DNA of 64,000 nt from NCBI GenBank assembly GCA_030647205.1, contig JAUSJO010000002.1, forward strand, positions 113,112 through 177,111. Direction: 5' to 3'. The notes under the pieces were generated by a model that was not told the origin of the DNA, did not search any database, and saw only the letters and a list, made by a program, of their open reading frames with translations. Below are positions 1 through 64,000 of the stretch, in pieces. Made by a program: the position numbers and the translations under genes. Within the stretch, counting starts at the first letter, position 1; every line of letters begins with the position of its first letter. Source of the DNA: a bacterium. Its GTDB lineage: Bacteria; Patescibacteriota; CPR2; UBA1875; JAJYID01.

Positions 1-18
1 AAGGATGAAGGGAAGCAG

Positions 19-1101
19 ATGATTCAAACTGCGAGCAACGATGTTGCTTCATCCCAGAAGTTTAGAGACGAACTCACAGCGCCAGTCGAAAAAGCAAAAG
101 TTGATTTCCCCGGTAAGAAAGACGACCTGACTATGCGTCAGGCGGAGTTCAACCGGCGGGTCGATGAGTCGGCGACCGCTCTAACCTCGGCGAAGGCCCA
201 GGAAGCGGCGGCAAGTCCCGACTATGCAGTCTGGGGAGATTCGTGTGTTACCATCACTACGAACAACGAATGGATAAAAGGCGAAGACCAAAATGTCCGA
301 AACAAGCTGAACGAACTGCCAAGGTCCTATAGTTGGACTCTGGTTGATCAGCGTGAGGACTTCTTCGTCACAATCCAAAAAACGGTCTGGGATGATTGGG
401 CCGAAATCGACAACGATAAGGACTATACCTACGAATCGCGGCAAGTTGACAGAGATACCTACGCGTATTTCGAAAGCCTGTCGGACGAAGACGCCCTTGA
501 CTTAGGGAAGATCGATCAGGATAAATGGAATTCCCTGAATATCGATCAGAGAGAGGGCCCAAACGATTCCACGGAGAAGTTCTACGTCGGTGACCTCCCG
601 TACACCTGCTACCATAAATATTTGGTAGAGGAGAACGGACAGGTTCACGAGGAAGACTGGAAGGAAGTAGACGAGGCGACATTCGCAGCGAACGAGGCAG
701 ACCTAGGGATGGTTATTATGACCAAACCTGTCGGCTTGTACGAAGAGGATGTCATCAAGGTTGCTTCCCCTCCGGGCTTCGCTTATGTCGATAATCCGCG
801 GTATGGCCAGTGGAACACGGATGGCAGTGGAAACTCATTCTGGGTTTTCTACGGCCAGTACGCCTTCATCAGTAACATGCTCGGTGGAAACAGCATTTAC
901 CGAAATGACTGGGACACTTGGAACCGCGACTATCGCGGTAGGCAGCCGTACTATGGGAAAGATGAAGGTTACGGCACCTACTCTGGCAACTATGCCGGAA
1001 CGACCTATGGCCGTTCCGGCGGTATAGAAGCAGAGGATCCTAGTGTTCGTGAGGCCGGCTCAAGTGCAAGAGGCGGCGGTCCCGGTGGCGGAGGTAAATG
1101 A
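19..1101 (+). CDS. hypothetical protein with Gly-rich C-terminus (GGGPGGGGK)
   Basis: 360 aa ORF in the GC-rich block. Acidic, Trp/Tyr-rich, with a Gly-rich C-terminal tail. No recognisable motif. Confidence 0.45.
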   Translation: MIQTASNDVASSQKFRDELTAPVEKAKVDFPGKKDDLTMRQAEFNRRVDESATALTSAKAQEAAASPDYAVWGDSCVTITTNNEWIKGEDQNVRNKLNELPRSYSWTLVDQREDFFVTIQKTVWDDWAEIDNDKDYTYESRQVDRDTYAYFESLSDEDALDLGKIDQDKWNSLNIDQREGPNDSTEKFYVGDLPYTCYHKYLVEENGQVHEEDWKEVDEATFAANEADLGMVIMTKPVGLYEEDVIKVASPPGFAYVDNPRYGQWNTDGSGNSFWVFYGQYAFISNMLGGNSIYRNDWDTWNRDYRGRQPYYGKDEGYGTYSGNYAGTTYGRSGGIEAEDPSVREAGSSARGGGPGGGGK

Positions 1102-1122
1102 CAAACAGGAAGGAGGGGCTAT

Positions 1123-1953
1123 ATGTCCTCTTGGAAATGGATAATCGTCGCAATACTGCTAAGTCTTGCAGTCCTCTACATCGTAAAGAAGTGGCTGGAC
1201 TACAGGACGCCGTATGACGATGACAAGTGCGTCATTGAAGACTGCAACATGGCAGTCTCACTTCGGAGAATCGGTTGGTTTATCGGTATCGCTTTAGCGC
1301 TGGCCGGTTCTCTTACTAGCATTACCAAGGACGTCGATGGGTTACTTGAGTTCCTTATGGATTTCGCGATAGCATTCATACTGCTGAACATAGCAGGGAT
1401 GCTCGCGAATAAAGTAATCTTACCGAGAGTGAATAACAGCGAAGAGATCGGTAAAGGAAACGTTGCTGTTGGCCTTCTCGAGGCAGGAGTGTATATCGGC
1501 CTCGGGACTCTTCTATTCGGAGCCTTCACCGGTTCCGGAGGAGGAACGCTTTCCGCTGCGGTTTTCGGTTCAGTCGGCGTACTGTTGTTTATCCTGCTGT
1601 TTAAGATTATCGATTGGGTTACACCGATCGACCTCTCCACAGAAATATCGGGAGGGAGTCTTGCAGCAGCCATGTCAACAATCGGCGATTTGCTTTCGCT
1701 AGGGCTTATCCTTGGCGTCAGCATTGCAGGCCCCTTTGAGGGTTGGGCAAAAGACTTCCAGTCATTTGCCGTTAGCGCAGTGTTGGGAGTCGTCGCCCTC
1801 ATGGTGATACAGAAGCTGGTTGACTGGTTTTTCCTGCCTAAAGTCACAATCAACGATGAAATCAGGTCAGGCAATCTGGCCTCGATGGTGCTCGTAGAAG
1901 GCACCACGCTGGCAGTAGTAATAGTAGCCAGCGTGATGCTGGTTACCTTCTAG
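1123..1953 (+). CDS. integral membrane protein with three DUF350-like repeats
   Basis: AGGAGG RBS. Three repeated modules of a two-TM unit with an Asn/Gly motif (e.g. NIAGMLANKVILP...GLLEAGVYIGLG) typical of DUF350. Confidence 0.6.
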   Translation: MSSWKWIIVAILLSLAVLYIVKKWLDYRTPYDDDKCVIEDCNMAVSLRRIGWFIGIALALAGSLTSITKDVDGLLEFLMDFAIAFILLNIAGMLANKVILPRVNNSEEIGKGNVAVGLLEAGVYIGLGTLLFGAFTGSGGGTLSAAVFGSVGVLLFILLFKIIDWVTPIDLSTEISGGSLAAAMSTIGDLLSLGLILGVSIAGPFEGWAKDFQSFAVSAVLGVVALMVIQKLVDWFFLPKVTINDEIRSGNLASMVLVEGTTLAVVIVASVMLVTF

Positions 1954-2000
1954 TCAAGTCATGCCCTCCCCGGTTCGTAAAAAAACCGGGGAGGGCACAA

Positions 2001-3737
2001 ATGCATTGGAGGGTTCAAATGAGCACAGTCGAAGGCGTAGTGCCGATGGTTGGTAAAGATTCGCGGATCAAGAAGCATACTCCAAGTATTCTGCTTGGGG
2101 CGACCATGTTCTTCACCGGAGGAGCTGGTCTGGTTGCCGAGTATATTTTAAGTACTGTTAGTACTTATGTTCTTGGCAACTCGATTGAGCAGTTTTCTGT
2201 GGTAATCGCCCTTTCGCTCCTCATGATGGGGGTCGCCAGCTTGTTACAGAAGTTTATAAGCGACAAAAATATCATAGAGAAGTTCATCGGTGCCGAGATA
2301 CTACTAGCTCTGCTCATCGGTTTCTCACCGATTGCTATGTATGCGGCTTATGGAACAGTCAAAGACCATTTTGCGCTGATCCAGTACAGCTTCATTGTAT
2401 CAATCGGTTTCATCATCGGACTGGAAATACCTCTGGTCATGAGGATTAATGAGAAGTACATCAAGGGGCTTAGTACGAACATTGCTAGTACACTGTCACT
2501 CGACTATGTTGGCAGTTTCGTCTTCGCTCTTCTCTGGGTGTTTTTCCTGCTCAGGAAGTTCCCTCTTACGGAGATCAGCTTCATAATGGCTTTCGTTAAT
2601 CTCCTTGTAGCCAGTGTTACTTTTTGCTACTTCGCCAAGGCGGGGTTGGTAAAAAAGTGGACAAGAATCCTCGTAGTGATAACTGCTACCTTCTGCCTTA
2701 TAATCTTTGGTTTCGTTTCGAACCGAGGTTGGGCTATGGAGCTGCAGCAGAAACTATATGATGATCCGATTGTCTACAGCGAGACGACCAAGTATCAACA
2801 GCTGGTCATGACGGAGTCGAAATCCCTTGGGGAATATTCGCTCTTCATCAATGGAAACAAGCAGTTTTCCAGCCTGGATGAGCATATCTATCATGAAATG
2901 CTCGTACATCCGGTCATGACGCTTGTTCCTGACCACTCGCAGGTACTGGTAGTTGGCGGTGGAGATGGTCTGGCTGTCAGGGAGCTCCTTAAGTATCCGG
3001 ACGTGGAGAATGTCGACCTTGTCGATATTGATCCTGGGATGATCCGGTTTTCTACGGAAAATCCGATCATGTCCCAGCTCAACAAGGGATCCTTCAAGGA
3101 TGCAAGAGTTCATGCTTCTGCTTCCGAGGGAGTCAAACCTGGTACCCTAAACAGGCCAGTCTTCAAGGGGAACGATCAGTTCAATGATAAAGGCCGGGAG
3201 ATGGTAGATCAGGTAGCATCTGTCAATATCTTCACGGTAGATGCTGACCTCTTCGTCGGACCTGAAAACGGCAAAAGGTATAACGTTATCATTGTTGACC
3301 TGCCGGATCCCGAGTCTGTGGAACTTTCCAAGCTTTACAGCCAGGAGTTCTACAGGAAGTTAAATCGGCTTCTCAGTGATACCGGTGCGATTGTGGTTCA
3401 ATCCACATCTCCCTATCACGCGAAGGAAGCTTACCTCACGATCAACCGGACGATTGACGCTTCTGGTTTCAGTACTCTTCCCTATCACGTAAACGTACCT
3501 TCGTTCGGTGACTGGGGTTGGGTGATGGCAACCAAAAAGACAACTTCGGTTGACATGAAGGAGGAAATAGCCGCTGGCTCTTTTCCTTCTGATACACAGT
3601 ACATCACACAGGACGTGTTCTTGGGATCCACAGTTTTTGGCAAAGGCTGGTTGGACTCCGAAAACACAGACATTAGCACCTTAATGAACCCGGTCATACT
3701 AGACCGATATGTCCATGACGGATGGAAAGTAGATTAG
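2001..3737 (+). CDS. membrane-anchored polyamine aminopropyltransferase (spermidine synthase-like)
   Basis: N-terminal multi-TM domain. C-terminal spermidine-synthase fold motif VLVVGGGDGLAVRELLKYPDVENVDLVDIDPGMI. Confidence 0.75.
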   Translation: MHWRVQMSTVEGVVPMVGKDSRIKKHTPSILLGATMFFTGGAGLVAEYILSTVSTYVLGNSIEQFSVVIALSLLMMGVASLLQKFISDKNIIEKFIGAEILLALLIGFSPIAMYAAYGTVKDHFALIQYSFIVSIGFIIGLEIPLVMRINEKYIKGLSTNIASTLSLDYVGSFVFALLWVFFLLRKFPLTEISFIMAFVNLLVASVTFCYFAKAGLVKKWTRILVVITATFCLIIFGFVSNRGWAMELQQKLYDDPIVYSETTKYQQLVMTESKSLGEYSLFINGNKQFSSLDEHIYHEMLVHPVMTLVPDHSQVLVVGGGDGLAVRELLKYPDVENVDLVDIDPGMIRFSTENPIMSQLNKGSFKDARVHASASEGVKPGTLNRPVFKGNDQFNDKGREMVDQVASVNIFTVDADLFVGPENGKRYNVIIVDLPDPESVELSKLYSQEFYRKLNRLLSDTGAIVVQSTSPYHAKEAYLTINRTIDASGFSTLPYHVNVPSFGDWGWVMATKKTTSVDMKEEIAAGSFPSDTQYITQDVFLGSTVFGKGWLDSENTDISTLMNPVILDRYVHDGWKVD

Positions 3738-3759
3738 CTACTCCCATCTGCGGGATACA

Positions 3760-3796
3760 AAGGGGCTGCGCTTAGGCGCGGCCCCTTTTTCTTTTG
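3760..3796 (+). terminator. rho-independent terminator after the spermidine-synthase-like gene
   Basis: GC hairpin GGGGCTGCGC...GCGCGGCCCC followed by a T-run. Confidence 0.6.
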
Positions 3797-3917
3797 CTAA
3801 TATACACATCAAATCGACAAAAATGTTGACATTTATAAATGTTTATGTCAAAATCATAATTATATTTAAAGATCACCTCTTTATTAGCAATTTGAAAAAA
3901 CTAGGAAGGGAGAACCG

Positions 3918-4232
3918 ATGTACTACCTTGCACTCGCTATACTTAGTATTGGGCCGATATTTATCGCTTTGGTAGTCAACCACTGGCTTCTTATGGCCAG
4001 CGGCAAAAAACAGCAACTGGAGGGGATTGCGGCTTTTAAGCCAATCTATCTCATCATGCCCTTTCTGGCACTCATGGCCCAAGACGCTTTCAAGGATGAC
4101 TCATTCTTGTACTGGGTCGCGTGTGTCGAGTTTATAGTATCAATTGTCGGTGTAGGTTCGGTTGTGTCTTATGCAACAATCAAAGGAGTAAATAAGGTTG
4201 CGTCAGAACCGGTAAAGCACCAGGGCAAATAA
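3918..4232 (+). CDS. small hydrophobic membrane protein
   Basis: 104 aa, 3 predicted TM segments. Preceded by TTGACA-type promoter-like sequence. Confidence 0.4.
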   Translation: MYYLALAILSIGPIFIALVVNHWLLMASGKKQQLEGIAAFKPIYLIMPFLALMAQDAFKDDSFLYWVACVEFIVSIVGVGSVVSYATIKGVNKVASEPVKHQGK

Positions 4233-4260
4233 CTGTCCCATTTCCTTTAACGTTAGTATT

Positions 4261-4292
4261 GGGCCCCACTGAAAAGTGGGGCTTTTTCTTTT
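4261..4292 (+). terminator. rho-independent terminator
   Basis: GGGCCCCACT-gaaa-AGTGGGGCT followed by TTTTTCTTTT. Confidence 0.65.
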
Positions 4293-4338
4293 GTAGCTTG
4301 AAAGAAATGAAAGCAGAGTTTAAGATATTAAAGTAGTT

Positions 4339-4680
4339 ATGTTAAATAAAATACTAAGAGTAGTTGATAAGAAATCTTTTACAAAAGTATCTCTTTTGGC
4401 ATTGCTTTTAACGTGTGTAGCTCTTTTACTGTTAAATTCATTTCCTTTGAGTAGCAAAGTCTTTTTGTATAATGACTGTCCACCACCCATGCTTTGTGAC
4501 TCCGAAGGAGTTACAAGCGGATATGGATTTCCTTGGATATTTAAAACAGAAGGAACTTTATCTGGTTCTGAAATTAATTTTGGCTTTCTGGCTTTAGATT
4601 TCCTTTTTTATTTTATTATTTCGTTTGTTCTATTCTCTATGTTTTATAATATAAAAAATAATAAAAAAAGAAATAAATGA
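4339..4680 (+). CDS. small 2-TM membrane protein, paralogue 1 of a tandem family (Cys-Pro loop, YGFPW)
   Basis: N-terminal TM, ectodomain DCPPPMLCDS...YGFPW, C-terminal TM LDFLFYFI, basic tail. Stop overlaps the next start. Confidence 0.55.
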   Translation: MLNKILRVVDKKSFTKVSLLALLLTCVALLLLNSFPLSSKVFLYNDCPPPMLCDSEGVTSGYGFPWIFKTEGTLSGSEINFGFLALDFLFYFIISFVLFSMFYNIKNNKKRNK

Positions 4681-5015
4681 TTACAAAAAAGCAGTTTACA
4701 ATATCCTTGGTCGCAGCCTTAGTCTTGTCTTCTCTTTTTATGGTTTTAACTGGTTTTGTTCTTGAGGGAGAGGTTGTAAGGAGTACGGGATGTGAACCAT
4801 ACCCATATCCTGACTGTCCAAGCAGTGCAACGTATGGTTTTGGATGGCCTCTAGACTATAGGGAAGTAGTAAGTCTAAGTGGGCTGTCTCTCCACGCTGA
4901 AACAGACTACGACTATTTGAATGGTGCTTTAGACTTTCTATTCTATTTTATCCCAACCCTCGTCATTCTTTATCTTTTATTTCTTCTAAAAGATCGTAGA
5001 GAGGTAAACAATTGA
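4677..5015 (+). CDS. small 2-TM membrane protein, paralogue 2
   Basis: MITKKQ start. Motif GCEPYPYPDCPS...YGFGWP. LDFLFYFIP TM. ATGA overlap with paralogue 1. Confidence 0.55.
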   Translation: MITKKQFTISLVAALVLSSLFMVLTGFVLEGEVVRSTGCEPYPYPDCPSSATYGFGWPLDYREVVSLSGLSLHAETDYDYLNGALDFLFYFIPTLVILYLLFLLKDRREVNN

Positions 5016-5383
5016 TTACAACCAAAAAACCAACTAAAAAAACTATACTTGTAGGTATTATTATCTCTTTTCTATTATTAGTTGTGACTACTATAGGTGT
5101 CGGATATGACGAATGTATATCTGATATCTTTGCTGAGACTTTTTCCAAGGAATATCACTACTTTGGGTTTGGTGAATATTGTGAGCAACGATCTAATCTC
5201 AGCTTTATACCCGGTTATGGCCAAGGATTCCCTTTTACTGCAATTAAGTGGGACGGAGGAGATTCTGCACCTGCTCCCTTGCTGGTTCTGTCAGGAATCG
5301 TTCTAAACTGGATTATTTATTTTGTACCGATATTTTTTATCCTTTATCTTTACCAATTAGTTAAAAGTCAAAAGAAACAATGA
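5012..5383 (+). CDS. small 2-TM membrane protein, paralogue 3 (divergent)
   Basis: TTG start overlapping the upstream stop. MITTKK N-terminus, YGQGFPF motif, C-terminal TM, basic tail. Confidence 0.45.
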   Translation: MITTKKPTKKTILVGIIISFLLLVVTTIGVGYDECISDIFAETFSKEYHYFGFGEYCEQRSNLSFIPGYGQGFPFTAIKWDGGDSAPAPLLVLSGIVLNWIIYFVPIFFILYLYQLVKSQKKQ

Positions 5384-5715
5384 TTACAAAGAAACAGCTT
5401 AAAATATCAATCTTGGTAAGCTTTGGATCCACCATAGTAGCAATGATTTTAATGTGGCTTGTTCCAGTCGGTACCTGCTGGTATAACGAGCATCCGAATA
5501 CTCCCGGCTTCCCGCCTACGGTCGACTTTTTTAACAGTTGCCCCTCATATGGGTTTCCCCAAAGAATCAAACCATGTTGTGACAACTATCTTTCTGACAT
5601 AATAATTATTTCTTTAATAATTGATACTATTATTGTTATTCTTATTAGTTTTCTTTTGAGTATTTCCTGCCTTTACCTAATAAATTATTTAAAAAAATCA
5701 CGGAGAAGTAAGTAA
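5380..5715 (+). CDS. small 2-TM membrane protein, paralogue 4 (divergent)
   Basis: MITKKQ start with ATGA overlap. PNTPGFPP and CPSYGFPQ motifs. C-terminal TM. Confidence 0.5.
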   Translation: MITKKQLKISILVSFGSTIVAMILMWLVPVGTCWYNEHPNTPGFPPTVDFFNSCPSYGFPQRIKPCCDNYLSDIIIISLIIDTIIVILISFLLSISCLYLINYLKKSRRSK

Positions 5716-6051
5716 ATGGCTAAAAAGAAACAAATAATAATATCTTTCTGTTTTGCTGCTGTCATATCAGTTGCAATTTCGACATTAACTGGACAATTTA
5801 TAGATAGAGGTAGCGAAATAATCTCGGACGGATGTAAGCCTACTCCCTTCCCCGATTGTGCAAGTACTAGCTTGGTCAAATATGGTTGGCCACTGATATT
5901 TAAAGAAGTAAAAACAGGTAGTGGTGATGTTGCCATAGACATAATAAAATATAACTATTCCAATGTAGCATTAGATTCTCTTTTTTACTTTATCCCAGCT
6001 TTTGTAATAACTTTTCTCTTTTTGTCTTTGAGAAATGAAAGCAGGGCTTAA
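5716..6051 (+). CDS. small 2-TM membrane protein, paralogue 5
   Basis: GCKPTPFPDCAS...YGWPLIF motif. LDSLFYFIP TM. Confidence 0.55.
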   Translation: MAKKKQIIISFCFAAVISVAISTLTGQFIDRGSEIISDGCKPTPFPDCASTSLVKYGWPLIFKEVKTGSGDVAIDIIKYNYSNVALDSLFYFIPAFVITFLFLSLRNESRA

Positions 6052-6063
6052 GATATTAAGGTA

Positions 6064-6375
6064 ATGAAAAAACTTATGATTACAAAAAATAATATATTGA
6101 AAATATTTATAATCAGCTTTCTTTTGGCACTTATTTTAACAGTTTTAACGTCGATATTTTTCACTAGGTATACTACTCCGCAATGCACCCCTTACGAAAT
6201 TTGCCCGGATTTGGCAATTCAAAATTATGGATTTCCTTTTGTCATTAAAGATACTTATCTCAATCAAGGGGTTTCTATAACTAGTCTGTCTTTGAATTTT
6301 ATGATTTATTTCTTCATTTCAGTTGTTATGCTCTCTGTCTTTTACATTTTGGAAAATCGTTCAAAGAAAAAATAG
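6064..6375 (+). CDS. small 2-TM membrane protein, paralogue 6
   Basis: MITKNN internal start. CTPYEICPD...YGFPFVIK motif. C-terminal TM. Confidence 0.5.
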   Translation: MKKLMITKNNILKIFIISFLLALILTVLTSIFFTRYTTPQCTPYEICPDLAIQNYGFPFVIKDTYLNQGVSITSLSLNFMIYFFISVVMLSVFYILENRSKKK

Positions 6376-6378
6376 GCT

Positions 6379-6407
6379 TGACTTTTGGGCTAATGTGTGA
6401 TAGTATG
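6379..6407 (+). promoter_or_regulatory. sigma70-like promoter upstream of udg
   Basis: TTGACT, 17 bp spacer, TAGTAT. Confidence 0.4.
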
Positions 6408-6441
6408 GGTTCAACGTTTTGAAGTTCTCAAAAATCTATAA

Positions 6442-7095
6442 ATGAAAATAACCGAGGAAAATATTGCTAATGCTGATGATTTATCAGCCGTTGATGAACT
6501 CGTTTCAAAGTGCGAGCGATGCTCTTTATATAAAACGAAAACGAAAGACGTTACGGGTATTGGCAGTGAAAAAGCTCAAGTGATGTTTATCGGAGAGGCA
6601 CCAGGAAAAGATGAGGATTTACAAGGAGAACCGTTTGTCGGACGCGCCGGACAGCTTTTGACCGAACTAATTCAAGGTTTAGGTTGGGAGCGAAAGGACG
6701 TATATATCGCAAACGTTTTAAAACACCGCCCACCGAATAACCGAGATCCATTGCCGGAAGAAGCGGAAATGTGTTGGCCATATCTGAAGCAGCAAATTAA
6801 GATTATAGATCCAAAACTAATCGTATTTCTAGGCAGACACGCAATGAACAGGTTTTTCCCGGCACTCAAAATTTCAGAGTGTCACGGAAATGCATTTAGA
6901 AAAGATTTCAACGGACGAAAACAAGTATTTCTAGCTTTATATCACCCTGCGGTAGCAATCTACAACGGCAATATGAAAAAGACATTAGAAGAAGATTTTG
7001 ATAAAATTCCAAAAATTTTAAAGAAGATAAATGAAGAAGGTTTAAATAATAATAACGATAATAATAAAGAAACAGAGCAAACTAAACTATTTTAA
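6442..7095 (+). CDS. udg: uracil-DNA glycosylase, family 4
   Basis: CERCSLYK...[23 protein letters not shown] motif, Cys ligands typical of family-4 UDG. Confidence 0.85.
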
Positions 7096-7160
7096 AAAAG
7101 TAAAAGAACTCTAAAAAAGTCCCGCTTAAGTGCGGGCATGAAAGGAAAAAAATTAACAAA

Positions 7161-8951
7161 ATGAATCCAAAAAACAAACCACGAAGAAATATGCCAACAG
7201 CGCATGACGTGGCAATTAAACAAAAACATATTAAAACAAAAAACGAAACGGTAATGCAGGCTTCGATGCCGCACGCATCCGGAAAGGGTAAACTAAAAAT
7301 TATTCCTCTTGGAGGTTTGGGCGAAATCGGAAAAAACATGACTGTTTATGAATACGAAAACGACATTATCATCGTCGATATGGGATTTATATTCCCCGAT
7401 GGCGATATGCTGGGAGTGGACTATCTAATCCCTGATATTTCGTATCTTCAGGATAAAAAAGACAAAATCCGAGGAGTACTTATTACTCACGGACATGAAG
7501 ATCACGTTGGCGGTATTCCGTTCATCATGCCTCAGATCAATGCGCCTATCTATGCGCCGAAACTGACCTGTGGTTTGATCGAAGCGAAAGCTAGCGAACA
7601 TCCTCAGCTCAAACATTTGAAACTAAATGTCATAGACCCTGATAAAGACAAGTTGAAACTTGGTGCTTTTGAGGTCGAGTGGTTTCGTGTAACTCACTCC
7701 ATACCTGACTCAGTGGGTATAATCTTAAACACGCCTGAAGGCAGAATAGTCTATACTGGTGACTTCCGGTTTGACCACTCACCGGTTGACGGTAAGAAAA
7801 CTGATATTTCAAAACTTTCCCGTCTTGGCGATGAGGGTGTTTTGGCACTTCTGTCTGACAGTACAAATGCCGAAGTTCCGGGATTCTCTGTCAGCGAGCA
7901 GACGATAGCGGCTACATTTGACAATATCTTTGAAAAAGCTGAAGGGAGAATAATCGTTGCTGCCTTTGCTTCTCAGATTAACAGAATTCAGCTGGTCATA
8001 AATGCTGCGCAGAAACATCACAGAAAAATCGCATTTTCCGGCAGAAGCTTGCTGCGAAACATAGAAGTTGCGGTCCGACTTGGGTATCTCAAAATTCCTC
8101 AAGGAATTGCGATGAAAGTTCAAGATATAGCTACTTACGCTCCTGATAAAATTGTTGTTATGAGCACCGGTTCTCAGGGTGAGGCAATGGCAGCGTTATC
8201 GAGAATGGCTCGTGGCGAACATAAACAAATAAAGATTGGCAAGGGCGATACTGTCGTTTACTCATCTTCTCCGATTCCTGGAAACGAGTCTTCTATCACA
8301 ACTGTTGTGGATGATCTTTTCAGAAGAGGCGCAGAAGTGATATTTGACGAAAAGGACGGTGACAGAACTCATGTTTCCGGACATCCGGGTCAGGAAGAAC
8401 TGAAGCTGATGATGGAGCTTGTCCGACCGAAATACCTTGTTCCATGGCATGGTGAAGTTCATCATCTTGTCCATCACGCACAGCTTGCACAGTCTATAGG
8501 CATTCCAAAAGAAAACACATTCATTTTAGATAATGGTAATGTTTTGGAAGTGTCAAACGGCAGAGTTGTGAAAGCTGAAAAGAAAGTCGTAAACGGTGTG
8601 GTCCTAGTTGACGGACTTGGCATCGGCGATGTCGGTGAGATAGTTCTCCGTGATCGTAAAGTAATGGCGACTGAAGGAATGTTTGTTGTTATCTGCACGG
8701 TTGATAAGAAAACCGGCAGACTGCTGACTTCACCGGACATTATTTCCCGAGGGTTTATCTACATGAGAGAAAACGAACAGCTTGTAAACAACGCCCGAAA
8801 TGAAGTGAAGAAAATGGTGGCAGTACGTGACGGTGAACCGCTTCCGGACTGGACAAAGATGAAGCTGAAGATCCGCGACCACGTCAGCCAGTATCTCTAC
8901 AATCATACCAAACGTAGCCCGATGGTTATCGCCGTTCTGATAGAAGTGTAA
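7161..8951 (+). CDS. rnj: ribonuclease J (beta-CASP metallo-beta-lactamase RNase)
   Basis: HGHEDHVGG motif, beta-CASP and C-terminal domain, ~590 aa. Confidence 0.9.
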   Translation: MNPKNKPRRNMPTAHDVAIKQKHIKTKNETVMQASMPHASGKGKLKIIPLGGLGEIGKNMTVYEYENDIIIVDMGFIFPDGDMLGVDYLIPDISYLQDKKDKIRGVLITHGHEDHVGGIPFIMPQINAPIYAPKLTCGLIEAKASEHPQLKHLKLNVIDPDKDKLKLGAFEVEWFRVTHSIPDSVGIILNTPEGRIVYTGDFRFDHSPVDGKKTDISKLSRLGDEGVLALLSDSTNAEVPGFSVSEQTIAATFDNIFEKAEGRIIVAAFASQINRIQLVINAAQKHHRKIAFSGRSLLRNIEVAVRLGYLKIPQGIAMKVQDIATYAPDKIVVMSTGSQGEAMAALSRMARGEHKQIKIGKGDTVVYSSSPIPGNESSITTVVDDLFRRGAEVIFDEKDGDRTHVSGHPGQEELKLMMELVRPKYLVPWHGEVHHLVHHAQLAQSIGIPKENTFILDNGNVLEVSNGRVVKAEKKVVNGVVLVDGLGIGDVGEIVLRDRKVMATEGMFVVICTVDKKTGRLLTSPDIISRGFIYMRENEQLVNNARNEVKKMVAVRDGEPLPDWTKMKLKIRDHVSQYLYNHTKRSPMVIAVLIEV

Positions 8952-8992
8952 GCTTTTGTCACTCTTGAGTGTAACGAAGGATCTCTATCTTT

Positions 8993-9022
8993 GTCATTAC
9001 CGTACTGAACCTAGTTCAGCAT
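8993..9022 (+). repeat. GTCATT-type hairpin repeat (CTGAAC-cta-GTTCAG)
   Basis: Member of the GTCATTC hairpin family, immediately upstream of 200-bp repeat copy 1. Confidence 0.5.
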
Positions 9023-9048
9023 AAACTCCGGCGAGAAGTCAGTTTCTA

Positions 9049-9264
9049 AATAATTTCCACTTTTTTAGAAAAAGTGGAGTAAAAATTGCGGCTTAGACGG
9101 CATCTTAAAAGTGTCGGATTCTAATTTACTTCAGGTTTGAAAAACCGGACTCCTTCCAGTCGGCCTAAAGGCTAATCGGTCTTTTCAAATCTTCATCAAA
9201 TCTTATCCTCGCTTTTCGATCCGATAGCCGCAAGAGAGCTCCCTTTGAAAAAATCATGCCGGAT
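9049..9264 (+). repeat. ~200-bp intergenic repeat element, copy 1
   Basis: Starts with the palindrome CCACTTTTT-TAG-AAAAAGTGG and ends CCCTTTGAAAAAATCATGCCGGA. About 93% identical to copy 2. Confidence 0.85.
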
Positions 9265-9315
9265 TAAATACAATTGAGGCTGTAATAATTTATTGAAATC
9301 TATTATAATAGCACC

Positions 9316-11391
9316 ATGGCAAGGCATAGAAAACCAGGCAGGCCCAAGGGGTCTACAAATAAAGGGAAAAAAGTCGAACCAACACTAAACCCGAAAATAG
9401 TCGGAGAGATAGTTGCGGTTGGGCTTTTTATTGTTGCGGTAATTCTTTTTGCCGGGGCATTTAACTTTGGCGGGAGATGGGCACTGGCCCTCTTTACAAC
9501 TTTTAGAGATATTTTTGGCTTTGTTTCTTACCTTATGCCATTCATCTTTATTGGTGTCGGGGCAGGACTTTTCTTCCCTGAAAGATTTCCGGTCAACAAA
9601 ATCTCTGCATCCGGGTTTGGCCTTTCCATTATATCTCTTTGCGGGATGTCCCAGATAATTTTCAGCGGACTAAAAAAAGACGGTGGCGGAGGGATGCTTG
9701 GCTCGCTGCTGGAAACGCAGATTTTAAAAATATTTAACTCTCCTGTTTCTTTCCTAATATTTACGGCTACCTTGATTATCGGACTTTTACTTGCTACTGA
9801 CACCTCAATCCGAGATCTTTTTGCACTCTTTAGAAATCAAGAAGAAGGCGAGGAGAAGAAGCCGAAAGAACATATTAAGATTCATGAGGGAGTTGCGGTA
9901 GCAAAAAACGTTTCCGATAAATTTAAGCCTGAGCCAAAAGAGCCGGAAGTAATGATGGTTGGTGACGATAAGGACTGGAAACTGCCGTCAGTTGATTTGC
10001 TTGAGGATACGACTACAAAAGCGGATAGCGGAAATGTGACAGAAAATGCAGCTGTCATCCAGGAGACTCTGGGAAAGTTTAACATAGATGTTGCGATGCG
10101 CGACGTAAATGTCGGGCCAACTGTAACGCAGTATACTTTAAAGCCCAGTGATGGAGTAAAGCTTTCAAAAATTACAAATCTTGACCGGGACCTAGCTCTT
10201 TCTCTCGCCGCTCATCCTATCCGTATTGAAGCACCAATTCCTGGGAAGTCTCTTGTCGGGGTTGAAATACCAAATAAAAAGGCAGCTATAGTTAGACTTA
10301 AAAATATTCTTACGAGTGAGACTTTCAAAGGGCGCCGTTCTAAATTATCAGTCGTTTTGGGGCTAGATGTTTCCGGTCATCCGCAGATTGCCGACATAAC
10401 AAGGATGCCACATCTTCTCATCGCCGGTTCTACCGGTTCCGGTAAATCTGTTTCCATAAATGCGTTACTGCTCAGTCTTCTCTATCAGAATTCACCCAAT
10501 GAGCTGAAACTGATACTAGTTGATCCGAAACGAGTGGAACTTTCTTTATATAATGACCTTCCTCATCTTCTCGCTCCAGTTATAGTTGAGCCTGAGAAAA
10601 CTGTGTCGGCGCTGAAGTGGGCGATTATCGAGATGGAAAGAAGGTATCAGCTTCTTCAATCGGCAGGGAAAAGAAACATTGTCGACTTTAACGCCATCAA
10701 AGGCAAGGAAGGCATGCCTTATATCGTAATTGTGATAGATGAGCTGGCTGACATAATGGCTGTAGCATCGAAGGAAGTTGAAGGTTTGATTTGCCGACTG
10801 GCGCAAATGGCTCGTGCCGTTGGTATCCACCTGGTTCTTGCGACACAGCGCCCATCAGTGGACGTTATTACCGGGCTTATCAAGGCGAATATTGTTACCC
10901 GTATAGCTTTCGCCGTAGCTTCTCAGGTTGACTCTCGCACAATTTTGGATCAGTCGGGAGCCGAAAAGCTCCTTGGAAATGGTGACATGCTTTTCACTTC
11001 AGCCGAATTCTCCAAGCCGAAAAGGATACAGGGAACGTTTATTTCAGAAAAAGAAGTCAAATCTGTTACAGACTTCGTTAAGTCAAATGGGAGTCCTGAA
11101 TATAACAAGGAAGTTCTGGAGCAAAAGCTTGGCGGGGTTAAGGGCGGTGACTTTGATGTGCCTGATGACGATCTTTTCCTTGATGCAGTCGACTGTGTGA
11201 TACGCTCAAACAAAGCATCCTCATCGCTTCTTCAGAGACGACTGAGAATTGGCTATGCCAGAGCGGCGCGGTTGCTTGATTTACTGGAAGAGCGCGGAGT
11301 GGTCGGACCGGCAGATGGCTCAAGGCCTAGAGATGTTTTAATCAGTGATATATCAGAGATAATTGACGAAAAAGAAGAAGTGGAGATCTAG
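9316..11391 (+). CDS. ftsK: DNA translocase FtsK/SpoIIIE
   Basis: N-terminal TM segments, Walker A GSTGSGKSV, C-terminal gamma-domain-like winged helix. Confidence 0.9.
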   Translation: MARHRKPGRPKGSTNKGKKVEPTLNPKIVGEIVAVGLFIVAVILFAGAFNFGGRWALALFTTFRDIFGFVSYLMPFIFIGVGAGLFFPERFPVNKISASGFGLSIISLCGMSQIIFSGLKKDGGGGMLGSLLETQILKIFNSPVSFLIFTATLIIGLLLATDTSIRDLFALFRNQEEGEEKKPKEHIKIHEGVAVAKNVSDKFKPEPKEPEVMMVGDDKDWKLPSVDLLEDTTTKADSGNVTENAAVIQETLGKFNIDVAMRDVNVGPTVTQYTLKPSDGVKLSKITNLDRDLALSLAAHPIRIEAPIPGKSLVGVEIPNKKAAIVRLKNILTSETFKGRRSKLSVVLGLDVSGHPQIADITRMPHLLIAGSTGSGKSVSINALLLSLLYQNSPNELKLILVDPKRVELSLYNDLPHLLAPVIVEPEKTVSALKWAIIEMERRYQLLQSAGKRNIVDFNAIKGKEGMPYIVIVIDELADIMAVASKEVEGLICRLAQMARAVGIHLVLATQRPSVDVITGLIKANIVTRIAFAVASQVDSRTILDQSGAEKLLGNGDMLFTSAEFSKPKRIQGTFISEKEVKSVTDFVKSNGSPEYNKEVLEQKLGGVKGGDFDVPDDDLFLDAVDCVIRSNKASSSLLQRRLRIGYARAARLLDLLEERGVVGPADGSRPRDVLISDISEIIDEKEEVEI

Positions 11392-12354
11392 ATGGCGCCT
11401 GCTAAGTTTATAAGGACAACGATTTCCGAAAGGGAATCTCTGGGTGAGAAGCTGGCGAAAAAAAGAAACTCGCTTCATTTAGATGTGAAAGATATTGAGA
11501 AAGCGATAAAGATACCGGCGCGTCATATTAGGAATATTGAAGATGGCAACTACTCAAAGCTTCCGCCTGATGTTTATACGCGAGGATTTATTAAAAACTA
11601 CTCGGCATTTTTGGGGCTAAACTCAAAAAAGACTTTGAGTGATTACGATAAAGAAAGAGGCTTAGAAAAAAGGGTTAAGCTGGTTAAAAATCCAGCACCG
11701 AAAGTTAAGCCGACTCTCAAAAAACCGAGAATGGTTATCACTCCAAAAAGACTCATCCTTATAGGCTCCTCTCTTTTAGTCTTTGCGGTCCTTGTCTTTA
11801 TTGGCTGGCAGATAAAAATTCTGACAGCACCACCGACTCTAAGTGTTAACAGTCCGGCCGACAACTCAAATGTCACTGATGATTATGTTTACGTTGAGGG
11901 TAAGACTGACAGAGAAGCTGATATCTACATCAATGACGTCAAAATCGGTACCGATGATAATGGTATTTTTAAAGAAAGGGTTAGTCTACAGGACGGAGTG
12001 AATATTTTAAATATTAAGGCGAAAAATAAAATGGATAGGGAAACCAGCGTTGAAAGAAAGATATCAGCAAAACTTCCTCTGACAACAGCGACGGTTGACA
12101 GGACTATCTATCCTTTAGAGTTAAAGGTGGTGATAGGACCAAATCCGGCAACAGTACAGATAGTGCGCGATGGAGAAAAGTTGAATGTATCAGGAGTTAT
12201 GCTTGCAGGCTCGACACAAGTTTTTTATGCTAAAAATGACTTTGTAGTCTCAACAAATAATGCCGGCAGCACAAAAGTTACCCTAAATGGCAAAGATATG
12301 GGTCCGATGGGCAAAGAAGGTGAAGCGATTAAAGATAAAAAGTTTAGTAAGTAG
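11392..12354 (+). CDS. RodZ-like HTH membrane protein
   Basis: N-terminal HTH (IRNIEDGNYSKLPPDVYTRGFIKNY) typical of RodZ, single TM, periplasmic C-terminal domain. Confidence 0.6.
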   Translation: MAPAKFIRTTISERESLGEKLAKKRNSLHLDVKDIEKAIKIPARHIRNIEDGNYSKLPPDVYTRGFIKNYSAFLGLNSKKTLSDYDKERGLEKRVKLVKNPAPKVKPTLKKPRMVITPKRLILIGSSLLVFAVLVFIGWQIKILTAPPTLSVNSPADNSNVTDDYVYVEGKTDREADIYINDVKIGTDDNGIFKERVSLQDGVNILNIKAKNKMDRETSVERKISAKLPLTTATVDRTIYPLELKVVIGPNPATVQIVRDGEKLNVSGVMLAGSTQVFYAKNDFVVSTNNAGSTKVTLNGKDMGPMGKEGEAIKDKKFSK

Positions 12355-12363
12355 GAGATAAAA

Positions 12364-12867
12364 ATGGCCAAAGATTTTTCATTTGATATAGAGAGCGACT
12401 TCGACATGATGGAGATGACGAATGCGCTCGATCAAACACAGCGCGAGATCTCTCAAAGATATGACTTTAAAGGGACAGACTCATCTATTGAATTTGACGA
12501 GGATAAAAAAGGATTGCTACTTCTTGGCGACAGCGATTACAAAGTTGACGCCATGATAGATATTATAGAGTCAAAAATGGTCAGCCGCGGGCTGTCACTC
12601 AAAATTTTAGACAAATCTAGTCCGAAAGAGTACGCTTCGGGCGACAGAACCCGCCAGAAAGTTACCTTCAAAAAAGGCATGGATCAGGAGAAGGCAAAAA
12701 AAATTACGAAAAAAATTCGTGAGGTCTATCCGAAAGCTAAAGCGCAAGTTCAGGGAGATACTATCCGGGTTTCCTCGTCCTCAAAAGACGATTTGCAGGG
12801 GGTAATGTCGATGCTAAAAACTGATGAAGCGATCGATATCCCACTTCAGTTCACGAACTATAGATAA
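12364..12867 (+). CDS. yajQ: YajQ family nucleotide-binding protein
   Basis: MAKDFSFDIESDFDMMEM...YDFKGTD N-terminus characteristic of UPF0234/YajQ. Confidence 0.8.
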   Translation: MAKDFSFDIESDFDMMEMTNALDQTQREISQRYDFKGTDSSIEFDEDKKGLLLLGDSDYKVDAMIDIIESKMVSRGLSLKILDKSSPKEYASGDRTRQKVTFKKGMDQEKAKKITKKIREVYPKAKAQVQGDTIRVSSSSKDDLQGVMSMLKTDEAIDIPLQFTNYR

Positions 12868-12876
12868 TTTGAGACG

Positions 12877-12906
12877 AAAGGGCCCCTACTGGGGGCCCTT
12901 TTTGCT
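12877..12906. terminator. bidirectional rho-independent terminator
   Basis: GGGCCCC-tact-GGGGGCCC flanked by an A-run and a T-run, between convergent genes. Confidence 0.65.
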
Positions 12907-12924
12907 TTGGAGAAAGCAATTTGT

Positions 12925-13101
12925 TTACGTTACAGAAAGATGAATTTCGATTATTCCCTTTTTGACTGCTTCATTTAGGATCTCTTCGGCCACTTCTTTG
13001 GGGAGGTCTACATCAATTGCAGGTACCTTCGGCTTAACATTTTCCTTACTTTTTCTGGTTGGTTTACGGGTTGGCTTGTTGGATTTTTTAGTGCGTGCCA
13101 T
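12925..13101 (-). CDS. small basic protein (MARTKKSNKPTRKPTRK...), unknown function
   Basis: Strong GGAGG RBS before the internal ATG. 58 aa, Lys/Arg-rich N-terminus. Confidence 0.4.
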   Translation of the reverse strand: MARTKKSNKPTRKPTRKSKENVKPKVPAIDVDLPKEVAEEILNEAVKKGIIEIHLSVT

Positions 13102-13308
13102 TTCCCCTCCTATATTTTCTGCTTTCTCCAAATTGTTTTGTGTACATTGTTCTGCAAATGTTAGGAAAAGCATTTTAGCATAGTTATTTTGCTGAGTCTT
13201 TAGGCAAGAACCCAAATAGGATAGAGAGGCATTGAAATAGCCGTAAAGGACTTGACAGAGAGATAGTTTTATTATAATATATACTAACCTTAATCATGAA
13301 AGCACACG

Positions 13309-14079
13309 TTGGATAGAAGGCAAAACAATTATATAAAGAAAACATATCGGCTGCTCGTCTTCGCGGCATTTTTAAGTGTGGTTGGCTTTGCCTATACTGC
13401 CTACAACGCGCGAAATGATTTAAGAAAACAGAGTGATACTGAGGTAGCAACACCGAAAAAAGAAGTGGTCCAGTCTGATACTCCTCAAGTCAAGGGAGAT
13501 ACGGTTCAGATCAAAGACTCGGCTTCGTTGCCTGTTCCATATACTTTGCAGGGACCTCTCAACAATTTAAATGTTCACGAGGAGTCTTGCGAAGAAGCGG
13601 CGGTTCTGATGTATCATTATTTCCTTGAAGGTCAGCTGACATTTAATGGAAGCACGATTATTACTCCTCAACTTGCCAATGATGAGATGCTCAAAATGAA
13701 GGCATGGCAGGTAAAAAACTATGGCAAAGAGCCTGATCTTTCAATCGAGCAGCTAGGACTTTTTGCTCAGCAATATTACGGTTACAAGTATAAAACTTTC
13801 AAAAATGTTACCAAGGATGATATAAAGCGCGAAATCTCAGCTGGACACCCTGTGTTAGTCCCAGTGATGACACATAGTTTAAAAAATCCGATGTATGGGC
13901 CTCAAACGACGTATCATATTTTGGTAATCAAAGGCTACAATGCTCAAAATGTCATCGCCAATGATGCCGGTATTCGCGGTGAAAGCATCCAGTACTCTTG
14001 GGATACAGTTTTCTCGGCCATTGACGCCCAAACCCCGAAAATGGGACAAGGGCGAGAGATGGTTATTTTGACGAAATAA
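13309..14079 (+). CDS. membrane-anchored protein, possible C39-like cysteine peptidase domain
   Basis: TTG start after a TATAAT box. N-terminal TM. EESCEEAAVLMYHY resembles a papain-like C39_2 catalytic Cys region. Weak. Confidence 0.4.
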   Translation: MDRRQNNYIKKTYRLLVFAAFLSVVGFAYTAYNARNDLRKQSDTEVATPKKEVVQSDTPQVKGDTVQIKDSASLPVPYTLQGPLNNLNVHEESCEEAAVLMYHYFLEGQLTFNGSTIITPQLANDEMLKMKAWQVKNYGKEPDLSIEQLGLFAQQYYGYKYKTFKNVTKDDIKREISAGHPVLVPVMTHSLKNPMYGPQTTYHILVIKGYNAQNVIANDAGIRGESIQYSWDTVFSAIDAQTPKMGQGREMVILTK

Positions 14080-14083
14080 ATTT

Positions 14084-14113
14084 AAAACCCGACATGCATG
14101 CATGTCGGGCCCA
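14084..14113. terminator. perfect palindrome hairpin CCCGACATGCATGCATGTCGGG, possible terminator
   Basis: 22-bp perfect palindrome after the stop. No clean T-run on the + side. Confidence 0.35.
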
Positions 14114-14349
14114 ATGTCACATCTCCTTTCGTAACACCCCAGCTCTTTAAAACTCCTATAGAGTGAGGCTGAGAATTGGTACTACTTGGTCGATGCAACC
14201 TACAAGTTTTTGTGCTGCAAATGGATAGAGGTTCTGCATAAAGCAATAACGCCTACTAGCTGACGTTTGACATATCCCTCTCCTGATCAGTGGAGATGCA
14301 GTTGTTACTGTAAGAAGATTTTAGCAGATTACGTTTATGATGTCAACAA

Positions 14350-14477
14350 TTTTGTATACTATTATCTTTTGTAAAGTTAAGCACGATAGTAGTATACAAA
14401 ACATAAAAAACCATTGACCTGTGGATAAGTTATAGTATACACTTATGCTATACAAAATAATTTTAATGTATACTACC
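14350..14477. promoter_or_regulatory. cluster of TTTTGTATACTA / TAGTATACAAAA motifs; candidate LexA (SOS) operators over the lexA promoter
   Basis: The 12-mer occurs in both orientations at 14350-14361 and 14390-14401, with partial copies at 14434, 14447 and 14467. TTGACC (-35-like) lies at 14414. Confidence 0.4.
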
Positions 14478-14495
14478 TAAAGAAGTGAGGGCAAA

Positions 14496-15134
14496 ATGGC
14501 GAAAGAATTAACTGAAAAACAAAAGAACGTACTGACTTGGATCAAGGAATCCGTTAAGGAAACCGGCGATGCACCAACAGTACGCGAACTACAGGTCAAG
14601 ATTGGCTGTTCTTCACCGATGGGTGTTGTTTCTCACCTTCGAGCGCTTGAGCAAAAGGGTCAGATTCGAAGAATGGGCAACCAGGCTCGTGGAATAGTTG
14701 TTTTGGATGGTCGAAGTATCCGTGAAAGTCATGATAGTGACGTTGTAAATGTGCCTTTGGTTGGTAATGTTGCCTGTGGTATGCCGATATATGCCGAAGA
14801 GTTGATCGAAGATTGGATCCCACTATCTACAAAACTAGTTAAAAGAAGCCAAGACGTTTTTATGTTAACGGCAAAAGGCGACTCTATGGACCAGGCCGGT
14901 ATAGAAGATGGCGACTACATCATTTTTAAAAAGCAAGATACGGCAGAAAATGGGGACAAAGTAGTAGTTTTGATAGGAACAGAAGCAACTGTGAAAAGGT
15001 TGAATACCACAAAAGGAAAAGCTATGTTTGAGCCGATGAGCACAAACAAAGAGCACAAAGTCCTGGTTCCGGAAGAAGGAACATTTATGGTGCAGGGCAA
15101 AGTTGTCGGGGTTATAAAAAATTTTAAAGAGTAA
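14496..15134 (+). CDS. lexA: LexA repressor (S24 peptidase)
   Basis: N-terminal winged HTH, cleavage-site region VACGMP, Ser/Lys dyad motifs GDSM and TVKRL. Confidence 0.9.
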   Translation: MAKELTEKQKNVLTWIKESVKETGDAPTVRELQVKIGCSSPMGVVSHLRALEQKGQIRRMGNQARGIVVLDGRSIRESHDSDVVNVPLVGNVACGMPIYAEELIEDWIPLSTKLVKRSQDVFMLTAKGDSMDQAGIEDGDYIIFKKQDTAENGDKVVVLIGTEATVKRLNTTKGKAMFEPMSTNKEHKVLVPEEGTFMVQGKVVGVIKNFKE

Positions 15135-15149
15135 AGCAAGGAGTGAGTC

Positions 15150-15542
15150 ATGAGAGATTACATCGAAGTACAAATTATCAAAAAAGCGAACGAGTTTTTT
15201 GCACTTGTTCAAGACAGAACAAAAAGAATCAAAAAATATAGTAATTTTCTGGAAGCGATGCGTGAGGATTCGGCAGAAATCATGTCTTTAGTCGCGCTGG
15301 GATATGAGTGTTATAGCGAAAAGGAAAGAATCGAGTGCTATGAAAGAGCGATTAAACTCGCCGAGAATGTTCTCTTCTATGCTCGACTCTTCAGCGAATA
15401 TCAGAGGATAACAGGCGCGAGTTATAAAATGATAAAGTGTCAGGGAGACCTACTTATCAGATTACTTGAAGGATTGATCAAGGTTGAGAAAAAGAACAAG
15501 GTAAGGGGTCAGTATCTGTTTAACTTAAAGTTTGCAAAATAA
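15150..15542 (+). CDS. hypothetical protein co-oriented between lexA and recA
   Basis: 130 aa helical protein. GGAGTG RBS. No recognised motif. Confidence 0.5.
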   Translation: MRDYIEVQIIKKANEFFALVQDRTKRIKKYSNFLEAMREDSAEIMSLVALGYECYSEKERIECYERAIKLAENVLFYARLFSEYQRITGASYKMIKCQGDLLIRLLEGLIKVEKKNKVRGQYLFNLKFAK

Positions 15543-15582
15543 TTATCAATAAATATTAAAAGAAAAGAGAGGGAACGAAAAA

Positions 15583-16587
15583 ATGACGGACGAGAAATCA
15601 GGTAAAACAGCAGCCATCCAGATGGCGGTAGATCAGATAGAAAAACAGTTTGGTAAGGGTGCCATAATGAAGCTTGGTGATAGAGGAGTACAGAATATTC
15701 AGGTTATACCCACGGGCTCTTTATCGCTAGACATAGCTTTAGGTGTAGGAGGTGTCCCAAGAGGAAGGGTTATAGAGATTTACGGTCCGGAATCAAGCGG
15801 AAAGACAACTCTCGCTTATCATGTAGTTAGTGAAGCTCAAAAAAGAGGTGGAGTAGCAGCATTTGTAGACGCTGAGCATGCCCTAGACCCTGAGTATGCA
15901 AGAAACATTGGCGTAGATATAAACAAGCTGCTAGTTTCTCAGCCAGACACAGCTGAGCAGGCACTCGAGATAACGGAGACATTGGTTCGTTCAAATGCTG
16001 TTGACGTGGTTGTTATAGACTCTGTTGCAGCTCTTGTCCCAAAAAGTGAGATAGAGGGAGAAATGGGGGACTCTCATATGGGTTTACAGGCTAGGCTTAT
16101 GTCACAAGCTCTTCGAAAGCTGACCGGTGCGACATCTAAGTCAAACACAACCCTCATATTCATCAATCAGCTTCGTATGAAGATCGGTGTAATGTTCGGA
16201 AACCCTGAGGTAACAAGTGGCGGAAATGCTTTAAAGTTCTATTCTTCAGTCAGGATTGATATCAGACGAAAGGAACAAATCAAAGATAGCGAAAACGTTA
16301 TTGGTAACCATGTACTTGTGAAGGTAGTAAAGAACAAGGTTGCACCACCATTTCGTTCTGCCGAGTTTGATATCATGTACAACGAAGGTATTTCTAAATA
16401 CGGAGATATATTAGATCTAGCGGTAAAGGACGATTTAATCAAAAAAAGTGGATCTTGGTATGAGCTTAAAGATAAAAAAATTGGCCAAGGACGCGAAGCT
16501 ACAAAACAATTCCTTAAGGATAACACTAAAATCGCAGATGAACTGGAAAAGGTCCTAAGAGCGAAGTATTTTCCGGTAAAAAAATGA
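15583..16587 (+). CDS. recA: recombinase RecA
   Basis: [11 protein letters not shown] Walker A, full-length RecA conservation. Confidence 0.95.
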
Positions 16588-16625
16588 TAAAGGTATCCCG
16601 TCTCCATTATCCCTTACTCCTCTCT

Positions 16626-16977
16626 GTCATTCCCGCGGAGGCGGGAATCTAGACTATAAAATATGAATTCATACTATGTTTATATGATGGCTAGTGATAG
16701 AAATGGTACCCTTTATATTGGGGTAACATCAAATCTCATAGGAAGGGCATTTGAGCATAAAAATGGCGCGTATGGTGGTTTTACCGCAAAGTATAAAGTA
16801 GATAAGTTAGTTTACTTTGAGGAGACAACAAGTATAGAAGAAGCCATCACGAAAGAAAAACAGCTAAAGAAGTGGAATCGTCAATGGAAAATGAGGCTTA
16901 TTGAGGACTTTAATCCCAAGTGGGAGGATTTATCCTATAACATTGCTTGACTAGATCCCCGCCTCCGCGGGAATGAC
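16626..16977 (+). mobile_element. GIY-YIG mini-nuclease cassette bounded by 27-bp inverted hairpin repeats, inserted between recA and recX
   Basis: GTCATTCCCGCGGAGGCGGGAATCTAG at 16626-16653. Its reverse complement (1 mismatch) lies at 16951-16977. Confidence 0.5.
16663..16950 (+). CDS. GIY-YIG nuclease family protein (stand-alone URI domain)
   Basis: YYVYMMASDRNGTLYIGVTSNLIGRAFEHKNG GIY-YIG motif, 95 aa. Confidence 0.85.
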   Translation: MNSYYVYMMASDRNGTLYIGVTSNLIGRAFEHKNGAYGGFTAKYKVDKLVYFEETTSIEEAITKEKQLKKWNRQWKMRLIEDFNPKWEDLSYNIA

Positions 16978-16998
16978 AATTTTTAAGGTATCAATATT

Positions 16999-17604
16999 AT
17001 GAAAATAACTAAAATAGAAAAACAAGCCAAACGAGATAGATACAACATCTATCTCGATGGCGTTTATGGATTTTCAGTAGCCAGCCGTGTCCTTATGGAC
17101 TGTTCTTTAAAAGAATATCAGAGTTTAACTGACAAACAGATTGAGGAGATTAAAAACTCTGATGCTGAGTATAAAGCGTATAACCGGGCGATTTTGATTC
17201 TTTCCTACCGGGCGAATACGGAAACTGAGTTACGAAAGAAATTGTTGAAAAATTTTGATGAGCAGAATATAAACAAAGTTATTGTTAAACTTAAAAACCA
17301 GGGGTTTATAAACGATGCAGACTTTGCTGAGAGATATATTGCGCAGAGTAAAAAAGGAAAAAGAATGACTAGCCTTGAGCTTTTGAAAAAAGGAGTTGAT
17401 AAAGAAACGATTAACTCACTGATTTCAGAAAGAGAAGATGAGACAGAGTTCAAGAACGCTCTAAACACGGCTGAAAAAGTGATCAAAAAACATGGGGATA
17501 AGGATTTACAATTTAAGAAACAAAAACTCTACGAGAACTTGGTTCGTAGGGGTTTTGCTTATGACGTTATTAAGTTGGTGATAAAAGAGATTCTAGAGAG
17601 ATAG
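16999..17604 (+). CDS. recX: recombination regulator RecX
   Basis: Three-repeat helical RecX-like sequence, adjacent to recA. Confidence 0.8.
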   Translation: MKITKIEKQAKRDRYNIYLDGVYGFSVASRVLMDCSLKEYQSLTDKQIEEIKNSDAEYKAYNRAILILSYRANTETELRKKLLKNFDEQNINKVIVKLKNQGFINDADFAERYIAQSKKGKRMTSLELLKKGVDKETINSLISEREDETEFKNALNTAEKVIKKHGDKDLQFKKQKLYENLVRRGFAYDVIKLVIKEILER

Positions 17605-17627
17605 CCCCTAAGAAATAAAAAATCCCC

Positions 17628-17656
17628 GAGATTGGGGAAGTTTTATCATATTATCT
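17628..17656. terminator. bidirectional terminator between convergent recX and CDF genes
   Basis: AAAAAATCCCCGAGATTGGGGAAGTTTT. Confidence 0.55.
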
Positions 17657-17788
17657 TGCGATAATACTGTAGGTGAAGCCAAAGGCTATTACCCACAAAA
17701 ATATTGTCAACATCAACATCCTCTCTTTTATGACGATGGAAGATATGATACTCGAAACGCTATCCCCTGTCAAGCACTTTTTGGCCAC

Positions 17789-18799
17789 TCAAGATATTTT
17801 TTGCGGCTCTGAAAGTTTATCTTTTTTGCTTGCAATAGTATGATCCTGTTCTACCTCGAGATATATTTCTTTCACTTCGGGACAAACAGTTCTTATTTGA
17901 TGTTCCAGTTGATCAGTCAATAGGCCAATTTTTTTGATAACATGCTCGGTATACTGCTTCTGACTTTCTTTTAAATTTTGATCCATGTCTTCATAAACAA
18001 ACTCTTCCTTAAACTCTACATCCGAAACGACGACTACGTGATGAGGGCCAAATATAATGGTGCGAAGATCGTGATATTTCTCCACTGCCGGGTGGCTGAC
18101 AAAAATCGCTTCAACTTTCTTGTTTATTACTAAATGTGACTGGTCGGTCAGAAGCTCTTTATTTTTATTTACCAAGAAGATAGCTACAAAGCCAAGCAAA
18201 ATACCGATTACCACCGAAGCAATACCATCATACAAAGATGTGTGCAGTATATAAGATAATGTGACTCCAACTCCCGCAATAAGCAGACCCAAAACAGCGG
18301 CCATGTCCTCAAAGAAAACTGTAATGACGGCCGTTTCAGATGAGTCGTCAATGTATCTAAAAAGACTTGCCTTCCCTTTTGTTTTACGGAGGAATTTATA
18401 AGTAACAAGCAGTGTATATCCCTCGATCAAAATAGAAAGGACTATAACAAGCAAAGGCCACTGAATATGGGATATTTCTTCCGGATGAGTAATGGCATGA
18501 GCACCTCTTTGTATAGAAAGGACAGAACCAATGATCAAGATACCAAAGGCGGCTATCAAGCTCCAAAAGAAACGTTCTTTGCCAAAGCCGAACTGGTGTT
18601 CCTCGTCTGCGGGCCTTTCTGCTCGTTTTATCCCAAAAAGCAAAAAAAGCTGATTTGCAGTGTCGGCGACAGAGTGTAAACCTTCTGAAAACATAACTGC
18701 GGAGCCCGAAACGCCTGCAACAATAAATTTCAAAACCGCTACCATCAGGTTTCCGAAGAAGGCGAGAACTATTTGTTTTGTACTATGATCTTCCATCAA
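17789..18799 (-). CDS. cation diffusion facilitator family transporter
   Basis: Six TM segments, HSVADTANQ motif, C-terminal cytoplasmic domain. Confidence 0.85.
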   Translation of the reverse strand: MMEDHSTKQIVLAFFGNLMVAVLKFIVAGVSGSAVMFSEGLHSVADTANQLFLLFGIKRAERPADEEHQFGFGKERFFWSLIAAFGILIIGSVLSIQRGAHAITHPEEISHIQWPLLVIVLSILIEGYTLLVTYKFLRKTKGKASLFRYIDDSSETAVITVFFEDMAAVLGLLIAGVGVTLSYILHTSLYDGIASVVIGILLGFVAIFLVNKNKELLTDQSHLVINKKVEAIFVSHPAVEKYHDLRTIIFGPHHVVVVSDVEFKEEFVYEDMDQNLKESQKQYTEHVIKKIGLLTDQLEHQIRTVCPEVKEIYLEVEQDHTIASKKDKLSEPQKIS

Positions 18800-18900
18800 C
18801 TACTATTATAGACCATACGGTTAGTTTGACATAGTGGGGTTTGTGCTATATAACAGCATATAAAGTATAGGCTTGAGAGACATTTAAAGAGGAGACCACA

Positions 18901-19755
18901 ATGGCGGAACAAGAAAACCAGCCAATAGGCGAAGTTGCAGAAAATGAGGATATTGCCCAAACTGAACTTGCGAAATCAGCTGTTAATCTTACGGGTGAAC
19001 AGCCGAAAATAAGTGAAATCGATAAGAATGCAGCCAGAATTAGTGATCTGGTTGAAGAAGAGAATAGGATTAAAGCTGATACGAAAGTAGCAAAAGAGCA
19101 CCTCGCGGGAGATATGAGATCAATGAAAGAGGTGTCGATAGAAATTTCGGATGTTAGTGCGGAAGCGCTTATGATGAAGCAAGTTGTGGAGGAGTCACTT
19201 GAAAAACAAGGGCAAAATTCAGAGGATCAGCAAGAAGCTCTTGGAGTTCCAAACGAAGCAGGTGAAATAGAGGAACAGCAATCTGCAGTTTGGGGGGCAA
19301 AGCAACTACTCTTGGATATTCAACAAGGCGAAGAAGCGCTAAGGGAGGCCCGAGAGGAAGCAATGAATGAATGGATCCTATCGAGTATTGATTATTGTTT
19401 GAAGTGGGCACCGTGGAGAAAAGTTTTAGATAATTGCGAAAATCGCATCGACGCAGAGACTATGATCAAGAAAAAATTGGAACTTTATATCAGAAAAAAC
19501 ACAGGAGCATTTTTGGAGGGTGACTCTGAATACCTTCCGGGATGGGAAGGCCAAATGTCCACAAAAACAGTGGATACGCAAGAAGGTAAAAAAACGTGGG
19601 TTACAAAAATCGATTTTGTCCCCTATTCAGGGCCGTCCAGTGTTGAGGAAGAAGATCAGGGAGAAAATGAATCGTTCGGCAATAATACGGAAACAGGGAG
19701 TATCGAAGGTGTGGTTAATGGTGCCCAAGGTGAGGATATACCTGAAATAGCCTAG
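18901..19755 (+). CDS. acidic hypothetical protein
   Basis: 284 aa, Glu-rich. GAGGAG RBS. Confidence 0.45.
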   Translation: MAEQENQPIGEVAENEDIAQTELAKSAVNLTGEQPKISEIDKNAARISDLVEEENRIKADTKVAKEHLAGDMRSMKEVSIEISDVSAEALMMKQVVEESLEKQGQNSEDQQEALGVPNEAGEIEEQQSAVWGAKQLLLDIQQGEEALREAREEAMNEWILSSIDYCLKWAPWRKVLDNCENRIDAETMIKKKLELYIRKNTGAFLEGDSEYLPGWEGQMSTKTVDTQEGKKTWVTKIDFVPYSGPSSVEEEDQGENESFGNNTETGSIEGVVNGAQGEDIPEIA

Positions 19756-19896
19756 ACCTTAACCTGTACGTCTCTTCATGTGTGAGGTTTCTATTTGTGG
19801 TGATCTCTTGGACTTCATGTAAACCTATTTGGAGAAAGTTGACATGATAAATGATATGTCATAATATCTGATCATATCTAACTAAATGGAGGCAGG

Positions 19897-20670
19897 ATGT
19901 CTAAAAAAATTATTAAGCTAACCTTTGTATTTCTTGTAATTTGTATTTTTGTAAGTATGGCAGCAGTAGCTGTTAGAGCTGAAAATACTGAAGCACCAGA
20001 CGCTACAAACACTACCGAATTGAGCGGCGAGTCACAAAAGAAACAGGCAGAAAAACAAAGAGAGCAACTCAAAAAAGAGCAAGAAAAAGCCAAAGAAGAA
20101 AAGGTAAAGCTAAAAGAAAAACAGAAGAAGCTGGCAGAAGCCAAAAGAGAAGCGGCAAAGAAAATTGATGAAGTGATTAAAAAACTTCAAAAGATCAAAG
20201 AGAGAGTATCGAATATGCCGACTATCTCAAGTGATTTAAAAACACAACTAAACTCAAAAATTGATGATTGGGTAACTAAGCTTAATACTAGAAAAGCCGC
20301 AGTGAATGCCTCAACAACTAAAGAAGAACTAAAGGTGGCAATGGATGGGTTTAGGGCGGATGTTAAAGAAGCAAAGAGGGTTATCAAAGATATTGTGGAG
20401 TCTATCCACGAAACACATCTCCAGAAAGTTATTGCAAAGATAGAAGCCTTCATCCCTAAAGTTGAAGCAAAGGTAGCAGCTATTACTGACAACGCTAAAA
20501 AAACGGAGGCCACAGATCTTGTCAATGATGCGAAGGTTCAAATTACAAACGCAAAAACACTAAATGATGCTGGGAAAATAGAGGAAGCCAGAAAGGCGAT
20601 AAAAACTGCATATCGAGATCTTAAGAATGCATTAGAAATAGCAAATGAAAAGGAGGCTTCAGATGAATAG
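19897..20670 (+). CDS. secreted Lys/Glu-rich coiled-coil protein
   Basis: Signal peptide, then a long charged helical region. Confidence 0.45.
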   Translation: MSKKIIKLTFVFLVICIFVSMAAVAVRAENTEAPDATNTTELSGESQKKQAEKQREQLKKEQEKAKEEKVKLKEKQKKLAEAKREAAKKIDEVIKKLQKIKERVSNMPTISSDLKTQLNSKIDDWVTKLNTRKAAVNASTTKEELKVAMDGFRADVKEAKRVIKDIVESIHETHLQKVIAKIEAFIPKVEAKVAAITDNAKKTEATDLVNDAKVQITNAKTLNDAGKIEEARKAIKTAYRDLKNALEIANEKEASDE

Positions 20671-20944
20671 GGAAATTCAAATGACTCATACACTTAAAAT
20701 GTTGCTTGCAGTACTTACAACAGTTGTTATTTTGGGTGGTGGAGTCTTGGGCTGGGTCTACTACAATGATAGTTTGGCCACAAAACAAGCATCTAACACA
20801 GGAACTGTTTCGGTTAAAAAGGCAAGTGCAAGCCAGATTGAGCTAAATACTATCCAAGGCGAAATCCAGAAATCTGACGACATAGACATTTCAGACCTTG
20901 ATAATACCTCTGACCTGGACAAGATAGACCTAAGCGGAATTTAA
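20645..20944 (+). CDS. small membrane-anchored hypothetical protein
   Basis: 99 aa with one TM. Overlaps the upstream stop. Confidence 0.3.
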   Translation: MKRRLQMNREIQMTHTLKMLLAVLTTVVILGGGVLGWVYYNDSLATKQASNTGTVSVKKASASQIELNTIQGEIQKSDDIDISDLDNTSDLDKIDLSGI

Positions 20945-20955
20945 TCATCGCTAGA

Positions 20956-21522
20956 TCAGTCTTGTTTCATGTGGGCGATTTTTGCTCTTGCGGTTTTTGG
21001 GGTCTTAGCCATGGCAGCTATCTTTTTGCCGGCTTTGACCGAACTTGACCGAACTGTTATTTTATCTTTTTCGATTTTGATAATATCGTTGGCAGTTATT
21101 ATCAGATCTTGAGCAAGCATCTTAATCAAACTCGAAGAAACTACATAGAGTCTCTCTAACCGCATTCTTTTTAAGTCTATGCTCCAGTCACGAACTTTTC
21201 CCAGATGTCTTCCATCTTCATCTACAACCTTTGAGCCTGCAATCTCAATGTCTTTGTCGAGAACTTCTTTAATCCGTATTATTTCATCGGGAAGCGAAGC
21301 CGAGTCTATACTTCTGATCATAATAAAGTTTGTGCCCACTCCGGCTATATCCGAAGTATTTGCAATCATTATCTTGTTTTTGGCGTTAGAAACTTGAAAG
21401 GATATGCCAATGGCATCCCCGTTTTCGGGATTTATAATGACATCTTGCAGTGATCCCAAGATTGTGCGTTCTTCTCTTGTGATGATTGCAGTGCGTCCAA
21501 ACTCTGAAGCTAGTTTTTGCAT
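20956..21522 (-). CDS. PRC-barrel-like domain protein (two repeats)
   Basis: Two ~80-aa repeats with a PRC-barrel-like pattern. Low certainty. Confidence 0.4.
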   Translation of the reverse strand: MQKLASEFGRTAIITREERTILGSLQDVIINPENGDAIGISFQVSNAKNKIMIANTSDIAGVGTNFIMIRSIDSASLPDEIIRIKEVLDKDIEIAGSKVVDEDGRHLGKVRDWSIDLKRMRLERLYVVSSSLIKMLAQDLIITANDIIKIEKDKITVRSSSVKAGKKIAAMAKTPKTARAKIAHMKQD

Positions 21523-21645
21523 TTGACTTTTACCTTATTGTGCGCTATAATTTTATAGCAAAATTGAATTAATAACTAACATTCTATTTTTGCTCTTTAC
21601 TCTAGTAGAGAGCCCCGAAAGGGTCCGTGGAAAGGAATTTTTTTA

Positions 21646-22140
21646 ATGAAAAAATACGAAATCGTCTATATTATACACCCAGATCTTGAAGGAAGTACGG
21701 CTAAAATTACAGAGAAGGTCAAGGCTTCACTGGAAAAATCCGGTGGAAAAGTGTTAAATGAAGAGAGTTGGGGAAAGAAAAAGCTAGCCTATGAAATAGG
21801 AAAAAATGCTTTTGGTATCTATGAATTCCTGCTCGTAGAGATGGAACCGGCTTCTGTTAAAGAAATAGAGCGAACTCTTCGTTTATCAGAAGAGGTTGTA
21901 AGATCACTGGTTTCTCATGCTGAAGAAATAGTTGAGTCAAAAAGAGAGCCGAAAAAGGCCGTGAAAAAAACTGAGACAAAACCTAAAGAAGCAACCGTGA
22001 AAGAAGGAAAAGAAACGGTTAAAGAGGAAGTCAAGGAAACTAAAAAAACAAAAGCCGAAAAAGAAAAAGAAGAGAAGGAAAGACAAAAAGAATTGGACGA
22101 AAAATTACAAGCAATAATAGGACCTGACACAGAGTCCTAA
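21646..22140 (+). CDS. rpsF: 30S ribosomal protein S6 with Lys/Glu-rich C-terminal extension
   Basis: N-terminal YEIVYIIHPDLE...LAYEI S6 signature. Confidence 0.9.
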   Translation: MKKYEIVYIIHPDLEGSTAKITEKVKASLEKSGGKVLNEESWGKKKLAYEIGKNAFGIYEFLLVEMEPASVKEIERTLRLSEEVVRSLVSHAEEIVESKREPKKAVKKTETKPKEATVKEGKETVKEEVKETKKTKAEKEKEEKERQKELDEKLQAIIGPDTES

Positions 22141-22154
22141 AAAAGGAGAGAGCC

Positions 22155-22613
22155 ATGCAAAATGTAAACTTGGCAATTGTAATGGGAAACTTAACACGTG
22201 ATCCGGAACTCCGGTACACACCAAACGGCCAACCGGTAACTTCGTTTGGAGTCGCAACAAACCGTTCATGGAAGGATGCAAACGGCGACAAAAAAGATGA
22301 AGTAGAGTTCCATGAAGTAGTTGTTTGGGGCAAACTGGCAGAACTTTGCAGCCAGTACCTGACAAAAGGCAGAAAAGTGCATGTTATGGGACGGCTTCAA
22401 ACCAGAAGTTGGGAAGGTCAAGACGGAGCAAAGAGACAAAAAACTGAGATCGTGGCGCAAGATATCGCCTTTGTTGACTCCAGAAGAGATGGCGGAGATT
22501 TCCCGTCCGATGACTCAGATGTAAAAGCCCCGGCAAAGAAAAACGATAAAGCAAAACCAAAAAAGGAAGATAAAGAGGAAGAGGAGATAAACATCGATGA
22601 CATACCGTTCTAA
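22155..22613 (+). CDS. ssb: single-stranded DNA-binding protein
   Basis: OB fold NLAIVMGNLTRDPELRYTPNG, acidic C-terminal tail DDIPF. Confidence 0.9.
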   Translation: MQNVNLAIVMGNLTRDPELRYTPNGQPVTSFGVATNRSWKDANGDKKDEVEFHEVVVWGKLAELCSQYLTKGRKVHVMGRLQTRSWEGQDGAKRQKTEIVAQDIAFVDSRRDGGDFPSDDSDVKAPAKKNDKAKPKKEDKEEEEINIDDIPF

Positions 22614-22839
22614 AGAAAAACCAGCAATGTATGTACCAAGAAAAGGATGCAGATTTTGCATTGATAAAGATTTGACCATTGACTACAAAGACGTCAAAGG
22701 GCTCCAAAAGTTCATATCAAACTACGGGAGAATTGAGTCCAGGAAGAGAACCGGCAACTGTGTGAAACATCAGCGAAAAGTAGCGCTTGCGATAAAAAGA
22801 GCTCGAATTTTGGCACTACTTCCATACGTTAACAAGTAA
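22597..22839 (+). CDS. rpsR: 30S ribosomal protein S18
   Basis: CRFC...IDYKDV...ISNYGRI...RTGNCVKHQRKVALAIKRAR. Start may be the internal Met at 22630. Confidence 0.85.
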   Translation: MTYRSKEKPAMYVPRKGCRFCIDKDLTIDYKDVKGLQKFISNYGRIESRKRTGNCVKHQRKVALAIKRARILALLPYVNK

Positions 22840-22848
22840 GGTTTCCAT

Positions 22849-23409
22849 ATGTATGATATCTCGGATCTAAAAGTCGGCACTGTTTTTGAATATGAAAAAG
22901 AACCATATGTAGTGGTTGAATCACAGCATACAAAAATGGGCCGTGGTGGAGCAATCCTTCGAGTTAAAATAAAGAATCTTGTTTCTGGGGCTACGCTGGG
23001 GACGACTTTCAGAAGCAGTGATAAGTTCTCTCCAGTAAATATTGAGAGAAAAAAAGCTCAGTTTTTATATTCTGAAGGGGCAAACTACTTCTTTATGGAT
23101 CAGACTTCTTATGAGCAACTTTCTTTGGGAAGCGAGTTTGTTGGTACTGCAAATAATTATCTGCTTGAAGGAGAGGTTTACCAGTTGCAGGTTTATGATG
23201 GAAGGCCAATAAGCATTGATTTACCCATCAAAATGGAATTTCTTGTGACTGAGGCTGAAAAAGGGCTAAAAGGAGATACCGCATCTGCTGCAACCAAGCC
23301 TATAAAAATTGAAACAGGACTATCTGTAAATGTTCCTCTATTTATAAAGAATGGCGATAAGATCCGAGTTGATACCCGTGATGGCTCTTATGTAGAAAGA
23401 GCAAAGTAG
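22849..23409 (+). CDS. efp: elongation factor P
   Basis: KVGTVFEYEKEPYVVV...KMGRGGA EF-P signature, 186 aa. Confidence 0.9.
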   Translation: MYDISDLKVGTVFEYEKEPYVVVESQHTKMGRGGAILRVKIKNLVSGATLGTTFRSSDKFSPVNIERKKAQFLYSEGANYFFMDQTSYEQLSLGSEFVGTANNYLLEGEVYQLQVYDGRPISIDLPIKMEFLVTEAEKGLKGDTASAATKPIKIETGLSVNVPLFIKNGDKIRVDTRDGSYVERAK

Positions 23410-23428
23410 CCTTTTTCTCATCATCCTG

Positions 23429-23488
23429 GTCATTCGACTCTGAGTTGAGCTCATCGCTCAGGCTCAAAGAGCGGAGGCGGAAATCCAG
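23429..23488 (+). repeat. GTCATTC-type composite hairpin repeat
   Basis: GTCATTCGACTCTGAG...CTCAG...GAGCGGAGGCGGAAATCCAG, immediately upstream of repeat copy 2. Confidence 0.5.
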
Positions 23489-23495
23489 TTCTTTA

Positions 23496-23708
23496 AATAA
23501 TTTCCACTTTTTTAGAAAAAGTGGAGTAAAAATCGCGGCTTAGACGGCATCTTAAAGTGTTGGACTTCAATTTGCTTCAGGTTTGAAAAACCGGACTCCT
23601 TCCAGTCGGCCTAAAGGCTAATCGGTCTTTTCAAATCCTCATCAAATTTCATCCTCGCTTTTCGATCCGATAGCCGCAAAAGACTTCCTTTGAAAAAATC
23701 ATGCCGGA
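23496..23708 (+). repeat. ~200-bp intergenic repeat element, copy 2
   Basis: Near-identical to copy 1 across ~210 bp. Confidence 0.85.
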
Positions 23709-23760
23709 CGGGAGAGTGTTGTAGGTAGCAATTTACTACTAAATTGGTTAGTATCAAGTT

Positions 23761-24516
23761 ATGAAGAAACGGATCGACATTTTATTAACAGAAAAGGGAT
23801 TAGCCGAGAGTCGGACGAAGGCCCAGGCTTTTTTAATGAGTGGCCAGGTTGAGGTCGATGGGAGAAAAATAGACAAAGCCGGAACACTTGTTGATGATGA
23901 CTCCGAGATCAAGATCAAAGAAAGATTTCCATATGTTTCACGAGGAGCGCTAAAAATCCAAAAGGCTTATCAAGAATTTGGACTAGACTTTAAAGATATG
24001 GTGATTTGCGATATTGGTTCTTCAACAGGAGGATTCACTGATTTTGCACTTCAAAATGGGGCGAAGAAAGTTTTCGCCATCGATGTTGGCTACGGTCAGC
24101 TTGATCAAAAGCTTCGTGAAGATTCTCGGGTAGTTGTGATGGAAAAAACGAATTTTCGAGACATTGATGAGTTACCCGAGAAAATTGACCTCTTTGTCTG
24201 TGACGTATCTTTTATTTCACTTAAAAAAATTATCCTAAAAATTAAAGAGATTGTAGATTATAAAACACAGTGTGTTTTGCTTATAAAGCCTCAGTTTGAG
24301 GTGGGCAAAGAGGTCGCCGATAAATGCAAAGGTGTCATAAAAGACGAGGAAGTTCAGCGAGGAGTTGTAGAGGAGATTGCCAGATTCGCTGAAGACAATG
24401 GATTTCAGGTAAAGGGACTGACGGAGTCACCGATTACCGGTGCAAAGGGGAATAAAGAGTTTCTGATTTGGCTAACCCTCTCTTGTCATTCTGAACTTGA
24501 TTCAGAATCCAGATAA
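23761..24516 (+). CDS. tlyA: TlyA family rRNA 2'-O-methyltransferase
   Basis: S4 domain followed by an FtsJ-like methyltransferase (DIGSSTGGFTD). The last 9 codons are encoded by a hairpin repeat. Confidence 0.85.
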   Translation: MKKRIDILLTEKGLAESRTKAQAFLMSGQVEVDGRKIDKAGTLVDDDSEIKIKERFPYVSRGALKIQKAYQEFGLDFKDMVICDIGSSTGGFTDFALQNGAKKVFAIDVGYGQLDQKLREDSRVVVMEKTNFRDIDELPEKIDLFVCDVSFISLKKIILKIKEIVDYKTQCVLLIKPQFEVGKEVADKCKGVIKDEEVQRGVVEEIARFAEDNGFQVKGLTESPITGAKGNKEFLIWLTLSCHSELDSESR

Positions 24517-24836
24517 ATAAATTCCATGAATTCATATTATGTTTACATCACTGCGAGCCAAAGAAATGGAACGCTATATACCGGCGTAACCAATAACTTA
24601 ATGAAAAGAATCTATGAGCATAAAAACGCCAAGCCCGAAACCTTTACAGGTAAATACCTTACTAACAGATTGGTTTATTTTGAGGAAACAGCCAGTATTG
24701 AAGAAGCAATCAAAAGAGAAAAACAGATAAAAAACTGGAAGCGTAAATGGAAATTAGATTTGATTGAGGAAAATAATCCAGAATGGGAAGATCTTTATGA
24801 TAAGTTCCTGGATTCTGAATCAAGTTCAGAATGACA
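24486..24836 (+). mobile_element. second GIY-YIG cassette bounded by inverted hairpin repeats
   Basis: GTCATTCTGAACTTGATTCAGAATCC at 24486-24512 and its exact reverse complement at 24810-24836. A decayed extra copy lies at 24903-24921. Confidence 0.5.
24526..24834 (+). CDS. GIY-YIG nuclease family protein (paralogue, ~60% identical to 16663-16950)
   Basis: YYVYITASQRNGTLYTGVTNNLMKRIYEHKN motif. C-terminal DSESSSE encoded by the hairpin. Confidence 0.85.
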   Translation: MNSYYVYITASQRNGTLYTGVTNNLMKRIYEHKNAKPETFTGKYLTNRLVYFEETASIEEAIKREKQIKNWKRKWKLDLIEENNPEWEDLYDKFLDSESSSE

Positions 24837-24921
24837 AAACTAGTGAGAAAATGATTTTCTTTAGTGCTATCTCTGAACTGATCGAGGGAGATCTTATTTT
24901 ATGAGTTCAGAATGACAAGGG

Positions 24922-26010
24922 TTAAACATTAAACTTAAAAATCATCACATCGCCGTTTTGGACGGTGTAATCTTTGCCTTCCAGCCGAACCTTTCCTGCT
25001 GACTTTGCGCCGGTCCAGCCATTGCCAGTAACCAAATCTTTCCACGAAACGGTTTCGGCTTTGATAAACCCCTTTTCGAAATCCGTATGTATGACGCCGG
25101 CAGCTTGGGGCGCTTTGTCTCCGATGTGGATAGTCCATGCCTTGATCTCTTTTTCTCCGGCAGTGAAATAAGTTTGAAGGCCTAAAAGTTCAAAACCTTT
25201 CTTGATCAGCTGATTGAGCCCGGTTTCTGTCTGTCCGAGTTCTGCCAAATATTCCTTCTTCTCTTCATTTGACAGCTCATTTAGCTCTGACTCTATTTTC
25301 GCTGATATAAGAACATAGTCTGAAGACTTAATGTTGTAACTCTCGATAGTTTTTTCCAGCTCTGATTTATTAGACAGATGTTCTTCATCAATATTAAAAA
25401 TATAAATGTGTGGTTTTAGTGTAAGTAAGCTTAGATCTTTAATTTGCTCCGTTTCCTTTTCAGTTAGTCCCAGCTCTCTTGCCGCTTTTCCTTCTTCCAT
25501 TTCTTTCTGAATTTTTTGGACTAAGTCCAGGTCTGCTTTCAACTTAGGATTGCCCTTTGCGTCTTTTGTAAGTTTAGCTACCCTTTTTCCTACCGTTTCC
25601 AGGTCTGCAAGTATGAGTTCCATTTTGATGATGTCTATATCGGAAACAGGATTTAAGTCGCCGGAAACGTGAGTAACATTTTTATCAGTAAAAACCCGTA
25701 CTACTTCAGCTATAGCATCGCACTCGCGGATATTGGCCAAGAATTTATTGCCTAGTCCTTCCCCGCAGCTAGCGCCTTTCACTATCCCCGCGATGTCAAT
25801 AAACTCTACAATTGCCGGGACTATTTTTTGTGTTGGGATGACCTCAGCTAGCTTTTGTAAACGTTCATCAGGAACCTCCACGACACCGACATTTGGGTCG
25901 ATAGTGCAAAAAGGGTAATTCGAAGCTTCTGCCTTGTTTCTTGTTAAAGCATTAAAAAGCGTACTTTTGCCGACATTCGGCAGTCCAACTATTCCGATGG
26001 ATAATCCCAT
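24922..26010 (-). CDS. ychF: ribosome-binding ATPase YchF (Obg-like)
   Basis: [19 protein letters not shown]1 motif, TGS C-terminal domain. Confidence 0.9.
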
Positions 26011-26254
26011 ATCTTTTCCTTTATTAACTCACATATTTTAGCACAAACCGGTCTAATTATGAATATAATACTGGCACTAAGCAAAAAAACTATTGCTAAA
26101 TTATTTCTTATGTTATATAATAACCAGCATGGAGGGATACCCAGAAGTATTGGGTGAACCTTTTTTAATGCAAAGATGTTAGTTTCCTTTATAACCGTCC
26201 ATTGGGCGTGAAGACAACCGTAAATCAGTCAAGTCAGTCAAGGAGGAAAAGGAA

Positions 26255-26902
26255 ATGAAGAAGATCTTAGTGTGTTTCATGTTAGTGTTTGTGGCGCTGC
26301 TGGTTATCGTACCGGTAGCGTGGTCAGTATCTGTCCATGATTCGGTTTATGATCCGCCGGTGGATCCTTGCGCGGGAAAGTCTCTCGCTGCAAGCTTGAG
26401 TTCCACATCAGGACCGGCTCCGGCCACCCTGACCGTGACAGCCACTATGGGTGGGGGTACATTCATTCCCCCGGCGGTTTTCATCGATGGAACGCAGGAC
26501 ACCGGCGTTATGTGGGATGATCCGGCGGCAGAGACCATGCATGCGCAGATCACAATCCCAGCAGGTGCTTCAGTCGGAGTACATACGGTGAATCTTGAGG
26601 CCTCTGACATGGACTCCTCCTGTACGTACACTGCACCATTGACTTATGAGGTGACCGGCAGTGCGGCAGTAGTGACAGATCCGGTTACGCAACCGATATC
26701 TACTCCAGAAACCGGAGCGGCAGCAACTGTCTACTCGGCTTCAGCACCTGCTGCAACTACTGTTGCTATGGCACCTGGTGGTGGCGTAAAGACTATGCCC
26801 AATACGGGCGCGGAAATGATTCCGCTAGGTCTTCTCGGCAGTGGAATCAGCGGTCTCGGCATAGGCTTACGTTGTTTAGCAGGAAGGCGTAAGCAGCATT
26901 GA
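26255..26902 (+). CDS. GC-rich secreted protein with sortase-like C-terminal anchor (MPNTG + TM + RRKQH)
   Basis: Signal peptide. Thr/Ala/Pro-rich. C-terminal KTMPNTG followed by a hydrophobic stretch and a basic tail. GC ~55% against ~38% in the flanks. Confidence 0.5.
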   Translation: MKKILVCFMLVFVALLVIVPVAWSVSVHDSVYDPPVDPCAGKSLAASLSSTSGPAPATLTVTATMGGGTFIPPAVFIDGTQDTGVMWDDPAAETMHAQITIPAGASVGVHTVNLEASDMDSSCTYTAPLTYEVTGSAAVVTDPVTQPISTPETGAAATVYSASAPAATTVAMAPGGGVKTMPNTGAEMIPLGLLGSGISGLGIGLRCLAGRRKQH

Positions 26903-26919
26903 GCCAGTAACAATGGCAC

Positions 26920-26965
26920 TTAAGTGCGGGAGCTCCCCTTGGGAGCACCCGCACTTTTTCTTTTT
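26920..26965 (+). terminator. rho-independent terminator
   Basis: GTGCGGGAGCTCC...GGGAGCACCCGCAC followed by TTTTTCTTTTT. Confidence 0.65.
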
Positions 26966-27083
26966 CAGGGAAGGATTTTTAGAAAAATTTATTTCTTTAA
27001 TTTAAATAAAAAAACTTGACACCTATTCCTCTTTTGCTGTTAAATTGATTTTAGGAAAATAGGTTTTATAAAAAGGAGGGAAA

Positions 27084-29354
27084 ATGCCTGGTAAAAAAGA
27101 AAGTAAATCCGGAATGATAGATTTTTTAATGAATCATTCAAAAAAGTTTATGATTACTTTAAGTGTAATTGTAATTTTGACATCTGTGTCAGTTGTTGCT
27201 GCGGTATGGTTTTTGGGTGGAGGTGAAGTTGCTGCAACATATGGCAACAAAAAAGTTTTGAAAAGTGATTATGCCGATTTCAAATCAAAGTGTGAGGGTT
27301 TTTATAACTATAGTTCTGATAGTAAAACAAAAAAGGAATGCTCTAAGAACGAGCTTGAAGATCTCATTTTAAGAAAAGCCCTAGAGACTGAAGCAGAAAA
27401 AAGAGGAATAACTGTCAGTGATGCAGAAATTAACAAAAAATATACTGCTTTGATAGAGCCTTATGGCACTGAACAGAGGTATTTAGAGACAATTAAGAAT
27501 GCGTTTGGTTATACTCCCGAATACGTTAAAAGCAATATTAAACGAGATATACTTAAAGAAAAACTTGCGCCTTATCTCTTGAAGCAGATGAGCGTTTCCG
27601 GTGTGGTTGTCCGATATGACTGGTCTGGAGATAGCGCTTCTCTCGAAAAAGATGCAGTACTTGCTAAAGACAAACTGGAAAAAGAGTTTTATCCATTGCT
27701 CCAAAATGGTTCAAAGCAGAAAGATATTGAAGCTAAAATAAGCGAGGTTGCAAAGAGAGATGGTGATCCATGGAACCTGGATCCGGTTCTTGCCTATATA
27801 TCATTCAATAACCTGAATGAGGCAACTGCACAAGATACTTTTGCCGGCAAAGAAGACTGGGAAAACATATCAAAACTTCAGAAGAACGGTGGCGTAACAA
27901 CAGTATTTAAGTCATCTGCCGGGTATATGGCTACATATAGGCTTGATGGATCCACTACAGGTCAGTATACAAGCTGGGATAGTTACAAACAGGACATTCT
28001 AAAAAAGGCAAAAACATACTCCTTTGATTACAAATATCATAAGTTCGCAGAGTCTGTTTCCAAAAAAGTGAGTGGCGCTTTCACAGAAGTGAAGAAAATG
28101 GCAGGTATAAAAAGCGCGTCAGCTTTTGACTGCAGCACCCAGCATTTTAGTCGTATGAATGGATATATAGTGGATGGTAGTAATACAGCACATGGAATAG
28201 TTGCGAATGTCAGTATTGCCCCCGGAAGTGTGGGGGTATGGCCCAAGTGTAGTAATCCTCAAGAAGGGGGTGCTATTACGGTTAACTCAAACTATGCACA
28301 TTATAATGGTGTGAACTATTATAATGCTGGTCAGCTACAACTTGGTTGGCAAAATGATGGGTCTAGGAAATATTTAAGCTGTTGGGTAAGATGGAATGTA
28401 ACAATTTCCGCCCAAGGGTTCAACTCTATATCCTATACTGAACGTTCCGTTACTGCTAATGGTGCTACGACAAACCTGGATAAACCACTTGGCTATGGTG
28501 GTAAAACAGGTGAAGGATACTCCGGTGACTATCAAGCAGAAAATACAAATAATAATACGTGGATATTTCTCGCACCTAAGCCCGCAAAAGGATGGCACGA
28601 CCCAGTAGATGCTTCCGTTCCTAATAATGACTGGACTGCTTATTATAATACTGCTGACTTAACAGCGCAGGGGTATGATACTAGCAAGTCTAGCCACAGT
28701 TGTGAAGTAACACTTGGTTGGGCGTGTGATCCTGTAAACTGGAACTATCAATCAGGCATTCATCTGTATGAAGGTTCTCAAGCAGCGGTTGATTGGAACA
28801 AGATCATAAGTTCCTCAATATCAGCTAACCTTACTCGTACTTCTGGCTTTGGAGGTGCCTGTGGTGGTGTACTAAACCATGGCTTCGCTGCCAGGATACC
28901 TGAATATATGAAGGATAATACTGACCGTTGGATTTGGGCCTATGCTTTCAGAGAAAATGGATCGCCATACCTGATAGGTAATTCACCACAAAAAATTCAT
29001 TGTCCTGCTCCGGTAACAGACTTTTGTCCTAGCGTAGGTTGTGTCGTCAGCCCAACAAACATTAAAAGCGGGGAGACGGTTAAGGTTACATGGGCGCGTC
29101 CGGCAGGAGTGACAACAATAGATATATTGCAAACATTGTTTAGTAACACTGAGGATACGGTTGGTAAGCCAGGGGAAATGATAACTGGTGCTTCGGGTAC
29201 GCAACGGACGTTTACTCCATCCTCTGATGTAAGCTATGCTCTGCGTCTCAACAATGATGATAATAAGATATGTCCATGTGGTCCAGCTAGAATCAAGGTT
29301 AGCCCTGGTGGTGGTGGTGGAGACAACCCAGTTCCTCCGGGACAAGCGCGTTAG
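27084..29354 (+). CDS. large secreted/membrane-anchored protein, SurA-N/PPIase-like N-terminal region and Trp/Asn/Gly-rich C-terminal region
   Basis: N-terminal TM. Chaperone-like region LEDLILRKALETEAEKRGITVSDAEINKKY. C-terminal half of unknown fold ending GGGGGDNPVPPGQAR. Confidence 0.5.
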   Translation: MPGKKESKSGMIDFLMNHSKKFMITLSVIVILTSVSVVAAVWFLGGGEVAATYGNKKVLKSDYADFKSKCEGFYNYSSDSKTKKECSKNELEDLILRKALETEAEKRGITVSDAEINKKYTALIEPYGTEQRYLETIKNAFGYTPEYVKSNIKRDILKEKLAPYLLKQMSVSGVVVRYDWSGDSASLEKDAVLAKDKLEKEFYPLLQNGSKQKDIEAKISEVAKRDGDPWNLDPVLAYISFNNLNEATAQDTFAGKEDWENISKLQKNGGVTTVFKSSAGYMATYRLDGSTTGQYTSWDSYKQDILKKAKTYSFDYKYHKFAESVSKKVSGAFTEVKKMAGIKSASAFDCSTQHFSRMNGYIVDGSNTAHGIVANVSIAPGSVGVWPKCSNPQEGGAITVNSNYAHYNGVNYYNAGQLQLGWQNDGSRKYLSCWVRWNVTISAQGFNSISYTERSVTANGATTNLDKPLGYGGKTGEGYSGDYQAENTNNNTWIFLAPKPAKGWHDPVDASVPNNDWTAYYNTADLTAQGYDTSKSSHSCEVTLGWACDPVNWNYQSGIHLYEGSQAAVDWNKIISSSISANLTRTSGFGGACGGVLNHGFAARIPEYMKDNTDRWIWAYAFRENGSPYLIGNSPQKIHCPAPVTDFCPSVGCVVSPTNIKSGETVKVTWARPAGVTTIDILQTLFSNTEDTVGKPGEMITGASGTQRTFTPSSDVSYALRLNNDDNKICPCGPARIKVSPGGGGGDNPVPPGQAR

Positions 29355-29448
29355 TTCTCTCAAAGGTCATTATTGTGTTGACACATATTCCTCTAGTGCT
29401 GTTTAATAGTTCTAGACAATAAATGTATTATTTTACCGGAGGGGTTGA

Positions 29449-30489
29449 ATGGTCTTTGGTTTAGATCAACTAAAAGAAAATACAGACTACTTTGGCCTTG
29501 ATATTGGGACCAGTTCTATAAAGATTGCTCAATTAAAAAAATCGTTTGGCAAGTTTGAACTCATTTCTTTCGGTAGTGCTCCCGTTGAAAGTGGAGTTTC
29601 TCAGAGTGATAGTGCGATCGATAAGAAAAAAATTAGCGAGGAAGTGAAGCGACTTGTTCATTCTATGCACTTAGTGACAAAGAATGTAGTTGTTTCTTTA
29701 CCTGGCAGCAGCGTTTTCACTACGGTTATTAAGCTACCTAAAATGCCTATGTCAGAACTAAAAAAAGCGATTAGCTTTCAAGCAGAACAAAATATCCCTT
29801 TGAAGATTACCGATGTAAGGATTGACTGGCAGATTATAGGAGAATCACCAAACAGCGGAGAGGTGTCGGTAATGATTATTGCTGCTCCGATCATAAAAAC
29901 CAAAAAGGTAGCAGATATAGTTGAAGATGCTGGTTTGGATATACAAGCGGTTGAGATTAACGCTTTGGCTGTTTCCAGATCTCTTCAAGCGAATGAGCCC
30001 TTGTATGCTGTTGTTGACATTGGGACGTATACGACGGAGATCACGGTGGTCCAAAGTAATGTCATGACACTTACCAGAAGTATTCCTGTCGGAGGACAAG
30101 TTATGACAAGAGCAATAGCCCAGGATTTGAACATCGAGGAAGCCCAAGCGGAACAGTTCAAGTTAAAGTTTGGTGTTGATAAGGAAAGAATGGAGGGCAA
30201 GATATTTAAGGCCGCTAAACCAATTTTAAAGAACCTTACCGAAGAAATAGAAAGATCTATAAAATACTATTCTGACCAATATAACCAGAATGTTACAATA
30301 ATAAAGCTTACGGGTGGAGGGTCAAAAACAATAGGGATCCAAAGTTTTATTGCCGATCAGCTTGGTATGAACGTTGTATATGGCAATCCATGGGCAATGG
30401 TAGTTCATAAGCCTGACATAACAAATCAGCTAAACCAGAATGCGCCGGAGTTCGCAGTAGCAGTCGGTTTGGCAATGAGGGGGTTATAG
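29449..30489 (+). CDS. pilM: type IV pilus assembly protein PilM
   Basis: Actin-like ATPase fold. GLDIGTSSIKIAQL N-terminus. Confidence 0.85.
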   Translation: MVFGLDQLKENTDYFGLDIGTSSIKIAQLKKSFGKFELISFGSAPVESGVSQSDSAIDKKKISEEVKRLVHSMHLVTKNVVVSLPGSSVFTTVIKLPKMPMSELKKAISFQAEQNIPLKITDVRIDWQIIGESPNSGEVSVMIIAAPIIKTKKVADIVEDAGLDIQAVEINALAVSRSLQANEPLYAVVDIGTYTTEITVVQSNVMTLTRSIPVGGQVMTRAIAQDLNIEEAQAEQFKLKFGVDKERMEGKIFKAAKPILKNLTEEIERSIKYYSDQYNQNVTIIKLTGGGSKTIGIQSFIADQLGMNVVYGNPWAMVVHKPDITNQLNQNAPEFAVAVGLAMRGL

Positions 30490-30490
30490 A

Positions 30491-31063
30491 ATGGGGAAAA
30501 TAAATCTAGTTTCAGATATTCGTCTCGAAAAAATTAAGCTTAAAAGAAGAAAATTTATAGTGACTGTGTCGGCGGTTCTGATATTAGGCGTTATGCTGGT
30601 ATTTGTGTTGGTACTACAGGGATATAAATGGTCTCGAGTTTATGTTTTAGATAGTACCAAGAAAAAAATTGCCGCTACGGACGGAGAACTGGCTGAATAT
30701 AAAGATATAGAAGATATGGTTGTTAATATTGAACATGGTCTTCAAGCTGTTAAAAATATAGAATCAAGTGAGCCGAAATGGTCCAAGTTTTTGCCAGTTT
30801 TGGAGCAGGTAACTCCAAATGATATTAGGTTTACTGAGTTTACACAGACTGGCAACACGTTTACAGCTCAAGCACAAGGTCGATCTGTTCAGTCCATAGC
30901 AAGACTTATCAAGTCTTTGGAAAACTATGAATATAAAGAGAGTATTGATGCAAAAGTTGGTAAAAAGCTTTTCAAAAATGTCAATGTGGATGGGTATGAT
31001 CTTAAAGGGAAAGAGGTAAGCTTTAGTATAAGTTTTGAGATGGAACAGGGGGTTCTATGGTAG
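30491..31063 (+). CDS. pilN: type IV pilus assembly protein PilN
   Basis: Single N-terminal TM. Located after pilM. Size and topology fit PilN. Confidence 0.65.
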   Translation: MGKINLVSDIRLEKIKLKRRKFIVTVSAVLILGVMLVFVLVLQGYKWSRVYVLDSTKKKIAATDGELAEYKDIEDMVVNIEHGLQAVKNIESSEPKWSKFLPVLEQVTPNDIRFTEFTQTGNTFTAQAQGRSVQSIARLIKSLENYEYKESIDAKVGKKLFKNVNVDGYDLKGKEVSFSISFEMEQGVLW

Positions 31064-31647
31064 ACGCAAACAAAAAAATACAGCAGTATTACTGGATTGT
31101 CAGTGTGATAACTGCCGTAATCATCATTGTGATACTAACGGTTGCATTCGTCATTACTCCTACGTTCAAAAGTATAGGCCAAGTAAATACCGAGCTAAAA
31201 GAGAAAAAAGAAACATTATCGGTCAAAGAAAAGAAGCTGTCAAAACTGAAGGAGTTGAAAGTCAAGGAAGATGAGCTAAAGGAACAGTCGAGAATAGTAT
31301 ATAGGGCAATACCTACAAAAAAAGAGGTAGGTGACATTTTCATAGAACTCAATGCACTAGAAACCGATGCAGGCGGTGTATTCTCCGGAAGTAAAGGAGG
31401 GTCCTCATCAGCCTCGTCTGCCAGTAATGCTGAAGGTTCTGTCTCTGAAATAAACACTCTATCGTATAGCAGTGACGTAGCTTTCCCAAGTTATGGGGCG
31501 TTTAAGAAGCTGCTTAGTGACTCTGAGCAAGCACTTAGGTTTGTCCATCTTGAACATTTCGCTATCTCCAGCAGCGAAGGGTCGTTTAAGGTCAGTCTTT
31601 CATACAAGGCTTATTATCGAAACCAAATTAACACAGGAGGTCAATAA
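31057..31647 (+). CDS. pilO: type IV pilus assembly protein PilO-like
   Basis: Single TM followed by a coiled coil. Positional homology. Confidence 0.5.
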   Translation: MVDANKKIQQYYWIVSVITAVIIIVILTVAFVITPTFKSIGQVNTELKEKKETLSVKEKKLSKLKELKVKEDELKEQSRIVYRAIPTKKEVGDIFIELNALETDAGGVFSGSKGGSSSASSASNAEGSVSEINTLSYSSDVAFPSYGAFKKLLSDSEQALRFVHLEHFAISSSEGSFKVSLSYKAYYRNQINTGGQ

Positions 31648-31886
31648 TGAAGAAGAAGGATATTGTAGTTTTGATCATGTGTTCGTTAGTTATTTTTGCA
31701 TCACTATTTATTATCTTTGGAGGTTTATCAAAAAGCGCTCCTAAAACACAACCTCAAGTTAAAGAAAAAATGAACTTTAGTGGTGATATTCAAAAAGAAG
31801 ACATTGATAAGTTACTCAAAAGAAAAGATTATGGTGTGCCGCCGATGGATGGCATCGGCAGGGAAAATCCATTTGCTAGCCTTTAA
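31647..31886 (+). CDS. small membrane protein in pilMNO operon (PilP-like position)
   Basis: 79 aa, N-terminal TM. Start overlaps the upstream stop. Confidence 0.35.
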   Translation: MKKKDIVVLIMCSLVIFASLFIIFGGLSKSAPKTQPQVKEKMNFSGDIQKEDIDKLLKRKDYGVPPMDGIGRENPFASL

Positions 31887-31889
31887 GCC

Positions 31890-33665
31890 ATGCCTGTCAA
31901 AAACGAAAAAAAACTTGAAGAATTTTTAGTCAAGCTAGGCCTTGTAACAAAAAAGCAGCTTGACCTTATTAAAGTCCAGAGTGCAGAGTCCGGCAAATCT
32001 TTGGAACAGATACTAAAAGAAATGCCGAATATCAATAATGAAGAGATTTGTAAGGTCATTGCAGTGGCCTCTGACTTGCCTTATGTTGATATCACAGAAA
32101 AAAACATTGATCATAACATCTTAGATCTCCTGACAAAAAAAATTGCTGAAAAATATAGGATAGTGCCATTCGGGAAAATAGGCGACTTTTTAAATGTGGC
32201 GATGATAAATCCAAATGATATCCAGTCCATAGAGTATATTGAGAAAAAAACCGGTATGAAGTTAAAGCCCTACCTTGTTTCGGATAAGAGTATGGAAAAG
32301 GCTTTGGCCCAGTATGATGACTATTCTTTGGAGGTGGAGAGCGTAATTGGGGATATACAGAAAAAACAGGATCAGCCGGTAAAAGAAGAGGATACTAAAG
32401 ATAACCAAAAAGTTGCGACTATTACTCAAGATGCACCTATCACCAGAGCGTTAAATACCATACTTGAGTATGCCGCTAAGTCTAGGGCCTCTGATATCCA
32501 TATAGAGCCTAGAGACAAAGATGTGAAGGTCCGTTATCGTATAGATGGCATATTATACAATACTATGACTTTGCCGAAGCACATTCATCCGGCACTTGTT
32601 TCCAGGGTCAAGATTTTGTCGAGCTTAAAGATTGATGAGCACAGAGTTCCTCAGGATGGTCGTTTTCAACTTGCCACAGAAGGAAGAGAGATTGATCTGC
32701 GTATATCAATTACCCCTATCGTTTATGGAGAAAAAATTGTAATTAGGCTTCTTGATAAGACAAGCGGTATTATCACTCTTGAAAACTTAGGTATTAAGGG
32801 CAGGGCGTACAAAATTATTGAGGCAGGCATCCAAAAACCCCATGGAATGATTTTGGCGACCGGGCCTACGGGATCCGGTAAGTCAACGTCGCTGTATGCA
32901 GTGCTTACTAAGCTCAACAAACCAAGTGTAAACATCATTACTATAGAAGATCCGGTAGAATATAATGTTGATGGGGTGAACCAAATTCAAGTCAACAATG
33001 CGGTTGGTTTGACCTTTGCTTCAGGGCTTCGTTCGATGCTTCGGCAGGATCCGGATGTGATTATGGTTGGTGAGGTCCGTGACAAGGAAACTGCGGATCT
33101 GGCTGTTCAGTCAGCTTTGACGGGGCATACTGTTCTTACTTCATTACACACAAATTCTGCAGCAAGCGCTCTTCCTCGTCTGACTGATATGGATATAGAA
33201 CCATTTCTGATCGCATCTACTGTAAACACTATTATTGCCCAGAGATTGGTTAGAAGGATTTGTGACAATTGTAAGGAAGAGTATACAGCTACTCCGGCAC
33301 TGAGCAGGGCGATTAAAGAGTCATTGAAAGATATTTTGCCGTCAAAGGACGATGATCAGAAAAAAACCACAGATTTAGGTTTTGAAAATCTTCCTTTTAA
33401 AGAAGAGGAGAAGTTTAAGCTTTATCGCGGAAAAGGTTGTGAGTCATGTAAGAATACGGGCTTTTGGGGAAGAATAGGTGTTTACGAGGTTTTTACCATT
33501 AGCCAGAGAATTGAGGATTTGGTCATAGCTCGCGCTTCTGCCAGTGACATCCAAGCGGAGGCTATATCCGAAGGTATGGTAACGATGCGACAGGACGGAT
33601 TTTTAAAGGCTCTGGCGGGTATTACTACTCTAGAGGAAGTAGTCAGGACAACAACAGAAGATTAA
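31890..33665 (+). CDS. pilB: type IV pilus assembly ATPase PilB (GspE family)
   Basis: N-terminal GSPII_E_N domain, Walker A GPTGSGKST, tetracysteine motif CDNC...CESC. Confidence 0.9.
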   Translation: MPVKNEKKLEEFLVKLGLVTKKQLDLIKVQSAESGKSLEQILKEMPNINNEEICKVIAVASDLPYVDITEKNIDHNILDLLTKKIAEKYRIVPFGKIGDFLNVAMINPNDIQSIEYIEKKTGMKLKPYLVSDKSMEKALAQYDDYSLEVESVIGDIQKKQDQPVKEEDTKDNQKVATITQDAPITRALNTILEYAAKSRASDIHIEPRDKDVKVRYRIDGILYNTMTLPKHIHPALVSRVKILSSLKIDEHRVPQDGRFQLATEGREIDLRISITPIVYGEKIVIRLLDKTSGIITLENLGIKGRAYKIIEAGIQKPHGMILATGPTGSGKSTSLYAVLTKLNKPSVNIITIEDPVEYNVDGVNQIQVNNAVGLTFASGLRSMLRQDPDVIMVGEVRDKETADLAVQSALTGHTVLTSLHTNSAASALPRLTDMDIEPFLIASTVNTIIAQRLVRRICDNCKEEYTATPALSRAIKESLKDILPSKDDDQKKTTDLGFENLPFKEEEKFKLYRGKGCESCKNTGFWGRIGVYEVFTISQRIEDLVIARASASDIQAEAISEGMVTMRQDGFLKALAGITTLEEVVRTTTED

Positions 33666-33782
33666 GATTTTTGATTGAAATTTTGTCTTTGTCTGCTAAA
33701 TATAGAGATTGGCTAAAATAATTCTATTTCTAGGGTTGTAATCATAAACGGATTATCATAGAATTAAGTTATTGGAGGGAAT

Positions 33783-34856
33783 ATGGCTGAAAATACAAAA
33801 TTAAAAATAGAGAGCTTCCTAGAGGAAGTTATCAAGACAGATGCAAGTGATTTGCATTTGACTGTTGGTGTTCCGCCAATGCTTCGGGTTGATGGTGCTC
33901 TAAAACCAATAGAAGATGTCCGCGGGCTGACCGATAAAGATGTCCGAGATCTTACTTACTCTATTCTTGATGATGTCCAAAAAGATATTCTTGAACGAGA
34001 CAAAGAAGTTGATTTTTCATTTACTTATGGTGATCTTGCCAGATTCAGGGCAAATGCTTTTCATCAAAAAGGCAATATTGGCCTCGCTCTCCGTCTTATT
34101 CCTGTTGCGATTAGAAGTTTAACCCAACTTGGTATGCCTAAAATTGTAGATAAATTTACGGAGTTCCCAAGGGGTTTAGTCCTTGTAACGGGCCCAACCG
34201 GTTCAGGGAAATCAACTACACTGGCAGCAATGGTTGATAAAATTAACTCTGAACGTGCCTGTCATATTATTACTGTTGAAGACCCGATAGAGTATACGCA
34301 TTCGCATAAGAAGTCTGTAGTTGATCAACGTGAAGTACACTATGACACTCGTTCATTCGCAGCGGCTTTGAGGAGTGTGCTCAGAGAAGACCCGGATGTA
34401 GTTTTAGTTGGTGAAATGCGTGATCTTGAGACTATAGCGGCCGCGATCACAATTGCTGAGACCGGTCACCTTGTTTTGGCTACGCTTCATACGAATAATG
34501 CGGCTCAGTCTGTAGACAGAATGATTGATGTTTTCCCGCCGCATCAACAGCAGCAGATACGGGTACAGCTATCAAATATACTTCAAGGGATAATTTCTCA
34601 GCGCCTTATACCATCGATCGGTGGCGGACGCGTGGCTGCATCAGAAATATTGGTTGTTACACCAGCTGTTAGAAATATTGTCAGAGAGCAGAAAACCCAT
34701 CAGCTTGAGGCTGTTATCCAAACCGGTTCTTCCGAGGGCATGCAGGCTATGGACAGAACACTGGCAGGCCTCATTAAAACCGGTCGGGTAACACTAGACG
34801 AAGCAAAGGGTTATGCCATAGACGTTAAAGAGCTGGAAAGGCTTCTGCACGGATAG
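33783..34856 (+). CDS. pilT: twitching motility ATPase PilT
   Basis: GPTGSGKSTT, AAQSVDRMIDVFP, ~357 aa. Confidence 0.9.
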   Translation: MAENTKLKIESFLEEVIKTDASDLHLTVGVPPMLRVDGALKPIEDVRGLTDKDVRDLTYSILDDVQKDILERDKEVDFSFTYGDLARFRANAFHQKGNIGLALRLIPVAIRSLTQLGMPKIVDKFTEFPRGLVLVTGPTGSGKSTTLAAMVDKINSERACHIITVEDPIEYTHSHKKSVVDQREVHYDTRSFAAALRSVLREDPDVVLVGEMRDLETIAAAITIAETGHLVLATLHTNNAAQSVDRMIDVFPPHQQQQIRVQLSNILQGIISQRLIPSIGGGRVAASEILVVTPAVRNIVREQKTHQLEAVIQTGSSEGMQAMDRTLAGLIKTGRVTLDEAKGYAIDVKELERLLHG

Positions 34857-34859
34857 TAT

Positions 34860-36068
34860 ATGAAAGAGTATTCATACAAGGCTAGGAATGTACAAGGTGA
34901 TCTTATCCAGGGTAAGGTTGAAGCGGAGAGTAAGCAGGTTGCCTCAAATCTTTTGACTGCAAAGAAGCTTTTCCCGGTCGACATCAAAGAAGAAGCCCAT
35001 ACATCTTTCGGCATACCATTTCTAAAGACGATAAGAACAAAAGATAAGGTATTCTTCACCAGGCAGCTTGCCACAATGATTAACGCCGGGTTGCCTCTTA
35101 CTCAGTCTTTGCAGACGCTTTATAGCCAAACACAGTCGAAGTCGATAAGGAAAATGATTGAGCAGATGTTGCGTGATATAGAGTCAGGCAATGCTTTATC
35201 GGTTGCTTTGACGAGTTTTCCGGATGTTTTTAACAGGACTGACGTCAGTATGATTGCATCAGGTGAGGCAAGCGGAAAGCTTGATGAGGTGCTAGAGTAT
35301 ATGGCTGTGCAGTCGGAAAAGGGGTATAAAGTCGCCAGAAAAATAAGAACCGCTTTTATTTATCCCGCTTTTATTTTGGTTGTAGTTATAGCAGTTGCCT
35401 TGCTTATGTTAGTTTTTGTTCTTCCGCAAATGCAGGAGCTATACAAAAGCTTTGGGAACGCTCAGCTCCCTCTGCCGACAAGGATACTCATATCAGTAAG
35501 CGAAATCCTAAGGAAATATTATTTGCTTGTTATCCTTATTATTATTGCGATAGGAGCAAGCCTTAGGATATACGTCAGGACAGACACAGGAAAATATTTA
35601 TGGCATTCATTGAAACTTCGTTTGCCTTTGATTGGAAATTTTCTGCAGATGTCATACATGGCAATCTTTTCCAGAACTATGAGCAGTCTTGTTTCTTCGG
35701 GTGTACCTATTCTTGATGCGCTTAAGATCACCTCCGAAACCATGCCAAATATTATATATGAAAAAGCCATCATGGAAGTAAGGAGTAAGGTAAAACAAGG
35801 GAAAAATCTCTCGGGATCTATAAAAGAAACAGACCTTTTCCCTATAATGATCTCGCAAATGGTCGGGGTTGGTGAAAACACGGGAGAGATCGACAATATG
35901 CTAAAGAATTTAGCCGAGTATTATAGCGACGAGATTGATAACTGGGTAAAAAGCTTCCAGTCGCTTTTGGAGCCTATAATGATAGTTTTGATGGGGGGTA
36001 TAGTTGGTGGCGTGATTATTTCAATCATTATGCCGATATACAATGTTGGCGTTTTTGTGAAAAGATAG
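34860..36068 (+). CDS. pilC: type IV pilus platform protein PilC (GspF family)
   Basis: Two T2SSF domains, 402 aa, polytopic. Confidence 0.9.
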   Translation: MKEYSYKARNVQGDLIQGKVEAESKQVASNLLTAKKLFPVDIKEEAHTSFGIPFLKTIRTKDKVFFTRQLATMINAGLPLTQSLQTLYSQTQSKSIRKMIEQMLRDIESGNALSVALTSFPDVFNRTDVSMIASGEASGKLDEVLEYMAVQSEKGYKVARKIRTAFIYPAFILVVVIAVALLMLVFVLPQMQELYKSFGNAQLPLPTRILISVSEILRKYYLLVILIIIAIGASLRIYVRTDTGKYLWHSLKLRLPLIGNFLQMSYMAIFSRTMSSLVSSGVPILDALKITSETMPNIIYEKAIMEVRSKVKQGKNLSGSIKETDLFPIMISQMVGVGENTGEIDNMLKNLAEYYSDEIDNWVKSFQSLLEPIMIVLMGGIVGGVIISIIMPIYNVGVFVKR

Positions 36069-36080
36069 AAAGAAAGTATT

Positions 36081-36109
36081 TGACATAACATAAGCGCCTA
36101 GGATAATAT
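36081..36109 (+). promoter_or_regulatory. sigma70-like promoter for the major pilin gene
   Basis: TTGACA, 17 bp spacer, ATAATA. Confidence 0.45.
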
Positions 36110-36177
36110 TAGCTTGTAAATAGAAAATTTGTTTAATCAGAGCCAAATTTACAATTAAATGAGGCGGAGAGGTGAAA

Positions 36178-36591
36178 ATGAAAAAGTTAAATAGACAAGG
36201 TTTTACACTTATTGAGCTAGTTGTCGTTATGGCAATTATCGCTGTTCTTGCAGTACTAGTTGTAGGTGCTATCACAATAGCAAGAAATACAGCTAAAGAA
36301 ACTACACACAGAGCAAATGCAAAGGCTGTTCAAGCAGGGCTTGAGGCTAGATATAGCAGAACGAAAAACTATACAGGCATTTCTAGTGGCAACTTGAGTG
36401 CTATCGCAAGTGATACTTCAGTAAGCGCAGTTTTGCAAATGAGTAATGTTTGTAACAACGCCAGTTACAATGGTGGTGGAGCTGTAACATTCTCGACTGC
36501 TTCCGGATCACCGGCTTACACTATCAATGTAGCTAATGCTGCATGTGATAATACTAACTCCGGTGATAAGATTGACGGTCCTGTGAACTAG
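36178..36591 (+). CDS. pilA: type IV major pilin (prepilin)
   Basis: GGAGAGG RBS. MKKLNRQ-GFTLIELVVVMAIIAVLA class III signal and N-terminal helix. Confidence 0.85.
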   Translation: MKKLNRQGFTLIELVVVMAIIAVLAVLVVGAITIARNTAKETTHRANAKAVQAGLEARYSRTKNYTGISSGNLSAIASDTSVSAVLQMSNVCNNASYNGGGAVTFSTASGSPAYTINVANAACDNTNSGDKIDGPVN

Positions 36592-37715
36592 TTTTCTCGG
36601 GATCTACAAAGTACCGTACCTATAAGCTTATAGTGAATTTTGATAAGTTTACTATGTGTAAAAAGAGAGTTCGCTCTCTTTTTACAGTTTTGGGAGAACC
36701 TATGCTCTAGTTCGCTATCTTCTAATATTTTATTTATTGAATTTGACAAAGAGGTAGGATCTTTTGGGGTTACTACAAACCCGGTTTCATCGTTTTCATT
36801 GATCCAACTCGTGCCTGTGCCTATCTCTGTCGTTACCAGAGGTGTTCCACACGCCATTGCCTCTATCAAAACAATACCAAAGGCCTCACTCTTATATATC
36901 GACGGTAAAACGAAGACTGAGGCTGCTTTGTAGTAGTTATATAGCTCTCTATCTGGCTGATGACCCAAAAAGAAAACTCTTTTCTCCAGTCCGAGTTCAG
37001 CTGTTAGATTTTTTAGTCTCTTTTCTTCTTGTCCGGAGCCGATGATTACTAGGTTAGCAGAAACTTCTTTCATTGCTTCTATTAAGTATTGAACGCCTTT
37101 GTAATAACTGAGACGACCTACAAAAAGAACAAAATCTCCATATTTTTTTCTAATTTCAGCTACCTTTGTGCTGTCAATAGATGATTGTATTTTCTGAATG
37201 TCTGTTCCAAAAGGTATGACCACACATTTTTTCTCAAATTTTTCTAAATATGTTGAGTTTTTGATCATATTTGGATTTGAAACAATGATTTTCTCTGCTT
37301 TTTCCAGTGTGTGTAACGCGAACGGCTTGAGCAAAAGGCCAAATATTTTTTGCTTATATATATCAAAATGATAATGAACAATGATTTTCTGTTTTGGTCT
37401 GAAAAAGAATACTGCCAGATCAGCTAGGGGGAATGGCTGATGAATGGCAAGTAAGTCAAAATCTTTGGTAAGTTTTCTAAATTGGGCAAAGAAAGAAAAA
37501 GAGATGGGCATGCTTTTAAATATACCAAAACTCGAGGCCTTATAAATCTTTATTCCATTTATTTTCTCAGTTGCATTTGGTCCTTTCGGTTGGCAGCACA
37601 AAACTTCGACTCTTGTATGGTTTCTATCATTCAACCCTTCAGTAATATCCTGAACGGCCTTTTCTACGCCTCCGATCCATGGATAGTATAGTTTAGTTAT
37701 TTCTAGTATCTTCAT
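36588..37715 (-). CDS. glycosyltransferase family 4 (GT-B)
   Basis: GT1/GT4 EX7E-type C-terminal domain. Start taken at MKILEITKLYYPW. Confidence 0.75.
   Translation of the reverse strand: MKILEITKLYYPWIGGVEKAVQDITEGLNDRNHTRVEVLCCQPKGPNATEKINGIKIYKASSFGIFKSMPISFSFFAQFRKLTKDFDLLAIHQPFPLADLAVFFFRPKQKIIVHYHFDIYKQKIFGLLLKPFALHTLEKAEKIIVSNPNMIKNSTYLEKFEKKCVVIPFGTDIQKIQSSIDSTKVAEIRKKYGDFVLFVGRLSYYKGVQYLIEAMKEVSANLVIIGSGQEEKRLKNLTAELGLEKRVFFLGHQPDRELYNYYKAASVFVLPSIYKSEAFGIVLIEAMACGTPLVTTEIGTGTSWINENDETGFVVTPKDPTSLSNSINKILEDSELEHRFSQNCKKRANSLFTHSKLIKIHYKLIGTVLCRSREN
36656..36690. terminator. bidirectional terminator between pilA and the convergent glycosyltransferase block
   Basis: AAAAAGAGAG-ttcg-CTCTCTTTTT. 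Confidence 0.6.
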
Positions 37716-38697
37716 TTTCAGATATCCATTTAAAAATTTCTTTAGAGCTAATGTTTTTATTAATAAGCCACTTATACATAACAATTGGTTTAACTACTTT
37801 GTTTTGTAAATACCGTAGAAAGCCTTCTGTTTTAGTATAAATACTCTTGGAAGATAGAGATGTTGTAAACAAGAGCAATGAGCTGGGGCTAGGGGATAAG
37901 CCATAGGACTTTAAAAGGTATTGTCTGCCTTTTTTTAGATTGCCATCTAGACAAAGGTAATTACCAATTCTGAAAAAATATTTTGATTTTTCTTTTTTGT
38001 TTAGGGTCGTTTGGTTGGCATTAGGAAGCAACGATTTATATCTCTGAGAGATTATTTTAGGGTCTCTAGCATTGGTAATTGAATTTTGGTTTTCATGTCT
38101 AAAGTAGATAGTCAGTGGGTCTTCGATTAAGGGTACTTTGTCCAAGTTATTTTTAGTCAGGTACCGATAAAAAAAACCGAACTCATCAACACCATTTTGT
38201 TCTTGCATAAAATATCCTAGGTCATCAAAGACTTTTCTTTTTACTGCCCAATTAAGTGGTGCATGAGCCTCAATACTTAACATCTTTCTTCTTTTTGTAT
38301 CATATGTCCAGCCAAGGCTTGTTATAAATTCAATCTCCTGGTGCTCTTCCAGATAAGAGATCTTATTTGATATATTGTTTGGCAGATACATGTCATCTTG
38401 GTCAATGAACATAATATATTCGCCTACAGAAGCTTTTATAGCTTTAGTCCTTGGCAGGGCGGGTCCTCCGGAATTTGTGTTTGATTCAATCAATTTTATT
38501 CTTTTATCGTTAGAAGAGATGTCTTTAATGATTTTTACGGTTTTGTCATCTGAGCAATCATCAACAATGATCAGTTCCCAGTCCTTAAAGTTCTGTTTTA
38601 TAATGCTGCTGATTGCTCTAAATATAGTTGATTGCCCGTTAAATGTTGGCAGTATAACGGACACTAGTTTATGATTATGCGTGTTTTTCGTTTTCAT
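37693..38697 (-). CDS. glycosyltransferase family 2
   Basis: VSVILPTFNG...DDCSDD...FIDQDD GT-A motifs. Confidence 0.8.
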   Translation of the reverse strand: MKTKNTHNHKLVSVILPTFNGQSTIFRAISSIIKQNFKDWELIIVDDCSDDKTVKIIKDISSNDKRIKLIESNTNSGGPALPRTKAIKASVGEYIMFIDQDDMYLPNNISNKISYLEEHQEIEFITSLGWTYDTKRRKMLSIEAHAPLNWAVKRKVFDDLGYFMQEQNGVDEFGFFYRYLTKNNLDKVPLIEDPLTIYFRHENQNSITNARDPKIISQRYKSLLPNANQTTLNKKEKSKYFFRIGNYLCLDGNLKKGRQYLLKSYGLSPSPSSLLLFTTSLSSKSIYTKTEGFLRYLQNKVVKPIVMYKWLINKNISSKEIFKWISENEDTRNN

Positions 38698-38703
38698 TTT
38701 TGT

Positions 38704-39528
38704 TTATCTAACTAAAAATCTGACAATAAAATTCCTGCCTTTTCGAAATAACATTCTATAATCTCCTTTTTTGACGTATGGCAGGGAATATTCGATAATG
38801 TTTTTGGGGAAATATTTTAAATATGATCTGAAGTGTTTTTTTTGAATTTTTTTCCATCTTTTCCTATTGTTATTATGGGTTACATTGTCTCTCGAACCTT
38901 TATGTTTTCTATAAAGGTGGAGGGGATTGTCTATATAAAATCCTCTTGATCCTGTTTCTGCCATTGATAGCCAAAGATCCCAATCCTCCGGCGTATCTTC
39001 CATGGAGATATCTATGCCTCCCGAGATATCATAAGCCTCTCTTTTCATAACAGATGCTCCGCCAATATAATTATATAGAAACAGTAAGCCAGGAGAAAAA
39101 GTCGTCGATTTTTGAATAATATTGCTATCACCGAACAATTTCATTGATGTATAGACAATATCTATATTCGGCTTTTTTTTGAAAGCATCGATACATGTGA
39201 TAAGGTACTTTTTATCAAGTATATCATCCGAGTCCATAAACATAAGGTATTCTCCTTTTGCTAGATTAGCACCTTTGATCTTAGAATAGCATACACCTTT
39301 GTTCTCTTGGTTTTTATATAGTTTTATTTGCTTATTTTTAGTATATTTTTTTAGCACTTCTTCTGTATTATCTGTTGAACCATCGTCAACAATAATTAAC
39401 TCAAAATTTTTATAAGCTTGGTTTAACACCGAAGCTATTGCTTCATCAATAAAAGGTCCATAGTTATAAGTTGGCATAACAATGCTCACATTATCCTTTT
39501 TGTATCTATTTTGTTCTTTTATAGTCAT
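38704..39528 (-). CDS. glycosyltransferase family 2
   Basis: VSIVMPTYN...DDGSTD...FMDSDD motifs. Confidence 0.8.
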   Translation of the reverse strand: MTIKEQNRYKKDNVSIVMPTYNYGPFIDEAIASVLNQAYKNFELIIVDDGSTDNTEEVLKKYTKNKQIKLYKNQENKGVCYSKIKGANLAKGEYLMFMDSDDILDKKYLITCIDAFKKKPNIDIVYTSMKLFGDSNIIQKSTTFSPGLLFLYNYIGGASVMKREAYDISGGIDISMEDTPEDWDLWLSMAETGSRGFYIDNPLHLYRKHKGSRDNVTHNNNRKRWKKIQKKHFRSYLKYFPKNIIEYSLPYVKKGDYRMLFRKGRNFIVRFLVR

Positions 39529-40799
39529 TAATTCTCTTGAATTTTTAAATAAAAATAATATTGAATTATAAACACCAACCCAACTGCTATGAGGGTAGAG
39601 ATGGCTGCTCCGTTTAAAGAATATTTAGGAATGAGAAGGAAGTTTAGTATTAGATTAACAGCTGCTCCCCAAAGAGTTGCCTTAAAAATATTTTTCTGTA
39701 AATGTGCAGCAATCAAAGTTTGGGATAAAGGATATATTAGTATTGTTAGGAAGGCCATAATCATGAGGATTTGAAACGGTAAAACTGACTGTAGATAATC
39801 TGGCCCAAATATTAGATGAATGATTTGGCTTGCGCATAGAATACCAATTGTTAAAGTAGCCAAAGCTAAAATAAAAGAGATTTTAAGATAAGATTTTCCT
39901 ATGTTTTTAAATCTTTTCATTGATTTGGAGTAGGTGGCGTTAATTTCTGGCGCAAAACTCCTATTTATCAAAAATGCCGGTAAGAGTGCAACTCCTATGA
40001 CTCTATAAGCGGCGTTATACCAACCAACTTGTGTTATTTGTCCATAGTAGCCCATCATGACAGAGTCCATGTCATTGTAGATCATTGAAAAAATACTGGT
40101 GAGGATAAGGGGCCAAGACATTAGAATATACTTTTGCCAAATATCGATTGATATTTTTGCTTTATTTTTTTTATTTCTCTTTAAAATATAAAGTATTGTT
40201 ATATATATGGCTGCCGCTGATCCTGATAAGGCATAACTTATACTTAGACTTGTAGATGATTTGAACTGACTCAGTAAAAAAAAGCCAAGAGATACGACCA
40301 GAAAAGCTTGGATAACTTTAGCTAAAGACTCGTAGTTCATTTTCTGTTTTGCTTGAAAAAATGCAAAGAAAAAATCACTAATGCTATTTGTAATCATAAA
40401 CACTGATAGAATTAGGATCGATCTTTCTACCAAAGTATCAGTTATAGTTAGTTTACTGATTATAAAAACGGCTGTTAGCACAACAAATGACAGTGCGAAT
40501 TTTAACCATAATACACTCTCAAATTCGTTCTCACCTTTCTTGTTCTGCGAAATTTCCCTTGAGGTTATTTGTGAAAGTCCCAAATCTGCGAAGACAGTAA
40601 AGATCATTACGAAAGATAAAGCAAAGGAAAATTGACCAAAGCCAGTTGGTCCTAGTATTCTGGTTGCATAGACTATTAGAGCGAACTTGGAAAGTCTAGT
40701 GATTAGCTCGGCTATTGACAACCATATAGTGTTTTTGGTGATAGTTCTTTTCTCCTGGGTTCCGAAAAGCATTCTTTTAACTGTTTCTACTACTGTCAT
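39528..40799 (-). CDS. wzx: oligosaccharide flippase (Wzx / polysaccharide biosynthesis family)
   Basis: ~12 TM, 423 aa, MOP-superfamily pattern. Confidence 0.7.
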   Translation of the reverse strand: MTVVETVKRMLFGTQEKRTITKNTIWLSIAELITRLSKFALIVYATRILGPTGFGQFSFALSFVMIFTVFADLGLSQITSREISQNKKGENEFESVLWLKFALSFVVLTAVFIISKLTITDTLVERSILILSVFMITNSISDFFFAFFQAKQKMNYESLAKVIQAFLVVSLGFFLLSQFKSSTSLSISYALSGSAAAIYITILYILKRNKKNKAKISIDIWQKYILMSWPLILTSIFSMIYNDMDSVMMGYYGQITQVGWYNAAYRVIGVALLPAFLINRSFAPEINATYSKSMKRFKNIGKSYLKISFILALATLTIGILCASQIIHLIFGPDYLQSVLPFQILMIMAFLTILIYPLSQTLIAAHLQKNIFKATLWGAAVNLILNFLLIPKYSLNGAAISTLIAVGLVFIIQYYFYLKIQEN

Positions 40800-40800
40800 G

Positions 40801-42153
40801 CTATCTACCTGCTGCTTTAAATATCTGGTGCACAGTCTTTAATATGATCTTTAGATCCATAAAGAAATTTCTATTTTTGATGTAGTAAAGTTCATACTCT
40901 AACTTTTCTCTCGCATCATCGGTGGTTGTTTCATAGAAAGAACGGATTTGTGTCATGCCCGTTATACCTGGTTTGACAAGATGCCTAATTGAATAAAAAG
41001 GTATTTCTTTTGATAGTTTTTCTTCAAACTCAGGTCTCTCAGGCCTTGGACCGACCAAAGACATGTTACCTACGAGAACATTTAAGAGTTGAGGGATCTC
41101 GTCAAGGTGTGTACGGCGAAGGAAGCCGCCAACTCCTGTGACACGCGGATCATTCGGTTCAGCCCATTGGGGCCCGTTCTTCTCGGCATTTTTAACCATA
41201 GTCCGAAACTTTATAATTTTAAAGTTTTTGCCCGATATCCCCACCCTTGTTTGCTTGAATAAGATAGGTCCAGGGCTCGTTATTTTAACAGCGATAATTA
41301 TAAAAGGGACAATTGGCAGGAAAACAGTTCCAAGGAGGAGGCTTACAAAAAAATCAAATCCTCTCTTAACTATCTCTTGGATTTTCTTTTCACCTTTTGC
41401 AAGATTTTCTAAAAACCAAAACTCATCAAGTGCGTCTAGGCTAACTTTTGAGTTAATATCTTCATAAAATCTGTTTAAAGACAAAAACTCTATGTTGAGC
41501 GGGATGCTGTTATATAGACTACTGACACTTTCTTTGGTCAGATGTGGGTTCAGGCTTGAAATAACAACCTTAACTTTGTTTTTGGACAAGAAGTCAAAAA
41601 GTTGTCCATGGTCAGGTATTACTTTTACTCTGTCTTTTCCAAGATTGACTTTTTCAGTAGGGGCGAAAGCGACTATCTTGTATCCTGTGTGAGGATTATT
41701 ACGAAGAAACTCCGATACTTTTTGGTAGTATTTCTCATTGCCTAGAAAAAGAGCTTTTTTCGAAGGAAGAGTTAGCTTCAAGGCTTTCGCCATGAAAAGT
41801 CTGGAGGGCAGGAAAAGAAATGTAAAAAGAAATGTAAAAAGAAAGAGGTTGGTTTTAGGGGCGATAGGTGTTTGGAAGAAATAAAAGAGAGTTATGGCGA
41901 GAGTAAAGTTTATCGCCATAACTTTCAAAGTTTTAGAGAAAAGATCGGTTTTATTCCTCCAGTAGTCGAGCTCGTATAGGTCAGAGGCGTAAAAGCTGAA
42001 AATAAGGATTAAAAATAAAATAGAAAAAAGTTTGTAGTGCAAGTTCCAGTTATAGAGAAAATCTGACGGATATCTTATCACTATAAATAGAGCCAAGCTT
42101 CCATAGAAAACAAACAAATCACTCAAAAGTATGGCGAACTTCTTTAAGCCCAT
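40801..42153 (-). CDS. undecaprenyl-phosphate sugar phosphotransferase (WbaP/bacterial sugar transferase)
   Basis: C-terminal catalytic domain FKIIKFRTM...GPRPERPEF...KPGITG. Confidence 0.85.
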   Translation of the reverse strand: MGLKKFAILLSDLFVFYGSLALFIVIRYPSDFLYNWNLHYKLFSILFLILIFSFYASDLYELDYWRNKTDLFSKTLKVMAINFTLAITLFYFFQTPIAPKTNLFLFTFLFTFLFLPSRLFMAKALKLTLPSKKALFLGNEKYYQKVSEFLRNNPHTGYKIVAFAPTEKVNLGKDRVKVIPDHGQLFDFLSKNKVKVVISSLNPHLTKESVSSLYNSIPLNIEFLSLNRFYEDINSKVSLDALDEFWFLENLAKGEKKIQEIVKRGFDFFVSLLLGTVFLPIVPFIIIAVKITSPGPILFKQTRVGISGKNFKIIKFRTMVKNAEKNGPQWAEPNDPRVTGVGGFLRRTHLDEIPQLLNVLVGNMSLVGPRPERPEFEEKLSKEIPFYSIRHLVKPGITGMTQIRSFYETTTDDAREKLEYELYYIKNRNFFMDLKIILKTVHQIFKAAGR

Positions 42154-42251
42154 TTTAAATCCTTTTTAGTAAGTACCTGATATTATAGCTAAAAAACTTA
42201 TACTTGTCAGGTGTGTTCTGTCCGTTACTCACATTATATGTAGGGGTTGTA

Positions 42252-44672
42252 TCACTTTCTTAGGGAGTCTATTGCCTTTAAAACGCCGTCTATATCTTGT
42301 TTAGACTCGGGGTCGATGATAGCTATCTTTTTTGCCACTTCGCTTGCTTTGTCTAGTTCCCTTAAATTCATCTCGAACAAAACTATTTGAAAGAGCAGAT
42401 CAGTATCAGAACTTTCTGCTATATATCGATCAATCTCTCTTTCGTAATTTCTCAAAACAATCTCTCGGTAGATAGCAACTCTCTCAAGGGAAATGGCTTT
42501 ACGTGACTCATCCAAGAGACATTGAGTTAGTATGTTCCGTTTGCCATCCACATTTTTTTGATTTAATGATTTTCCCAAATAAATTTTGAAGTTTTTCTCC
42601 GATTTCTCCCTATCTCCTTGTTTTAAGGCTATCTCAAAAAGATGTTTGCTTGTCTCGGGATTCTCGGGGGGGTCGAAGTTTTTAACCTTGTCTAAAACCT
42701 GATAAGCCTTATCGTACTCATTATTATTTGCATAAAAGGTGGCCAGATCATAGTATCCGGAGAGCAGTTTCGGACTTTTTTGCAAAAGTTTTTCATAGTT
42801 TTGAATGGCAATGTTATGATATTCAGCCTTTTTGTCGGAAGCCATTATGTATATTTGTCCCCAGGCGATGAGGGGATATGTTCTAAGGCTCCCGATCTTT
42901 ACTAGCTGTTTTTCTTCTAAGTCAAAGAAAGCCCAAAAAAGTTTGTCGTTTTTTTGTCTTGATAGCAAATCAAATGTATCTAAAACTGCCTTATCCACTT
43001 CTTGTCCGTTCAAGACAGATAAGCTTAAAGATTTTTTATAAAGGTCTACCGCTTCTTCAAAATGCTGTTGATTAACAGCATTGATTGCTCTGTTGAAATA
43101 ATACGAGGCAAGAGCCGGCTTGAAGTTGAATGACCACATAGATACAGTGATCACGTAAAATGCTGTAATGATAGCTATTATTTTCAAGGGTCCGGAGAGA
43201 AATCTGTATCGCTTGAAGTCTATCTTTTTATCGGAAAAGGCGTTTGCCACAAAAGAGGATCTCTCTTTTTTATCATAAAAGTTTACTTCCTTTGTTATAA
43301 AGACCAAAATCAGAAAAAAGAAGATGTAGGAAACTATAGTATCAAAAACGAAAAGATTCTGAATGAAATAAGCAAAAAGCAGACCGACCAAAGAGGCCAT
43401 AGCAAGCGGTGGCGAACGCAGAGCCTGTTTTTTGCCGGAGGTTTCTTTTTTTATAATCTTTAAAAGAGCGAAGGTGACCGCTGCAAAAATACCTAAGTAA
43501 GCTATGAGTCCAACTATGCCTTGGGTGACTGCAGTATCAACTACTATATTGTGAGCTTTATCGAAGTGAGCTCCGCTAAGACCTTCTCCCTCATATAGTT
43601 TTGGATCGTAGTATCTGATGTACGCCATTTTAAAGTTGTCTACCCCCCACCCTAAAATAGGTTTTTCCTTAAAAGCGTCATAAGAAAGTCTCCAAAGAGT
43701 GAAACGCCTGTTTCCTTCAGAAAGGGTAATTTTGGAGACAAACTTAAGGGGAGTGCTTTTGACCAGGCTTGAGTCTTTGTTTTGATAGGCGAAAAGAGTG
43801 AGCATTGATACGATTGCTATAAAAGAAACTGTCACAATAAACAAGCGGCTTCGGAAAAACTTTTGCTTCGTGGAAAATTTTTTATAGACAAAAATAGTAA
43901 AGAAGACAAACATTCCTCCCAAAAGGCCTATCATACCTCCCCTTGTTCCTGTCAGCAGAAGGGTTGTTATAAGAATCCCGAAACACAAAAAATAAATGAT
44001 TTTCTCCAGATTCCGGTTTGTTTTTAATGCTAAAAATAATGAGATGAATATATTGGATATCAAGTAAGAAGCAAAAAAGCTGGGATGCTGCATAGTTCCT
44101 TGGATTCTGCTCATTGTCGCTAAAATACGAAAATTATTCTCAACGATTGCGCTGAAGGAAACCGCCAGCGCAATGATTACAGAGAACTTAAATAGATTTA
44201 TAAAAAATTTATTGTCAAAGACAGTAAAAATAATCGCAAAAAAGATAAAAAGATGAGACAGAGTCAAAAATCCCAGCATTCTCTGGACATCTGAAAAAAA
44301 GCTAAAACTAGGATCGGCGCTAAACATTGTAGAAACGATAACGGAAAACATAAATGTGGCAATAAAGGAAACGATGGCTAGGCTTATCCCACGCAGTTTT
44401 TTCCATGGCTCTCTCCATCTTGGCTTAAAAAGCAGTAGCCACAACCACGGTAGTGCCATGATCTCAATAATGATCCTGAAAGCAAAAACTTTATCCTGAG
44501 AGCCCGTTATTAAAAGACCGGAGGCAACAAGAGGCAACGCAAGGATAGATAATGTACCAATTTTCAGCAGTAAAACACAAAAATATTCTGCACCGAACAT
44601 AGTGCTGTCATTGGTTTTTTTGTTAGGAAAAATCATTAAAATACTTTTCTTAAGGGATTGATTGATAGCCAT
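42252..44672 (-). CDS. O-antigen ligase (Wzy_C) domain membrane protein with C-terminal TPR repeats; candidate pilin O-oligosaccharyltransferase
   Basis: Polytopic N-terminal half with a Wzy_C-like region, then ~300 aa of TPR-like repeats. The ORF-track N-terminal 63 aa are the antisense of the pilin gene and are excluded. Confidence 0.65.
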   Translation of the reverse strand: MAINQSLKKSILMIFPNKKTNDSTMFGAEYFCVLLLKIGTLSILALPLVASGLLITGSQDKVFAFRIIIEIMALPWLWLLLFKPRWREPWKKLRGISLAIVSFIATFMFSVIVSTMFSADPSFSFFSDVQRMLGFLTLSHLFIFFAIIFTVFDNKFFINLFKFSVIIALAVSFSAIVENNFRILATMSRIQGTMQHPSFFASYLISNIFISLFLALKTNRNLEKIIYFLCFGILITTLLLTGTRGGMIGLLGGMFVFFTIFVYKKFSTKQKFFRSRLFIVTVSFIAIVSMLTLFAYQNKDSSLVKSTPLKFVSKITLSEGNRRFTLWRLSYDAFKEKPILGWGVDNFKMAYIRYYDPKLYEGEGLSGAHFDKAHNIVVDTAVTQGIVGLIAYLGIFAAVTFALLKIIKKETSGKKQALRSPPLAMASLVGLLFAYFIQNLFVFDTIVSYIFFFLILVFITKEVNFYDKKERSSFVANAFSDKKIDFKRYRFLSGPLKIIAIITAFYVITVSMWSFNFKPALASYYFNRAINAVNQQHFEEAVDLYKKSLSLSVLNGQEVDKAVLDTFDLLSRQKNDKLFWAFFDLEEKQLVKIGSLRTYPLIAWGQIYIMASDKKAEYHNIAIQNYEKLLQKSPKLLSGYYDLATFYANNNEYDKAYQVLDKVKNFDPPENPETSKHLFEIALKQGDREKSEKNFKIYLGKSLNQKNVDGKRNILTQCLLDESRKAISLERVAIYREIVLRNYEREIDRYIAESSDTDLLFQIVLFEMNLRELDKASEVAKKIAIIDPESKQDIDGVLKAIDSLRK

Positions 44673-44760
44673 AATCAGATATTTATCCACACTAAACTTA
44701 CTGTTTTTACTTGCAAAGTATAACATAACTGGTTTATTATTGCATAAAGAGGGTCTTAAA

Positions 44761-45369
44761 ATGAAAAAAAGTGCATCGCAAAAAGGTTTTACGCTTATTG
44801 AACTAGTTGTTGTTATGACTGTGCTGGCGTTTTTAGCAACACTAGTAGTTGGGGCAATCATTATAGGTCAGAGACAGTCAAAAAATACAAAGTATTTAAA
44901 TGATGCCAAAGATATAAAGGCTGCGCTTGAAGCCTATCGTATAAACGAACAGAGTCGTGGATTTTCGGGGAAGTATCCATATTGTGAGACTTGTGGTGGC
45001 GGCGCGGGGGCTAACTATAGTAGGATTAACGCATATGATCTTTTAAACCCTACCTTAACAACAAAGACAGCAGGACAAGCCGCGGGGGATTTGACGCCTT
45101 ACGTGGGTTCGGACGTCACGGGTCCGGCTGATAGGATATGTTATAGTTCATATGGCACGAGTCCATATGGAGGGGATTACTGGTTTTGGATTATAACCGA
45201 AGAAGAGGCGAAGGATCATGTGTGCCGTTGTCCATCGCCTAATCCGGGTTCCTTAAAGTGTGGTTATTATACTGCTGCCGAAGGCAGTAAGATACACTGT
45301 CCTAAAGCAGTTGCTGACGATCCACAAAAGAGTATAGATAACGGTTGTTTCAAAGAAAAAAGCTTTTAA
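44761..45369 (+). CDS. type IV pilin-like protein with Cys-rich C-terminal domain
   Basis: MKKSASQK-GFTLIELVVVMTVLAFLA prepilin N-terminus. C-terminal domain with ~10 Cys. Confidence 0.75.
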   Translation: MKKSASQKGFTLIELVVVMTVLAFLATLVVGAIIIGQRQSKNTKYLNDAKDIKAALEAYRINEQSRGFSGKYPYCETCGGGAGANYSRINAYDLLNPTLTTKTAGQAAGDLTPYVGSDVTGPADRICYSSYGTSPYGGDYWFWIITEEEAKDHVCRCPSPNPGSLKCGYYTAAEGSKIHCPKAVADDPQKSIDNGCFKEKSF

Positions 45370-45405
45370 ATATTGTTTAATTACGTTTTAGTATAAAGTG
45401 AACTT

Positions 45406-46206
45406 ATGTTATATGTAATTTTATTCTCACTGTTTTTTCTTGGCCTTATCGTTGGTAGTTTTTTAAATGTGGTTGTTTATCGGCTAGAAGATAAAAAAAG
45501 GAAGAATATAAGAGGCCGTTCTTTTTGCCCTCACTGCAGGGAGAAAATTAAAGCCTATGATTTGGTCCCTGTTTTATCCTGGATTATATTAAAAGGAAAA
45601 TGCCGAAGCTGCAAAAAGGAGATTTCTGTCCAATATCCTTTGGTAGAGCTTGCTACCGGCTTGGTTTTTGCTGTCCTTGGCTATATTTTTCTCCAGGGAT
45701 TGACTTTTTCAATAGCGAGTTTAGTAAATTTGGTTTTTTGGTTCTTTTTTACTGGATGCGTCATAACGGTCTTTGTTTATGACTTAAAGCACCAAATCAT
45801 ACCTGATGAGATCATTTACACTGCCTTGGTCGTAGCGTTAGTATTTGTTGGCTTAAATACCGGACTCACCGACAACTTCGAATATTTAACAGAACATCTT
45901 CTTGCCGGTTTTCTCGCCGGTGGGTTTTTCTACTCTTTGGCAGCTGTTTCAAAAGGTAAATGGATGGGCGGTGGAGATATTAAACTGGTGGCATTTATGG
46001 GGCTGGTGCTTGGCTGGAAGGGGGCGATCATCGCACTTTATACAGCGTTTATTCTAGGAGCACTTATAGGATCTTTCTTTTTACTGACTGGCAGGAAAAA
46101 GATGGGTTCAAAAATACCCTTTGGGCCGTTTCTGGTGATTGGAACATTTATAGGACTTCTTTTTGGTGAACAAATCGTTAACTTTTATGTTAGTATGTTT
46201 ATGTAA
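45406..46206 (+). CDS. pilD: prepilin peptidase (A24 family) PilD
   Basis: CPHC...CRSC zinc motif, polytopic, two catalytic Asp regions. Confidence 0.9.
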   Translation: MLYVILFSLFFLGLIVGSFLNVVVYRLEDKKRKNIRGRSFCPHCREKIKAYDLVPVLSWIILKGKCRSCKKEISVQYPLVELATGLVFAVLGYIFLQGLTFSIASLVNLVFWFFFTGCVITVFVYDLKHQIIPDEIIYTALVVALVFVGLNTGLTDNFEYLTEHLLAGFLAGGFFYSLAAVSKGKWMGGGDIKLVAFMGLVLGWKGAIIALYTAFILGALIGSFFLLTGRKKMGSKIPFGPFLVIGTFIGLLFGEQIVNFYVSMFM

Positions 46207-46226
46207 CTTTTTAAAAGAGGGTGAAA

Positions 46227-46709
46227 ATGGTTGATTTAAAAGGTAAAAAAGGCTTTACACTCATCGAAATAGTTGTAGTTATGACGATTATCGCTGTTCT
46301 TGCAGCGCTTGTTGTCGGGGCTATTATGATCTCCAAAAGAATGGCTACCGAAACTGCAAATAGACAGAACGCCCGGACAATTCGCACCTGTCTTGAGGCA
46401 TACTCCGCTAAATATAAAAAATTTTGCGGTGGTGGCATAGATCCCGGTGGGTTTCGTCTATTGTGCAATCAGACGTACAGCTTTAAAGGAGCGGTATATG
46501 CTTTGTCTGATCCTAATAATCAAATACAGTGCTCATTGGGTAGCGGAGCTACGAATATCACCGATAATTCAGGAGACCCATCATTTTGGACATGGCCAAA
46601 TGGCGGAGGGAGTATTATAGCAACCGAGCAGAGCTATATAATCAAAACCAGTAATGCCGCTGGGGATGCTCAGCCCGGAGGGGTGATAGATACCGCTACA
46701 TATCCTTAG
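46227..46709 (+). CDS. type IV pilin
   Basis: MVDLKGKK-GFTLIEIVVVMTIIAVLA. Confidence 0.8.
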   Translation: MVDLKGKKGFTLIEIVVVMTIIAVLAALVVGAIMISKRMATETANRQNARTIRTCLEAYSAKYKKFCGGGIDPGGFRLLCNQTYSFKGAVYALSDPNNQIQCSLGSGATNITDNSGDPSFWTWPNGGGSIIATEQSYIIKTSNAAGDAQPGGVIDTATYP

Positions 46710-46809
46710 CCGTACAAGTTTAGTGGATAAAAACAAGATATTTATGCTACTATAGATATAAGTGAATTTATGATAGCCATGAGTTAGAAACTATAAAGGA
46801 AGTATTGTT

Positions 46810-47550
46810 ATGTGGAGGGTTCCAAAAAGTAAAAAAAAGCTTGTCTCAAAAAGCAACGGGGGATATACGCTGGTGGAGATGATAGTGATTATGGCGATAT
46901 TATCTGTAATTATGATTCTATCTTTTGGCGCATACGGTAGTTCAAGGAAAGGGCAGTATGTCCAGAATATAACCACTCTTACACAACTCGGTAGCAGAGA
47001 AGTGTTTTCGGATGTTATTTCTACAAAAAAAATAGATGGCAATGGAGGCAACTGCGCTAACAGGGCTCCTCAACTGAAGGCGTTACGCGTCAAGCTTGGA
47101 GAGTCTTTTAACCCTCTTGATAAAGTATCTCTTTGCATAGGTAGTGCGGGCATACTTACAACAAGCGCTCCAGAGGCCCTGGACGGATCGATGACATATA
47201 ATGAAAAAGTAGTGGCCAAGTTTAGCGGAACGGTTAACGGTACTACTATAAGCGATGCGCAGCAAGGTTCTGTATATTTGGTTTTTACAAGTCCATTTGG
47301 CCAATACCATGCTTTTTATGATGATGCGGGGACTGATCCTGACTTTCTCTTATATCTTGGTATCCCCGATACGGGGATGGGCCTAACACCACAATGGCAA
47401 AACGTAGACAATAGAAACTTTGTCTATCTCCCGGTTAATACTGACAAAGAGGTACAGACAGACATGACCATTAAAATAAGCCTGGCAAGTAACGGCGGTA
47501 TTACAAATGATATCATAGTAAGTAGTGTTGGTAATGCGAAAGTAAAATAA
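46810..47550 (+). CDS. minor pilin / pseudopilin
   Basis: GGYTLVEMIVIMAIL prepilin-type N-terminus. Confidence 0.7.
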   Translation: MWRVPKSKKKLVSKSNGGYTLVEMIVIMAILSVIMILSFGAYGSSRKGQYVQNITTLTQLGSREVFSDVISTKKIDGNGGNCANRAPQLKALRVKLGESFNPLDKVSLCIGSAGILTTSAPEALDGSMTYNEKVVAKFSGTVNGTTISDAQQGSVYLVFTSPFGQYHAFYDDAGTDPDFLLYLGIPDTGMGLTPQWQNVDNRNFVYLPVNTDKEVQTDMTIKISLASNGGITNDIIVSSVGNAKVK

Positions 47551-47553
47551 AAT

Positions 47554-48099
47554 ATGAAATCATTTTTGCAAAACATAAAAAGTAAAGGAGGGCAAAGCTT
47601 GGTCGAAGTGGTAGTCGCCATGGGTATTATCGGCATTTCTATGGCTGCCATGATGAACTTAGTGGCTGCCTCTGGTAAGGTGATTTATCAGTCAGAGGAT
47701 AGCACGAAGGCCAGTGTTTTGGCTACTGAAGCTATAGAGATCGTTCGCAACAACAGTGTTAGTGGTTGCGGATTAAGCCCGGACCCTGCTAATGCGGCAG
47801 GAGGAGTCGTCTTTTTTGTGAAATCAGATACAGTAGACAACTCAAGTCCCTATAACAACGACCAGTCATTGGTACCTACCGGTTCAGGCAATGGCGATAA
47901 AATAGATAATTTTAGCGGTTTTTCAAGACAAATATTGGTATGGCAAATGAAACCCGGCTCATTCAATGGCTATGATTTCAATAAATTTTCCGCTGCTCCG
48001 TTGAGTCTGGATCTTACCAAATATTATTTTGTTGAAGTTACAATCCGAAAGAATGGTACAGAGGCCTTAAAAAGTAGTTCAATAATCTATAAAAGATGA
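47554..48099 (+). CDS. minor pilin / pseudopilin (PilV-like)
   Basis: GGQSLVEVVVAMGIIG N-terminus. Confidence 0.7.
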   Translation: MKSFLQNIKSKGGQSLVEVVVAMGIIGISMAAMMNLVAASGKVIYQSEDSTKASVLATEAIEIVRNNSVSGCGLSPDPANAAGGVVFFVKSDTVDNSSPYNNDQSLVPTGSGNGDKIDNFSGFSRQILVWQMKPGSFNGYDFNKFSAAPLSLDLTKYYFVEVTIRKNGTEALKSSSIIYKR

Positions 48100-48713
48100 T
48101 ATTCAAAAATATTCAAAAAGACAACTCGGGTATGACGCTTATCGAACTGATTGTGAGTATGGCCATATTTTCTATTGTTATGACGCTAACGGTAGGATTT
48201 TTCTTAAGGCTACAGGTGCTTCAGGGAACTTACAGAGCAAGTGCTGAGATACAGCAAGAAGGGAAAATAGCTTCGGAGGCTCTTGTCAGGCTTGTGGGGG
48301 CTGCCGATGAAGTGACCATATATGACGGCGACGGCGACGGTGATATCTGTTCGCCATCTTCATCGTTTACTACTGCAAACTTGGGATATTCGGCGGATAA
48401 TTATTTGAAAGTAAAGACCAACCTTGGTAGTTTCATCTTTGCTTGCAATAAAGAAAAAAATTATACGAAACTAAAATCCGGACTATTTATATCTCAAGTA
48501 TCTTCGTTTCCACCAACACCGGCAGCAGGTGACCAATATTTTGACTTGGTTTCCGAACAGGCAGGGGTCAAAAGTTTCAAAGTACGGAAGATGCAAACCT
48601 ATCCGGAGTCTTTGCAATATGATATGGAAGTTGCTAAGGTAGATAAGGATGGTAACTTTTTGGGGCAGACAGGGGACTCACTGCATTTTAGAGGTTACTT
48701 AACGCTTAAATAG
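48096..48713 (+). CDS. minor pilin / pseudopilin (PilW-like)
   Basis: SGMTLIELIVSMAIFSIV N-terminus. Confidence 0.7.
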   Translation: MIFKNIQKDNSGMTLIELIVSMAIFSIVMTLTVGFFLRLQVLQGTYRASAEIQQEGKIASEALVRLVGAADEVTIYDGDGDGDICSPSSSFTTANLGYSADNYLKVKTNLGSFIFACNKEKNYTKLKSGLFISQVSSFPPTPAAGDQYFDLVSEQAGVKSFKVRKMQTYPESLQYDMEVAKVDKDGNFLGQTGDSLHFRGYLTLK

Positions 48714-48721
48714 ATTTGATT

Positions 48722-50305
48722 ATGAAAGTAAAAATGATTTTAAAAAATGATAAGGGAACCGCCATTTTATGGACAATGATGCTTGTTTTTCTTTTCTTTA
48801 TGGTTACTAGCAGCATGGTAGTAGTTTCATTATCAACTATTAGGCAGTCAAGTGAGATAAATGCATCAATAGATGCATATTTAGCGGCTGAGTCTGGCCT
48901 TGATATTGTACAGGAGAAGATAGACAGCTCGACGGCTAGTACAAGTGGACATTTCGGAGTAAACCCAAACGACGAAACAAACTATCAGACCCTCAAAACA
49001 CCCGGTTATAGTTATAATATTGTCAAAAAAGGAGAGCTGTTTAACGGAGTGCCATGTCCCGCTCCATATAGTTATTGCTATACAGTAGAGGGACAGGTTG
49101 GAAGCATTTCGAGGGAATATGTCGGTATGTGGAAGGAGAAGTCCTCTTCAAGAAAAGCGGGCCTAGACCTGTCAAAAGATGCCGGTGCCTCTATTGCTCT
49201 GGGTACACAGACAGTGCCTTTCTCGTGGGAATACCTTTATATCAAAAAGAATGCAATAGCCTCTAACCCCTTCTTTTCAACAGACAGTGGGGGAACCCAA
49301 AATGAGTCAATATATAATAACGAGGCAAGCAAGATAAACTACTTTAAAGTAAGCGGTAACATTAACTTTAACAACCCTGCACTGCATAGAAGCAAGGGTA
49401 CCTATACGTTTGGGCTTACTGATGATAATTCTTTTCTTAGGGTATGGGTGAATAACTATAGTAGGTGTAATAGTAATCCATATTCCGGTACCGATAATGC
49501 ATCGATAGCTTTTGGAATACCCGCAACTGCAGGTGATAGCGCAGCTCCATCTAGTTACGCCCCTGTGCATTGTATCTATCTAAATAAAAATAACCACACG
49601 CAACAAGTAAACAACTTTAAGTTTGAAATAATATATGAAGGACATGATGCCCCAAACAAATCCAAATATATATTAAAAATAAAAGACGCTGTTACCGGCG
49701 AATGCATAGGGAGTGATATTAGAGATGATTTCCAGGATACTCTTACTCTCGCGACACTAAAGATGTTTTTCCATCACCCTTCCGGTATTGATTTTGGCAG
49801 ATCTATTGATGCAGACGGTAATCCTTATTATGAGCAAGAAAACGATAGTAATACATCCGGCCTTATTGACTATAAGAACATATATTTTGAATATGATGTA
49901 AAGGAAGCGACATCGATTATGGTCCCGAACCTGGCTCTTACATATAGCGGCGCTTTTTGGAACGGCTACTCCGACTATCAGGATCGTCAACTGACAGCAT
50001 CTTTTGTTCTTGACAATACAGGTGCCGGTACCGGGTATAACGCAAAAGTGACCGATGCCTCGTTACATTCGGGAGTATATATCACAACACCCATGCCTTA
50101 TTCACTTGGCACTGCCGGAACTATTGCCCCGGGATATCATCAAGCATTCAACATGAAATTTCGAATTCCGTCGGGGACAACTACCTTTAAGGGCACTCTA
50201 TATGTAAGCGTTGAGGACTCAGATGGTACGGTTCATGACTACAGTCTTCCTTTTGAACCCACTTTTACTGCTAGCGGTGGTGGAGGAGGAGGTCCTCAAC
50301 CATAA
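48722..50305 (+). CDS. PilX-like large minor pilin / tip-associated protein
   Basis: GTAILWTMMLVFLFFMVTSSMVVVSL PilX_N-like N-terminus. 527 aa. C-terminal poly-Gly. Confidence 0.6.
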   Translation: MKVKMILKNDKGTAILWTMMLVFLFFMVTSSMVVVSLSTIRQSSEINASIDAYLAAESGLDIVQEKIDSSTASTSGHFGVNPNDETNYQTLKTPGYSYNIVKKGELFNGVPCPAPYSYCYTVEGQVGSISREYVGMWKEKSSSRKAGLDLSKDAGASIALGTQTVPFSWEYLYIKKNAIASNPFFSTDSGGTQNESIYNNEASKINYFKVSGNINFNNPALHRSKGTYTFGLTDDNSFLRVWVNNYSRCNSNPYSGTDNASIAFGIPATAGDSAAPSSYAPVHCIYLNKNNHTQQVNNFKFEIIYEGHDAPNKSKYILKIKDAVTGECIGSDIRDDFQDTLTLATLKMFFHHPSGIDFGRSIDADGNPYYEQENDSNTSGLIDYKNIYFEYDVKEATSIMVPNLALTYSGAFWNGYSDYQDRQLTASFVLDNTGAGTGYNAKVTDASLHSGVYITTPMPYSLGTAGTIAPGYHQAFNMKFRIPSGTTTFKGTLYVSVEDSDGTVHDYSLPFEPTFTASGGGGGGPQP

Positions 50306-50346
50306 GATTATTGGTATTGGGTTTTATCCTCGAGTTTCTTTTTGGG

Positions 50347-51306
50347 CTAACTTTTTTTGTGGAAGTTTTTATGTATTTCGCGTAGGCGGGTGTCCGTTAC
50401 ATGGGTGTAGATCTGGGTTGTCGTTATTGATGAGTGTCCGAGCATTGCCTGAACACTTCGGATGTCAGCACCATTAATGAGTAAATCTGTGGCGAAGGAG
50501 TGGCGGAGCATGTGCGGCGTCACTTTTTTTGTTATCCCAACCAGTTTTGCATATTTTGAGACCAGGCGTTGGATGCTTCTCGGTGTGAGGCGCATGTACT
50601 CGCCGTCATCAAGCCCGTCTTTTATCCCTGAAAAATGTATAAATAGTGGTTTGGCATTATCGTCTCTTTTTGAAAGGTAGGTTTTGATCTTTTTTGAAGC
50701 ACTATCTGATAGGAAAACTACACGGTCTTTTCCACCTTTCCCTCTGACATTGAACTCGCCCCTTTCCAGGTTGATTTGATCGCGATTTAGACCCGTGAGC
50801 TCGCTTATTCTTAAGCCCGTAGAAAAAAGAGTTTCAAGAATTGCGCTGTCACGCAAAGTAATGGTTTCTTTCTTGGATGGATGTTTTTCGGGCGCTTGCA
50901 GCAGATCGTCTACTTCGGATATCTCCAAGAATTCGATCTTCTTTCTTTCCATATTGCCGAGCTCGACTTTTTCAGCAGATAAGGACTTAATGTCGCGTTT
51001 GGCGAGGTATTTTAAGAATGCCCGGAGAGCTATAATGTGGTAGTTCTGGGTGATTTTCGCCAGATTTCCCCCGAGTTCTGTATTCAACCGGTTCAGATAA
51101 AGGCGGTATTTGCGGACTAGTTCGGCATTGATCTGCTCAGGTCGTATCTCACGGCTTCGGCCATCTTCGGCAAACTCCAAAAAACGTCTGAGATAGTGGT
51201 CATAGTTTCTGATTGTTAGCTCAGAATGGTTTTTCTCTATTTCACAGTATTCAAGAAAGTCGTTTACAAGATCATTAACGCTAGCCATGTCTATATTGTA
51301 CGACAC
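50347..51306 (-). CDS. xerC: tyrosine recombinase XerC/XerD family
   Basis: LRHSFAT...GHSSITTTQIYTHV catalytic region. N-terminal SAM-like domain. Confidence 0.85.
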   Translation of the reverse strand: MSYNIDMASVNDLVNDFLEYCEIEKNHSELTIRNYDHYLRRFLEFAEDGRSREIRPEQINAELVRKYRLYLNRLNTELGGNLAKITQNYHIIALRAFLKYLAKRDIKSLSAEKVELGNMERKKIEFLEISEVDDLLQAPEKHPSKKETITLRDSAILETLFSTGLRISELTGLNRDQINLERGEFNVRGKGGKDRVVFLSDSASKKIKTYLSKRDDNAKPLFIHFSGIKDGLDDGEYMRLTPRSIQRLVSKYAKLVGITKKVTPHMLRHSFATDLLINGADIRSVQAMLGHSSITTTQIYTHVTDTRLREIHKNFHKKS

Positions 51307-51318
51307 TTTTCTTCCCTT

Positions 51319-51384
51319 GTCATTCCGAGCGTAGCGGAGGAATCCCTTCCCCCGTATGTCATTCCCGCAGAGACGGGAATCTAG
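51319..51384 (+). repeat. two tandem GTCATTC-type hairpins
   Basis: GTCATTCCGAGCGTAGCGGAGGAATCCC and GTCATTCCCGCAGAGACGGGAATCTAG, directly upstream of repeat copy 3. Confidence 0.55.
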
Positions 51385-51395
51385 TCTTTCTTTAA

Positions 51396-51600
51396 ATAGT
51401 ATCCACTTTTTTAGAAAAAGTGGAGTAAAAATTGCGGCTTAGACGGTCTCTCAAAGTATCGTCTGGTTTGCTCTCTCATCTTTAAAAAAATTAACTCGCT
51501 TCTCTCAAACAAAATTCTTTTTAAAGGTTCGTTTACTCCCAGACTTTCTTTTCGAGCCGATAGCCGCAAGCGAGCTCCCTTTGAAAAAATCATGCCGGAT
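51396..51600 (+). repeat. ~200-bp intergenic repeat element, copy 3 (subtype B middle)
   Basis: Same CCACTTTTTTAGAAAAAGTGG start and CCCTTTGAAAAAATCATGCCGGAT end. Middle matches copy 5. Confidence 0.85.
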
Positions 51601-51684
51601 TTCATTGCTAGCTTTTGCAATATTGGTTATAGCTATAATTCCAACAACTTGAACATTTTGGACGATTCCCTCATACTTGTTTAT

Positions 51685-53130
51685 ATGAAAGCGGTTTTTT
51701 GTGGTGTTATTTTGTCCTCATTTGTCCTGGGCGTTTTTTTTGCTCCGTACTTTAGCGTTTCGACGGCAGCGCTCGTTGCACTTTTTGCCATTTTTTTTCT
51801 CTTGAGCCTTTCCCTTATTCCTGAGAAGTGGCTTTGGCTGAGCATGATTGCCATCGGTTTTTTCTTTCTGGGTGTTTTTCGCTTGCAGCAGTATCAAACC
51901 GGTCTTGAAAAAGTTACTTATCCGACAGATAAAGATGTGAATGTTCAGGGGCAGGTTGTGGAGCCGCCGGAGGATACTAAAAAAGCAACAAAGGTTGTGA
52001 TCCAGGATCAAGATAAAAAGGCAAAAATTCTGCTTATTTTGAGGCCGTTTTCAGGGATAAAGTATGGCGATTATCTGGCAGTTGAAGGGAAAATGGTCCG
52101 GCCGGAAAGCGAAAGTCTCAAAAACAACCTTCTTACAAAAGGGATTTCATACCAAATGCTTTTTCCGAACATAGAAAAGATTAAGACAGCCGGAAACCTG
52201 AGTTTGCAAATGCAGGCTAAAAACTTGCTGTATGGTGTGAGAAATCGTTTTGAAAGCAGTATAAACAGTATTTTGCCCGAACCGGAAAGCTCGTTTTTAG
52301 CGGGGCTTCTTCTTGGGATCAAAAGAAACTTGCCCGACTGGCTGATGGAAGATTTGCAAAAAAGTGGGACAACTCACATCATCGCTCTTTCCGGATTTAA
52401 TATTACTGTGATTGTGATGGGACTGCGTCTGATGTTTTCTAAAAAGTCGGCGAAAATGAGTTTCTATTTGCCACTCATAGCCATTGCCGGATTCGTGGTA
52501 ATGACCGGTGCGCAAAGTTCGGTGGTGAGAGCCGGCATCATGGGTGCGATGATGATGCTAGCGTACCGTGTCGGGCGCCAGTCGTCAGCTACGATGGCGA
52601 TAGTTATAACGGCAGCGGCAATGATATTTTATAACCCGATGATACTTAGATTTGATGTTGGTTTCCAGCTTTCATTTGCGGCATTTTTGGGAATTATCTA
52701 CCTGGGACCGATAATCCGAGAGATTTTACCCGGCAAAAGAGAGTCGTTGAAGGAGGTTCTCGCCATGACGCTTGGGGCGCAGGTAATGGCGTATCCGATA
52801 ATTCTCTACTACTTCGGCAACTTTTCGCTTATCGCACTCGCAACTAATTTAATAATTCTGCCATTTATTCCCTTTGTGATGCTCATCGGATTTATAAGCA
52901 CAGTTCTGGGCATGATATGGTCGTATCTGGGATATGTGCTATCGTGGACGGTGTTTTTTGCCCTGAGGGTAATCATCGGCGCAATCCACTTCTCTGCTTC
53001 CCTGCCTTTTGCATCTCTTGATGGTATAAACATCTCGCCGACCAATATGGCCATTTGTTACATCATAGTTCTAGAGCTGATATTTATTTATAAAGCTATA
53101 AAGAGAAAGCGCCTTTCAAATGGAAGATAA
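51685..53130 (+). CDS. comEC: ComEC/Rec2 competence membrane channel (DUF4131 + competence domain; no fused MBL domain)
   Basis: Polytopic. HIIALSGFNITVIV and SSVVRAGIMGAMMM are competence-domain signatures. Start chosen at MKAVFCGV. Confidence 0.8.
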   Translation: MKAVFCGVILSSFVLGVFFAPYFSVSTAALVALFAIFFLLSLSLIPEKWLWLSMIAIGFFFLGVFRLQQYQTGLEKVTYPTDKDVNVQGQVVEPPEDTKKATKVVIQDQDKKAKILLILRPFSGIKYGDYLAVEGKMVRPESESLKNNLLTKGISYQMLFPNIEKIKTAGNLSLQMQAKNLLYGVRNRFESSINSILPEPESSFLAGLLLGIKRNLPDWLMEDLQKSGTTHIIALSGFNITVIVMGLRLMFSKKSAKMSFYLPLIAIAGFVVMTGAQSSVVRAGIMGAMMMLAYRVGRQSSATMAIVITAAAMIFYNPMILRFDVGFQLSFAAFLGIIYLGPIIREILPGKRESLKEVLAMTLGAQVMAYPIILYYFGNFSLIALATNLIILPFIPFVMLIGFISTVLGMIWSYLGYVLSWTVFFALRVIIGAIHFSASLPFASLDGINISPTNMAICYIIVLELIFIYKAIKRKRLSNGR

Positions 53131-53998
53131 AACAAAGAAGATATTTTCGCCGATTGCGATTCTAATTTTGATAGTGGCATTTATTGGGATTTGGGCAAGT
53201 GTTTTTGCTGTTCCCGACAAGAAGCTAAAGGTCACATATCTTGATATCGGGCAGGGTGATAGCGAACTTATCGAGTTTCCGGATGGTAAAATGGCGCTTA
53301 TAGATGGCGGGCCGGGCAAAAAAGTTCTTGAGGGTTTGGGCAAAAATATGCCTTTCTACAAGCGAAAAATAGATATTATCTTTCTTTCTCATCCGCATGC
53401 TGACCATGTGGCGGGACTTGTTCATGTTTTGAGCCGATATGAAGTTGGACGAGTTGTGCTTACCCGGGCGGTTCATAATGCGCCGGAATATCAGGAATTT
53501 TTAAAGCAGGCTAAAGATAAAAATATTCCGGCGACTGAAGGTATCCGCGGAACGGAGTTTGACTTTTCCGGTGGCAGCAAAATTAAGATTTTATATCCGA
53601 CAGGTACGCTTGATAGTCAGAACCTAAACAATACCTCAGAAGTTTTGATGCTTGAGTCTGGCAAAACGAGATTTCTATTTATGGGAGATCTGGAAAATGA
53701 TGGATCTGATAAGCTGCTTGCTCTCGAGCCGGATTTGCAGACGGATGTCATAAAAGTGCCTCATCATGGCTCACAAAATGCTCTAAATGCAGATTTATAT
53801 AAGAAAGCTAGCCCAAAATATGCGGTTATTTCTGTTGGTAAAGATAACAAATACGGTCATCCTCACACTGAAGTACTGAATTTCCTGGAAGCTAGCGGGA
53901 TAAAATATTTCCGCACTGATACTGCCGGAGATGTAAGCCTTGTTTCGGACGGGACAAGTGTAGAGCTTAAAAAAGGAAATAATCTTTTGTCGTTTTAA
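53120..53998 (+). CDS. ComEC-type metallo-beta-lactamase domain protein (separate ORF)
   Basis: N-terminal TM. LSHPHADHVAGL and HHGS motifs. Overlaps the comEC stop by 11 nt. Confidence 0.75.
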   Translation: MEDKTKKIFSPIAILILIVAFIGIWASVFAVPDKKLKVTYLDIGQGDSELIEFPDGKMALIDGGPGKKVLEGLGKNMPFYKRKIDIIFLSHPHADHVAGLVHVLSRYEVGRVVLTRAVHNAPEYQEFLKQAKDKNIPATEGIRGTEFDFSGGSKIKILYPTGTLDSQNLNNTSEVLMLESGKTRFLFMGDLENDGSDKLLALEPDLQTDVIKVPHHGSQNALNADLYKKASPKYAVISVGKDNKYGHPHTEVLNFLEASGIKYFRTDTAGDVSLVSDGTSVELKKGNNLLSF

Positions 53999-54020
53999 GG
54001 TATTGTCACCATAATTATTC

Positions 54021-54044
54021 GTCATTCTGGCTTGTCCAGAAGCA
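54021..54044 (+). repeat. GTCATTC-type hairpin
   Basis: GTCATTCTGGCTTGTCCAGAAGCA, upstream of repeat copy 4. Confidence 0.45.
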
Positions 54045-54052
54045 TCTCTTTA

Positions 54053-54275
54053 AAATAGTTTCCACTTTTTTAGAAAAAGTGGAGTAAAAATCGCGACTTA
54101 TGGCGGCGACAAAGTGTCGGATTTCAGTTCGCTCAGGTTTGAAAAAATGAACTCGCTAGATCGCTCAGACAACATTATTTTCAAAATCTTCGTTCACTTT
54201 ATCCTCGCTTTGTCTTCGATAGTCGCATTAAGAGATCACTTGGCTCATCTTCCCTTTGAAAAAATCGTGCCGGGG
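54053..54275 (+). repeat. ~200-bp intergenic repeat element, copy 4 (divergent)
   Basis: Conserved 5' palindrome and 3' CCCTTTGAAAAAATCGTGCCGGGG. Arm variant GCGACT...AGTCGC. Confidence 0.8.
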
Positions 54276-54341
54276 AGGCCGTAAACATTTTACTTTACTA
54301 ATATATTCCATTATAGTTATAATGTTTAAAAGGAGAAAACA

Positions 54342-54713
54342 ATGGCTGCATCGAAAATTTTAATTATAGATGATGACCCTGCAATAAGAGAACTTTATGA
54401 AACCGGATTTAAACAGATTGGTTTTGATGTTCAGACAGCCGTCAATGGCGAGGATGCACTCACTAAGACACTCTCGTTTAAACCGGATCTTTTACTTCTT
54501 GATATTATGATGCCGGAGATACACGGGCTTCATGTTTTGGATATTATAAAAGCTACGCCAGAAGCTAAAGATATGAAAGTTATCGTGTTTACTGCACTTT
54601 CAGACGATGAAGCAAGGAAAAAAGCGGAAGAGTTTGGTGCGGACGGATACATAGTAAAATCTCAAAAAACGATGGCAGAGGTTATAAACTACGTTCAGGA
54701 AATGCTAAAGTAA
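54342..54713 (+). CDS. stand-alone response regulator receiver (CheY-like)
   Basis: ILIIDDDP...DLLLLDIMMP...K receiver motifs, 123 aa. Confidence 0.8.
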   Translation: MAASKILIIDDDPAIRELYETGFKQIGFDVQTAVNGEDALTKTLSFKPDLLLLDIMMPEIHGLHVLDIIKATPEAKDMKVIVFTALSDDEARKKAEEFGADGYIVKSQKTMAEVINYVQEMLK

Positions 54714-54926
54714 ATATTAGATAGTTAAAAATCTATTTGCAAAATTTCAGTAATGTTATAACATAAGTTTTATAATGATAGTTAAAAACATCAATGCAGT
54801 CTTGTTAACAGTTTTGTCTCTCCTACTACCGGTAAGAGAGAAAGGTTGGTGTTTGCCTTAAAGAGCAGATTGAAAAATAAGATATATCCAACCTTTCTGA
54901 AAGATCAGAAGGGTTTTTTGTTTTCA

Positions 54927-55003
54927 CGGGCCGTGGCGCAGTCTGGTAGCGCAATCCACCCATGGTGGAGAGGTCGGAGGTTCGAATCCTCTCAGCCCGA
55001 CCA
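54927..55003 (+). tRNA. tRNA with CAT anticodon (Met or lysidine-Ile); atypical C at position 33
   Basis: Cloverleaf: acceptor CGGGCCG/CAGCCCG, D-arm GCGC...GCGC, anticodon loop CCCATGG, T-arm GGAGGTTCGAATCCTCT, encoded CCA. Confidence 0.6.
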
Positions 55004-55666
55004 AACAATATCCGGATAGGAAACTATCTGATAATTCCAAAAGCCTCTGATCCTCTCTCTGTTTGGCACACAAGGCTAACTCTTCGAAATACTTCTGGTA
55101 ATCCCAAGGTGTTTCATTAAGCGTTGAGTTTCAGGGAGAGGATAAAGGGGTACGAACCTTTAACAATATAAATTCATTTTGTCAAAGTCACAAAAGAAAG
55201 GAGCAAGATTTGCATTGTCATGGAGGCAGCAAGTCAAGACCGGCCAAAGGACAGGTGTATCTATCGAGTCATGCAGTTTTGGTCGAGCGATGAAGATAGC
55301 GTGTACAGACAAACAAGTGTTGGCTTTTTGCGGACACTTCAGAAAGTACAACCACGCTTACTATTCGGAGCATTGGTAATAATCAAAAGTGAGGTGAATG
55401 ATGCAGACAAAGATAGACACACTTACCAAAACCTTCTCCTTTCCCGGTCTTTGTAAAACATCTCTCAGGGGGTTAGCGGAAAAATGTAACGCCGATGTTG
55501 AGATAAAGGGCTCTTCGGGGGCATTCGAACTATCCGGTAGTCCGGTTGATGTGCAGACTCTCGTGACTGAGGCAATGCATCATTGCGATTTCCAGAATCG
55601 TCCTGCATGAGGATCGTTAATTGGCATTAAAGGTCTACATTCTTTTGGTCAAAATACTGACTGGAG

Positions 55667-55927
55667 GTGAATAAAATGAAATTCAGTCCCAAAGAAGGGG
55701 AAGCCGGTACATATGTTCTTGATGTGACTGGTTATGTCTGCCCCCACCCTCAGCTATATACATTAAAGTGCATGGAAAAGCTAAAGAGCGGACAAATTCT
55801 GGAGGTGCTGGTGGACAATCCGTCTTCTGTTGAGTCGGTAACCCAAGCTTGTAATGGCAGGGGGTACACGATTCTTGAGTCTACCCAACCAAAAGCCGGG
55901 GTGACCCAGCTTCGAATCCAAAAATGA
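55667..55927 (+). CDS. TusA-like sulfurtransferase family protein
   Basis: LDVTGYVCPHPQL CPxP motif. Confidence 0.7.
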   Translation: MNKMKFSPKEGEAGTYVLDVTGYVCPHPQLYTLKCMEKLKSGQILEVLVDNPSSVESVTQACNGRGYTILESTQPKAGVTQLRIQK

Positions 55928-55931
55928 ATTC

Positions 55932-55967
55932 AAAGGGGCGCGATAACTATGGTTGTGCGCCCCTTTA
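55932..55967 (+). terminator. rho-independent terminator
   Basis: AGGGGCGCG...TGCGCCCCT followed by TTAAAATT. Confidence 0.55.
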
Positions 55968-56028
55968 AAATTGGCTTAAATCATGCTAAAATAGAGTATA
56001 TTTAGACTTAACTAGGGAGACAATATCT

Positions 56029-56769
56029 ATGTCAGGACATTCTAAATGGGCCTCCATCAAACATAAGAAAGCGGCTACCGATGCTAAAAAGGGGAAGGCA
56101 TTTACTCAGGCTGCAAACATGATAACTCTTGCGGCCAAAGAAGGCGGCGGAGACCCGATCATGAACTTCAAGTTGCGTCTTGCTATCGATAAGGCAAAGG
56201 CCGTAAATATGCCATCATCAAATATTGATCGCGCAGTAAAAAAAGGCACTGGTGAAGGCGGAGGCGGTCAGGTTGAGGAGTTGATTTATGAGGGTTACGG
56301 CCAAGAAGGAGTAGCTATTTTAGTCAGTACGGTGACGGATAACAAAAACCGAACCTCGGGAGATGTAAGAAGTACGTTGACCAAGTACGGCGGTCGTATG
56401 GCTGATGCCGGCTCTGTTTCATGGCTGTTTGACCAGCAGGGGCAGATTGTGGTTGCGGACACTTCTGAGGATGCAATGCTTGCGTCCATAGATGCAGGAG
56501 CAAGCGATGTGGAGGAGGAAGACGGGAAACTTTTTATTTACTCCGACTTAAACTCGATCAAAAAGATCAAAGAAGCTTTGGAAGCACTAGATATAAAAAT
56601 AGAGTCGGCCGAGATCACTTCAAAGCCCAAGAATTACATAAAAATAGAGAACGAGGAAACCGCCTCAAAGATTTTGAAACTAATAGATATGCTCGAAGGC
56701 CTAGATGACGTGACGGAAGTGTACGCAAACTTCGACATTCCGGATGAGATTTTGGAAAAGGTGGGCTAA
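56029..56769 (+). CDS. yebC: YebC/PmpR family transcriptional regulator
   Basis: MSGHSKWASIKHKKA start. Full-length conservation. Confidence 0.9.
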   Translation: MSGHSKWASIKHKKAATDAKKGKAFTQAANMITLAAKEGGGDPIMNFKLRLAIDKAKAVNMPSSNIDRAVKKGTGEGGGGQVEELIYEGYGQEGVAILVSTVTDNKNRTSGDVRSTLTKYGGRMADAGSVSWLFDQQGQIVVADTSEDAMLASIDAGASDVEEEDGKLFIYSDLNSIKKIKEALEALDIKIESAEITSKPKNYIKIENEETASKILKLIDMLEGLDDVTEVYANFDIPDEILEKVG

Positions 56770-56863
56770 AATGTCCGTTTGAATTGTTCGAATTGTTAGA
56801 ATTGAAAAAACATCTATAACAAGCGAAGCGATCAAACAGTTATAACAATTAAAACATTTAAAA

Positions 56864-57349
56864 ATGATTATTTTAGGGGTAGATCCCGGAACCGCCACAA
56901 CAGGATATGGTGTCATCGATAACACTAAAGGGATGAATAAATTTGTTGAATATGGCTGTATCCTAACGAAGTCCTCGGAGGATTTAGAAAACCGGTTAGT
57001 GACGATATTTGATGAACTGACTGAAATTATCAAGAAATTTAAACCCGAAATGGTAGCTGTTGAGGAGCTTTTTTTTGCAACAAATGCTAAAACGGCAATC
57101 TCTGTTGGGCATGCTCGAGGAGTAATACTTCTTGCCTGTTCCAAGGAAAAAGTGCCGGTTTATGAGTACACGCCTCTTCAGGTAAAGCAGGCGATTTGCG
57201 GATATGGACGGGGCGATAAACAGCAGATACAGAAAATGGTCAAAGCACTTTTGAATTTGGAAGAAATCCCGAAACCTGATGACGCCGCTGATGGTTTGGC
57301 TATCGCGATTTGTCATGCCAACTCATATAGAGCTTTTGCAGGGAAATAG
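56864..57349 (+). CDS. ruvC: Holliday junction resolvase RuvC
   Basis: IILGVDPGTATTGYGVI...VAVEELFF RNase H-like motifs. Confidence 0.9.
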   Translation: MIILGVDPGTATTGYGVIDNTKGMNKFVEYGCILTKSSEDLENRLVTIFDELTEIIKKFKPEMVAVEELFFATNAKTAISVGHARGVILLACSKEKVPVYEYTPLQVKQAICGYGRGDKQQIQKMVKALLNLEEIPKPDDAADGLAIAICHANSYRAFAGK

Positions 57350-57405
57350 ATTGCAGTTGAAGCTTGTCGAATAAAGTTCTAAAATAAGACTAAACGGAGG
57401 GGTTT

Positions 57406-58386
57406 GTGATTGATGCAGTTCAAGAAAGGAAAACGACTCTTTCTTCTGCCTATGAAATGGGCTTGAAGCTTCTTGGCGACTCTTATAAAGAGGGAAAAAT
57501 ATTTTCATCTCTACCTAAGGCTGGTGATCCTTTTTCGGATCTTGAACTTTTGAGCGTTCTTGCTCTTACACCGGCAATGAGACAGGAGATTTTAAATAAA
57601 TATCTATACCACAGTAAAATATTTAGTCTGGCTACGACTGGTATTATGGCTTGGGTTGTAATAAATACAATGGAGGAGTTTGGGGAAAACGAAAAAGTTG
57701 GCCTAGAAAAATACTTTTCTGTTTGCGAGGAATATTTTGACAAGACTATAAATACTGACGGGATTTTGCCGACAGATTCGAGTGGAAACTGGATGCAAAG
57801 TGCTGATAGGGTCGGGGCCTTGATAGAAAATCAGGCCTATTATGCGAAAATTTTGGATGTTCTTTCTCTGCTGACCGATGACGACATGTATGAATTCAAG
57901 AAAAAAAGGCTTACAAGGGCAGTGCGGGATAAACTTGATGGTGCATATGTTTTAGATAAGAAGGATTCGATGGAAACCAGGCCAAACAACTTTATCACTG
58001 CTTTTTTAGCTCCTGAACTTTTTAAGAAGGATGATTGGCAGAAGACTTTTGATGTGGTGCTAAAGGAGGGTGAACTTTGGCAGGGCTGGGGCGGGCTTAC
58101 CACCTTAGGTCAGTCAGATCCGAGCTATAACCCTGAGCGCGATGGGGAGAGCTGGTTTTTTATAAATAATATGGCGGGGATAGTATTATCCAAACTTGAT
58201 AGTGAAAAATATGCCGATAAGATTCAGGCAATTTTAAGGTCTTCGGCAGAAAATGCCTCATGGCAGGAACACTCCGGCAGGCCCTGCGAAGTTACATTTA
58301 CTACTGACAGACAGATTAAAGTCCAGGGTCTTTATGGCCTTTCTCTTGCAACCTATATTTACCTTTATCGAATTTTGAATCCTTAA
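57406..58386 (+). CDS. hypothetical protein, possibly alpha/alpha-toroid (six-hairpin glycosidase-like)
   Basis: 326 aa, Trp-rich helical protein inserted between ruvC and ruvA. Fold assignment speculative. Confidence 0.45.
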   Translation: MIDAVQERKTTLSSAYEMGLKLLGDSYKEGKIFSSLPKAGDPFSDLELLSVLALTPAMRQEILNKYLYHSKIFSLATTGIMAWVVINTMEEFGENEKVGLEKYFSVCEEYFDKTINTDGILPTDSSGNWMQSADRVGALIENQAYYAKILDVLSLLTDDDMYEFKKKRLTRAVRDKLDGAYVLDKKDSMETRPNNFITAFLAPELFKKDDWQKTFDVVLKEGELWQGWGGLTTLGQSDPSYNPERDGESWFFINNMAGIVLSKLDSEKYADKIQAILRSSAENASWQEHSGRPCEVTFTTDRQIKVQGLYGLSLATYIYLYRILNP

Positions 58387-58476
58387 CAAGATATTCTAAA
58401 AATTATACTTCTATGTTATATTCCTAAGTAAATTTCCTTAGCACTATTTCAATTTCTATAGAAAGCGGGGACGCAC

Positions 58477-58689
58477 TTGGACGCACACAATATCGTATGG
58501 GAAGAGCGCCAGAAAGGGAAAAGGATTTTTAAATTTGGTGTTTTTCTCAACACCCTAGTTTTTGTCGTAATTGGTATCACAGACGACAAAGCAGGTCTTT
58601 GGATAGCTGCTCTTATCATGGCAACCTCCTTGCTTTATAAAGTTCACAAGGAGGTTAGGATAGCGTTCATGAGAGGGAATAATCGCTAG
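58477..58689 (+). CDS. small membrane protein
   Basis: 70 aa with two hydrophobic segments. Confidence 0.3.
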   Translation: MDAHNIVWEERQKGKRIFKFGVFLNTLVFVVIGITDDKAGLWIAALIMATSLLYKVHKEVRIAFMRGNNR

Positions 58690-59002
58690 GAGAGATAATG
58701 GATTATGGAAAGGTAGTTCTTCCGTTCATGGTTCTAGTTATTGCTGTTTTTCTCTGGATCTTGGGGCATGTGTTCTAGGATTTATAGGAAACAGGGGTAA
58801 TAAAAGGGGGCTATCATGAAACTTCTAATGTCCATCTTTAGATGTACTTCATGTTGTGAGGCTGCGAACGCTGTGGAGATAACTCTCAAACATGCTTTTC
58901 TTCTCTGGCTTTTATGGGCTTTGGTAACATTGCCGTCATTTGAGGCGGAGATGCATTGGCACTTCCTTTAGCGGGCAATGAGTAGGGGTACCCCTTAGAG
59001 AA

Positions 59003-59028
59003 AGCTCCCTGTTTTAGGGAGCTTTTTT
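59003..59028 (+). terminator. rho-independent terminator upstream of ruvA
   Basis: AAAGCTCCCT-gttt-TAGGGAGCTTTTTT. Confidence 0.6.
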
Positions 59029-59029
59029 C

Positions 59030-59045
59030 TTTTGTATACTAGAAT
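59030..59045 (+). promoter_or_regulatory. TTTTGTATACTAGAAT motif (candidate SOS operator / promoter element) upstream of ruvA
   Basis: Same 16-mer as at 60271. Core 12-mer shared with the lexA upstream sites. Confidence 0.4.
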
Positions 59046-59094
59046 TCGTTTTGGGATTCAGTTAAGATTTAGATAATATAAACGAGAATTTACT

Positions 59095-59661
59095 ATGATT
59101 GCTAGTTTGCGTGGGAAAGTAGTCCAAAAAAGAGCTGATAGCCTAGTTGTCGAGATGAATGGAGTTGGCTATAAAGTTATTTGTCCTGTTTCAGTTTTAG
59201 AGTCTGCAAAAGTTGATGACGAAATATTTTTAAATACTTACACTCATGTTCGAGAAGATATTTTGGCTTTGTATGGCTTTTTGACTGCAGATGACCTAGC
59301 GCTTTTTGAGCTTTTAATAAGCGTTTCCGGAGTTGGGCCGAAAGCGGCGGTAAATATTTTGTCTGCTGCAAGTTCTGAAAAAATTCGTAGTTCTATCCAA
59401 AAACAAGATCCAGGAATTCTTTTCTCTGTTTCGGGGATTGGCAAAAAAACAGCCGAGAAAATCGTTGTAGAACTTAAAAATAAACTTGGTGCAAGTGATG
59501 CTTTGTACGCGCCATCTTCAGAAACGGATGATCTCTATCAGGCGCTTAGCGATTTAGGATTTAAGCCGAATGAAATCAGTACTGCGATATCGAAAATTCC
59601 CGAAGATCTTGAAACGACAGAAGAGAAGCTGAAGTTTGTTTTGAAAGAGATTAAAAAGTAG
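59095..59661 (+). CDS. ruvA: Holliday junction DNA helicase RuvA
   Basis: MIASLRGKV...GVGYKV...ISVSGVGPKAA HhH motifs. Confidence 0.9.
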   Translation: MIASLRGKVVQKRADSLVVEMNGVGYKVICPVSVLESAKVDDEIFLNTYTHVREDILALYGFLTADDLALFELLISVSGVGPKAAVNILSAASSEKIRSSIQKQDPGILFSVSGIGKKTAEKIVVELKNKLGASDALYAPSSETDDLYQALSDLGFKPNEISTAISKIPEDLETTEEKLKFVLKEIKK

Positions 59662-59752
59662 TAATTTCCCCTGTTTTTTGGTAAAATTAGGAGCACTAGG
59701 AGGTCGCTCCTTTTTATTTTTGTTTTGCACATTCCAACTGAGTGGAGGGAAA

Positions 59753-60238
59753 ATGTTTGGATATTTTAACGGAGCCTGTTTGCCAGTATACTGGTTAGGT
59801 CGGTTAATGGAGATTCTAAGCAGCTTTGGCAACGAAAACGATCAAGATCTAGAAGAAGCAACACAGGCAGTAGCAGAAAGAATCGCAGATATGGTTTGTT
59901 CGCGAGGTATCCTCAATGACACTATTTGGATGAAAACTGTTAACAGCGAGTATTCCCAGAGGTTTAGTGGTTTATGTGAACTGTTGCCAACGGTTAACAT
60001 CTCAGATTGGAAAAAACTAGCTATCTGTAGAGGACTAGACAAAGCGGCTGACATAATTGAAGAAACAATAGAAACTAAGTTGAAAGAAGAGAAAACAAGG
60101 CTTATTGGCGACCATTTAACGGAAGAGTCAGAAGAGTTTCACCGTTCTAGGCATGAGGCCGAATTTCATGTTTTCAACAAACATTGTAGTAAGGTACCTG
60201 TCGTTGTTGGGATCCAAACCAGATTTTCTTATGAGTAG
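59753..60238 (+). CDS. hypothetical protein inserted between ruvA and ruvB
   Basis: 161 aa from MFGYFNGACL. Preceded by the hairpin GGAGC...GCTCC followed by a T-run. Confidence 0.45.
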   Translation: MFGYFNGACLPVYWLGRLMEILSSFGNENDQDLEEATQAVAERIADMVCSRGILNDTIWMKTVNSEYSQRFSGLCELLPTVNISDWKKLAICRGLDKAADIIEETIETKLKEEKTRLIGDHLTEESEEFHRSRHEAEFHVFNKHCSKVPVVVGIQTRFSYE

Positions 60239-60270
60239 ATGCAAGGCAAAAGGGCTCCGAAAGGAGCCCA

Positions 60271-60286
60271 TTTTGTATACTAGAAT
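60271..60286 (+). promoter_or_regulatory. TTTTGTATACTAGAAT motif upstream of ruvB
   Basis: Identical 16-mer to 59030-59045. Preceded by the hairpin GGGCTCC-gaaa-GGAGCCC. Confidence 0.4.
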
Positions 60287-60319
60287 TAATTTTCACTTTA
60301 ATGTTAATATTATCTTGTC

Positions 60320-61354
60320 ATGAAACTAGATAAAGATCACATACTAGATTCGGAAGAATTTGAGGGCGAGGAGAAGTTTGAGGAAACTCTCCGACCGAAG
60401 AAATTCTCCGAGTACATCGGACAGAACCAAGTTAAGGATAACTTGAAGATTACCATTGAAGCGGCAAAAAAGCGCAAAGAACCTATAGACCACGCCTTGC
60501 TTTATGGACCTCCTGGCCTTGGCAAAACCACGCTATCTAATGTTATTGCTAATGAAGTTGGTGTCTCCATAAAAGCGACAAGCGGCCCGGCGATAGAGCG
60601 CGCCGGCGACTTAGCGTCTATTCTCACGAATTTACAGGAAAATGACATATTATTCATCGATGAAATTCATCGGTTGAATACTGTTGTCGAGGAAATCCTC
60701 TATCCGGCGATGGAAGATTTTGTACTTGATATCATTATCGGCAAAGGGCCATCAGCACGATCGGTAAGGCTGGATTTACCAAAGTTCACGATCATTGGCG
60801 CGACAACTCGTATGGGGCTTCTCTCTTCCCCGCTTCGCGATAGATTTGGCCTGGTTCATCGATTAGAATTCTACGAGCCGGAGGATATCAAAAAGATTAT
60901 CAAGCGCTCGGCAAGCATACTTAAAATTAAAGTCGATGAAAAAGGCTCAGAGGAAATAGCCAAAAGAGCCAGAAGAACACCGAGAATTGCCAATCGTCTT
61001 TTAAAGAGGGTGCGTGATTTTGCCGAGGTGAAGGGTAAAGGAGAGATTACGGAGGATATCGCATGTCAGGCTTTGGAAATGCTTGAAGTGGACGAGGTAG
61101 GTCTTGATAATACAGATAGGACATTGCTTGAAACGATAATCCATAAGTTCAAAGGCGGACCGGTTGGCCTAAATACTTTGGCTGCGGCGACCAATGAAGA
61201 GATTGACACTATCGAAGAAGTCTACGAACCGTATCTTATCCAAATGGGATTTTTGGAACGAACTCCCCGGGGGAGAAAAGCGACTTCTCGTGCCTATGAT
61301 CATTTGAAGATAATAGAGAAAGTTAAAACAAAAGATCAGGGGAAGCTATTGTAG
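60320..61354 (+). CDS. ruvB: Holliday junction DNA helicase RuvB
   Basis: [20 protein letters not shown] Walker A, AAA+ and winged-helix domains. Confidence 0.95.
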
Positions 61355-61377
61355 TGTATAATTCTGACCTCTCTCTG

Positions 61378-61430
61378 TCATTCTGACGAAGGAAGAATCT
61401 AGATCCTTCGTGCCTCAGGATGACGAAGTA
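61378..61430 (+). repeat. GTCATTC-type hairpin repeat after ruvB
   Basis: GTCATTCTGACGAAGGAAGAATCTAG plus the complementary TCCTTCGTGCCTCAGGATGACGAAG. Confidence 0.5.
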
Positions 61431-61499
61431 GTAGCTAATGTGATAAGTAGAAAAAATCCTTTGCAATAGGAGAAAAGTCAATTATAATTTAAAACGCTT

Positions 61500-62729
61500 A
61501 TGCTTAAAAAATATTTATTCGTGGGATTCTTTTTATTTTGGGTGCTTTTGTGTCCATTTTTTGCCGTGAACTCTTCCAAAGTTTTTGCTGCGTCAAAATG
61601 TGATGGTGTCATTATCTCAGAATTTATGCCATACCCTGCATCGGGAAGCGAGTGGGTTGAAGTTTTTAATACTAATGAATACCAAACTGATATTAGTGAA
61701 TGTTCATTGGCCGACTCTTTGGATACTCCTAGCCACCGTTATGACATTCCTGATGGAACGATTGTCGAATCGAAGGGTTACTTTGTCTTTTATGACAACT
61801 TTTATCTTAATAATGACGGTCCAGACAAAGCACGGTTGTTGTCTGCCGGCAACGAAACAGTTTCTGAACGAAGCTATAACAAACCAATCCCAAAGGGCCA
61901 AAGCTATGTATTTAATGGAACTTCTTGGGAGTGGACAAAAGATGTGACCCCGGGGTTTGAGAAAAGTGCCGGCGGGACGGATACCCCTGTTGATAGCGGG
62001 AGCGGGAATACTTGCGAGGGATTGATAGTTTCTGAGCTTATGCCGGATCCTGCATCCCCGCTTACTGACGCTGATGATGAATGGATAGAGATTTATAACG
62101 AAAGTGGCGAACCGGTAAATGCCGGCGGGTGTATATTAACCGATACTCAAAAGGCAGGCTCTACTCATGAATACAAAATAGCAGGAGGGACGCTTGCGCC
62201 GGGTGGGTTTATGGTTTTTTACTCTAAGGATACAAAGATTAGTCTGAACAATGACGGCGACAATGTCAGAATTCTTTCGCCGGATAAAAAAGTGATATTT
62301 GAAACCCAGAATTATGGTAAGGCCCAAGCCGGACAGTCTTGGGCATATGATGGTGATAAATGGGCCTGGACGGCTGCTCCGACTGCGGGCGCGCTAAATG
62401 TGATAGAAATCCTCGAGGAGACTTCGGTTGCGAAAACAAGTTCGAAGAAAACAGCCTCTAATAAGCGAAAGACCACTGCCTCAAAACCCAAAACAACTTC
62501 AAAACCCGTTTCGAAAACTGCAAGTCCAAAGAAAAAATCAGCTGATGGAGCTGAGGTGCTTGGTGCGAACACTGAAGATGAGGATTCGATCCAGGGAAAA
62601 GTGAATGACAAGGTCATGGGTTATGTCCTTGTTACCCTTGCCGGAGTGCTTCTGGTCGGGTATGTTATATACATAAATAAAGATTTTATCTATGAAAATA
62701 GTATCAAAAAGTTCAGACGAGACGGTTAG
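61500..62729 (+). CDS. secreted protein with two lamin-tail-like (LTD) repeats, Ser/Thr/Lys-rich linker and C-terminal TM anchor
   Basis: Two repeats: CDGVIISEFMPYPASGSEWVEVFN and CEGLIVSELMPDPAS...DEWIEIYN. Then KTSSKKTASNKRK... and a C-terminal TM. Confidence 0.6.
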   Translation: MLKKYLFVGFFLFWVLLCPFFAVNSSKVFAASKCDGVIISEFMPYPASGSEWVEVFNTNEYQTDISECSLADSLDTPSHRYDIPDGTIVESKGYFVFYDNFYLNNDGPDKARLLSAGNETVSERSYNKPIPKGQSYVFNGTSWEWTKDVTPGFEKSAGGTDTPVDSGSGNTCEGLIVSELMPDPASPLTDADDEWIEIYNESGEPVNAGGCILTDTQKAGSTHEYKIAGGTLAPGGFMVFYSKDTKISLNNDGDNVRILSPDKKVIFETQNYGKAQAGQSWAYDGDKWAWTAAPTAGALNVIEILEETSVAKTSSKKTASNKRKTTASKPKTTSKPVSKTASPKKKSADGAEVLGANTEDEDSIQGKVNDKVMGYVLVTLAGVLLVGYVIYINKDFIYENSIKKFRRDG

Positions 62730-63141
62730 CTTAGGTCAGAAGTTAGGTGAGCAGCTTAAGGGAGGTGAGGTGGTTGCTCTTTATGGTGATCTCGGCGGAG
62801 GAAAAACGCAGTTCACAAAAGGAATTGCCAAGGGACTAGGAATAGAAGATGATATTTTCTCTCCTACGTTTGTGATTCGCAGAGATTGTAAGGGCAAAGA
62901 GTTGAGCTTGCTTCACTATGATTTTTATAGGTTTGAAGTACCGGATGAAGAACTGATTGAAAGTTTAGAAGAAGGGATAAATCCTGAAAATGTGACGGTT
63001 ATAGAGTGGGCGGAAAGAGTTGAAAAATATTTGCCAGAAAACACGATTAAAGTTGTATTCCGTTACATCTCAGAAAGTGAAAGAGAAATAGAGATTGAAG
63101 GTAATGGTTTTAGTGCTGTCATTCCGACCGACCCTACTTAA
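62692..63141 (+). CDS. tsaE: tRNA t6A biosynthesis ATPase TsaE
   Basis: VALYGDLGGGKTQFTKGIAKGLGI P-loop. C-terminal codons VIPTDPT lie within a GTCATTC hairpin. Confidence 0.85.
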   Translation: MKIVSKSSDETVSLGQKLGEQLKGGEVVALYGDLGGGKTQFTKGIAKGLGIEDDIFSPTFVIRRDCKGKELSLLHYDFYRFEVPDEELIESLEEGINPENVTVIEWAERVEKYLPENTIKVVFRYISESEREIEIEGNGFSAVIPTDPT

Positions 63142-63162
63142 GTAGCGAGTAGAGGAATCCCT
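63118..63162 (+). repeat. GTCATTCCGA-type hairpin overlapping the tsaE 3' end
   Basis: GTCATTCCGACCGACCCTACTTAAGTAGCGAGTAGAGGAATCCC, related to the hairpin at 51319. Confidence 0.5.
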
Positions 63163-63172
63163 TTCTTTCAAA

Positions 63173-63352
63173 ATTATTTTCCACTTTTTTAGAAAAAGTG
63201 GAGTAAAAATCGCGACTTAGACGGTCTCTCAAAGTATCGTCTGGTTCGTTTTCTCATGTTTAAAAAAATTAACTCGCTAATCGCTCAAACAAAATTATTT
63301 TTAAAGGATCGTTCACTCCCAGACTTTCTTTTCGAGCCGATAGTCGCATCAA
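63173..63352 (+). repeat. ~200-bp intergenic repeat element, copy 5 (subtype B, truncated 3' end)
   Basis: 5' palindrome and middle match copy 3. Arm variant GCGACT...AGTCGC. Lacks the terminal CCCTTTGAAAAAATC box. Confidence 0.8.
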
Positions 63353-63402
63353 AGTGATGTTGCCTTTTTCTTGAAATCGCAAGAAAGTGTTAAAATAAAG
63401 TT

Positions 63403-63807
63403 ATGAAAAATAGTTTAGTTATAGATACGTCAGATAGAGTGGCTCGGCTTGGGATTTTTCAGGATGATAAGCTGGCTGACAAAATCGAGTGGGAAGCACA
63501 TCGGGAACTTTCAAAGACATTTTATACAAAATTGGATGAGCTTTTGGGGCGGAATAGTTTAAGCTGTAACGATTTGAGTTCTATAATCGTCGTTCGTGGA
63601 CCGGGATCTTTCACCGGGCTTAGGATTGGCATAGTTATAGTAAATGCATTCTCATATTCACTGGGTGTTGAAACTGCCGGTGTGATTCAAAAAGAGAAGA
63701 TGCCTTTAGAAGAGATTTATAATGTCGGCAAAAAAGATCTCAAAAAGGGGCAAATTATCGAGCCGTTTTACGGTCGCGAACCGAACATCACGACCAAAAA
63801 GAAGTAA
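63403..63807 (+). CDS. tsaB: tRNA t6A biosynthesis protein TsaB (short form)
   Basis: LVIDTSDRVARLGIF...GPGSFTGLRIGIVIVNAF N-terminal ASKHA motifs. Confidence 0.8.
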   Translation: MKNSLVIDTSDRVARLGIFQDDKLADKIEWEAHRELSKTFYTKLDELLGRNSLSCNDLSSIIVVRGPGSFTGLRIGIVIVNAFSYSLGVETAGVIQKEKMPLEEIYNVGKKDLKKGQIIEPFYGREPNITTKKK

Positions 63808-64000
63808 TTTCATGGTTGAAAAATGGGCAAGAAGAGAGTATAGTGGGGGCAGTAAATTAAAAAATTAAATTTACCGATAATGACTAAATTTTACAGGATC
63901 TAAACTAAAATATGACTCAAAACTCTTATACATTTTGACTTAGCAGAGGTATTTTTAGTTATTTCTCGGTACTAGAAACAAAGAGGTGGAAAGATGGAAC

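Follow-up and report, generated by a model that had tools for sequence, protein, structure and literature searches.

A type IV pilus locus of Patescibacteria carries a candidate pilus-dedicated O-glycosylation island

Closest described systems

In Neisseria, Burkholderia, Vibrio and Acinetobacter, PglL (PglO) acts with a pgl pathway made up of an initiating phosphotransferase (PGT), glycosyltransferases (GTs), a flippase and a Wzy_C enzyme, and moves a glycan en bloc from its lipid carrier onto Ser/Thr residues in proteins, pilin among them. Many pglL genes adjoin pilin genes (21 of 31 PglL homologues; PMC3643930), as do the genes for TfpO, TfpM and PglS (PMC9829042). TfpO (PilO; Pseudomonas aeruginosa group I pilin island) and TfpM (Moraxellaceae) are encoded by an accessory gene of strain-dependent presence in the variable pilin region of the type IV pilus (T4P) locus, have 420–470 aa without TPR and target a C-terminal Ser/Thr of the pilin; a larger outward C-terminal domain, discussed for PglS, has been proposed to aid recognition of internal sequons (PMC9829042). 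Among monoderm hosts, the S-layer O-OTase WsfB of Paenibacillus alvei combines Wzy_C with a C-terminal TPR motif, whereas WsaB of Geobacillus stearothermophilus has no TPR of its own and pairs with WsaA, a stand-alone TPR protein encoded next to it (PMC2943079). WaaL (E. coli; Cupriavidus metallidurans, PDB 7TPG) has 12 TM helices, no TPR domain and lipid A-core as its acceptor.

The island described here resembles each of these systems in part. It follows the logic of the pgl pathway, and its Wzy_C protein has the R/R/H catalytic residues of PglL, which are common also to WaaL; however, it lacks the PglL_A domain, is longer than PglL (806 aa compared with 550–600 aa, about 300 aa being a TPR superhelix) and comes from a monoderm host in which an LPS pathway is not expected. 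As a rule, descriptions of Patescibacteria report no LPS, and the lipid A-core pathway served by WaaL was not seen here. The whole glycan pathway lies inside the pilus locus, whereas the pgl pathway lies elsewhere in the genome and TfpO borrows its O-antigen units from elsewhere. With TfpO and TfpM the island shares a variable pilin region, patchy presence and the conserved catalytic His; the window gene is divergent from its pilin gene rather than downstream of it. WsfB is alike in domain make-up, and the WsfB and WsaB genes also lie in dedicated glycan clusters, but those enzymes target S-layer protein rather than pilins, and G. stearothermophilus exports its glycan by an ABC transporter, not Wzx (PMC2943079). 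We found no glycoproteomic data on Patescibacteria pili in the literature, the sole statement being one on TM7x pilins, predicted with GlycoPP (PMC12206443). In this uncultured, ultra-small bacterium, the island would combine the building of a sugar chain on a lipid carrier with its ligation to a surface acceptor.

A glycan block among the pilin genes

In the window (the whole 64,000-nucleotide stretch of DNA analysed), the plus strand carries a full, secretin-less T4P locus with Pfam matches to PilM_2 (E 4e-53), PilN, PilO, T2SSE (E 8.6e-131 for PilB and 4e-51 for PilT) and T2SSF (E 9e-65); the pilM-to-pilC gene order recurs in the related contigs L085–L089 and L091. On the opposite strand, between pilC–pilin on one side and pilin–pilD on the other, lie six genes (36588–44672) encoding a GT4, two GT2 enzymes, a Wzx-type flippase, a PGT and a Wzy_C protein with C-terminal TPR (Table 1). 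The first-pass annotation had described a complete set of initiating transferase, GTs, flippase and ligase-like protein, convergent to one pilin gene and adjoining a second. Both points were confirmed: each of the six genes is strongly supported by Pfam and NCBIfam, the block converges on the 139-aa pilin gene (a 4-nt overlap of two stop codons), and the Wzy_C gene is divergent from the 202-aa pilin gene. The domains of the Wzy_C protein were also as described, but its length, given as 807 aa, had included the stop codon; it has 806 aa counted from M64 of an 869-aa ORF. For the GT4, the mechanical ORF extends to 37784, with a likely start at the ATG at 37715.

Table 1 Features of the block and the surrounding T4P locus, by position in the window.
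Feature	Coordinates	Strand	Evidence
Upstream T4P core: pilM, pilN, pilO, 83-aa ORF, pilB, pilT, pilC	29449–36068	+	Pfam
First pilin, 139-aa ORF, probable Met at 36178	36172–36591	+	N_methyl E 1.2e-8; GFTLIE signal
GT4 glycosyltransferase, 375 aa, conserved last gene of the block	36588–37715	-	Glycos_transf_1 E 5.9e-51
GT2 glycosyltransferase, 334 aa, variable middle cassette	37693–38697	-	Glycos_transf_2 E 3.8e-29
GT2 glycosyltransferase, 274 aa, variable middle cassette	38704–39528	-	Glycos_transf_2 E 1.1e-35
Wzx/MOP-family lipid-linked oligosaccharide flippase, 423 aa	39528–40799	-	Polysacc_synt E 1e-39
Initiating polyprenyl-phosphate hexose-1-phosphate transferase, large WbaP/WcaJ-type PGT, 450 aa	40801–42153	-	Bac_transf E 6.8e-67
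Promoter-like site CTGACA-17-TATAAT in the 98-bp Wzy_C/PGT gap	42182–42210	-	11/12 consensus match; AAGGA, then ATG
Wzy_C + TPR protein, 806 aa	42252–44672	-	Wzy_C 82 bits (cutoff 31.7); TPR_2, TPR_19
C-terminal TPR/helical-repeat domain of the Wzy_C protein, aa 511–806	42255–43142	-	TPR_2, TPR_19, other TPR Pfam matches
Membrane domain of the Wzy_C protein, aa 1–510, ~13 TM helices	43143–44672	-	Wzy_C 82 bits
Catalytic outer loop of the Wzy_C protein, aa 296–375	43548–43787	-	In membrane domain
Divergent spacer between Wzy_C and 202-aa pilin start codons, 88 bp	44673–44760	.	Sequence inspection
Second pilin, 202 aa, Cys-rich, C-terminus ...EKSF, divergent neighbour of Wzy_C	44761–45369	+	N_methyl E 2e-7
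Prepilin peptidase PilD	45406–46206	+	A24_N_bact E 2e-32; Peptidase_A24 E 3.6e-17
Third pilin (162 aa), three minor pilins (246, 181 and 205 aa), 529-aa protein	46221–50305	+	N_methyl matches (pilins)

GC content is 0.32–0.39 in the block, with the minimum in the 334-aa GT2 gene, compared with about 0.41 in the flanks. The PGT scores 390.8 bits against TIGR03025 (cutoff 295.6). Pfam and NCBIfam detected no Wzz/PCP chain-length regulator, tyrosine kinase, LCP anchoring enzyme or second Wzy_C in or adjoining the block, and there are no mobility genes inside it. The predicted products are one PGT, three GTs, one Wzx and one Wzy_C protein, which matches exactly the set of an en bloc O-glycosylation pathway (PGT, GTs, flippase and a lone ligase-type Wzy_C). 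Besides the site in the Wzy_C/PGT gap, promoter-like sites lie by the first pilin (36080–36107; 11/12) and before the 202-aa pilin (44711–44740; 9/12), all of them consensus matches only, with a region-wide count (35) not clearly above that in shuffles (29.6 ± 4.5).

The 139-aa first pilin, orthologues of which follow pilC in all relatives, is a candidate major pilin and a candidate glycan acceptor; the 202-aa second pilin is another candidate acceptor. A C-terminal Ser/Thr acceptor had been suggested as a check, but no pilin of the locus ends in Ser/Thr, and on this point the analogy with TfpO fails. We found no acceptor motif in the pilins and no distinguishing acceptor feature between pilins of block-carrying and block-less loci; stretches rich in S/T/A/P are equally frequent in the latter. 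Neither Pfam nor NCBIfam assigned the 529-aa protein to a family.

A ligase-type Wzy_C protein with a TPR domain

By its catalytic signature and modelled fold, the Wzy_C protein is predicted to be a ligase-type enzyme. Across 28 homologues R244, R323, G341, G343, D371 and H374 are invariant and N375 and G388 nearly so, and H374-N-X9-G385-XX-G388 conforms to the pattern H[NSQ]X9GXX[GTY] (bioRxiv 10.1101/2022.10.31.514599, PMC3643930). WaaL is both the nearest solved fold and the nearest sequence match (7TPG: phmmer E 1.8e-8; Foldseek TM-score 0.65, target-normalised). Against E. coli WaaL, the family profile gave an alignment of 93.4% probability (E 2.4e-7), but against WbbH and WzyE, two E. 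coli representatives of the very diverse polymerases, only 0.3% and 0.5%; grouping with polymerases, raised earlier as evidence against glycosylation, was not found in this comparison. None of the 28 family members matched PglL_A (PF15864) or Wzy_C_2, even with the threshold relaxed to E ≤ 1.

The TPR domain is modelled by AF2 as all alpha-helical pairs (pLDDT ~90), with Foldseek matches to the TPR domains of OGT, SPY and CTPR. Counting 13 TM segments and applying the positive-inside rule predicts an extracytoplasmic location for it. It is also the most diverged part of the protein (40% identity to L002), and we propose that it is an acceptor- or partner-binding module. The fusion is not unusual, as had been thought: 25 of the 28 homologues that were sampled have TPR, a length of 640 aa or more is reached by about 140 of the 150 best representatives, and WsfB already provides an example (PMC2943079).

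In an exhaustive search, the window protein and those of L002, L095 and L091 scored at least 312 bits and all other proteins at most 196 bits. We assign the window protein to a distinct small subfamily, sharply separated, whose members with visible context are all embedded in T4P loci (5/5). The wider Patescibacteria Wzy_C–TPR family comprises more than 1000 representative clusters (E ≤ 1e-30). Among 80 of its loci, T4P genes were nearby in 3, a PGT in about 22 and Wzx in about 12; its partners are PGT or Wzx rather than pili, and the enzyme type is therefore not intrinsically pilin-specific. In L083 and L084, where a split like that of WsaB and WsaA also occurs, paralogous Wzy_C(-TPR) genes adjoin large unannotated proteins (~1210 aa).

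The same block in relatives

Four other contigs (L001, L002, L091 and L095) have the block in the same position, down to 39% PilD identity, which makes the putative link to pilins much stronger than it appeared from the window alone. The block fills the interval from pilC–pilin to pilin–pilD in L001, L002 and L091, and in L095 Wzy_C–PGT lies 91 bp from pilD. Either orientation occurs, and Wzy_C always adjoins a pilin gene or pilD. In L001, an orthologue of the 202-aa pilin adjoins Wzy_C, and a pilin gene lies between Wzy_C and the PGT gene. In L091, block and pilus genes point the same way: a pilin gene is followed, 82 bp downstream and on its own strand, by Wzy_C, an arrangement like that of TfpO and TfpM; this pilin gene has promoter-like and terminator-like sites to itself.

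Carriers share a conserved Wzy_C, PGT, Wzx and last GT4, whereas their middle glycosyltransferase cassette varies: in L001, L002 and L091 a methyltransferase and a GT4 replace the 334-aa GT2, and the 274-aa GT2 was not found. Identity to the window is 80%, 71% and 54% for GT4 (L001, L002 and L091), 60–64% for Wzx in L001 and L002, and 94%, 87% and 81% for PGT (L001, L090 and L002). In L001, with its PGT so similar, Wzx identity falls to 64% alongside the cassette swap. The swap may reflect glycan diversification, which we count in favour of pilus glycosylation. Block and T4P genes diverge in parallel, both against L091 (PGT 45%, Wzx 45% and Wzy_C 33%; PilC 44%, PilD 39% and PilB 58%) and against L002 (PGT 81% and GT4 71%; PilB 77% and PilD 67%). 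The PGT search recovered no orthologous block (PGT >60%) at a non-pilus position; after the 87% match the next identity was 45%, and that match too lay inside a T4P locus.

Five close relatives with the same T4P synteny are block-free, and the pilin–pilD interval can hold unrelated genes (L087 has an IS200-type transposase there, L089 AbiEii). In a T4P-gene tree rooted on L091, carriers stand at the root, at the ingroup base and nested within the ingroup. Given this spread and the block-free relatives, the block is probably ancestral but dispensable. Since one ancestral insertion may underlie all carriers, the five loci do not count as independent events.

Proposed function and alternatives

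Because the kit has been kept at the same spot in relatives, pilus proteins are its most likely target, and we read the block, with moderate confidence, as a self-contained, pilus-dedicated, en bloc O-glycosylation island. Dedicated pilin glycosylation, as first proposed, is favoured by the gene set, the conserved position and the subfamily; the missing acceptor signature, a wider family unlinked to pili and the five block-less relatives weigh against it, and we therefore infer it from gene context. In the proposed pathway, the PGT would put a first sugar (hexose-1-phosphate) onto undecaprenyl phosphate, and the two GT2 enzymes and the GT4 would lengthen it to a short oligosaccharide of perhaps four sugars. 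Wzx would flip this glycan, still on its lipid, across the single membrane; on the outer face, the WaaL/PglL-like Wzy_C would attach it to a hydroxyl acceptor of pilins that are still anchored in the membrane and have yet to enter the fibre. The catalytic loop and the 300-aa TPR domain would both face outward, the latter recognising the pilin or the assembly machinery. Such a glycan may have a role in host recognition or phage evasion.

Alternatively, the block could serve general cell-surface glycosylation or ligation with non-pilin acceptors (S-layer or other surface proteins, a glycolipid or a cell-wall anchor), pilins being at most one among many substrates and the pilus-locus site one old inherited insertion. 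The wider family's partners, the ~1210-aa neighbours in L083 and L084, the unrelated cargo in the pilin–pilD interval and the lack of a pilin acceptor signature are in line with this reading, as are WsfB and WsaB, S-layer O-OTases of the same domain logic (PMC2943079); WaaL enzymes are also reported to be capable of general protein glycosylation. We nevertheless consider it unlikely, since the window protein belongs with the T4P-embedded subfamily, its position at pilin genes has outlasted both deep divergence and inversion, and in L001 a pilin gene separates Wzy_C from the PGT gene.

T4P motility of Myxococcus depends on exopolysaccharide, and cyanobacterial hormogonium polysaccharide (hps) loci mix glycosyltransferases with pseudopilins. 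By analogy, the Wzy_C–TPR protein could be a Wzy-type polymerase (or polymerase-ligase) for a capsule, exopolysaccharide or slime that T4P need or help to export. Wzx, Wzy_C, PGT and GT are also the core of Wzx/Wzy-dependent polysaccharide loci, TPR domains are polysaccharide-export scaffolds in other systems, TIGR03025 is named for 'exopolysaccharide biosynthesis', and the block has a weak match to TIGR04370, 'oligosaccharide repeat unit polymerase' (24.4 bits, below the cutoff of 40); the conserved T4P linkage would fit this reading equally well. The ligase-type signature and the similarity to WaaL, with none detectable to the two polymerases compared, argue against it, as does the absence of a chain-length regulator, tyrosine kinase, LCP-type anchoring enzyme and second Wzy_C, and we regard a polysaccharide product as rather improbable. 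That a mobile low-GC glycan island unrelated to pili merely landed in an insertion hotspot would suit the lower GC, opposite strand, patchy presence and IS and toxin–antitoxin cargo of the interval, but is very improbable given the identical position in five contigs across deep divergence, the co-divergence of block and T4P genes, the lack of mobility genes inside the block and the spread of carriers beyond one shallow clade.

A glycan-synthesis block within the type IV pilus locus

The glycan block is flanked by the plus-strand genes of a type IV pilus (T4P) locus: pilM, N, O, B, T and C, then pilD, a pilin gene, three minor-pilin genes and the gene for a 529-aa protein. ORF listing and profile searches confirmed the six minus-strand genes that the first-pass annotation had recognised here, as well as their abutment on pilin genes: the 3' end of the block overlaps the stop codon of pilin139 by 4 nt, and its 5' end faces the divergent pilin202 across 88 bp. 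GC content is 0.32-0.39 in the block and about 0.41 outside it.

Features of the window and of related contigs (T4P, type IV pilus; PGT, polyprenyl-phosphate hexose-1-P transferase; GT, glycosyltransferase)
Contig	Positions	Strand	Feature	Details
Window	4339-6375	+	Six tandem paralogous ORFs	103-123 aa; GC 0.35-0.37
Window	29449-53998		T4P locus
Window	36172-36591	+	pilin139
Window	36588-44672	-	Glycan block	Six genes
Window	36588-37715	-	GT4	375 aa; Glycos_transf_1, E 5.9e-51
Window	37693-38697	-	GT2	334 aa; Glycos_transf_2, E 3.8e-29
Window	38704-39528	-	GT2	274 aa; Glycos_transf_2, E 1.1e-35
Window	39528-40799	-	Wzx/MOP flippase	423 aa; Polysacc_synt, E 1e-39
Window	40801-42153	-	Initiating PGT, large polytopic	450 aa; TIGR03025, 390.8 bits (cutoff 295.55)
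Window	42252-44672	-	Wzy_C + TPR protein	806 aa; Wzy_C, 82.2 bits (cutoff 31.7); TPR matches
Window	44761-45369	+	pilin202, adjoining Wzy_C	Ends ...EKSF
Window	48716-50305	+	529-aa protein	Last in minor-pilin operon; no Pfam or NCBIfam match
Window	54927		tRNA-Met	Sole match of Rfam scan
L001	6723-7334		Pilin adjoining Wzy_C	Ends ...EKSF
L002	8211-9877		Pilins adjoining Wzy_C	End ...SKAF/...SKSF
L091	6999-7511, 15652-16176		Pilins adjoining Wzy_C	End ...PATF/...LPTF
L090	1-1266		Wzy_C C-terminal 421 aa	Compared with window 42252-43517
L083	5320-14225		Two-Wzy_C module	Portnoybacteria-like
L084	3050-19508		Two-Wzy_C module	Portnoybacteria-like; entire module as inverted duplication
L087	9251-9934		IS200-type Y1 transposase (Y1_Tnp)	Between pilins and pilD
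L089	9011-9790		AbiEii toxin	Between pilins and pilD
L088	6160-6549		bAvd/23S_rRNA_IVP-family gene	Between pilB and pilT
L089	3526-3909		bAvd/23S_rRNA_IVP-family gene	Between pilB and pilT

The PGT scored above the curated TIGR03025 cutoff and has the N-terminal TM region and Bac_transf domain of the large enzymes; its scores against the WcaJ and WbaP equivalog models fell below their cutoffs. The flippase matched Polysacc_synt at 137 bits (cutoff 28.2), which places it in the Wzx/MOP family. The names IctB and Hps, Pgl or Eps glycosyltransferase were rejected for the block genes, with NCBIfam scores far under the cutoffs; NCBI lists the Wzy_C protein of this Patescibacteria MAG as 'O-antigen ligase family protein [bacterium]' (MDO8507149.1). 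From the PGT gene to the GT4 gene, neighbours overlap or lie at most 6 nt apart. The Wzy_C and PGT genes are separated by 98 bp containing an 11/12 consensus match to a promoter and an AAGGA-ATG start, but promoter and terminator matches were not above chance region-wide, and the best sites are suggestive by position alone.

A predicted ligase-type enzyme with a probably outward-facing TPR domain

The AF2 model of the Wzy_C-TPR protein was confident (mean pLDDT 84.5, pTM 0.83). Among solved structures the only significant match of its membrane domain was the O-antigen ligase WaaL (7TPG; phmmer E 1.8e-8; Foldseek E 1.5e-6, target-normalised TM-score 0.65), and the C-terminal 300 aa resemble generic TPR superhelices (OGT, SPY and CTPR). 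Residues invariant across 28 aligned homologues include R244 (in TGTRG), R323, G341, G343, D371 and H374, with N375 and G388 nearly so. The stretch H374-N375-IVVDTAVTQ-G385-IV-G388 fits the WaaL/PglL-type catalytic signature H[NSQ]X9GXX[GTY] (bioRxiv 10.1101/2022.10.31.514599). R244, R323 and H374 are counterparts of the Arg/Arg/His trio of E. coli WaaL (R215/R288/H338) and PglL (R224/R298/H349) (PMC3643930; bioRxiv 10.1101/2022.10.31.514599), and hhalign pairs the signature residues with those of E. coli WaaL. Against E. coli K-12 WaaL the family profile gave an alignment of 250 columns (probability 93.4%, E 2.4e-7), whereas the only two polymerases compared, O16 WbbH and ECA WzyE, gave probabilities of 0.3% and 0.5%; Pfam Wzy_C is likewise matched by WaaL and by neither polymerase. 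On this evidence the protein is a predicted ligase-type enzyme.

Hydropathy puts the number of TM segments at about 13. The TPR domain (aa 511-806) is predicted to lie on the outer side, as does the active site, because K/R-rich loops (81-94, 264-276, 405-424 and 460-491) alternate with the catalytic loop (296-375), as the positive-inside rule would have it.

The pilus link belongs to one lineage of a large family

The first-pass annotation had called the TPR fusion unusual, which proved wrong: TPR profiles matched 25 of 28 sampled homologues. Among the homologues listed, the best 120 all contain Wzy_C and most are 650-800 aa with TPR matches; their source names, where given, are Patescibacteria groups except for one labelled Nanoarchaeota. 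A scan of species-representative genomes returned at least 563 confirmed relatives, and an exhaustive phmmer search in which the membrane domain was the sole query returned 1042 representative clusters at E <= 1e-30, with about 140 of the best 150 being at least 640 aa long. Two scans of metagenome contigs found no relatives, whether the query was the window protein or a three-member subfamily alignment. At 80 loci of homologues 24-34% identical to the window protein, the Wzy_C-TPR gene adjoins a PGT gene in about 22 and a Wzx gene in about 12, and T4P genes occur within 10 kb in 3. A pilin gene within 10 kb at two of these three (L026 and L044) was set aside as weak support, as SecA and a bactofilin-like gene lie between it and Wzy_C. 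We conclude that the wider family is not pilus-linked.

The block-associated proteins form a discrete subfamily in the exhaustive search (bit scores 510, 366 and 312, the next being 196 or less), and all five members with visible context, the window included, lie in a T4P locus, compared with 3 of 80 elsewhere in the family. On contig L001 (Wzy_C 89% identical to that of the window), Wzy_C lies between pilin genes, one of which separates it from the PGT gene. On L002 (Wzy_C 46% identical), the order Wzy_C-PGT-Wzx-MTase-GT4-GT4 sits between pilC-pilin and pilin-pilD. On L091 (PGT 45% and PilD 39% identical), six genes in the same order and interval are co-directional with the pilus genes, and Wzy_C begins 82 bp downstream of a pilin gene with its own promoter-like site and a terminator-like hairpin (9-bp stem). 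On L095 (membrane domain 47% identical), pilD and the Wzy_C-TPR gene diverge across 91 bp, with the PGT gene following Wzy_C. These five loci are not independent events, since they share a common ancestry. We conclude that the link of the block to the pilus is real in the lineage of the window and is not family-wide.

The block is probably ancestral, dispensable and variable

Five relatives (L085-L089) have the same synteny without the block: a SurA-like gene, pilM, N and O, a 79-aa ORF, pilB, T and C, pilins, pilD, minor pilins, an integrase and ComEC. Unrelated cargo occurs within the T4P locus of three of them (table), in L087 and L089 at the place that the block takes in carriers, and the locus therefore tolerates insertions. 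A neighbour-joining tree of PilB, T, C and D, built from 1546 ungapped columns with 200 bootstraps and L091 as the root, had the form (L091+, (WIN+, (L086-, ((L085-, L002+), (L089-, (L088-, L087-)))))), where WIN is the window locus and + or - marks presence or absence of the block; the ingroup minus WIN was supported at 99.5%. Carriers branch at the root, basally and within the ingroup, a pattern most simply explained by an ancestral block, at least three losses (or loss and regain in the same place) and a single inversion. The block is thus dispensable in close relatives.

Divergence of the block genes parallels that of the T4P genes. The conserved genes are those for Wzy_C, PGT, Wzx and the terminal GT4, and the middle cassette varies (GT2 and GT2 in the window, methyltransferase and GT4 elsewhere); Wzx identity drops along with it (on L001, 64% for Wzx and 94% for PGT). 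Wzy_C evolves fast, its TPR domain most of all: against L002, identity is 71% in the catalytic loop, 45-50% in TM regions and 40% in the TPR domain. On a further contig, L090, the C-terminal 421 aa of Wzy_C are just 38% identical to the window and the neighbouring PGT is 87% identical, which suggests that the TPR end has recombined or has diverged very fast relative to the neighbouring gene.

Relation to known ligases, oligosaccharyltransferases and polymerases

The window protein and all 28 sampled homologues match the Wzy_C superfamily (PF04932). WaaL itself uses lipid A-core as its acceptor and is encoded in an LPS core locus; no LPS genes lie within the 64-kb window. Patescibacteria are not known to have LPS, and a lipid A-core acceptor is not expected in the phylum. 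PglL_A (PF15864), which tells PglL from WaaL, is absent from the window protein at E <= 1 and from the families matched by the 28 homologues, and membership of the PglL family was rejected on this absence. PglL genes adjoin a pilin or other target gene in 21 of 31 cases (PMC3643930), and the likeness holds here: the window Wzy_C gene is divergent from pilin202, and its counterparts on L001, L002, L091 and L095 adjoin a pilin gene or pilD. TfpO and TfpM are 420-470-aa enzymes encoded directly downstream of their own pilin, which ends in Ser or Thr, whereas the window enzyme has 806 aa and its gene is divergent; placement downstream of a pilin gene was seen only on L091, where the pilins end ...ATF and ...PTF. 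We rejected C-terminal glycosylation of the TfpO/TfpM type on enzyme size and pilin C-termini. The profile comparison proposed in the first-pass annotation, PglL/TfpO against WaaL/Wzy, came out WaaL-like, without PglL_A and without a match to the two polymerases tested.

In domain architecture, the one feature compared, the window enzyme parallels WsfB, the S-layer O-oligosaccharyltransferase (O-OTase) of Paenibacillus alvei, which also joins Wzy_C to a C-terminal TPR domain; Geobacillus WsaB has no TPR domain and is neighboured by a stand-alone TPR protein, WsaA (PMC2943079). Like WsfB, the window enzyme is encoded within a glycan gene cluster. No S-layer gene was recognised in the window. 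A split arrangement as in WsaB/WsaA occurs at two loci of the wider family, L083 and L084. There a stand-alone TPR protein of 230 aa is followed by a Wzy_C protein that lacks TPR, and the module also contains a Wzy_C-TPR protein and an unannotated one of about 1210 aa. The module may represent a pair of O-OTases and their substrate, a large surface protein.

Pilins as candidate acceptors

The first-pass annotation had suggested looking for C-terminal Ser/Thr-rich acceptor regions in the pilins; a terminal Ser/Thr of the TfpO type is absent from all of them (window C-termini ...GPVN, ...EKSF and ...ATYP). PglL glycosylates internal Ser/Thr in low-complexity Ala/Ser/Pro-rich regions, and such stretches are present, for example 'TASGSPAYT' in pilin139 and 'SLASAAAALSPS' in the 170-residue pilin of L091 (pilin170), but pilins of block-less loci have them just as often. 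Comparison of C-termini, S/T content and best Ser/Ala/Pro windows revealed no acceptor feature separating carrier from block-less pilins. We regard an 'SGSP' insertion in the window pilin as an anecdote. The ...KSF/...KAF endings are not a mark of carriers either: a C-terminal aromatic after Ser/Thr is not carrier-specific, because some block-less loci have it (...GLTF, ...GPSF).

A proposed pilus-dedicated O-glycosylation pathway and its alternatives

That Wzy_C-type enzymes O-glycosylate pilins is well established for Proteobacteria. We put the chances at about even that the block serves pilus-dedicated O-glycosylation, with the TPR domain as a module that would recognise the acceptor. This reading is favoured because the gene complement is that of en bloc O-glycosylation pathways, lacking polymer-specific functions, and comes with a ligase-type enzyme; because a lipid A-core acceptor is not expected and the block has stayed with the pilin genes despite deep divergence; and because genes for known Wzy_C O-OTases typically lie beside their pilin substrates (PMC3643930, PMC9829042). 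The dedicated pilin glycosylation of the first-pass annotation is supported as regards conserved pilus placement, en bloc gene set and ligase-type enzyme, and falls short on PglL_A and acceptor features: missing PglL_A and C-terminal Ser/Thr, the lack of a carrier-specific acceptor feature, the dispensability of the block and a wider family not linked to pili all weaken it.

The last of these points, with the WsfB-like architecture, would suit a ligase that acts on surface proteins other than pilins, on a glycolipid or on a cell-wall acceptor, a reading that we consider unlikely given the retention of the block among pilin genes. A pilus-associated polysaccharide with Wzy_C as its polymerase is improbable to a similar degree: the protein had a sub-threshold score against TIGR04370 (24.4 bits, cutoff 40), but the family profile showed next to no similarity to the Wzy-type polymerases WbbH and WzyE, the only two compared, and there is no Wzz/PCP domain in the block or its flanks. 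Incidental co-location in an insertion-tolerant locus is very improbable beside five of five T4P placements.

Beyond pilus-dedicated O-glycosylation in this lineage, a broader proposal is possible at clearly less than even chances. These enzymes would form an unrecognised class, a small Patescibacteria clade of TPR-fused, WaaL-like pilin O-OTases distinct from PglL, TfpO, PglS and TfpM, the first in monoderm ultra-small episymbionts, co-inherited with its own glycan pathway in the T4P operon, the extracellular TPR domain recognising the pilin. By extension, the whole Patescibacteria Wzy_C-TPR family, with more than 1000 clusters and frequently with several paralogues in one genome, would consist of enzymes that O-glycosylate proteins and owe their acceptor specificity to the TPR domain, and the swappable GT cassette would tune pilus-mediated host recognition or phage evasion. 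Four elements would be new: a subfamily of monoderm Patescibacteria that is distinct, TPR-fused and embedded in T4P loci, a full glycan pathway private to a pilus locus, a distribution both ancestral and dispensable, and cassette-type glycan variation.

Few surface machines of Patescibacteria (CPR) are better conserved than type IV pili, which drive attachment to the host, competition and motility in cultivated Saccharibacteria (PMC12206443). The sole statement that we found on pilin glycosylation in Patescibacteria is a GlycoPP software prediction (PMC12206443); the literature searched held no description of a Patescibacteria Wzy_C-TPR enzyme or pilin glycosylation pathway. A glycan pathway that travels with pilins and has a swappable sugar cassette is a candidate for diversifying the surface of the episymbionts' main contact organelle. 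It also offers a handle on the function of a very large, unstudied family annotated as 'O-antigen ligase' in hosts where O-antigen is not expected. PglL, PglS and TfpM are already of glycoengineering interest, and Wzy_C-TPR enzymes could be too if the TPR domain confers protein specificity.

Other features of the locus and window

The T4P locus of the window has no secretin and is followed by an integrase and ComEC. The same holds in L085-L089, L002 and L091: the locus is secretin-less, and an opposite-strand tyrosine recombinase always comes next, then ComEC and a metallo-beta-lactamase-fold gene. This conserved synteny suggests a pilus/DNA-uptake supra-operon. Position equivalents of the 529-aa protein differ among relatives, with FG-GAP repeats in L085, a faint B_lectin match in L088 and an Ig-like domain in L091, which fits a variable pilus-tip adhesin. 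The remainder of the window carries housekeeping genes, among them recA, lexA, ftsK, ruvB and the genes for RNase J and EF-P. Outside the T4P locus, the six tandem ORFs are translationally coupled, and three members scanned had no Pfam match; each encodes a short ectodomain, with Cys and a 'YGFP/YGWP' motif, between an N-terminal and a C-terminal TM helix, followed by a basic tail.

Follow-up and report, generated by a model that had tools for sequence, protein, structure and literature searches.

Hairpin motifs of the Ssn type precede every copy of a structured 200-bp repeat in what are probably mosaic intergenic inserts of a WS5/CPR-like bacterium

Five intergenic loci of the window, the 64,000-nucleotide stretch of DNA that was analyzed, carry a structured 200-bp repeat with one or two hairpin elements directly on its 5′ side. 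These loci are, with moderate confidence, mosaic inserts of two independent repeat families, in which hairpins of the Ssn-related type accumulate at the 5′ edge of the repeat. We hold with the same confidence that the composite is a mosaic comparable to the NIMEs and BIMEs of other bacteria, rather than a single functional transcript.

The 30-nt core of the repeat, CCACTTTTTTAGAAAAAGTGGAGTAAAAAT, occurs exactly five times in the window, always on the + strand (at 9057, 23504, 51403, 54062 and 63181), with a chance expectation of none. A profile search of the window with nhmmer retrieved no copy beyond these five. The limits of the copies, referred to as c1 to c5, were set by repeat finding together with the profile search:

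~9038/9043-9268, + strand: repeat copy 1 (c1), with AT-rich leader, head 9056-9078, linker, rod 9087-9232 and tail CCCTTTGAAAAAATCATGCCGG; upstream of ftsK (start 9316)
~23487/23489-23715, + strand: repeat copy 2 (c2), with head 23503-23525, rod to 23678 and tail; between efp and tlyA-like genes
~51384/51385-51604, + strand: repeat copy 3 (c3), with head 51402-51424, rod to 51568 and tail; between the divergent xerD and comEC
~54045/54047-54281, + strand: repeat copy 4 (c4), with head 54061-54083, rod to 54227 and tail; between a metallo-beta-lactamase (MBL) gene and a response-regulator (RR) gene
~63163/63166-63367, + strand: repeat copy 5 (c5), with head 63180-63202, rod to 63348 and no tail; between tsaE and tsaB

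From 5′ to 3′, the repeat consists of an AT-rich leader (TCTTTAAATAATT-like), a head, a linker, a rod and an optional tail. The head is a perfect palindrome with 10-bp arms (TCCACTTTTT-TAG-AAAAAGTGGA), the linker is A-rich, G(T/C)AAAAA(T/G), and the rod is an imperfect foldback of ~135 nt, closed by GCGRCT/AGYCGC. The tail, CCCTTTGAAAAAATCATGCCGG, is present in copies 1-4. Head and rod are predicted to fold in every copy, with energies from -39 to -65 kcal/mol. The consensus structure, built on eight copies from four genomes, comprises 40 pairs, with 95.9% of the cells paired and compensatory changes in 8 pairs; when the pairing partner was slid by 1-3 columns as a control, 43-58% were paired. 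The head variants (TCCAC/GTGGA, TCTAC/GTAGA, TCAAC/GTTGA and CTGC/GCAG) always keep their complementarity, distant copies included, and the presence of two variants within one genome argues for a nucleic-acid hairpin and not for a protein half-site. Wobble pairs in the repeat alignment are asymmetric, with ~10 G.U cells vs 1 C.A cell, which assigns the fold to the + (sense) strand, either as RNA or as single-stranded DNA (ssDNA).

The 3′ side of the repeat is modular. In a second subtype, found at L018 and L001b (L0xx labels denote loci of related metagenomic genomes), the tail serves as the 3′ arm of the rod, and alternative 3′ arms occur, two in the window copies and three in L007. Such modular arms are typical of mosaic repeats. 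The 200-bp repeat is a distinct, asymmetric structured element, separate from the hairpins. Rfam gave no match for it, neither with the whole window at the gathering threshold nor with positions 51250-51700 at E<=10; the output consisted of one tRNA and sub-threshold noise. A scan of genome contigs for the repeat returned one locus only, and a metagenome scan returned one true relative plus head-only matches.

The hairpins lead to a recently described system. Ssn nucleases are small GIY-YIG enzymes whose binding and cleavage are confined to ssDNA, adjacent to a repeat that forms a hairpin (Chenal et al., Nat Commun 2025, PMC11893778). This repeat is named NTS in Neisseria (CGTCATTCCCGCGMAVGCGGGAATCYRG) and SRM, for Ssn-related motif, in general (PMC11893778). 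The NTS is active in one orientation only, and SsnA makes its cut directly 5′ of the hairpin; cleavage depends critically on the three bases that precede the palindrome, and binding on the C that follows it (PMC11893778). GTCATT starts lie beside all repeat copies of the window, at 8993 (GTCATTA) and at 23429, 51319, 51358, 54021 and 63118 (GTCATTC). The following elements are found next to the repeats, or, in the last entry, apart from them:

8993-9042, + strand: decayed long-type SRM-like element, GTCATTA...GAAGTCAG, outer stem lost
23429-23488, + strand: decayed or interrupted SRM-like element, GTCATTCGAC...GGCGGAAATCCAG, z -1.9, outer stem lost
51319-51346, + strand: SRM-like element, GTCATTCCGAGCGTAGCGGAGGAATCCC, 5-bp outer stem ATTCC/GGAAT around a longer interior
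51358-51384, + strand: intact SRM, GTCATTCCCGCAGAGACGGGAATCTAG, clean 7-bp stem, z -3.0
54021-54046, + strand: SRM, GTCATTCTGGCTTGTCCAGAAGCATC, clean 6-bp stem, z -3.4
63118-63162, + strand: SRM with nested hairpin, GTCATTCCGACCGAC..CTACTTAAGTAG..GAGGAATCCC, 5-bp outer stem ATTCC/GGAAT
61377-61424, unstranded: REPIN-like SRM doublet whose two inverted halves enclose no gene, z -3.8, no adjacent repeat

The initial annotation had placed a GTCATT hairpin 5′ of each of the five copies. An element of this kind is indeed present at 5/5, though an intact hairpin remains at only 3/5, the other two being decayed. Between the end of the element and the beginning of repeat homology lie 0-5 nt, and the intact elements end 17-20 nt before the palindrome. 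The hairpin sequences were also said to differ, and they do, as several SRM subtypes stand beside the repeats. The element at 8993 keeps an inner hairpin, CTGAAC-CTA-GTTCAG, by way of a compensatory change, and positions 8993-9042 are identical at 42/50 sites to an intact subtype, GTCATTCCCGCACTGAATC..TTCAGCATAAACTCCGACGGGAATCCAG, in L001, which occurs in L015 and L018 as well. The 54021 subtype recurs in L001, L015, L016 and L018, with a close variant 5′ of the L007 repeat. The SRM at 63118 overlaps tsaE and replaces its 3′ end, or last codons, and its subtype is also found at L001 5776 and L012 1133. Doublets like 61377-61424 occur in L012, L015, L016 and L019. Each SRM unit brings its own pyrimidine leader (CTCTYCT-GTC), and the units are stacked head-to-tail; the repeat itself has a T-rich leader (TCTTTCTTT) that resembles this pyrimidine leader.

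A common frame unites the hairpins of the window: a pyrimidine-rich leader, GTC, a stem ATTCC../..GGAAT of variable interior, C and YAG. GTC on the 5′ side and C on the 3′ side of the stem are present at 16626, 24485, 51319, 51358, 61377 and 63118, the 3′ part is altered at 54021 (CCAGAAGCATC), and the frame is decayed at 8993 and 23429. Compared with the Neisseria NTS consensus, positions 16625-16652 agree at 26/28 sites, 16951-16978 (- strand) at 25/28 and 51357-51384, with the preceding T included, at 24/28. The remaining subtypes of the window share only the frame with the consensus. The published SRM pattern, HGTCWYN(0-2)YYVSBRHN(0-5)WNVSBRGN(0-2)RNCYNB, had 0 matches in the window vs 0.2 expected in shuffles; it fixes loop-side positions that differ here.

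The two best matches to the NTS consensus bracket one of two small GIY-YIG genes, which are arranged as follows:

16626-16977, + strand: ssn cassette 1, with SRM 16626-16652 (+), GIY-YIG gene 16663-16950 and inverted SRM 16951-16977 (-)
24485-24916, + strand: ssn cassette 2, with SRM 24485-24512 (+), GIY-YIG gene 24526-24834 and inverted SRM 24808-24835 (-); a further minus-strand SRM lies beside it at 24872-24916, after the ychF stop

Both products, of 95 and 102 aa, are single-domain GIY-YIG proteins (PF01541 only) with 66% mutual identity, and the gene of cassette 1 matches PF01541 with an E of 5e-16. In tblastn, its product, Ssn1, is 53.9% identical to an N. gonorrhoeae product (E 5e-26, 94% query coverage), with the match at one place per N. 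gonorrhoeae record, in a locus flanked by inverted NTS copies. The Ssn family (cd10448) comprises single-domain GIY-YIG proteins of ~90-100 aa that are homologous to SsnA, and the PF01541 and tblastn matches point to just such proteins. Ssn1 had no useful match among NCBIfam and PDB sequences. A third ssn cassette flanked by the motif is located in L018. Based on the match to the NTS consensus, the GTC..C frame and the homology of Ssn1, we assign the hairpins of the window to the NTS/SRM-like motifs and class the two ORFs as ssn homologues that encode predicted nucleases.

How strong is the association between hairpin and repeat? Our detector searched for [GA]TCAT[TG][CA] with a stem that begins right after GTC, measures 5 bp or more and is followed by a C. 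It found an intact hairpin on the same strand within 60 nt 5′ of 3/5 window copies and of 9/11 complete copies across genomes; it missed only copies 1 and 2, whose elements are decayed. For an intergenic position and strand drawn at random, the probability of passing the same test is 0.02-0.14, depending on the locus. The window has 72 intergenic gaps, of which 8 contain a + strand hairpin, 5 the repeat and 5 both; by our own arithmetic, the gap-level hypergeometric P is ~4e-6, or ~2e-4 when the element at 8993 is left out. The bare 7-mer GTCATTC is mildly enriched in the window, with 15 observed vs 8 expected. The signal of the association is thus one of position, and not of the count of GTCATTC.

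That both elements are simply common in intergenic DNA and meet by chance is vanishingly improbable. SRMs are frequent in the lineage, as in the ~8 hairpin loci of L015, and the 7-mer is only ~2-fold enriched, yet hairpin and repeat share the same strand, the same side and a near-constant distance in every copy, in at least six genomes. Taken over the window and its relatives, the 9/11 copies against the per-copy probability, together with the gap-level P, reject chance, so that the co-occurrence noted in the initial annotation holds up statistically. In the WS5-like lineage, 13/13 complete or partial copies have an SRM directly 5′, in tandems of one to five, and no hairpin was found 3′ of any repeat copy. 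All complete copies with a clear neighbor are oriented like the downstream gene.

The reverse relation is loose. SRMs mostly stand without the repeat, alone or as doublets, and far outnumber it. For example, the hairpin loci of L015 lie in 20.7 kb without a repeat, and in the window hairpins without a repeat are found around the two ssn genes and in the doublet at 61377. Outside this lineage, two soil contigs have the same head with a different, GC-rich rod and no GTCAT nearby. The association within the lineage is one-way: every repeat copy found comes with an SRM, and most SRMs have no repeat beside them. Mutual independence, which the initial annotation had named as grounds for dismissing the five co-occurrences, is accordingly seen, over the loci compared, for the SRMs, but not for the repeat.

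Related genomes show that the composite is inserted DNA. Among named relatives, a candidate division WS5 bacterium is closest by ComEC (69% identity), more distant matches belong to Patescibacteria, and the synteny around comEC is conserved in relatives. In L010 and L013, tsaE and tsaB overlap (ATGA), while in the window, in L012 (a WS5 genome) and in L016 the two genes are split by SRM and repeat; these three occupied sites each have a different SRM subtype, and their rods are diverged. The gap between the MBL and RR genes measures 41-80 nt in six relatives, with neither element, and the window insert measures 340 nt. Similarly, the gap between xerD and comEC is 62 nt in L011, with neither element. 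Empty sites in relatives, which the initial annotation had proposed to look for, thus exist at three loci, each time with both parts absent.

At these sites the native expression signals of the downstream genes are kept. Directly 3′ of copy 4 stands the native TATAAT..AAGGAG..ATG of the RR gene, and 3′ of copy 3 the native promoter-like CTTGAAC..CATAMT of comEC. The inserts lie after the upstream stop, or a divergent promoter, and before the downstream gene's own promoter, which they do not supply. Among the orthologous gaps compared, there was no site with the SRM alone or the repeat alone, so the sites do not give the order of arrival, and the empty sites are just as compatible with a joint insertion of both parts as a single unit.

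Such a joint insertion would be expected if hairpin and repeat formed one non-autonomous mobile unit, in which the SRM is the terminal hairpin recognized, Ssn nicks ssDNA on its 5′ side, and the block as a whole reaches new intergenic sites by copying or transfer, much like RAYT-mobilized REPINs or the ends of IS200/IS605. We consider this unlikely. The absence of both parts together from the empty sites speaks for it, as do the strand-specific fold, which fits an ssDNA intermediate, and the typical arrangement NTS-ssnA-NTS, which has been likened to an insertion sequence (PMC11893778). Furthermore, c4 and L007, which stand at non-orthologous loci of different genomes, have the same rod type (79%) and the same SRM subtype (81%). 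This pair is the only one to share both, though. Four rod pairs that are 91-95% identical (c1/c2, c3/c5, c3/L001a and c5/L001a) have different SRM subtypes and different SRM numbers, with SRMs only 50-71% identical to each other. A single unit is also at odds with the lack of an SRM or other defined terminus on the 3′ side and with the head-rod elements that occur without SRMs elsewhere. No strand-transfer enzyme was identified for it, and the Y1 transposase of the relatives is absent from the window.

Near-identical rods with different SRM subtypes favor an accumulation of SRMs at the 5′ edge of the repeat over strict co-mobility. The initial annotation had offered two options, a larger modular unit or a preference of one element for inserting beside the other; as a pair they cover the data well, and the mismatch between rods and SRM subtypes leans towards preferential insertion, or turnover, with occasional co-mobility still conceivable. 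For this accumulation we infer an origin of the juxtaposition, and an action at the level of ssDNA, along the following lines. Head-rod elements would insert after the stop codon of the upstream gene and ahead of the promoter that belongs to the downstream gene. SRM units would spread as discrete subfamilies and stack head-to-tail, and they would then build up and be replaced at the T-rich 5′ edge of the head-rod insert. A plausible route would be nicking by Ssn in transiently single-stranded DNA, with the nicks repaired by copying from other SRM loci.

The nick-and-copy step draws on the published ssDNA specificity of Ssn and on the + strand of the window being the G-rich, leading-sense strand. 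The minus-strand SRM at 24872-24916 follows a minus-strand gene, so SRM orientation may track transcription instead. To our knowledge, GIY-YIG nucleases have no strand-transfer activity, which counts against the proposed route. Two observations also count against turnover itself: c4 and L007 have rod type and SRM subtype in common, as a co-mobile unit would, and the copies are co-oriented with the downstream genes, a pattern that a transcription-linked role would equally produce.

Such a role could be that of a boundary module at the RNA level, in which SRM and head act as terminator or 3′-end stabilizer, and the rod as a structured 3′-UTR, a substrate of RNase III or a small RNA with an effect on adjacent genes. 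Co-orientation with the flanking genes and the position right after upstream stops, ahead of native promoters, would agree with this, and so would the G.U pairs and compensatory changes of the sense strand. Terminator-like scores were obtained for the SRM at 51361-51380 and for the head when read on the minus strand, and the heads of giant viruses described below lie 0-50 nt after stop codons. Nevertheless, we regard an RNA role as quite unlikely. The neighbors are functionally unrelated (ftsK, tlyA-like, comEC, a response regulator and tsaB), and relatives do without the insert. Copy 3 lies between divergent promoters and the two L018 copies are tail-to-tail, so that transcription from a neighbor is not guaranteed. 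On the sense strand no U-tract follows the head, canonical terminators are present in the genome, the repeat has no match in Rfam, and SsnA does not act on RNA (PMC11893778).

Four further candidates were tried and rejected. As a DNA-uptake sequence, the repeat would rely on AAAAGTGGA, a sequence that recurs just twice in addition to the five heads. A main role as sigma-70 promoter was discarded, since the conserved part has no consistent -35/-10 and native promoters lie downstream. A regulon leader or riboswitch was discarded as well, given unrelated downstream genes, native promoters 3′ of the insert and no Rfam match. A RAYT/Y1 transposase as mobilizer was considered because relatives have a Y1_Tnp gene beside xerD; tblastn found none in the window.

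The favored reading, SRMs accumulating at the edge of a separate repeat family, can be compared with known systems. The hairpins and the nuclease genes are, as judged by sequence comparison, putative new members of the Ssn/SRM system. They share with it the hairpin frame (GTC + ATTCC..GGAAT + C + YAG, up to 26/28 identity to the Neisseria NTS), an orientation set by non-palindromic flanks, many and mostly intergenic copies, and a small single-domain GIY-YIG gene bracketed by inverted motifs. Unlike the published cases, the host is WS5/CPR-like, a group absent from the main text of PMC11893778, and many subtypes of the window and the lineage have long nested interiors that the published pattern misses. 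The same main text makes no mention of NIMEs, RS elements, a fixed partner repeat or Patescibacteria.

The composite appears to resemble the NIMEs of Neisseria most. In NIMEs, dRS3 inverted repeats flank RS elements of 50-150 bp on both sides, often in alternating arrays, and more than 100 RS families cluster near surface-antigen genes; outside this genus, no NIME was reported to have been observed (Bentley et al. 2007, PMC1797815). The likeness lies in the same hairpin family (dRS3 is the NTS core) beside longer intergenic repeats of 50-200 bp, in the variable number of hairpins in arrays and in the dynamic mosaics. In contrast to NIMEs, hairpins are found here only on the 5′ side and not on both, and the partner is one structured, covarying family, with subtypes, among housekeeping neighbors. 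In L001, tandem SRM arrays have no RS between the SRMs.

REP/BIME and REPIN-RAYT elements of Escherichia and Pseudomonas are oriented palindromes tied to a single-copy gene that is flanked by inverted copies. They have been cited as an analogy for the Ssn system (PMC11893778). Doublets, such as 61377-61424 here, mosaics with other motifs and an ssDNA-hairpin logic are common to both, whereas the enzyme here is a GIY-YIG nuclease and not an HUH Y1 transposase, and the partner is a 200-bp foldback in place of short linkers.

Foldback repeats of the MITE-like kind include Correia/CREE, ERIC, RUP and BOX. Like them, the rod is an imperfect inverted repeat of 100-200 bp, intergenic and often upstream of genes, its presence differs between relatives, and its subtypes are modular. 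By MITE criteria, the arms of the rod form a long imperfect inverted repeat; no target-site duplication, autonomous partner or cognate transposase was found, with boundaries blurred at ~70% genome divergence. The repeat differs from this group (CREE is described in PMC1797815) in its asymmetry, with the head palindrome outside the rod, in its strict polarity and in its tie to the SRM.

Heads of the same kind, together with the linker, occur outside bacteria. An exact scan of IMG/VR with TCNACTTTTTTNNAAAAAGTNGARYAAAAA returned 9 matches in 7 contigs, including a GVMAG giant-virus bin, and the N positions of the matches are always complementary C..G. Neither of two control patterns, in which the clamp was changed, had a match in IMG/VR. 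The 30-nt head is near-identical in giant-virus contigs and in CPR-like bacteria, a likeness that may reflect a shared signal, transfer or convergence. The heads in IMG/VR sit just after upstream stops (0-50 nt) and 70-140 nt before the next ATG, often in tandem, with neither a long rod nor SRMs. It is conceivable, but very unlikely in our estimate, that head-rod is an autonomous kind of structured DNA, mobile or regulatory, whose range crosses domains, and for which the SRM cleavage site is a docking or mobilization point in Ssn-bearing bacteria. If true, a GIY-YIG ssDNA nuclease would for the first time be linked to an element that bears cargo.

Ssn nucleases and the hairpin motifs that go with them have been known only since 2025, and the motif appears here almost unchanged in a lineage far from Proteobacteria. 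The composite also shows that mosaics resembling NIMEs are not confined to Neisseria. The window encodes ComEC and type IV pilus components, and the host is therefore presumably competent for ssDNA uptake. Shared motif subtypes, occupied and empty orthologous sites and a fixed polar partnership make this a tractable system for studying how such motifs spread and how they affect the DNA around them. A modest practical effect concerns sequencing, as repeats of this kind break short-read assemblies of such genomes and can lead gene prediction to extend N-termini falsely and to alter C-termini. The first ATG of the comEC ORF (51592) lies inside the repeat tail, and the annotated ComEC of 481 aa places the comEC start at 51685. 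Logan contigs matching proteins of the window are short and broken at the repeats.

Two genes for small GIY-YIG nucleases of the ssn type lie in the window, each with inverted GTCATTC hairpins on both sides. The encoded proteins, of 95 and 102 aa, share 66% identity, and both cassettes have the NTS-ssnA-NTS architecture known from Neisseria, where the NTS is the local form of this hairpin (here SRM).

ssn-like cassettes
Window 16626-16977: GIY-YIG gene between inverted hairpins
Window 24485-24835: GIY-YIG gene between inverted hairpins

SRMs also occur outside both these cassettes and the five composites with the 200-bp repeat. Inverted doublets, whose halves are about 0-20 nt apart and enclose no gene, are found in the window and on four contigs from relatives. 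They are either REPIN-like or cassettes which have lost ssn. Of the minus-strand SRMs found in the window, all but the one at 24872-24916 form an inverted pair with a plus-strand SRM, in an ssn cassette or doublet. The SRM-like element at 44145-44177 sits within a large coding gene (42252-44861). The hairpins inside called prepilin-peptidase (A24) genes of relatives are possibly in-frame insertions.

SRMs outside the five composites
Window 61377-61424: inverted doublet
L012 2641-2710: inverted doublet
L015 20444-20512: inverted doublet
L016 13662-13730: inverted doublet
L019 7993-8090: inverted doublet
Window 24872-24916, minus strand: solitary long-loop SRM, directly 3' of the stop of minus-strand ychF
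Window 44145-44177, minus strand: SRM-like ATCATTGCGCTGG..CAGCGCAATC, perfect 9-bp stem
L012 17496-17519: hairpin in A24 gene
L015 3665-3769: hairpin in A24 gene

In relatives, a Y1_Tnp gene (PF01797; 225-252 aa) stands beside xerD. On L015 it is RAYT-like, bracketed by CCAAGG..CCTTGG hairpins. No Y1_Tnp homologue was found in the window.

Y1_Tnp genes beside xerD
L015 8177-8914
L016 1395-2132
L017 1048-1785
L018 464-1222
L019 1634-2311

The palindromic head of the 200-bp repeat reaches beyond the host lineage. Its 30 nt and the linker are near-identical in giant-virus-like contigs from IMG/VR (L021-L027) and metagenomes (L002-L004 and L006), frequently in tandem, just 3' of stop codons, and without rod or SRM. 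Two control patterns for the head search gave zero matches. In two soil metagenome contigs, head and linker, the same by construction across the 24-nt search pattern, lack an SRM on their upstream side and are followed by a different, GC-rich rod folding at -77 to -79 kcal/mol.

Head-rod elements in soil contigs
L005 640-860 and L008 620-836 (minus strand)

The longest comEC ORF begins at an ATG within the repeat tail (ATCATGCCGG), but the database protein (481 aa) starts only at 51685, so the 31 codons before that point (window 51592-51684) extend the ORF spuriously. An SRM hairpin provides the final tsaE codons (63118-63141); in insert-free relatives, tsaE terminates ..N K E L, overlapping tsaB by ATGA.

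Several genes lack a Shine-Dalgarno sequence and carry a -10-like hexamer whose last base is about 6 nt from the ATG (window 9295-9318, 51283-51323 and 63385-63405; comparison locus L011 9990-10003), which suggests leaderless mRNAs. The xerD start is probably the ATG near 51290, rather than the GTG at 51306, and on the minus strand the TGTCAT of the SRM gives this gene a -35-like ATGACA.

The 200-bp repeat also breaks assemblies. Two Logan contigs, built from short reads (SRR13727527) and belonging to the window's own organism, begin within repeat copies 2 and 5 (L009 1-153 and L014 1-89).
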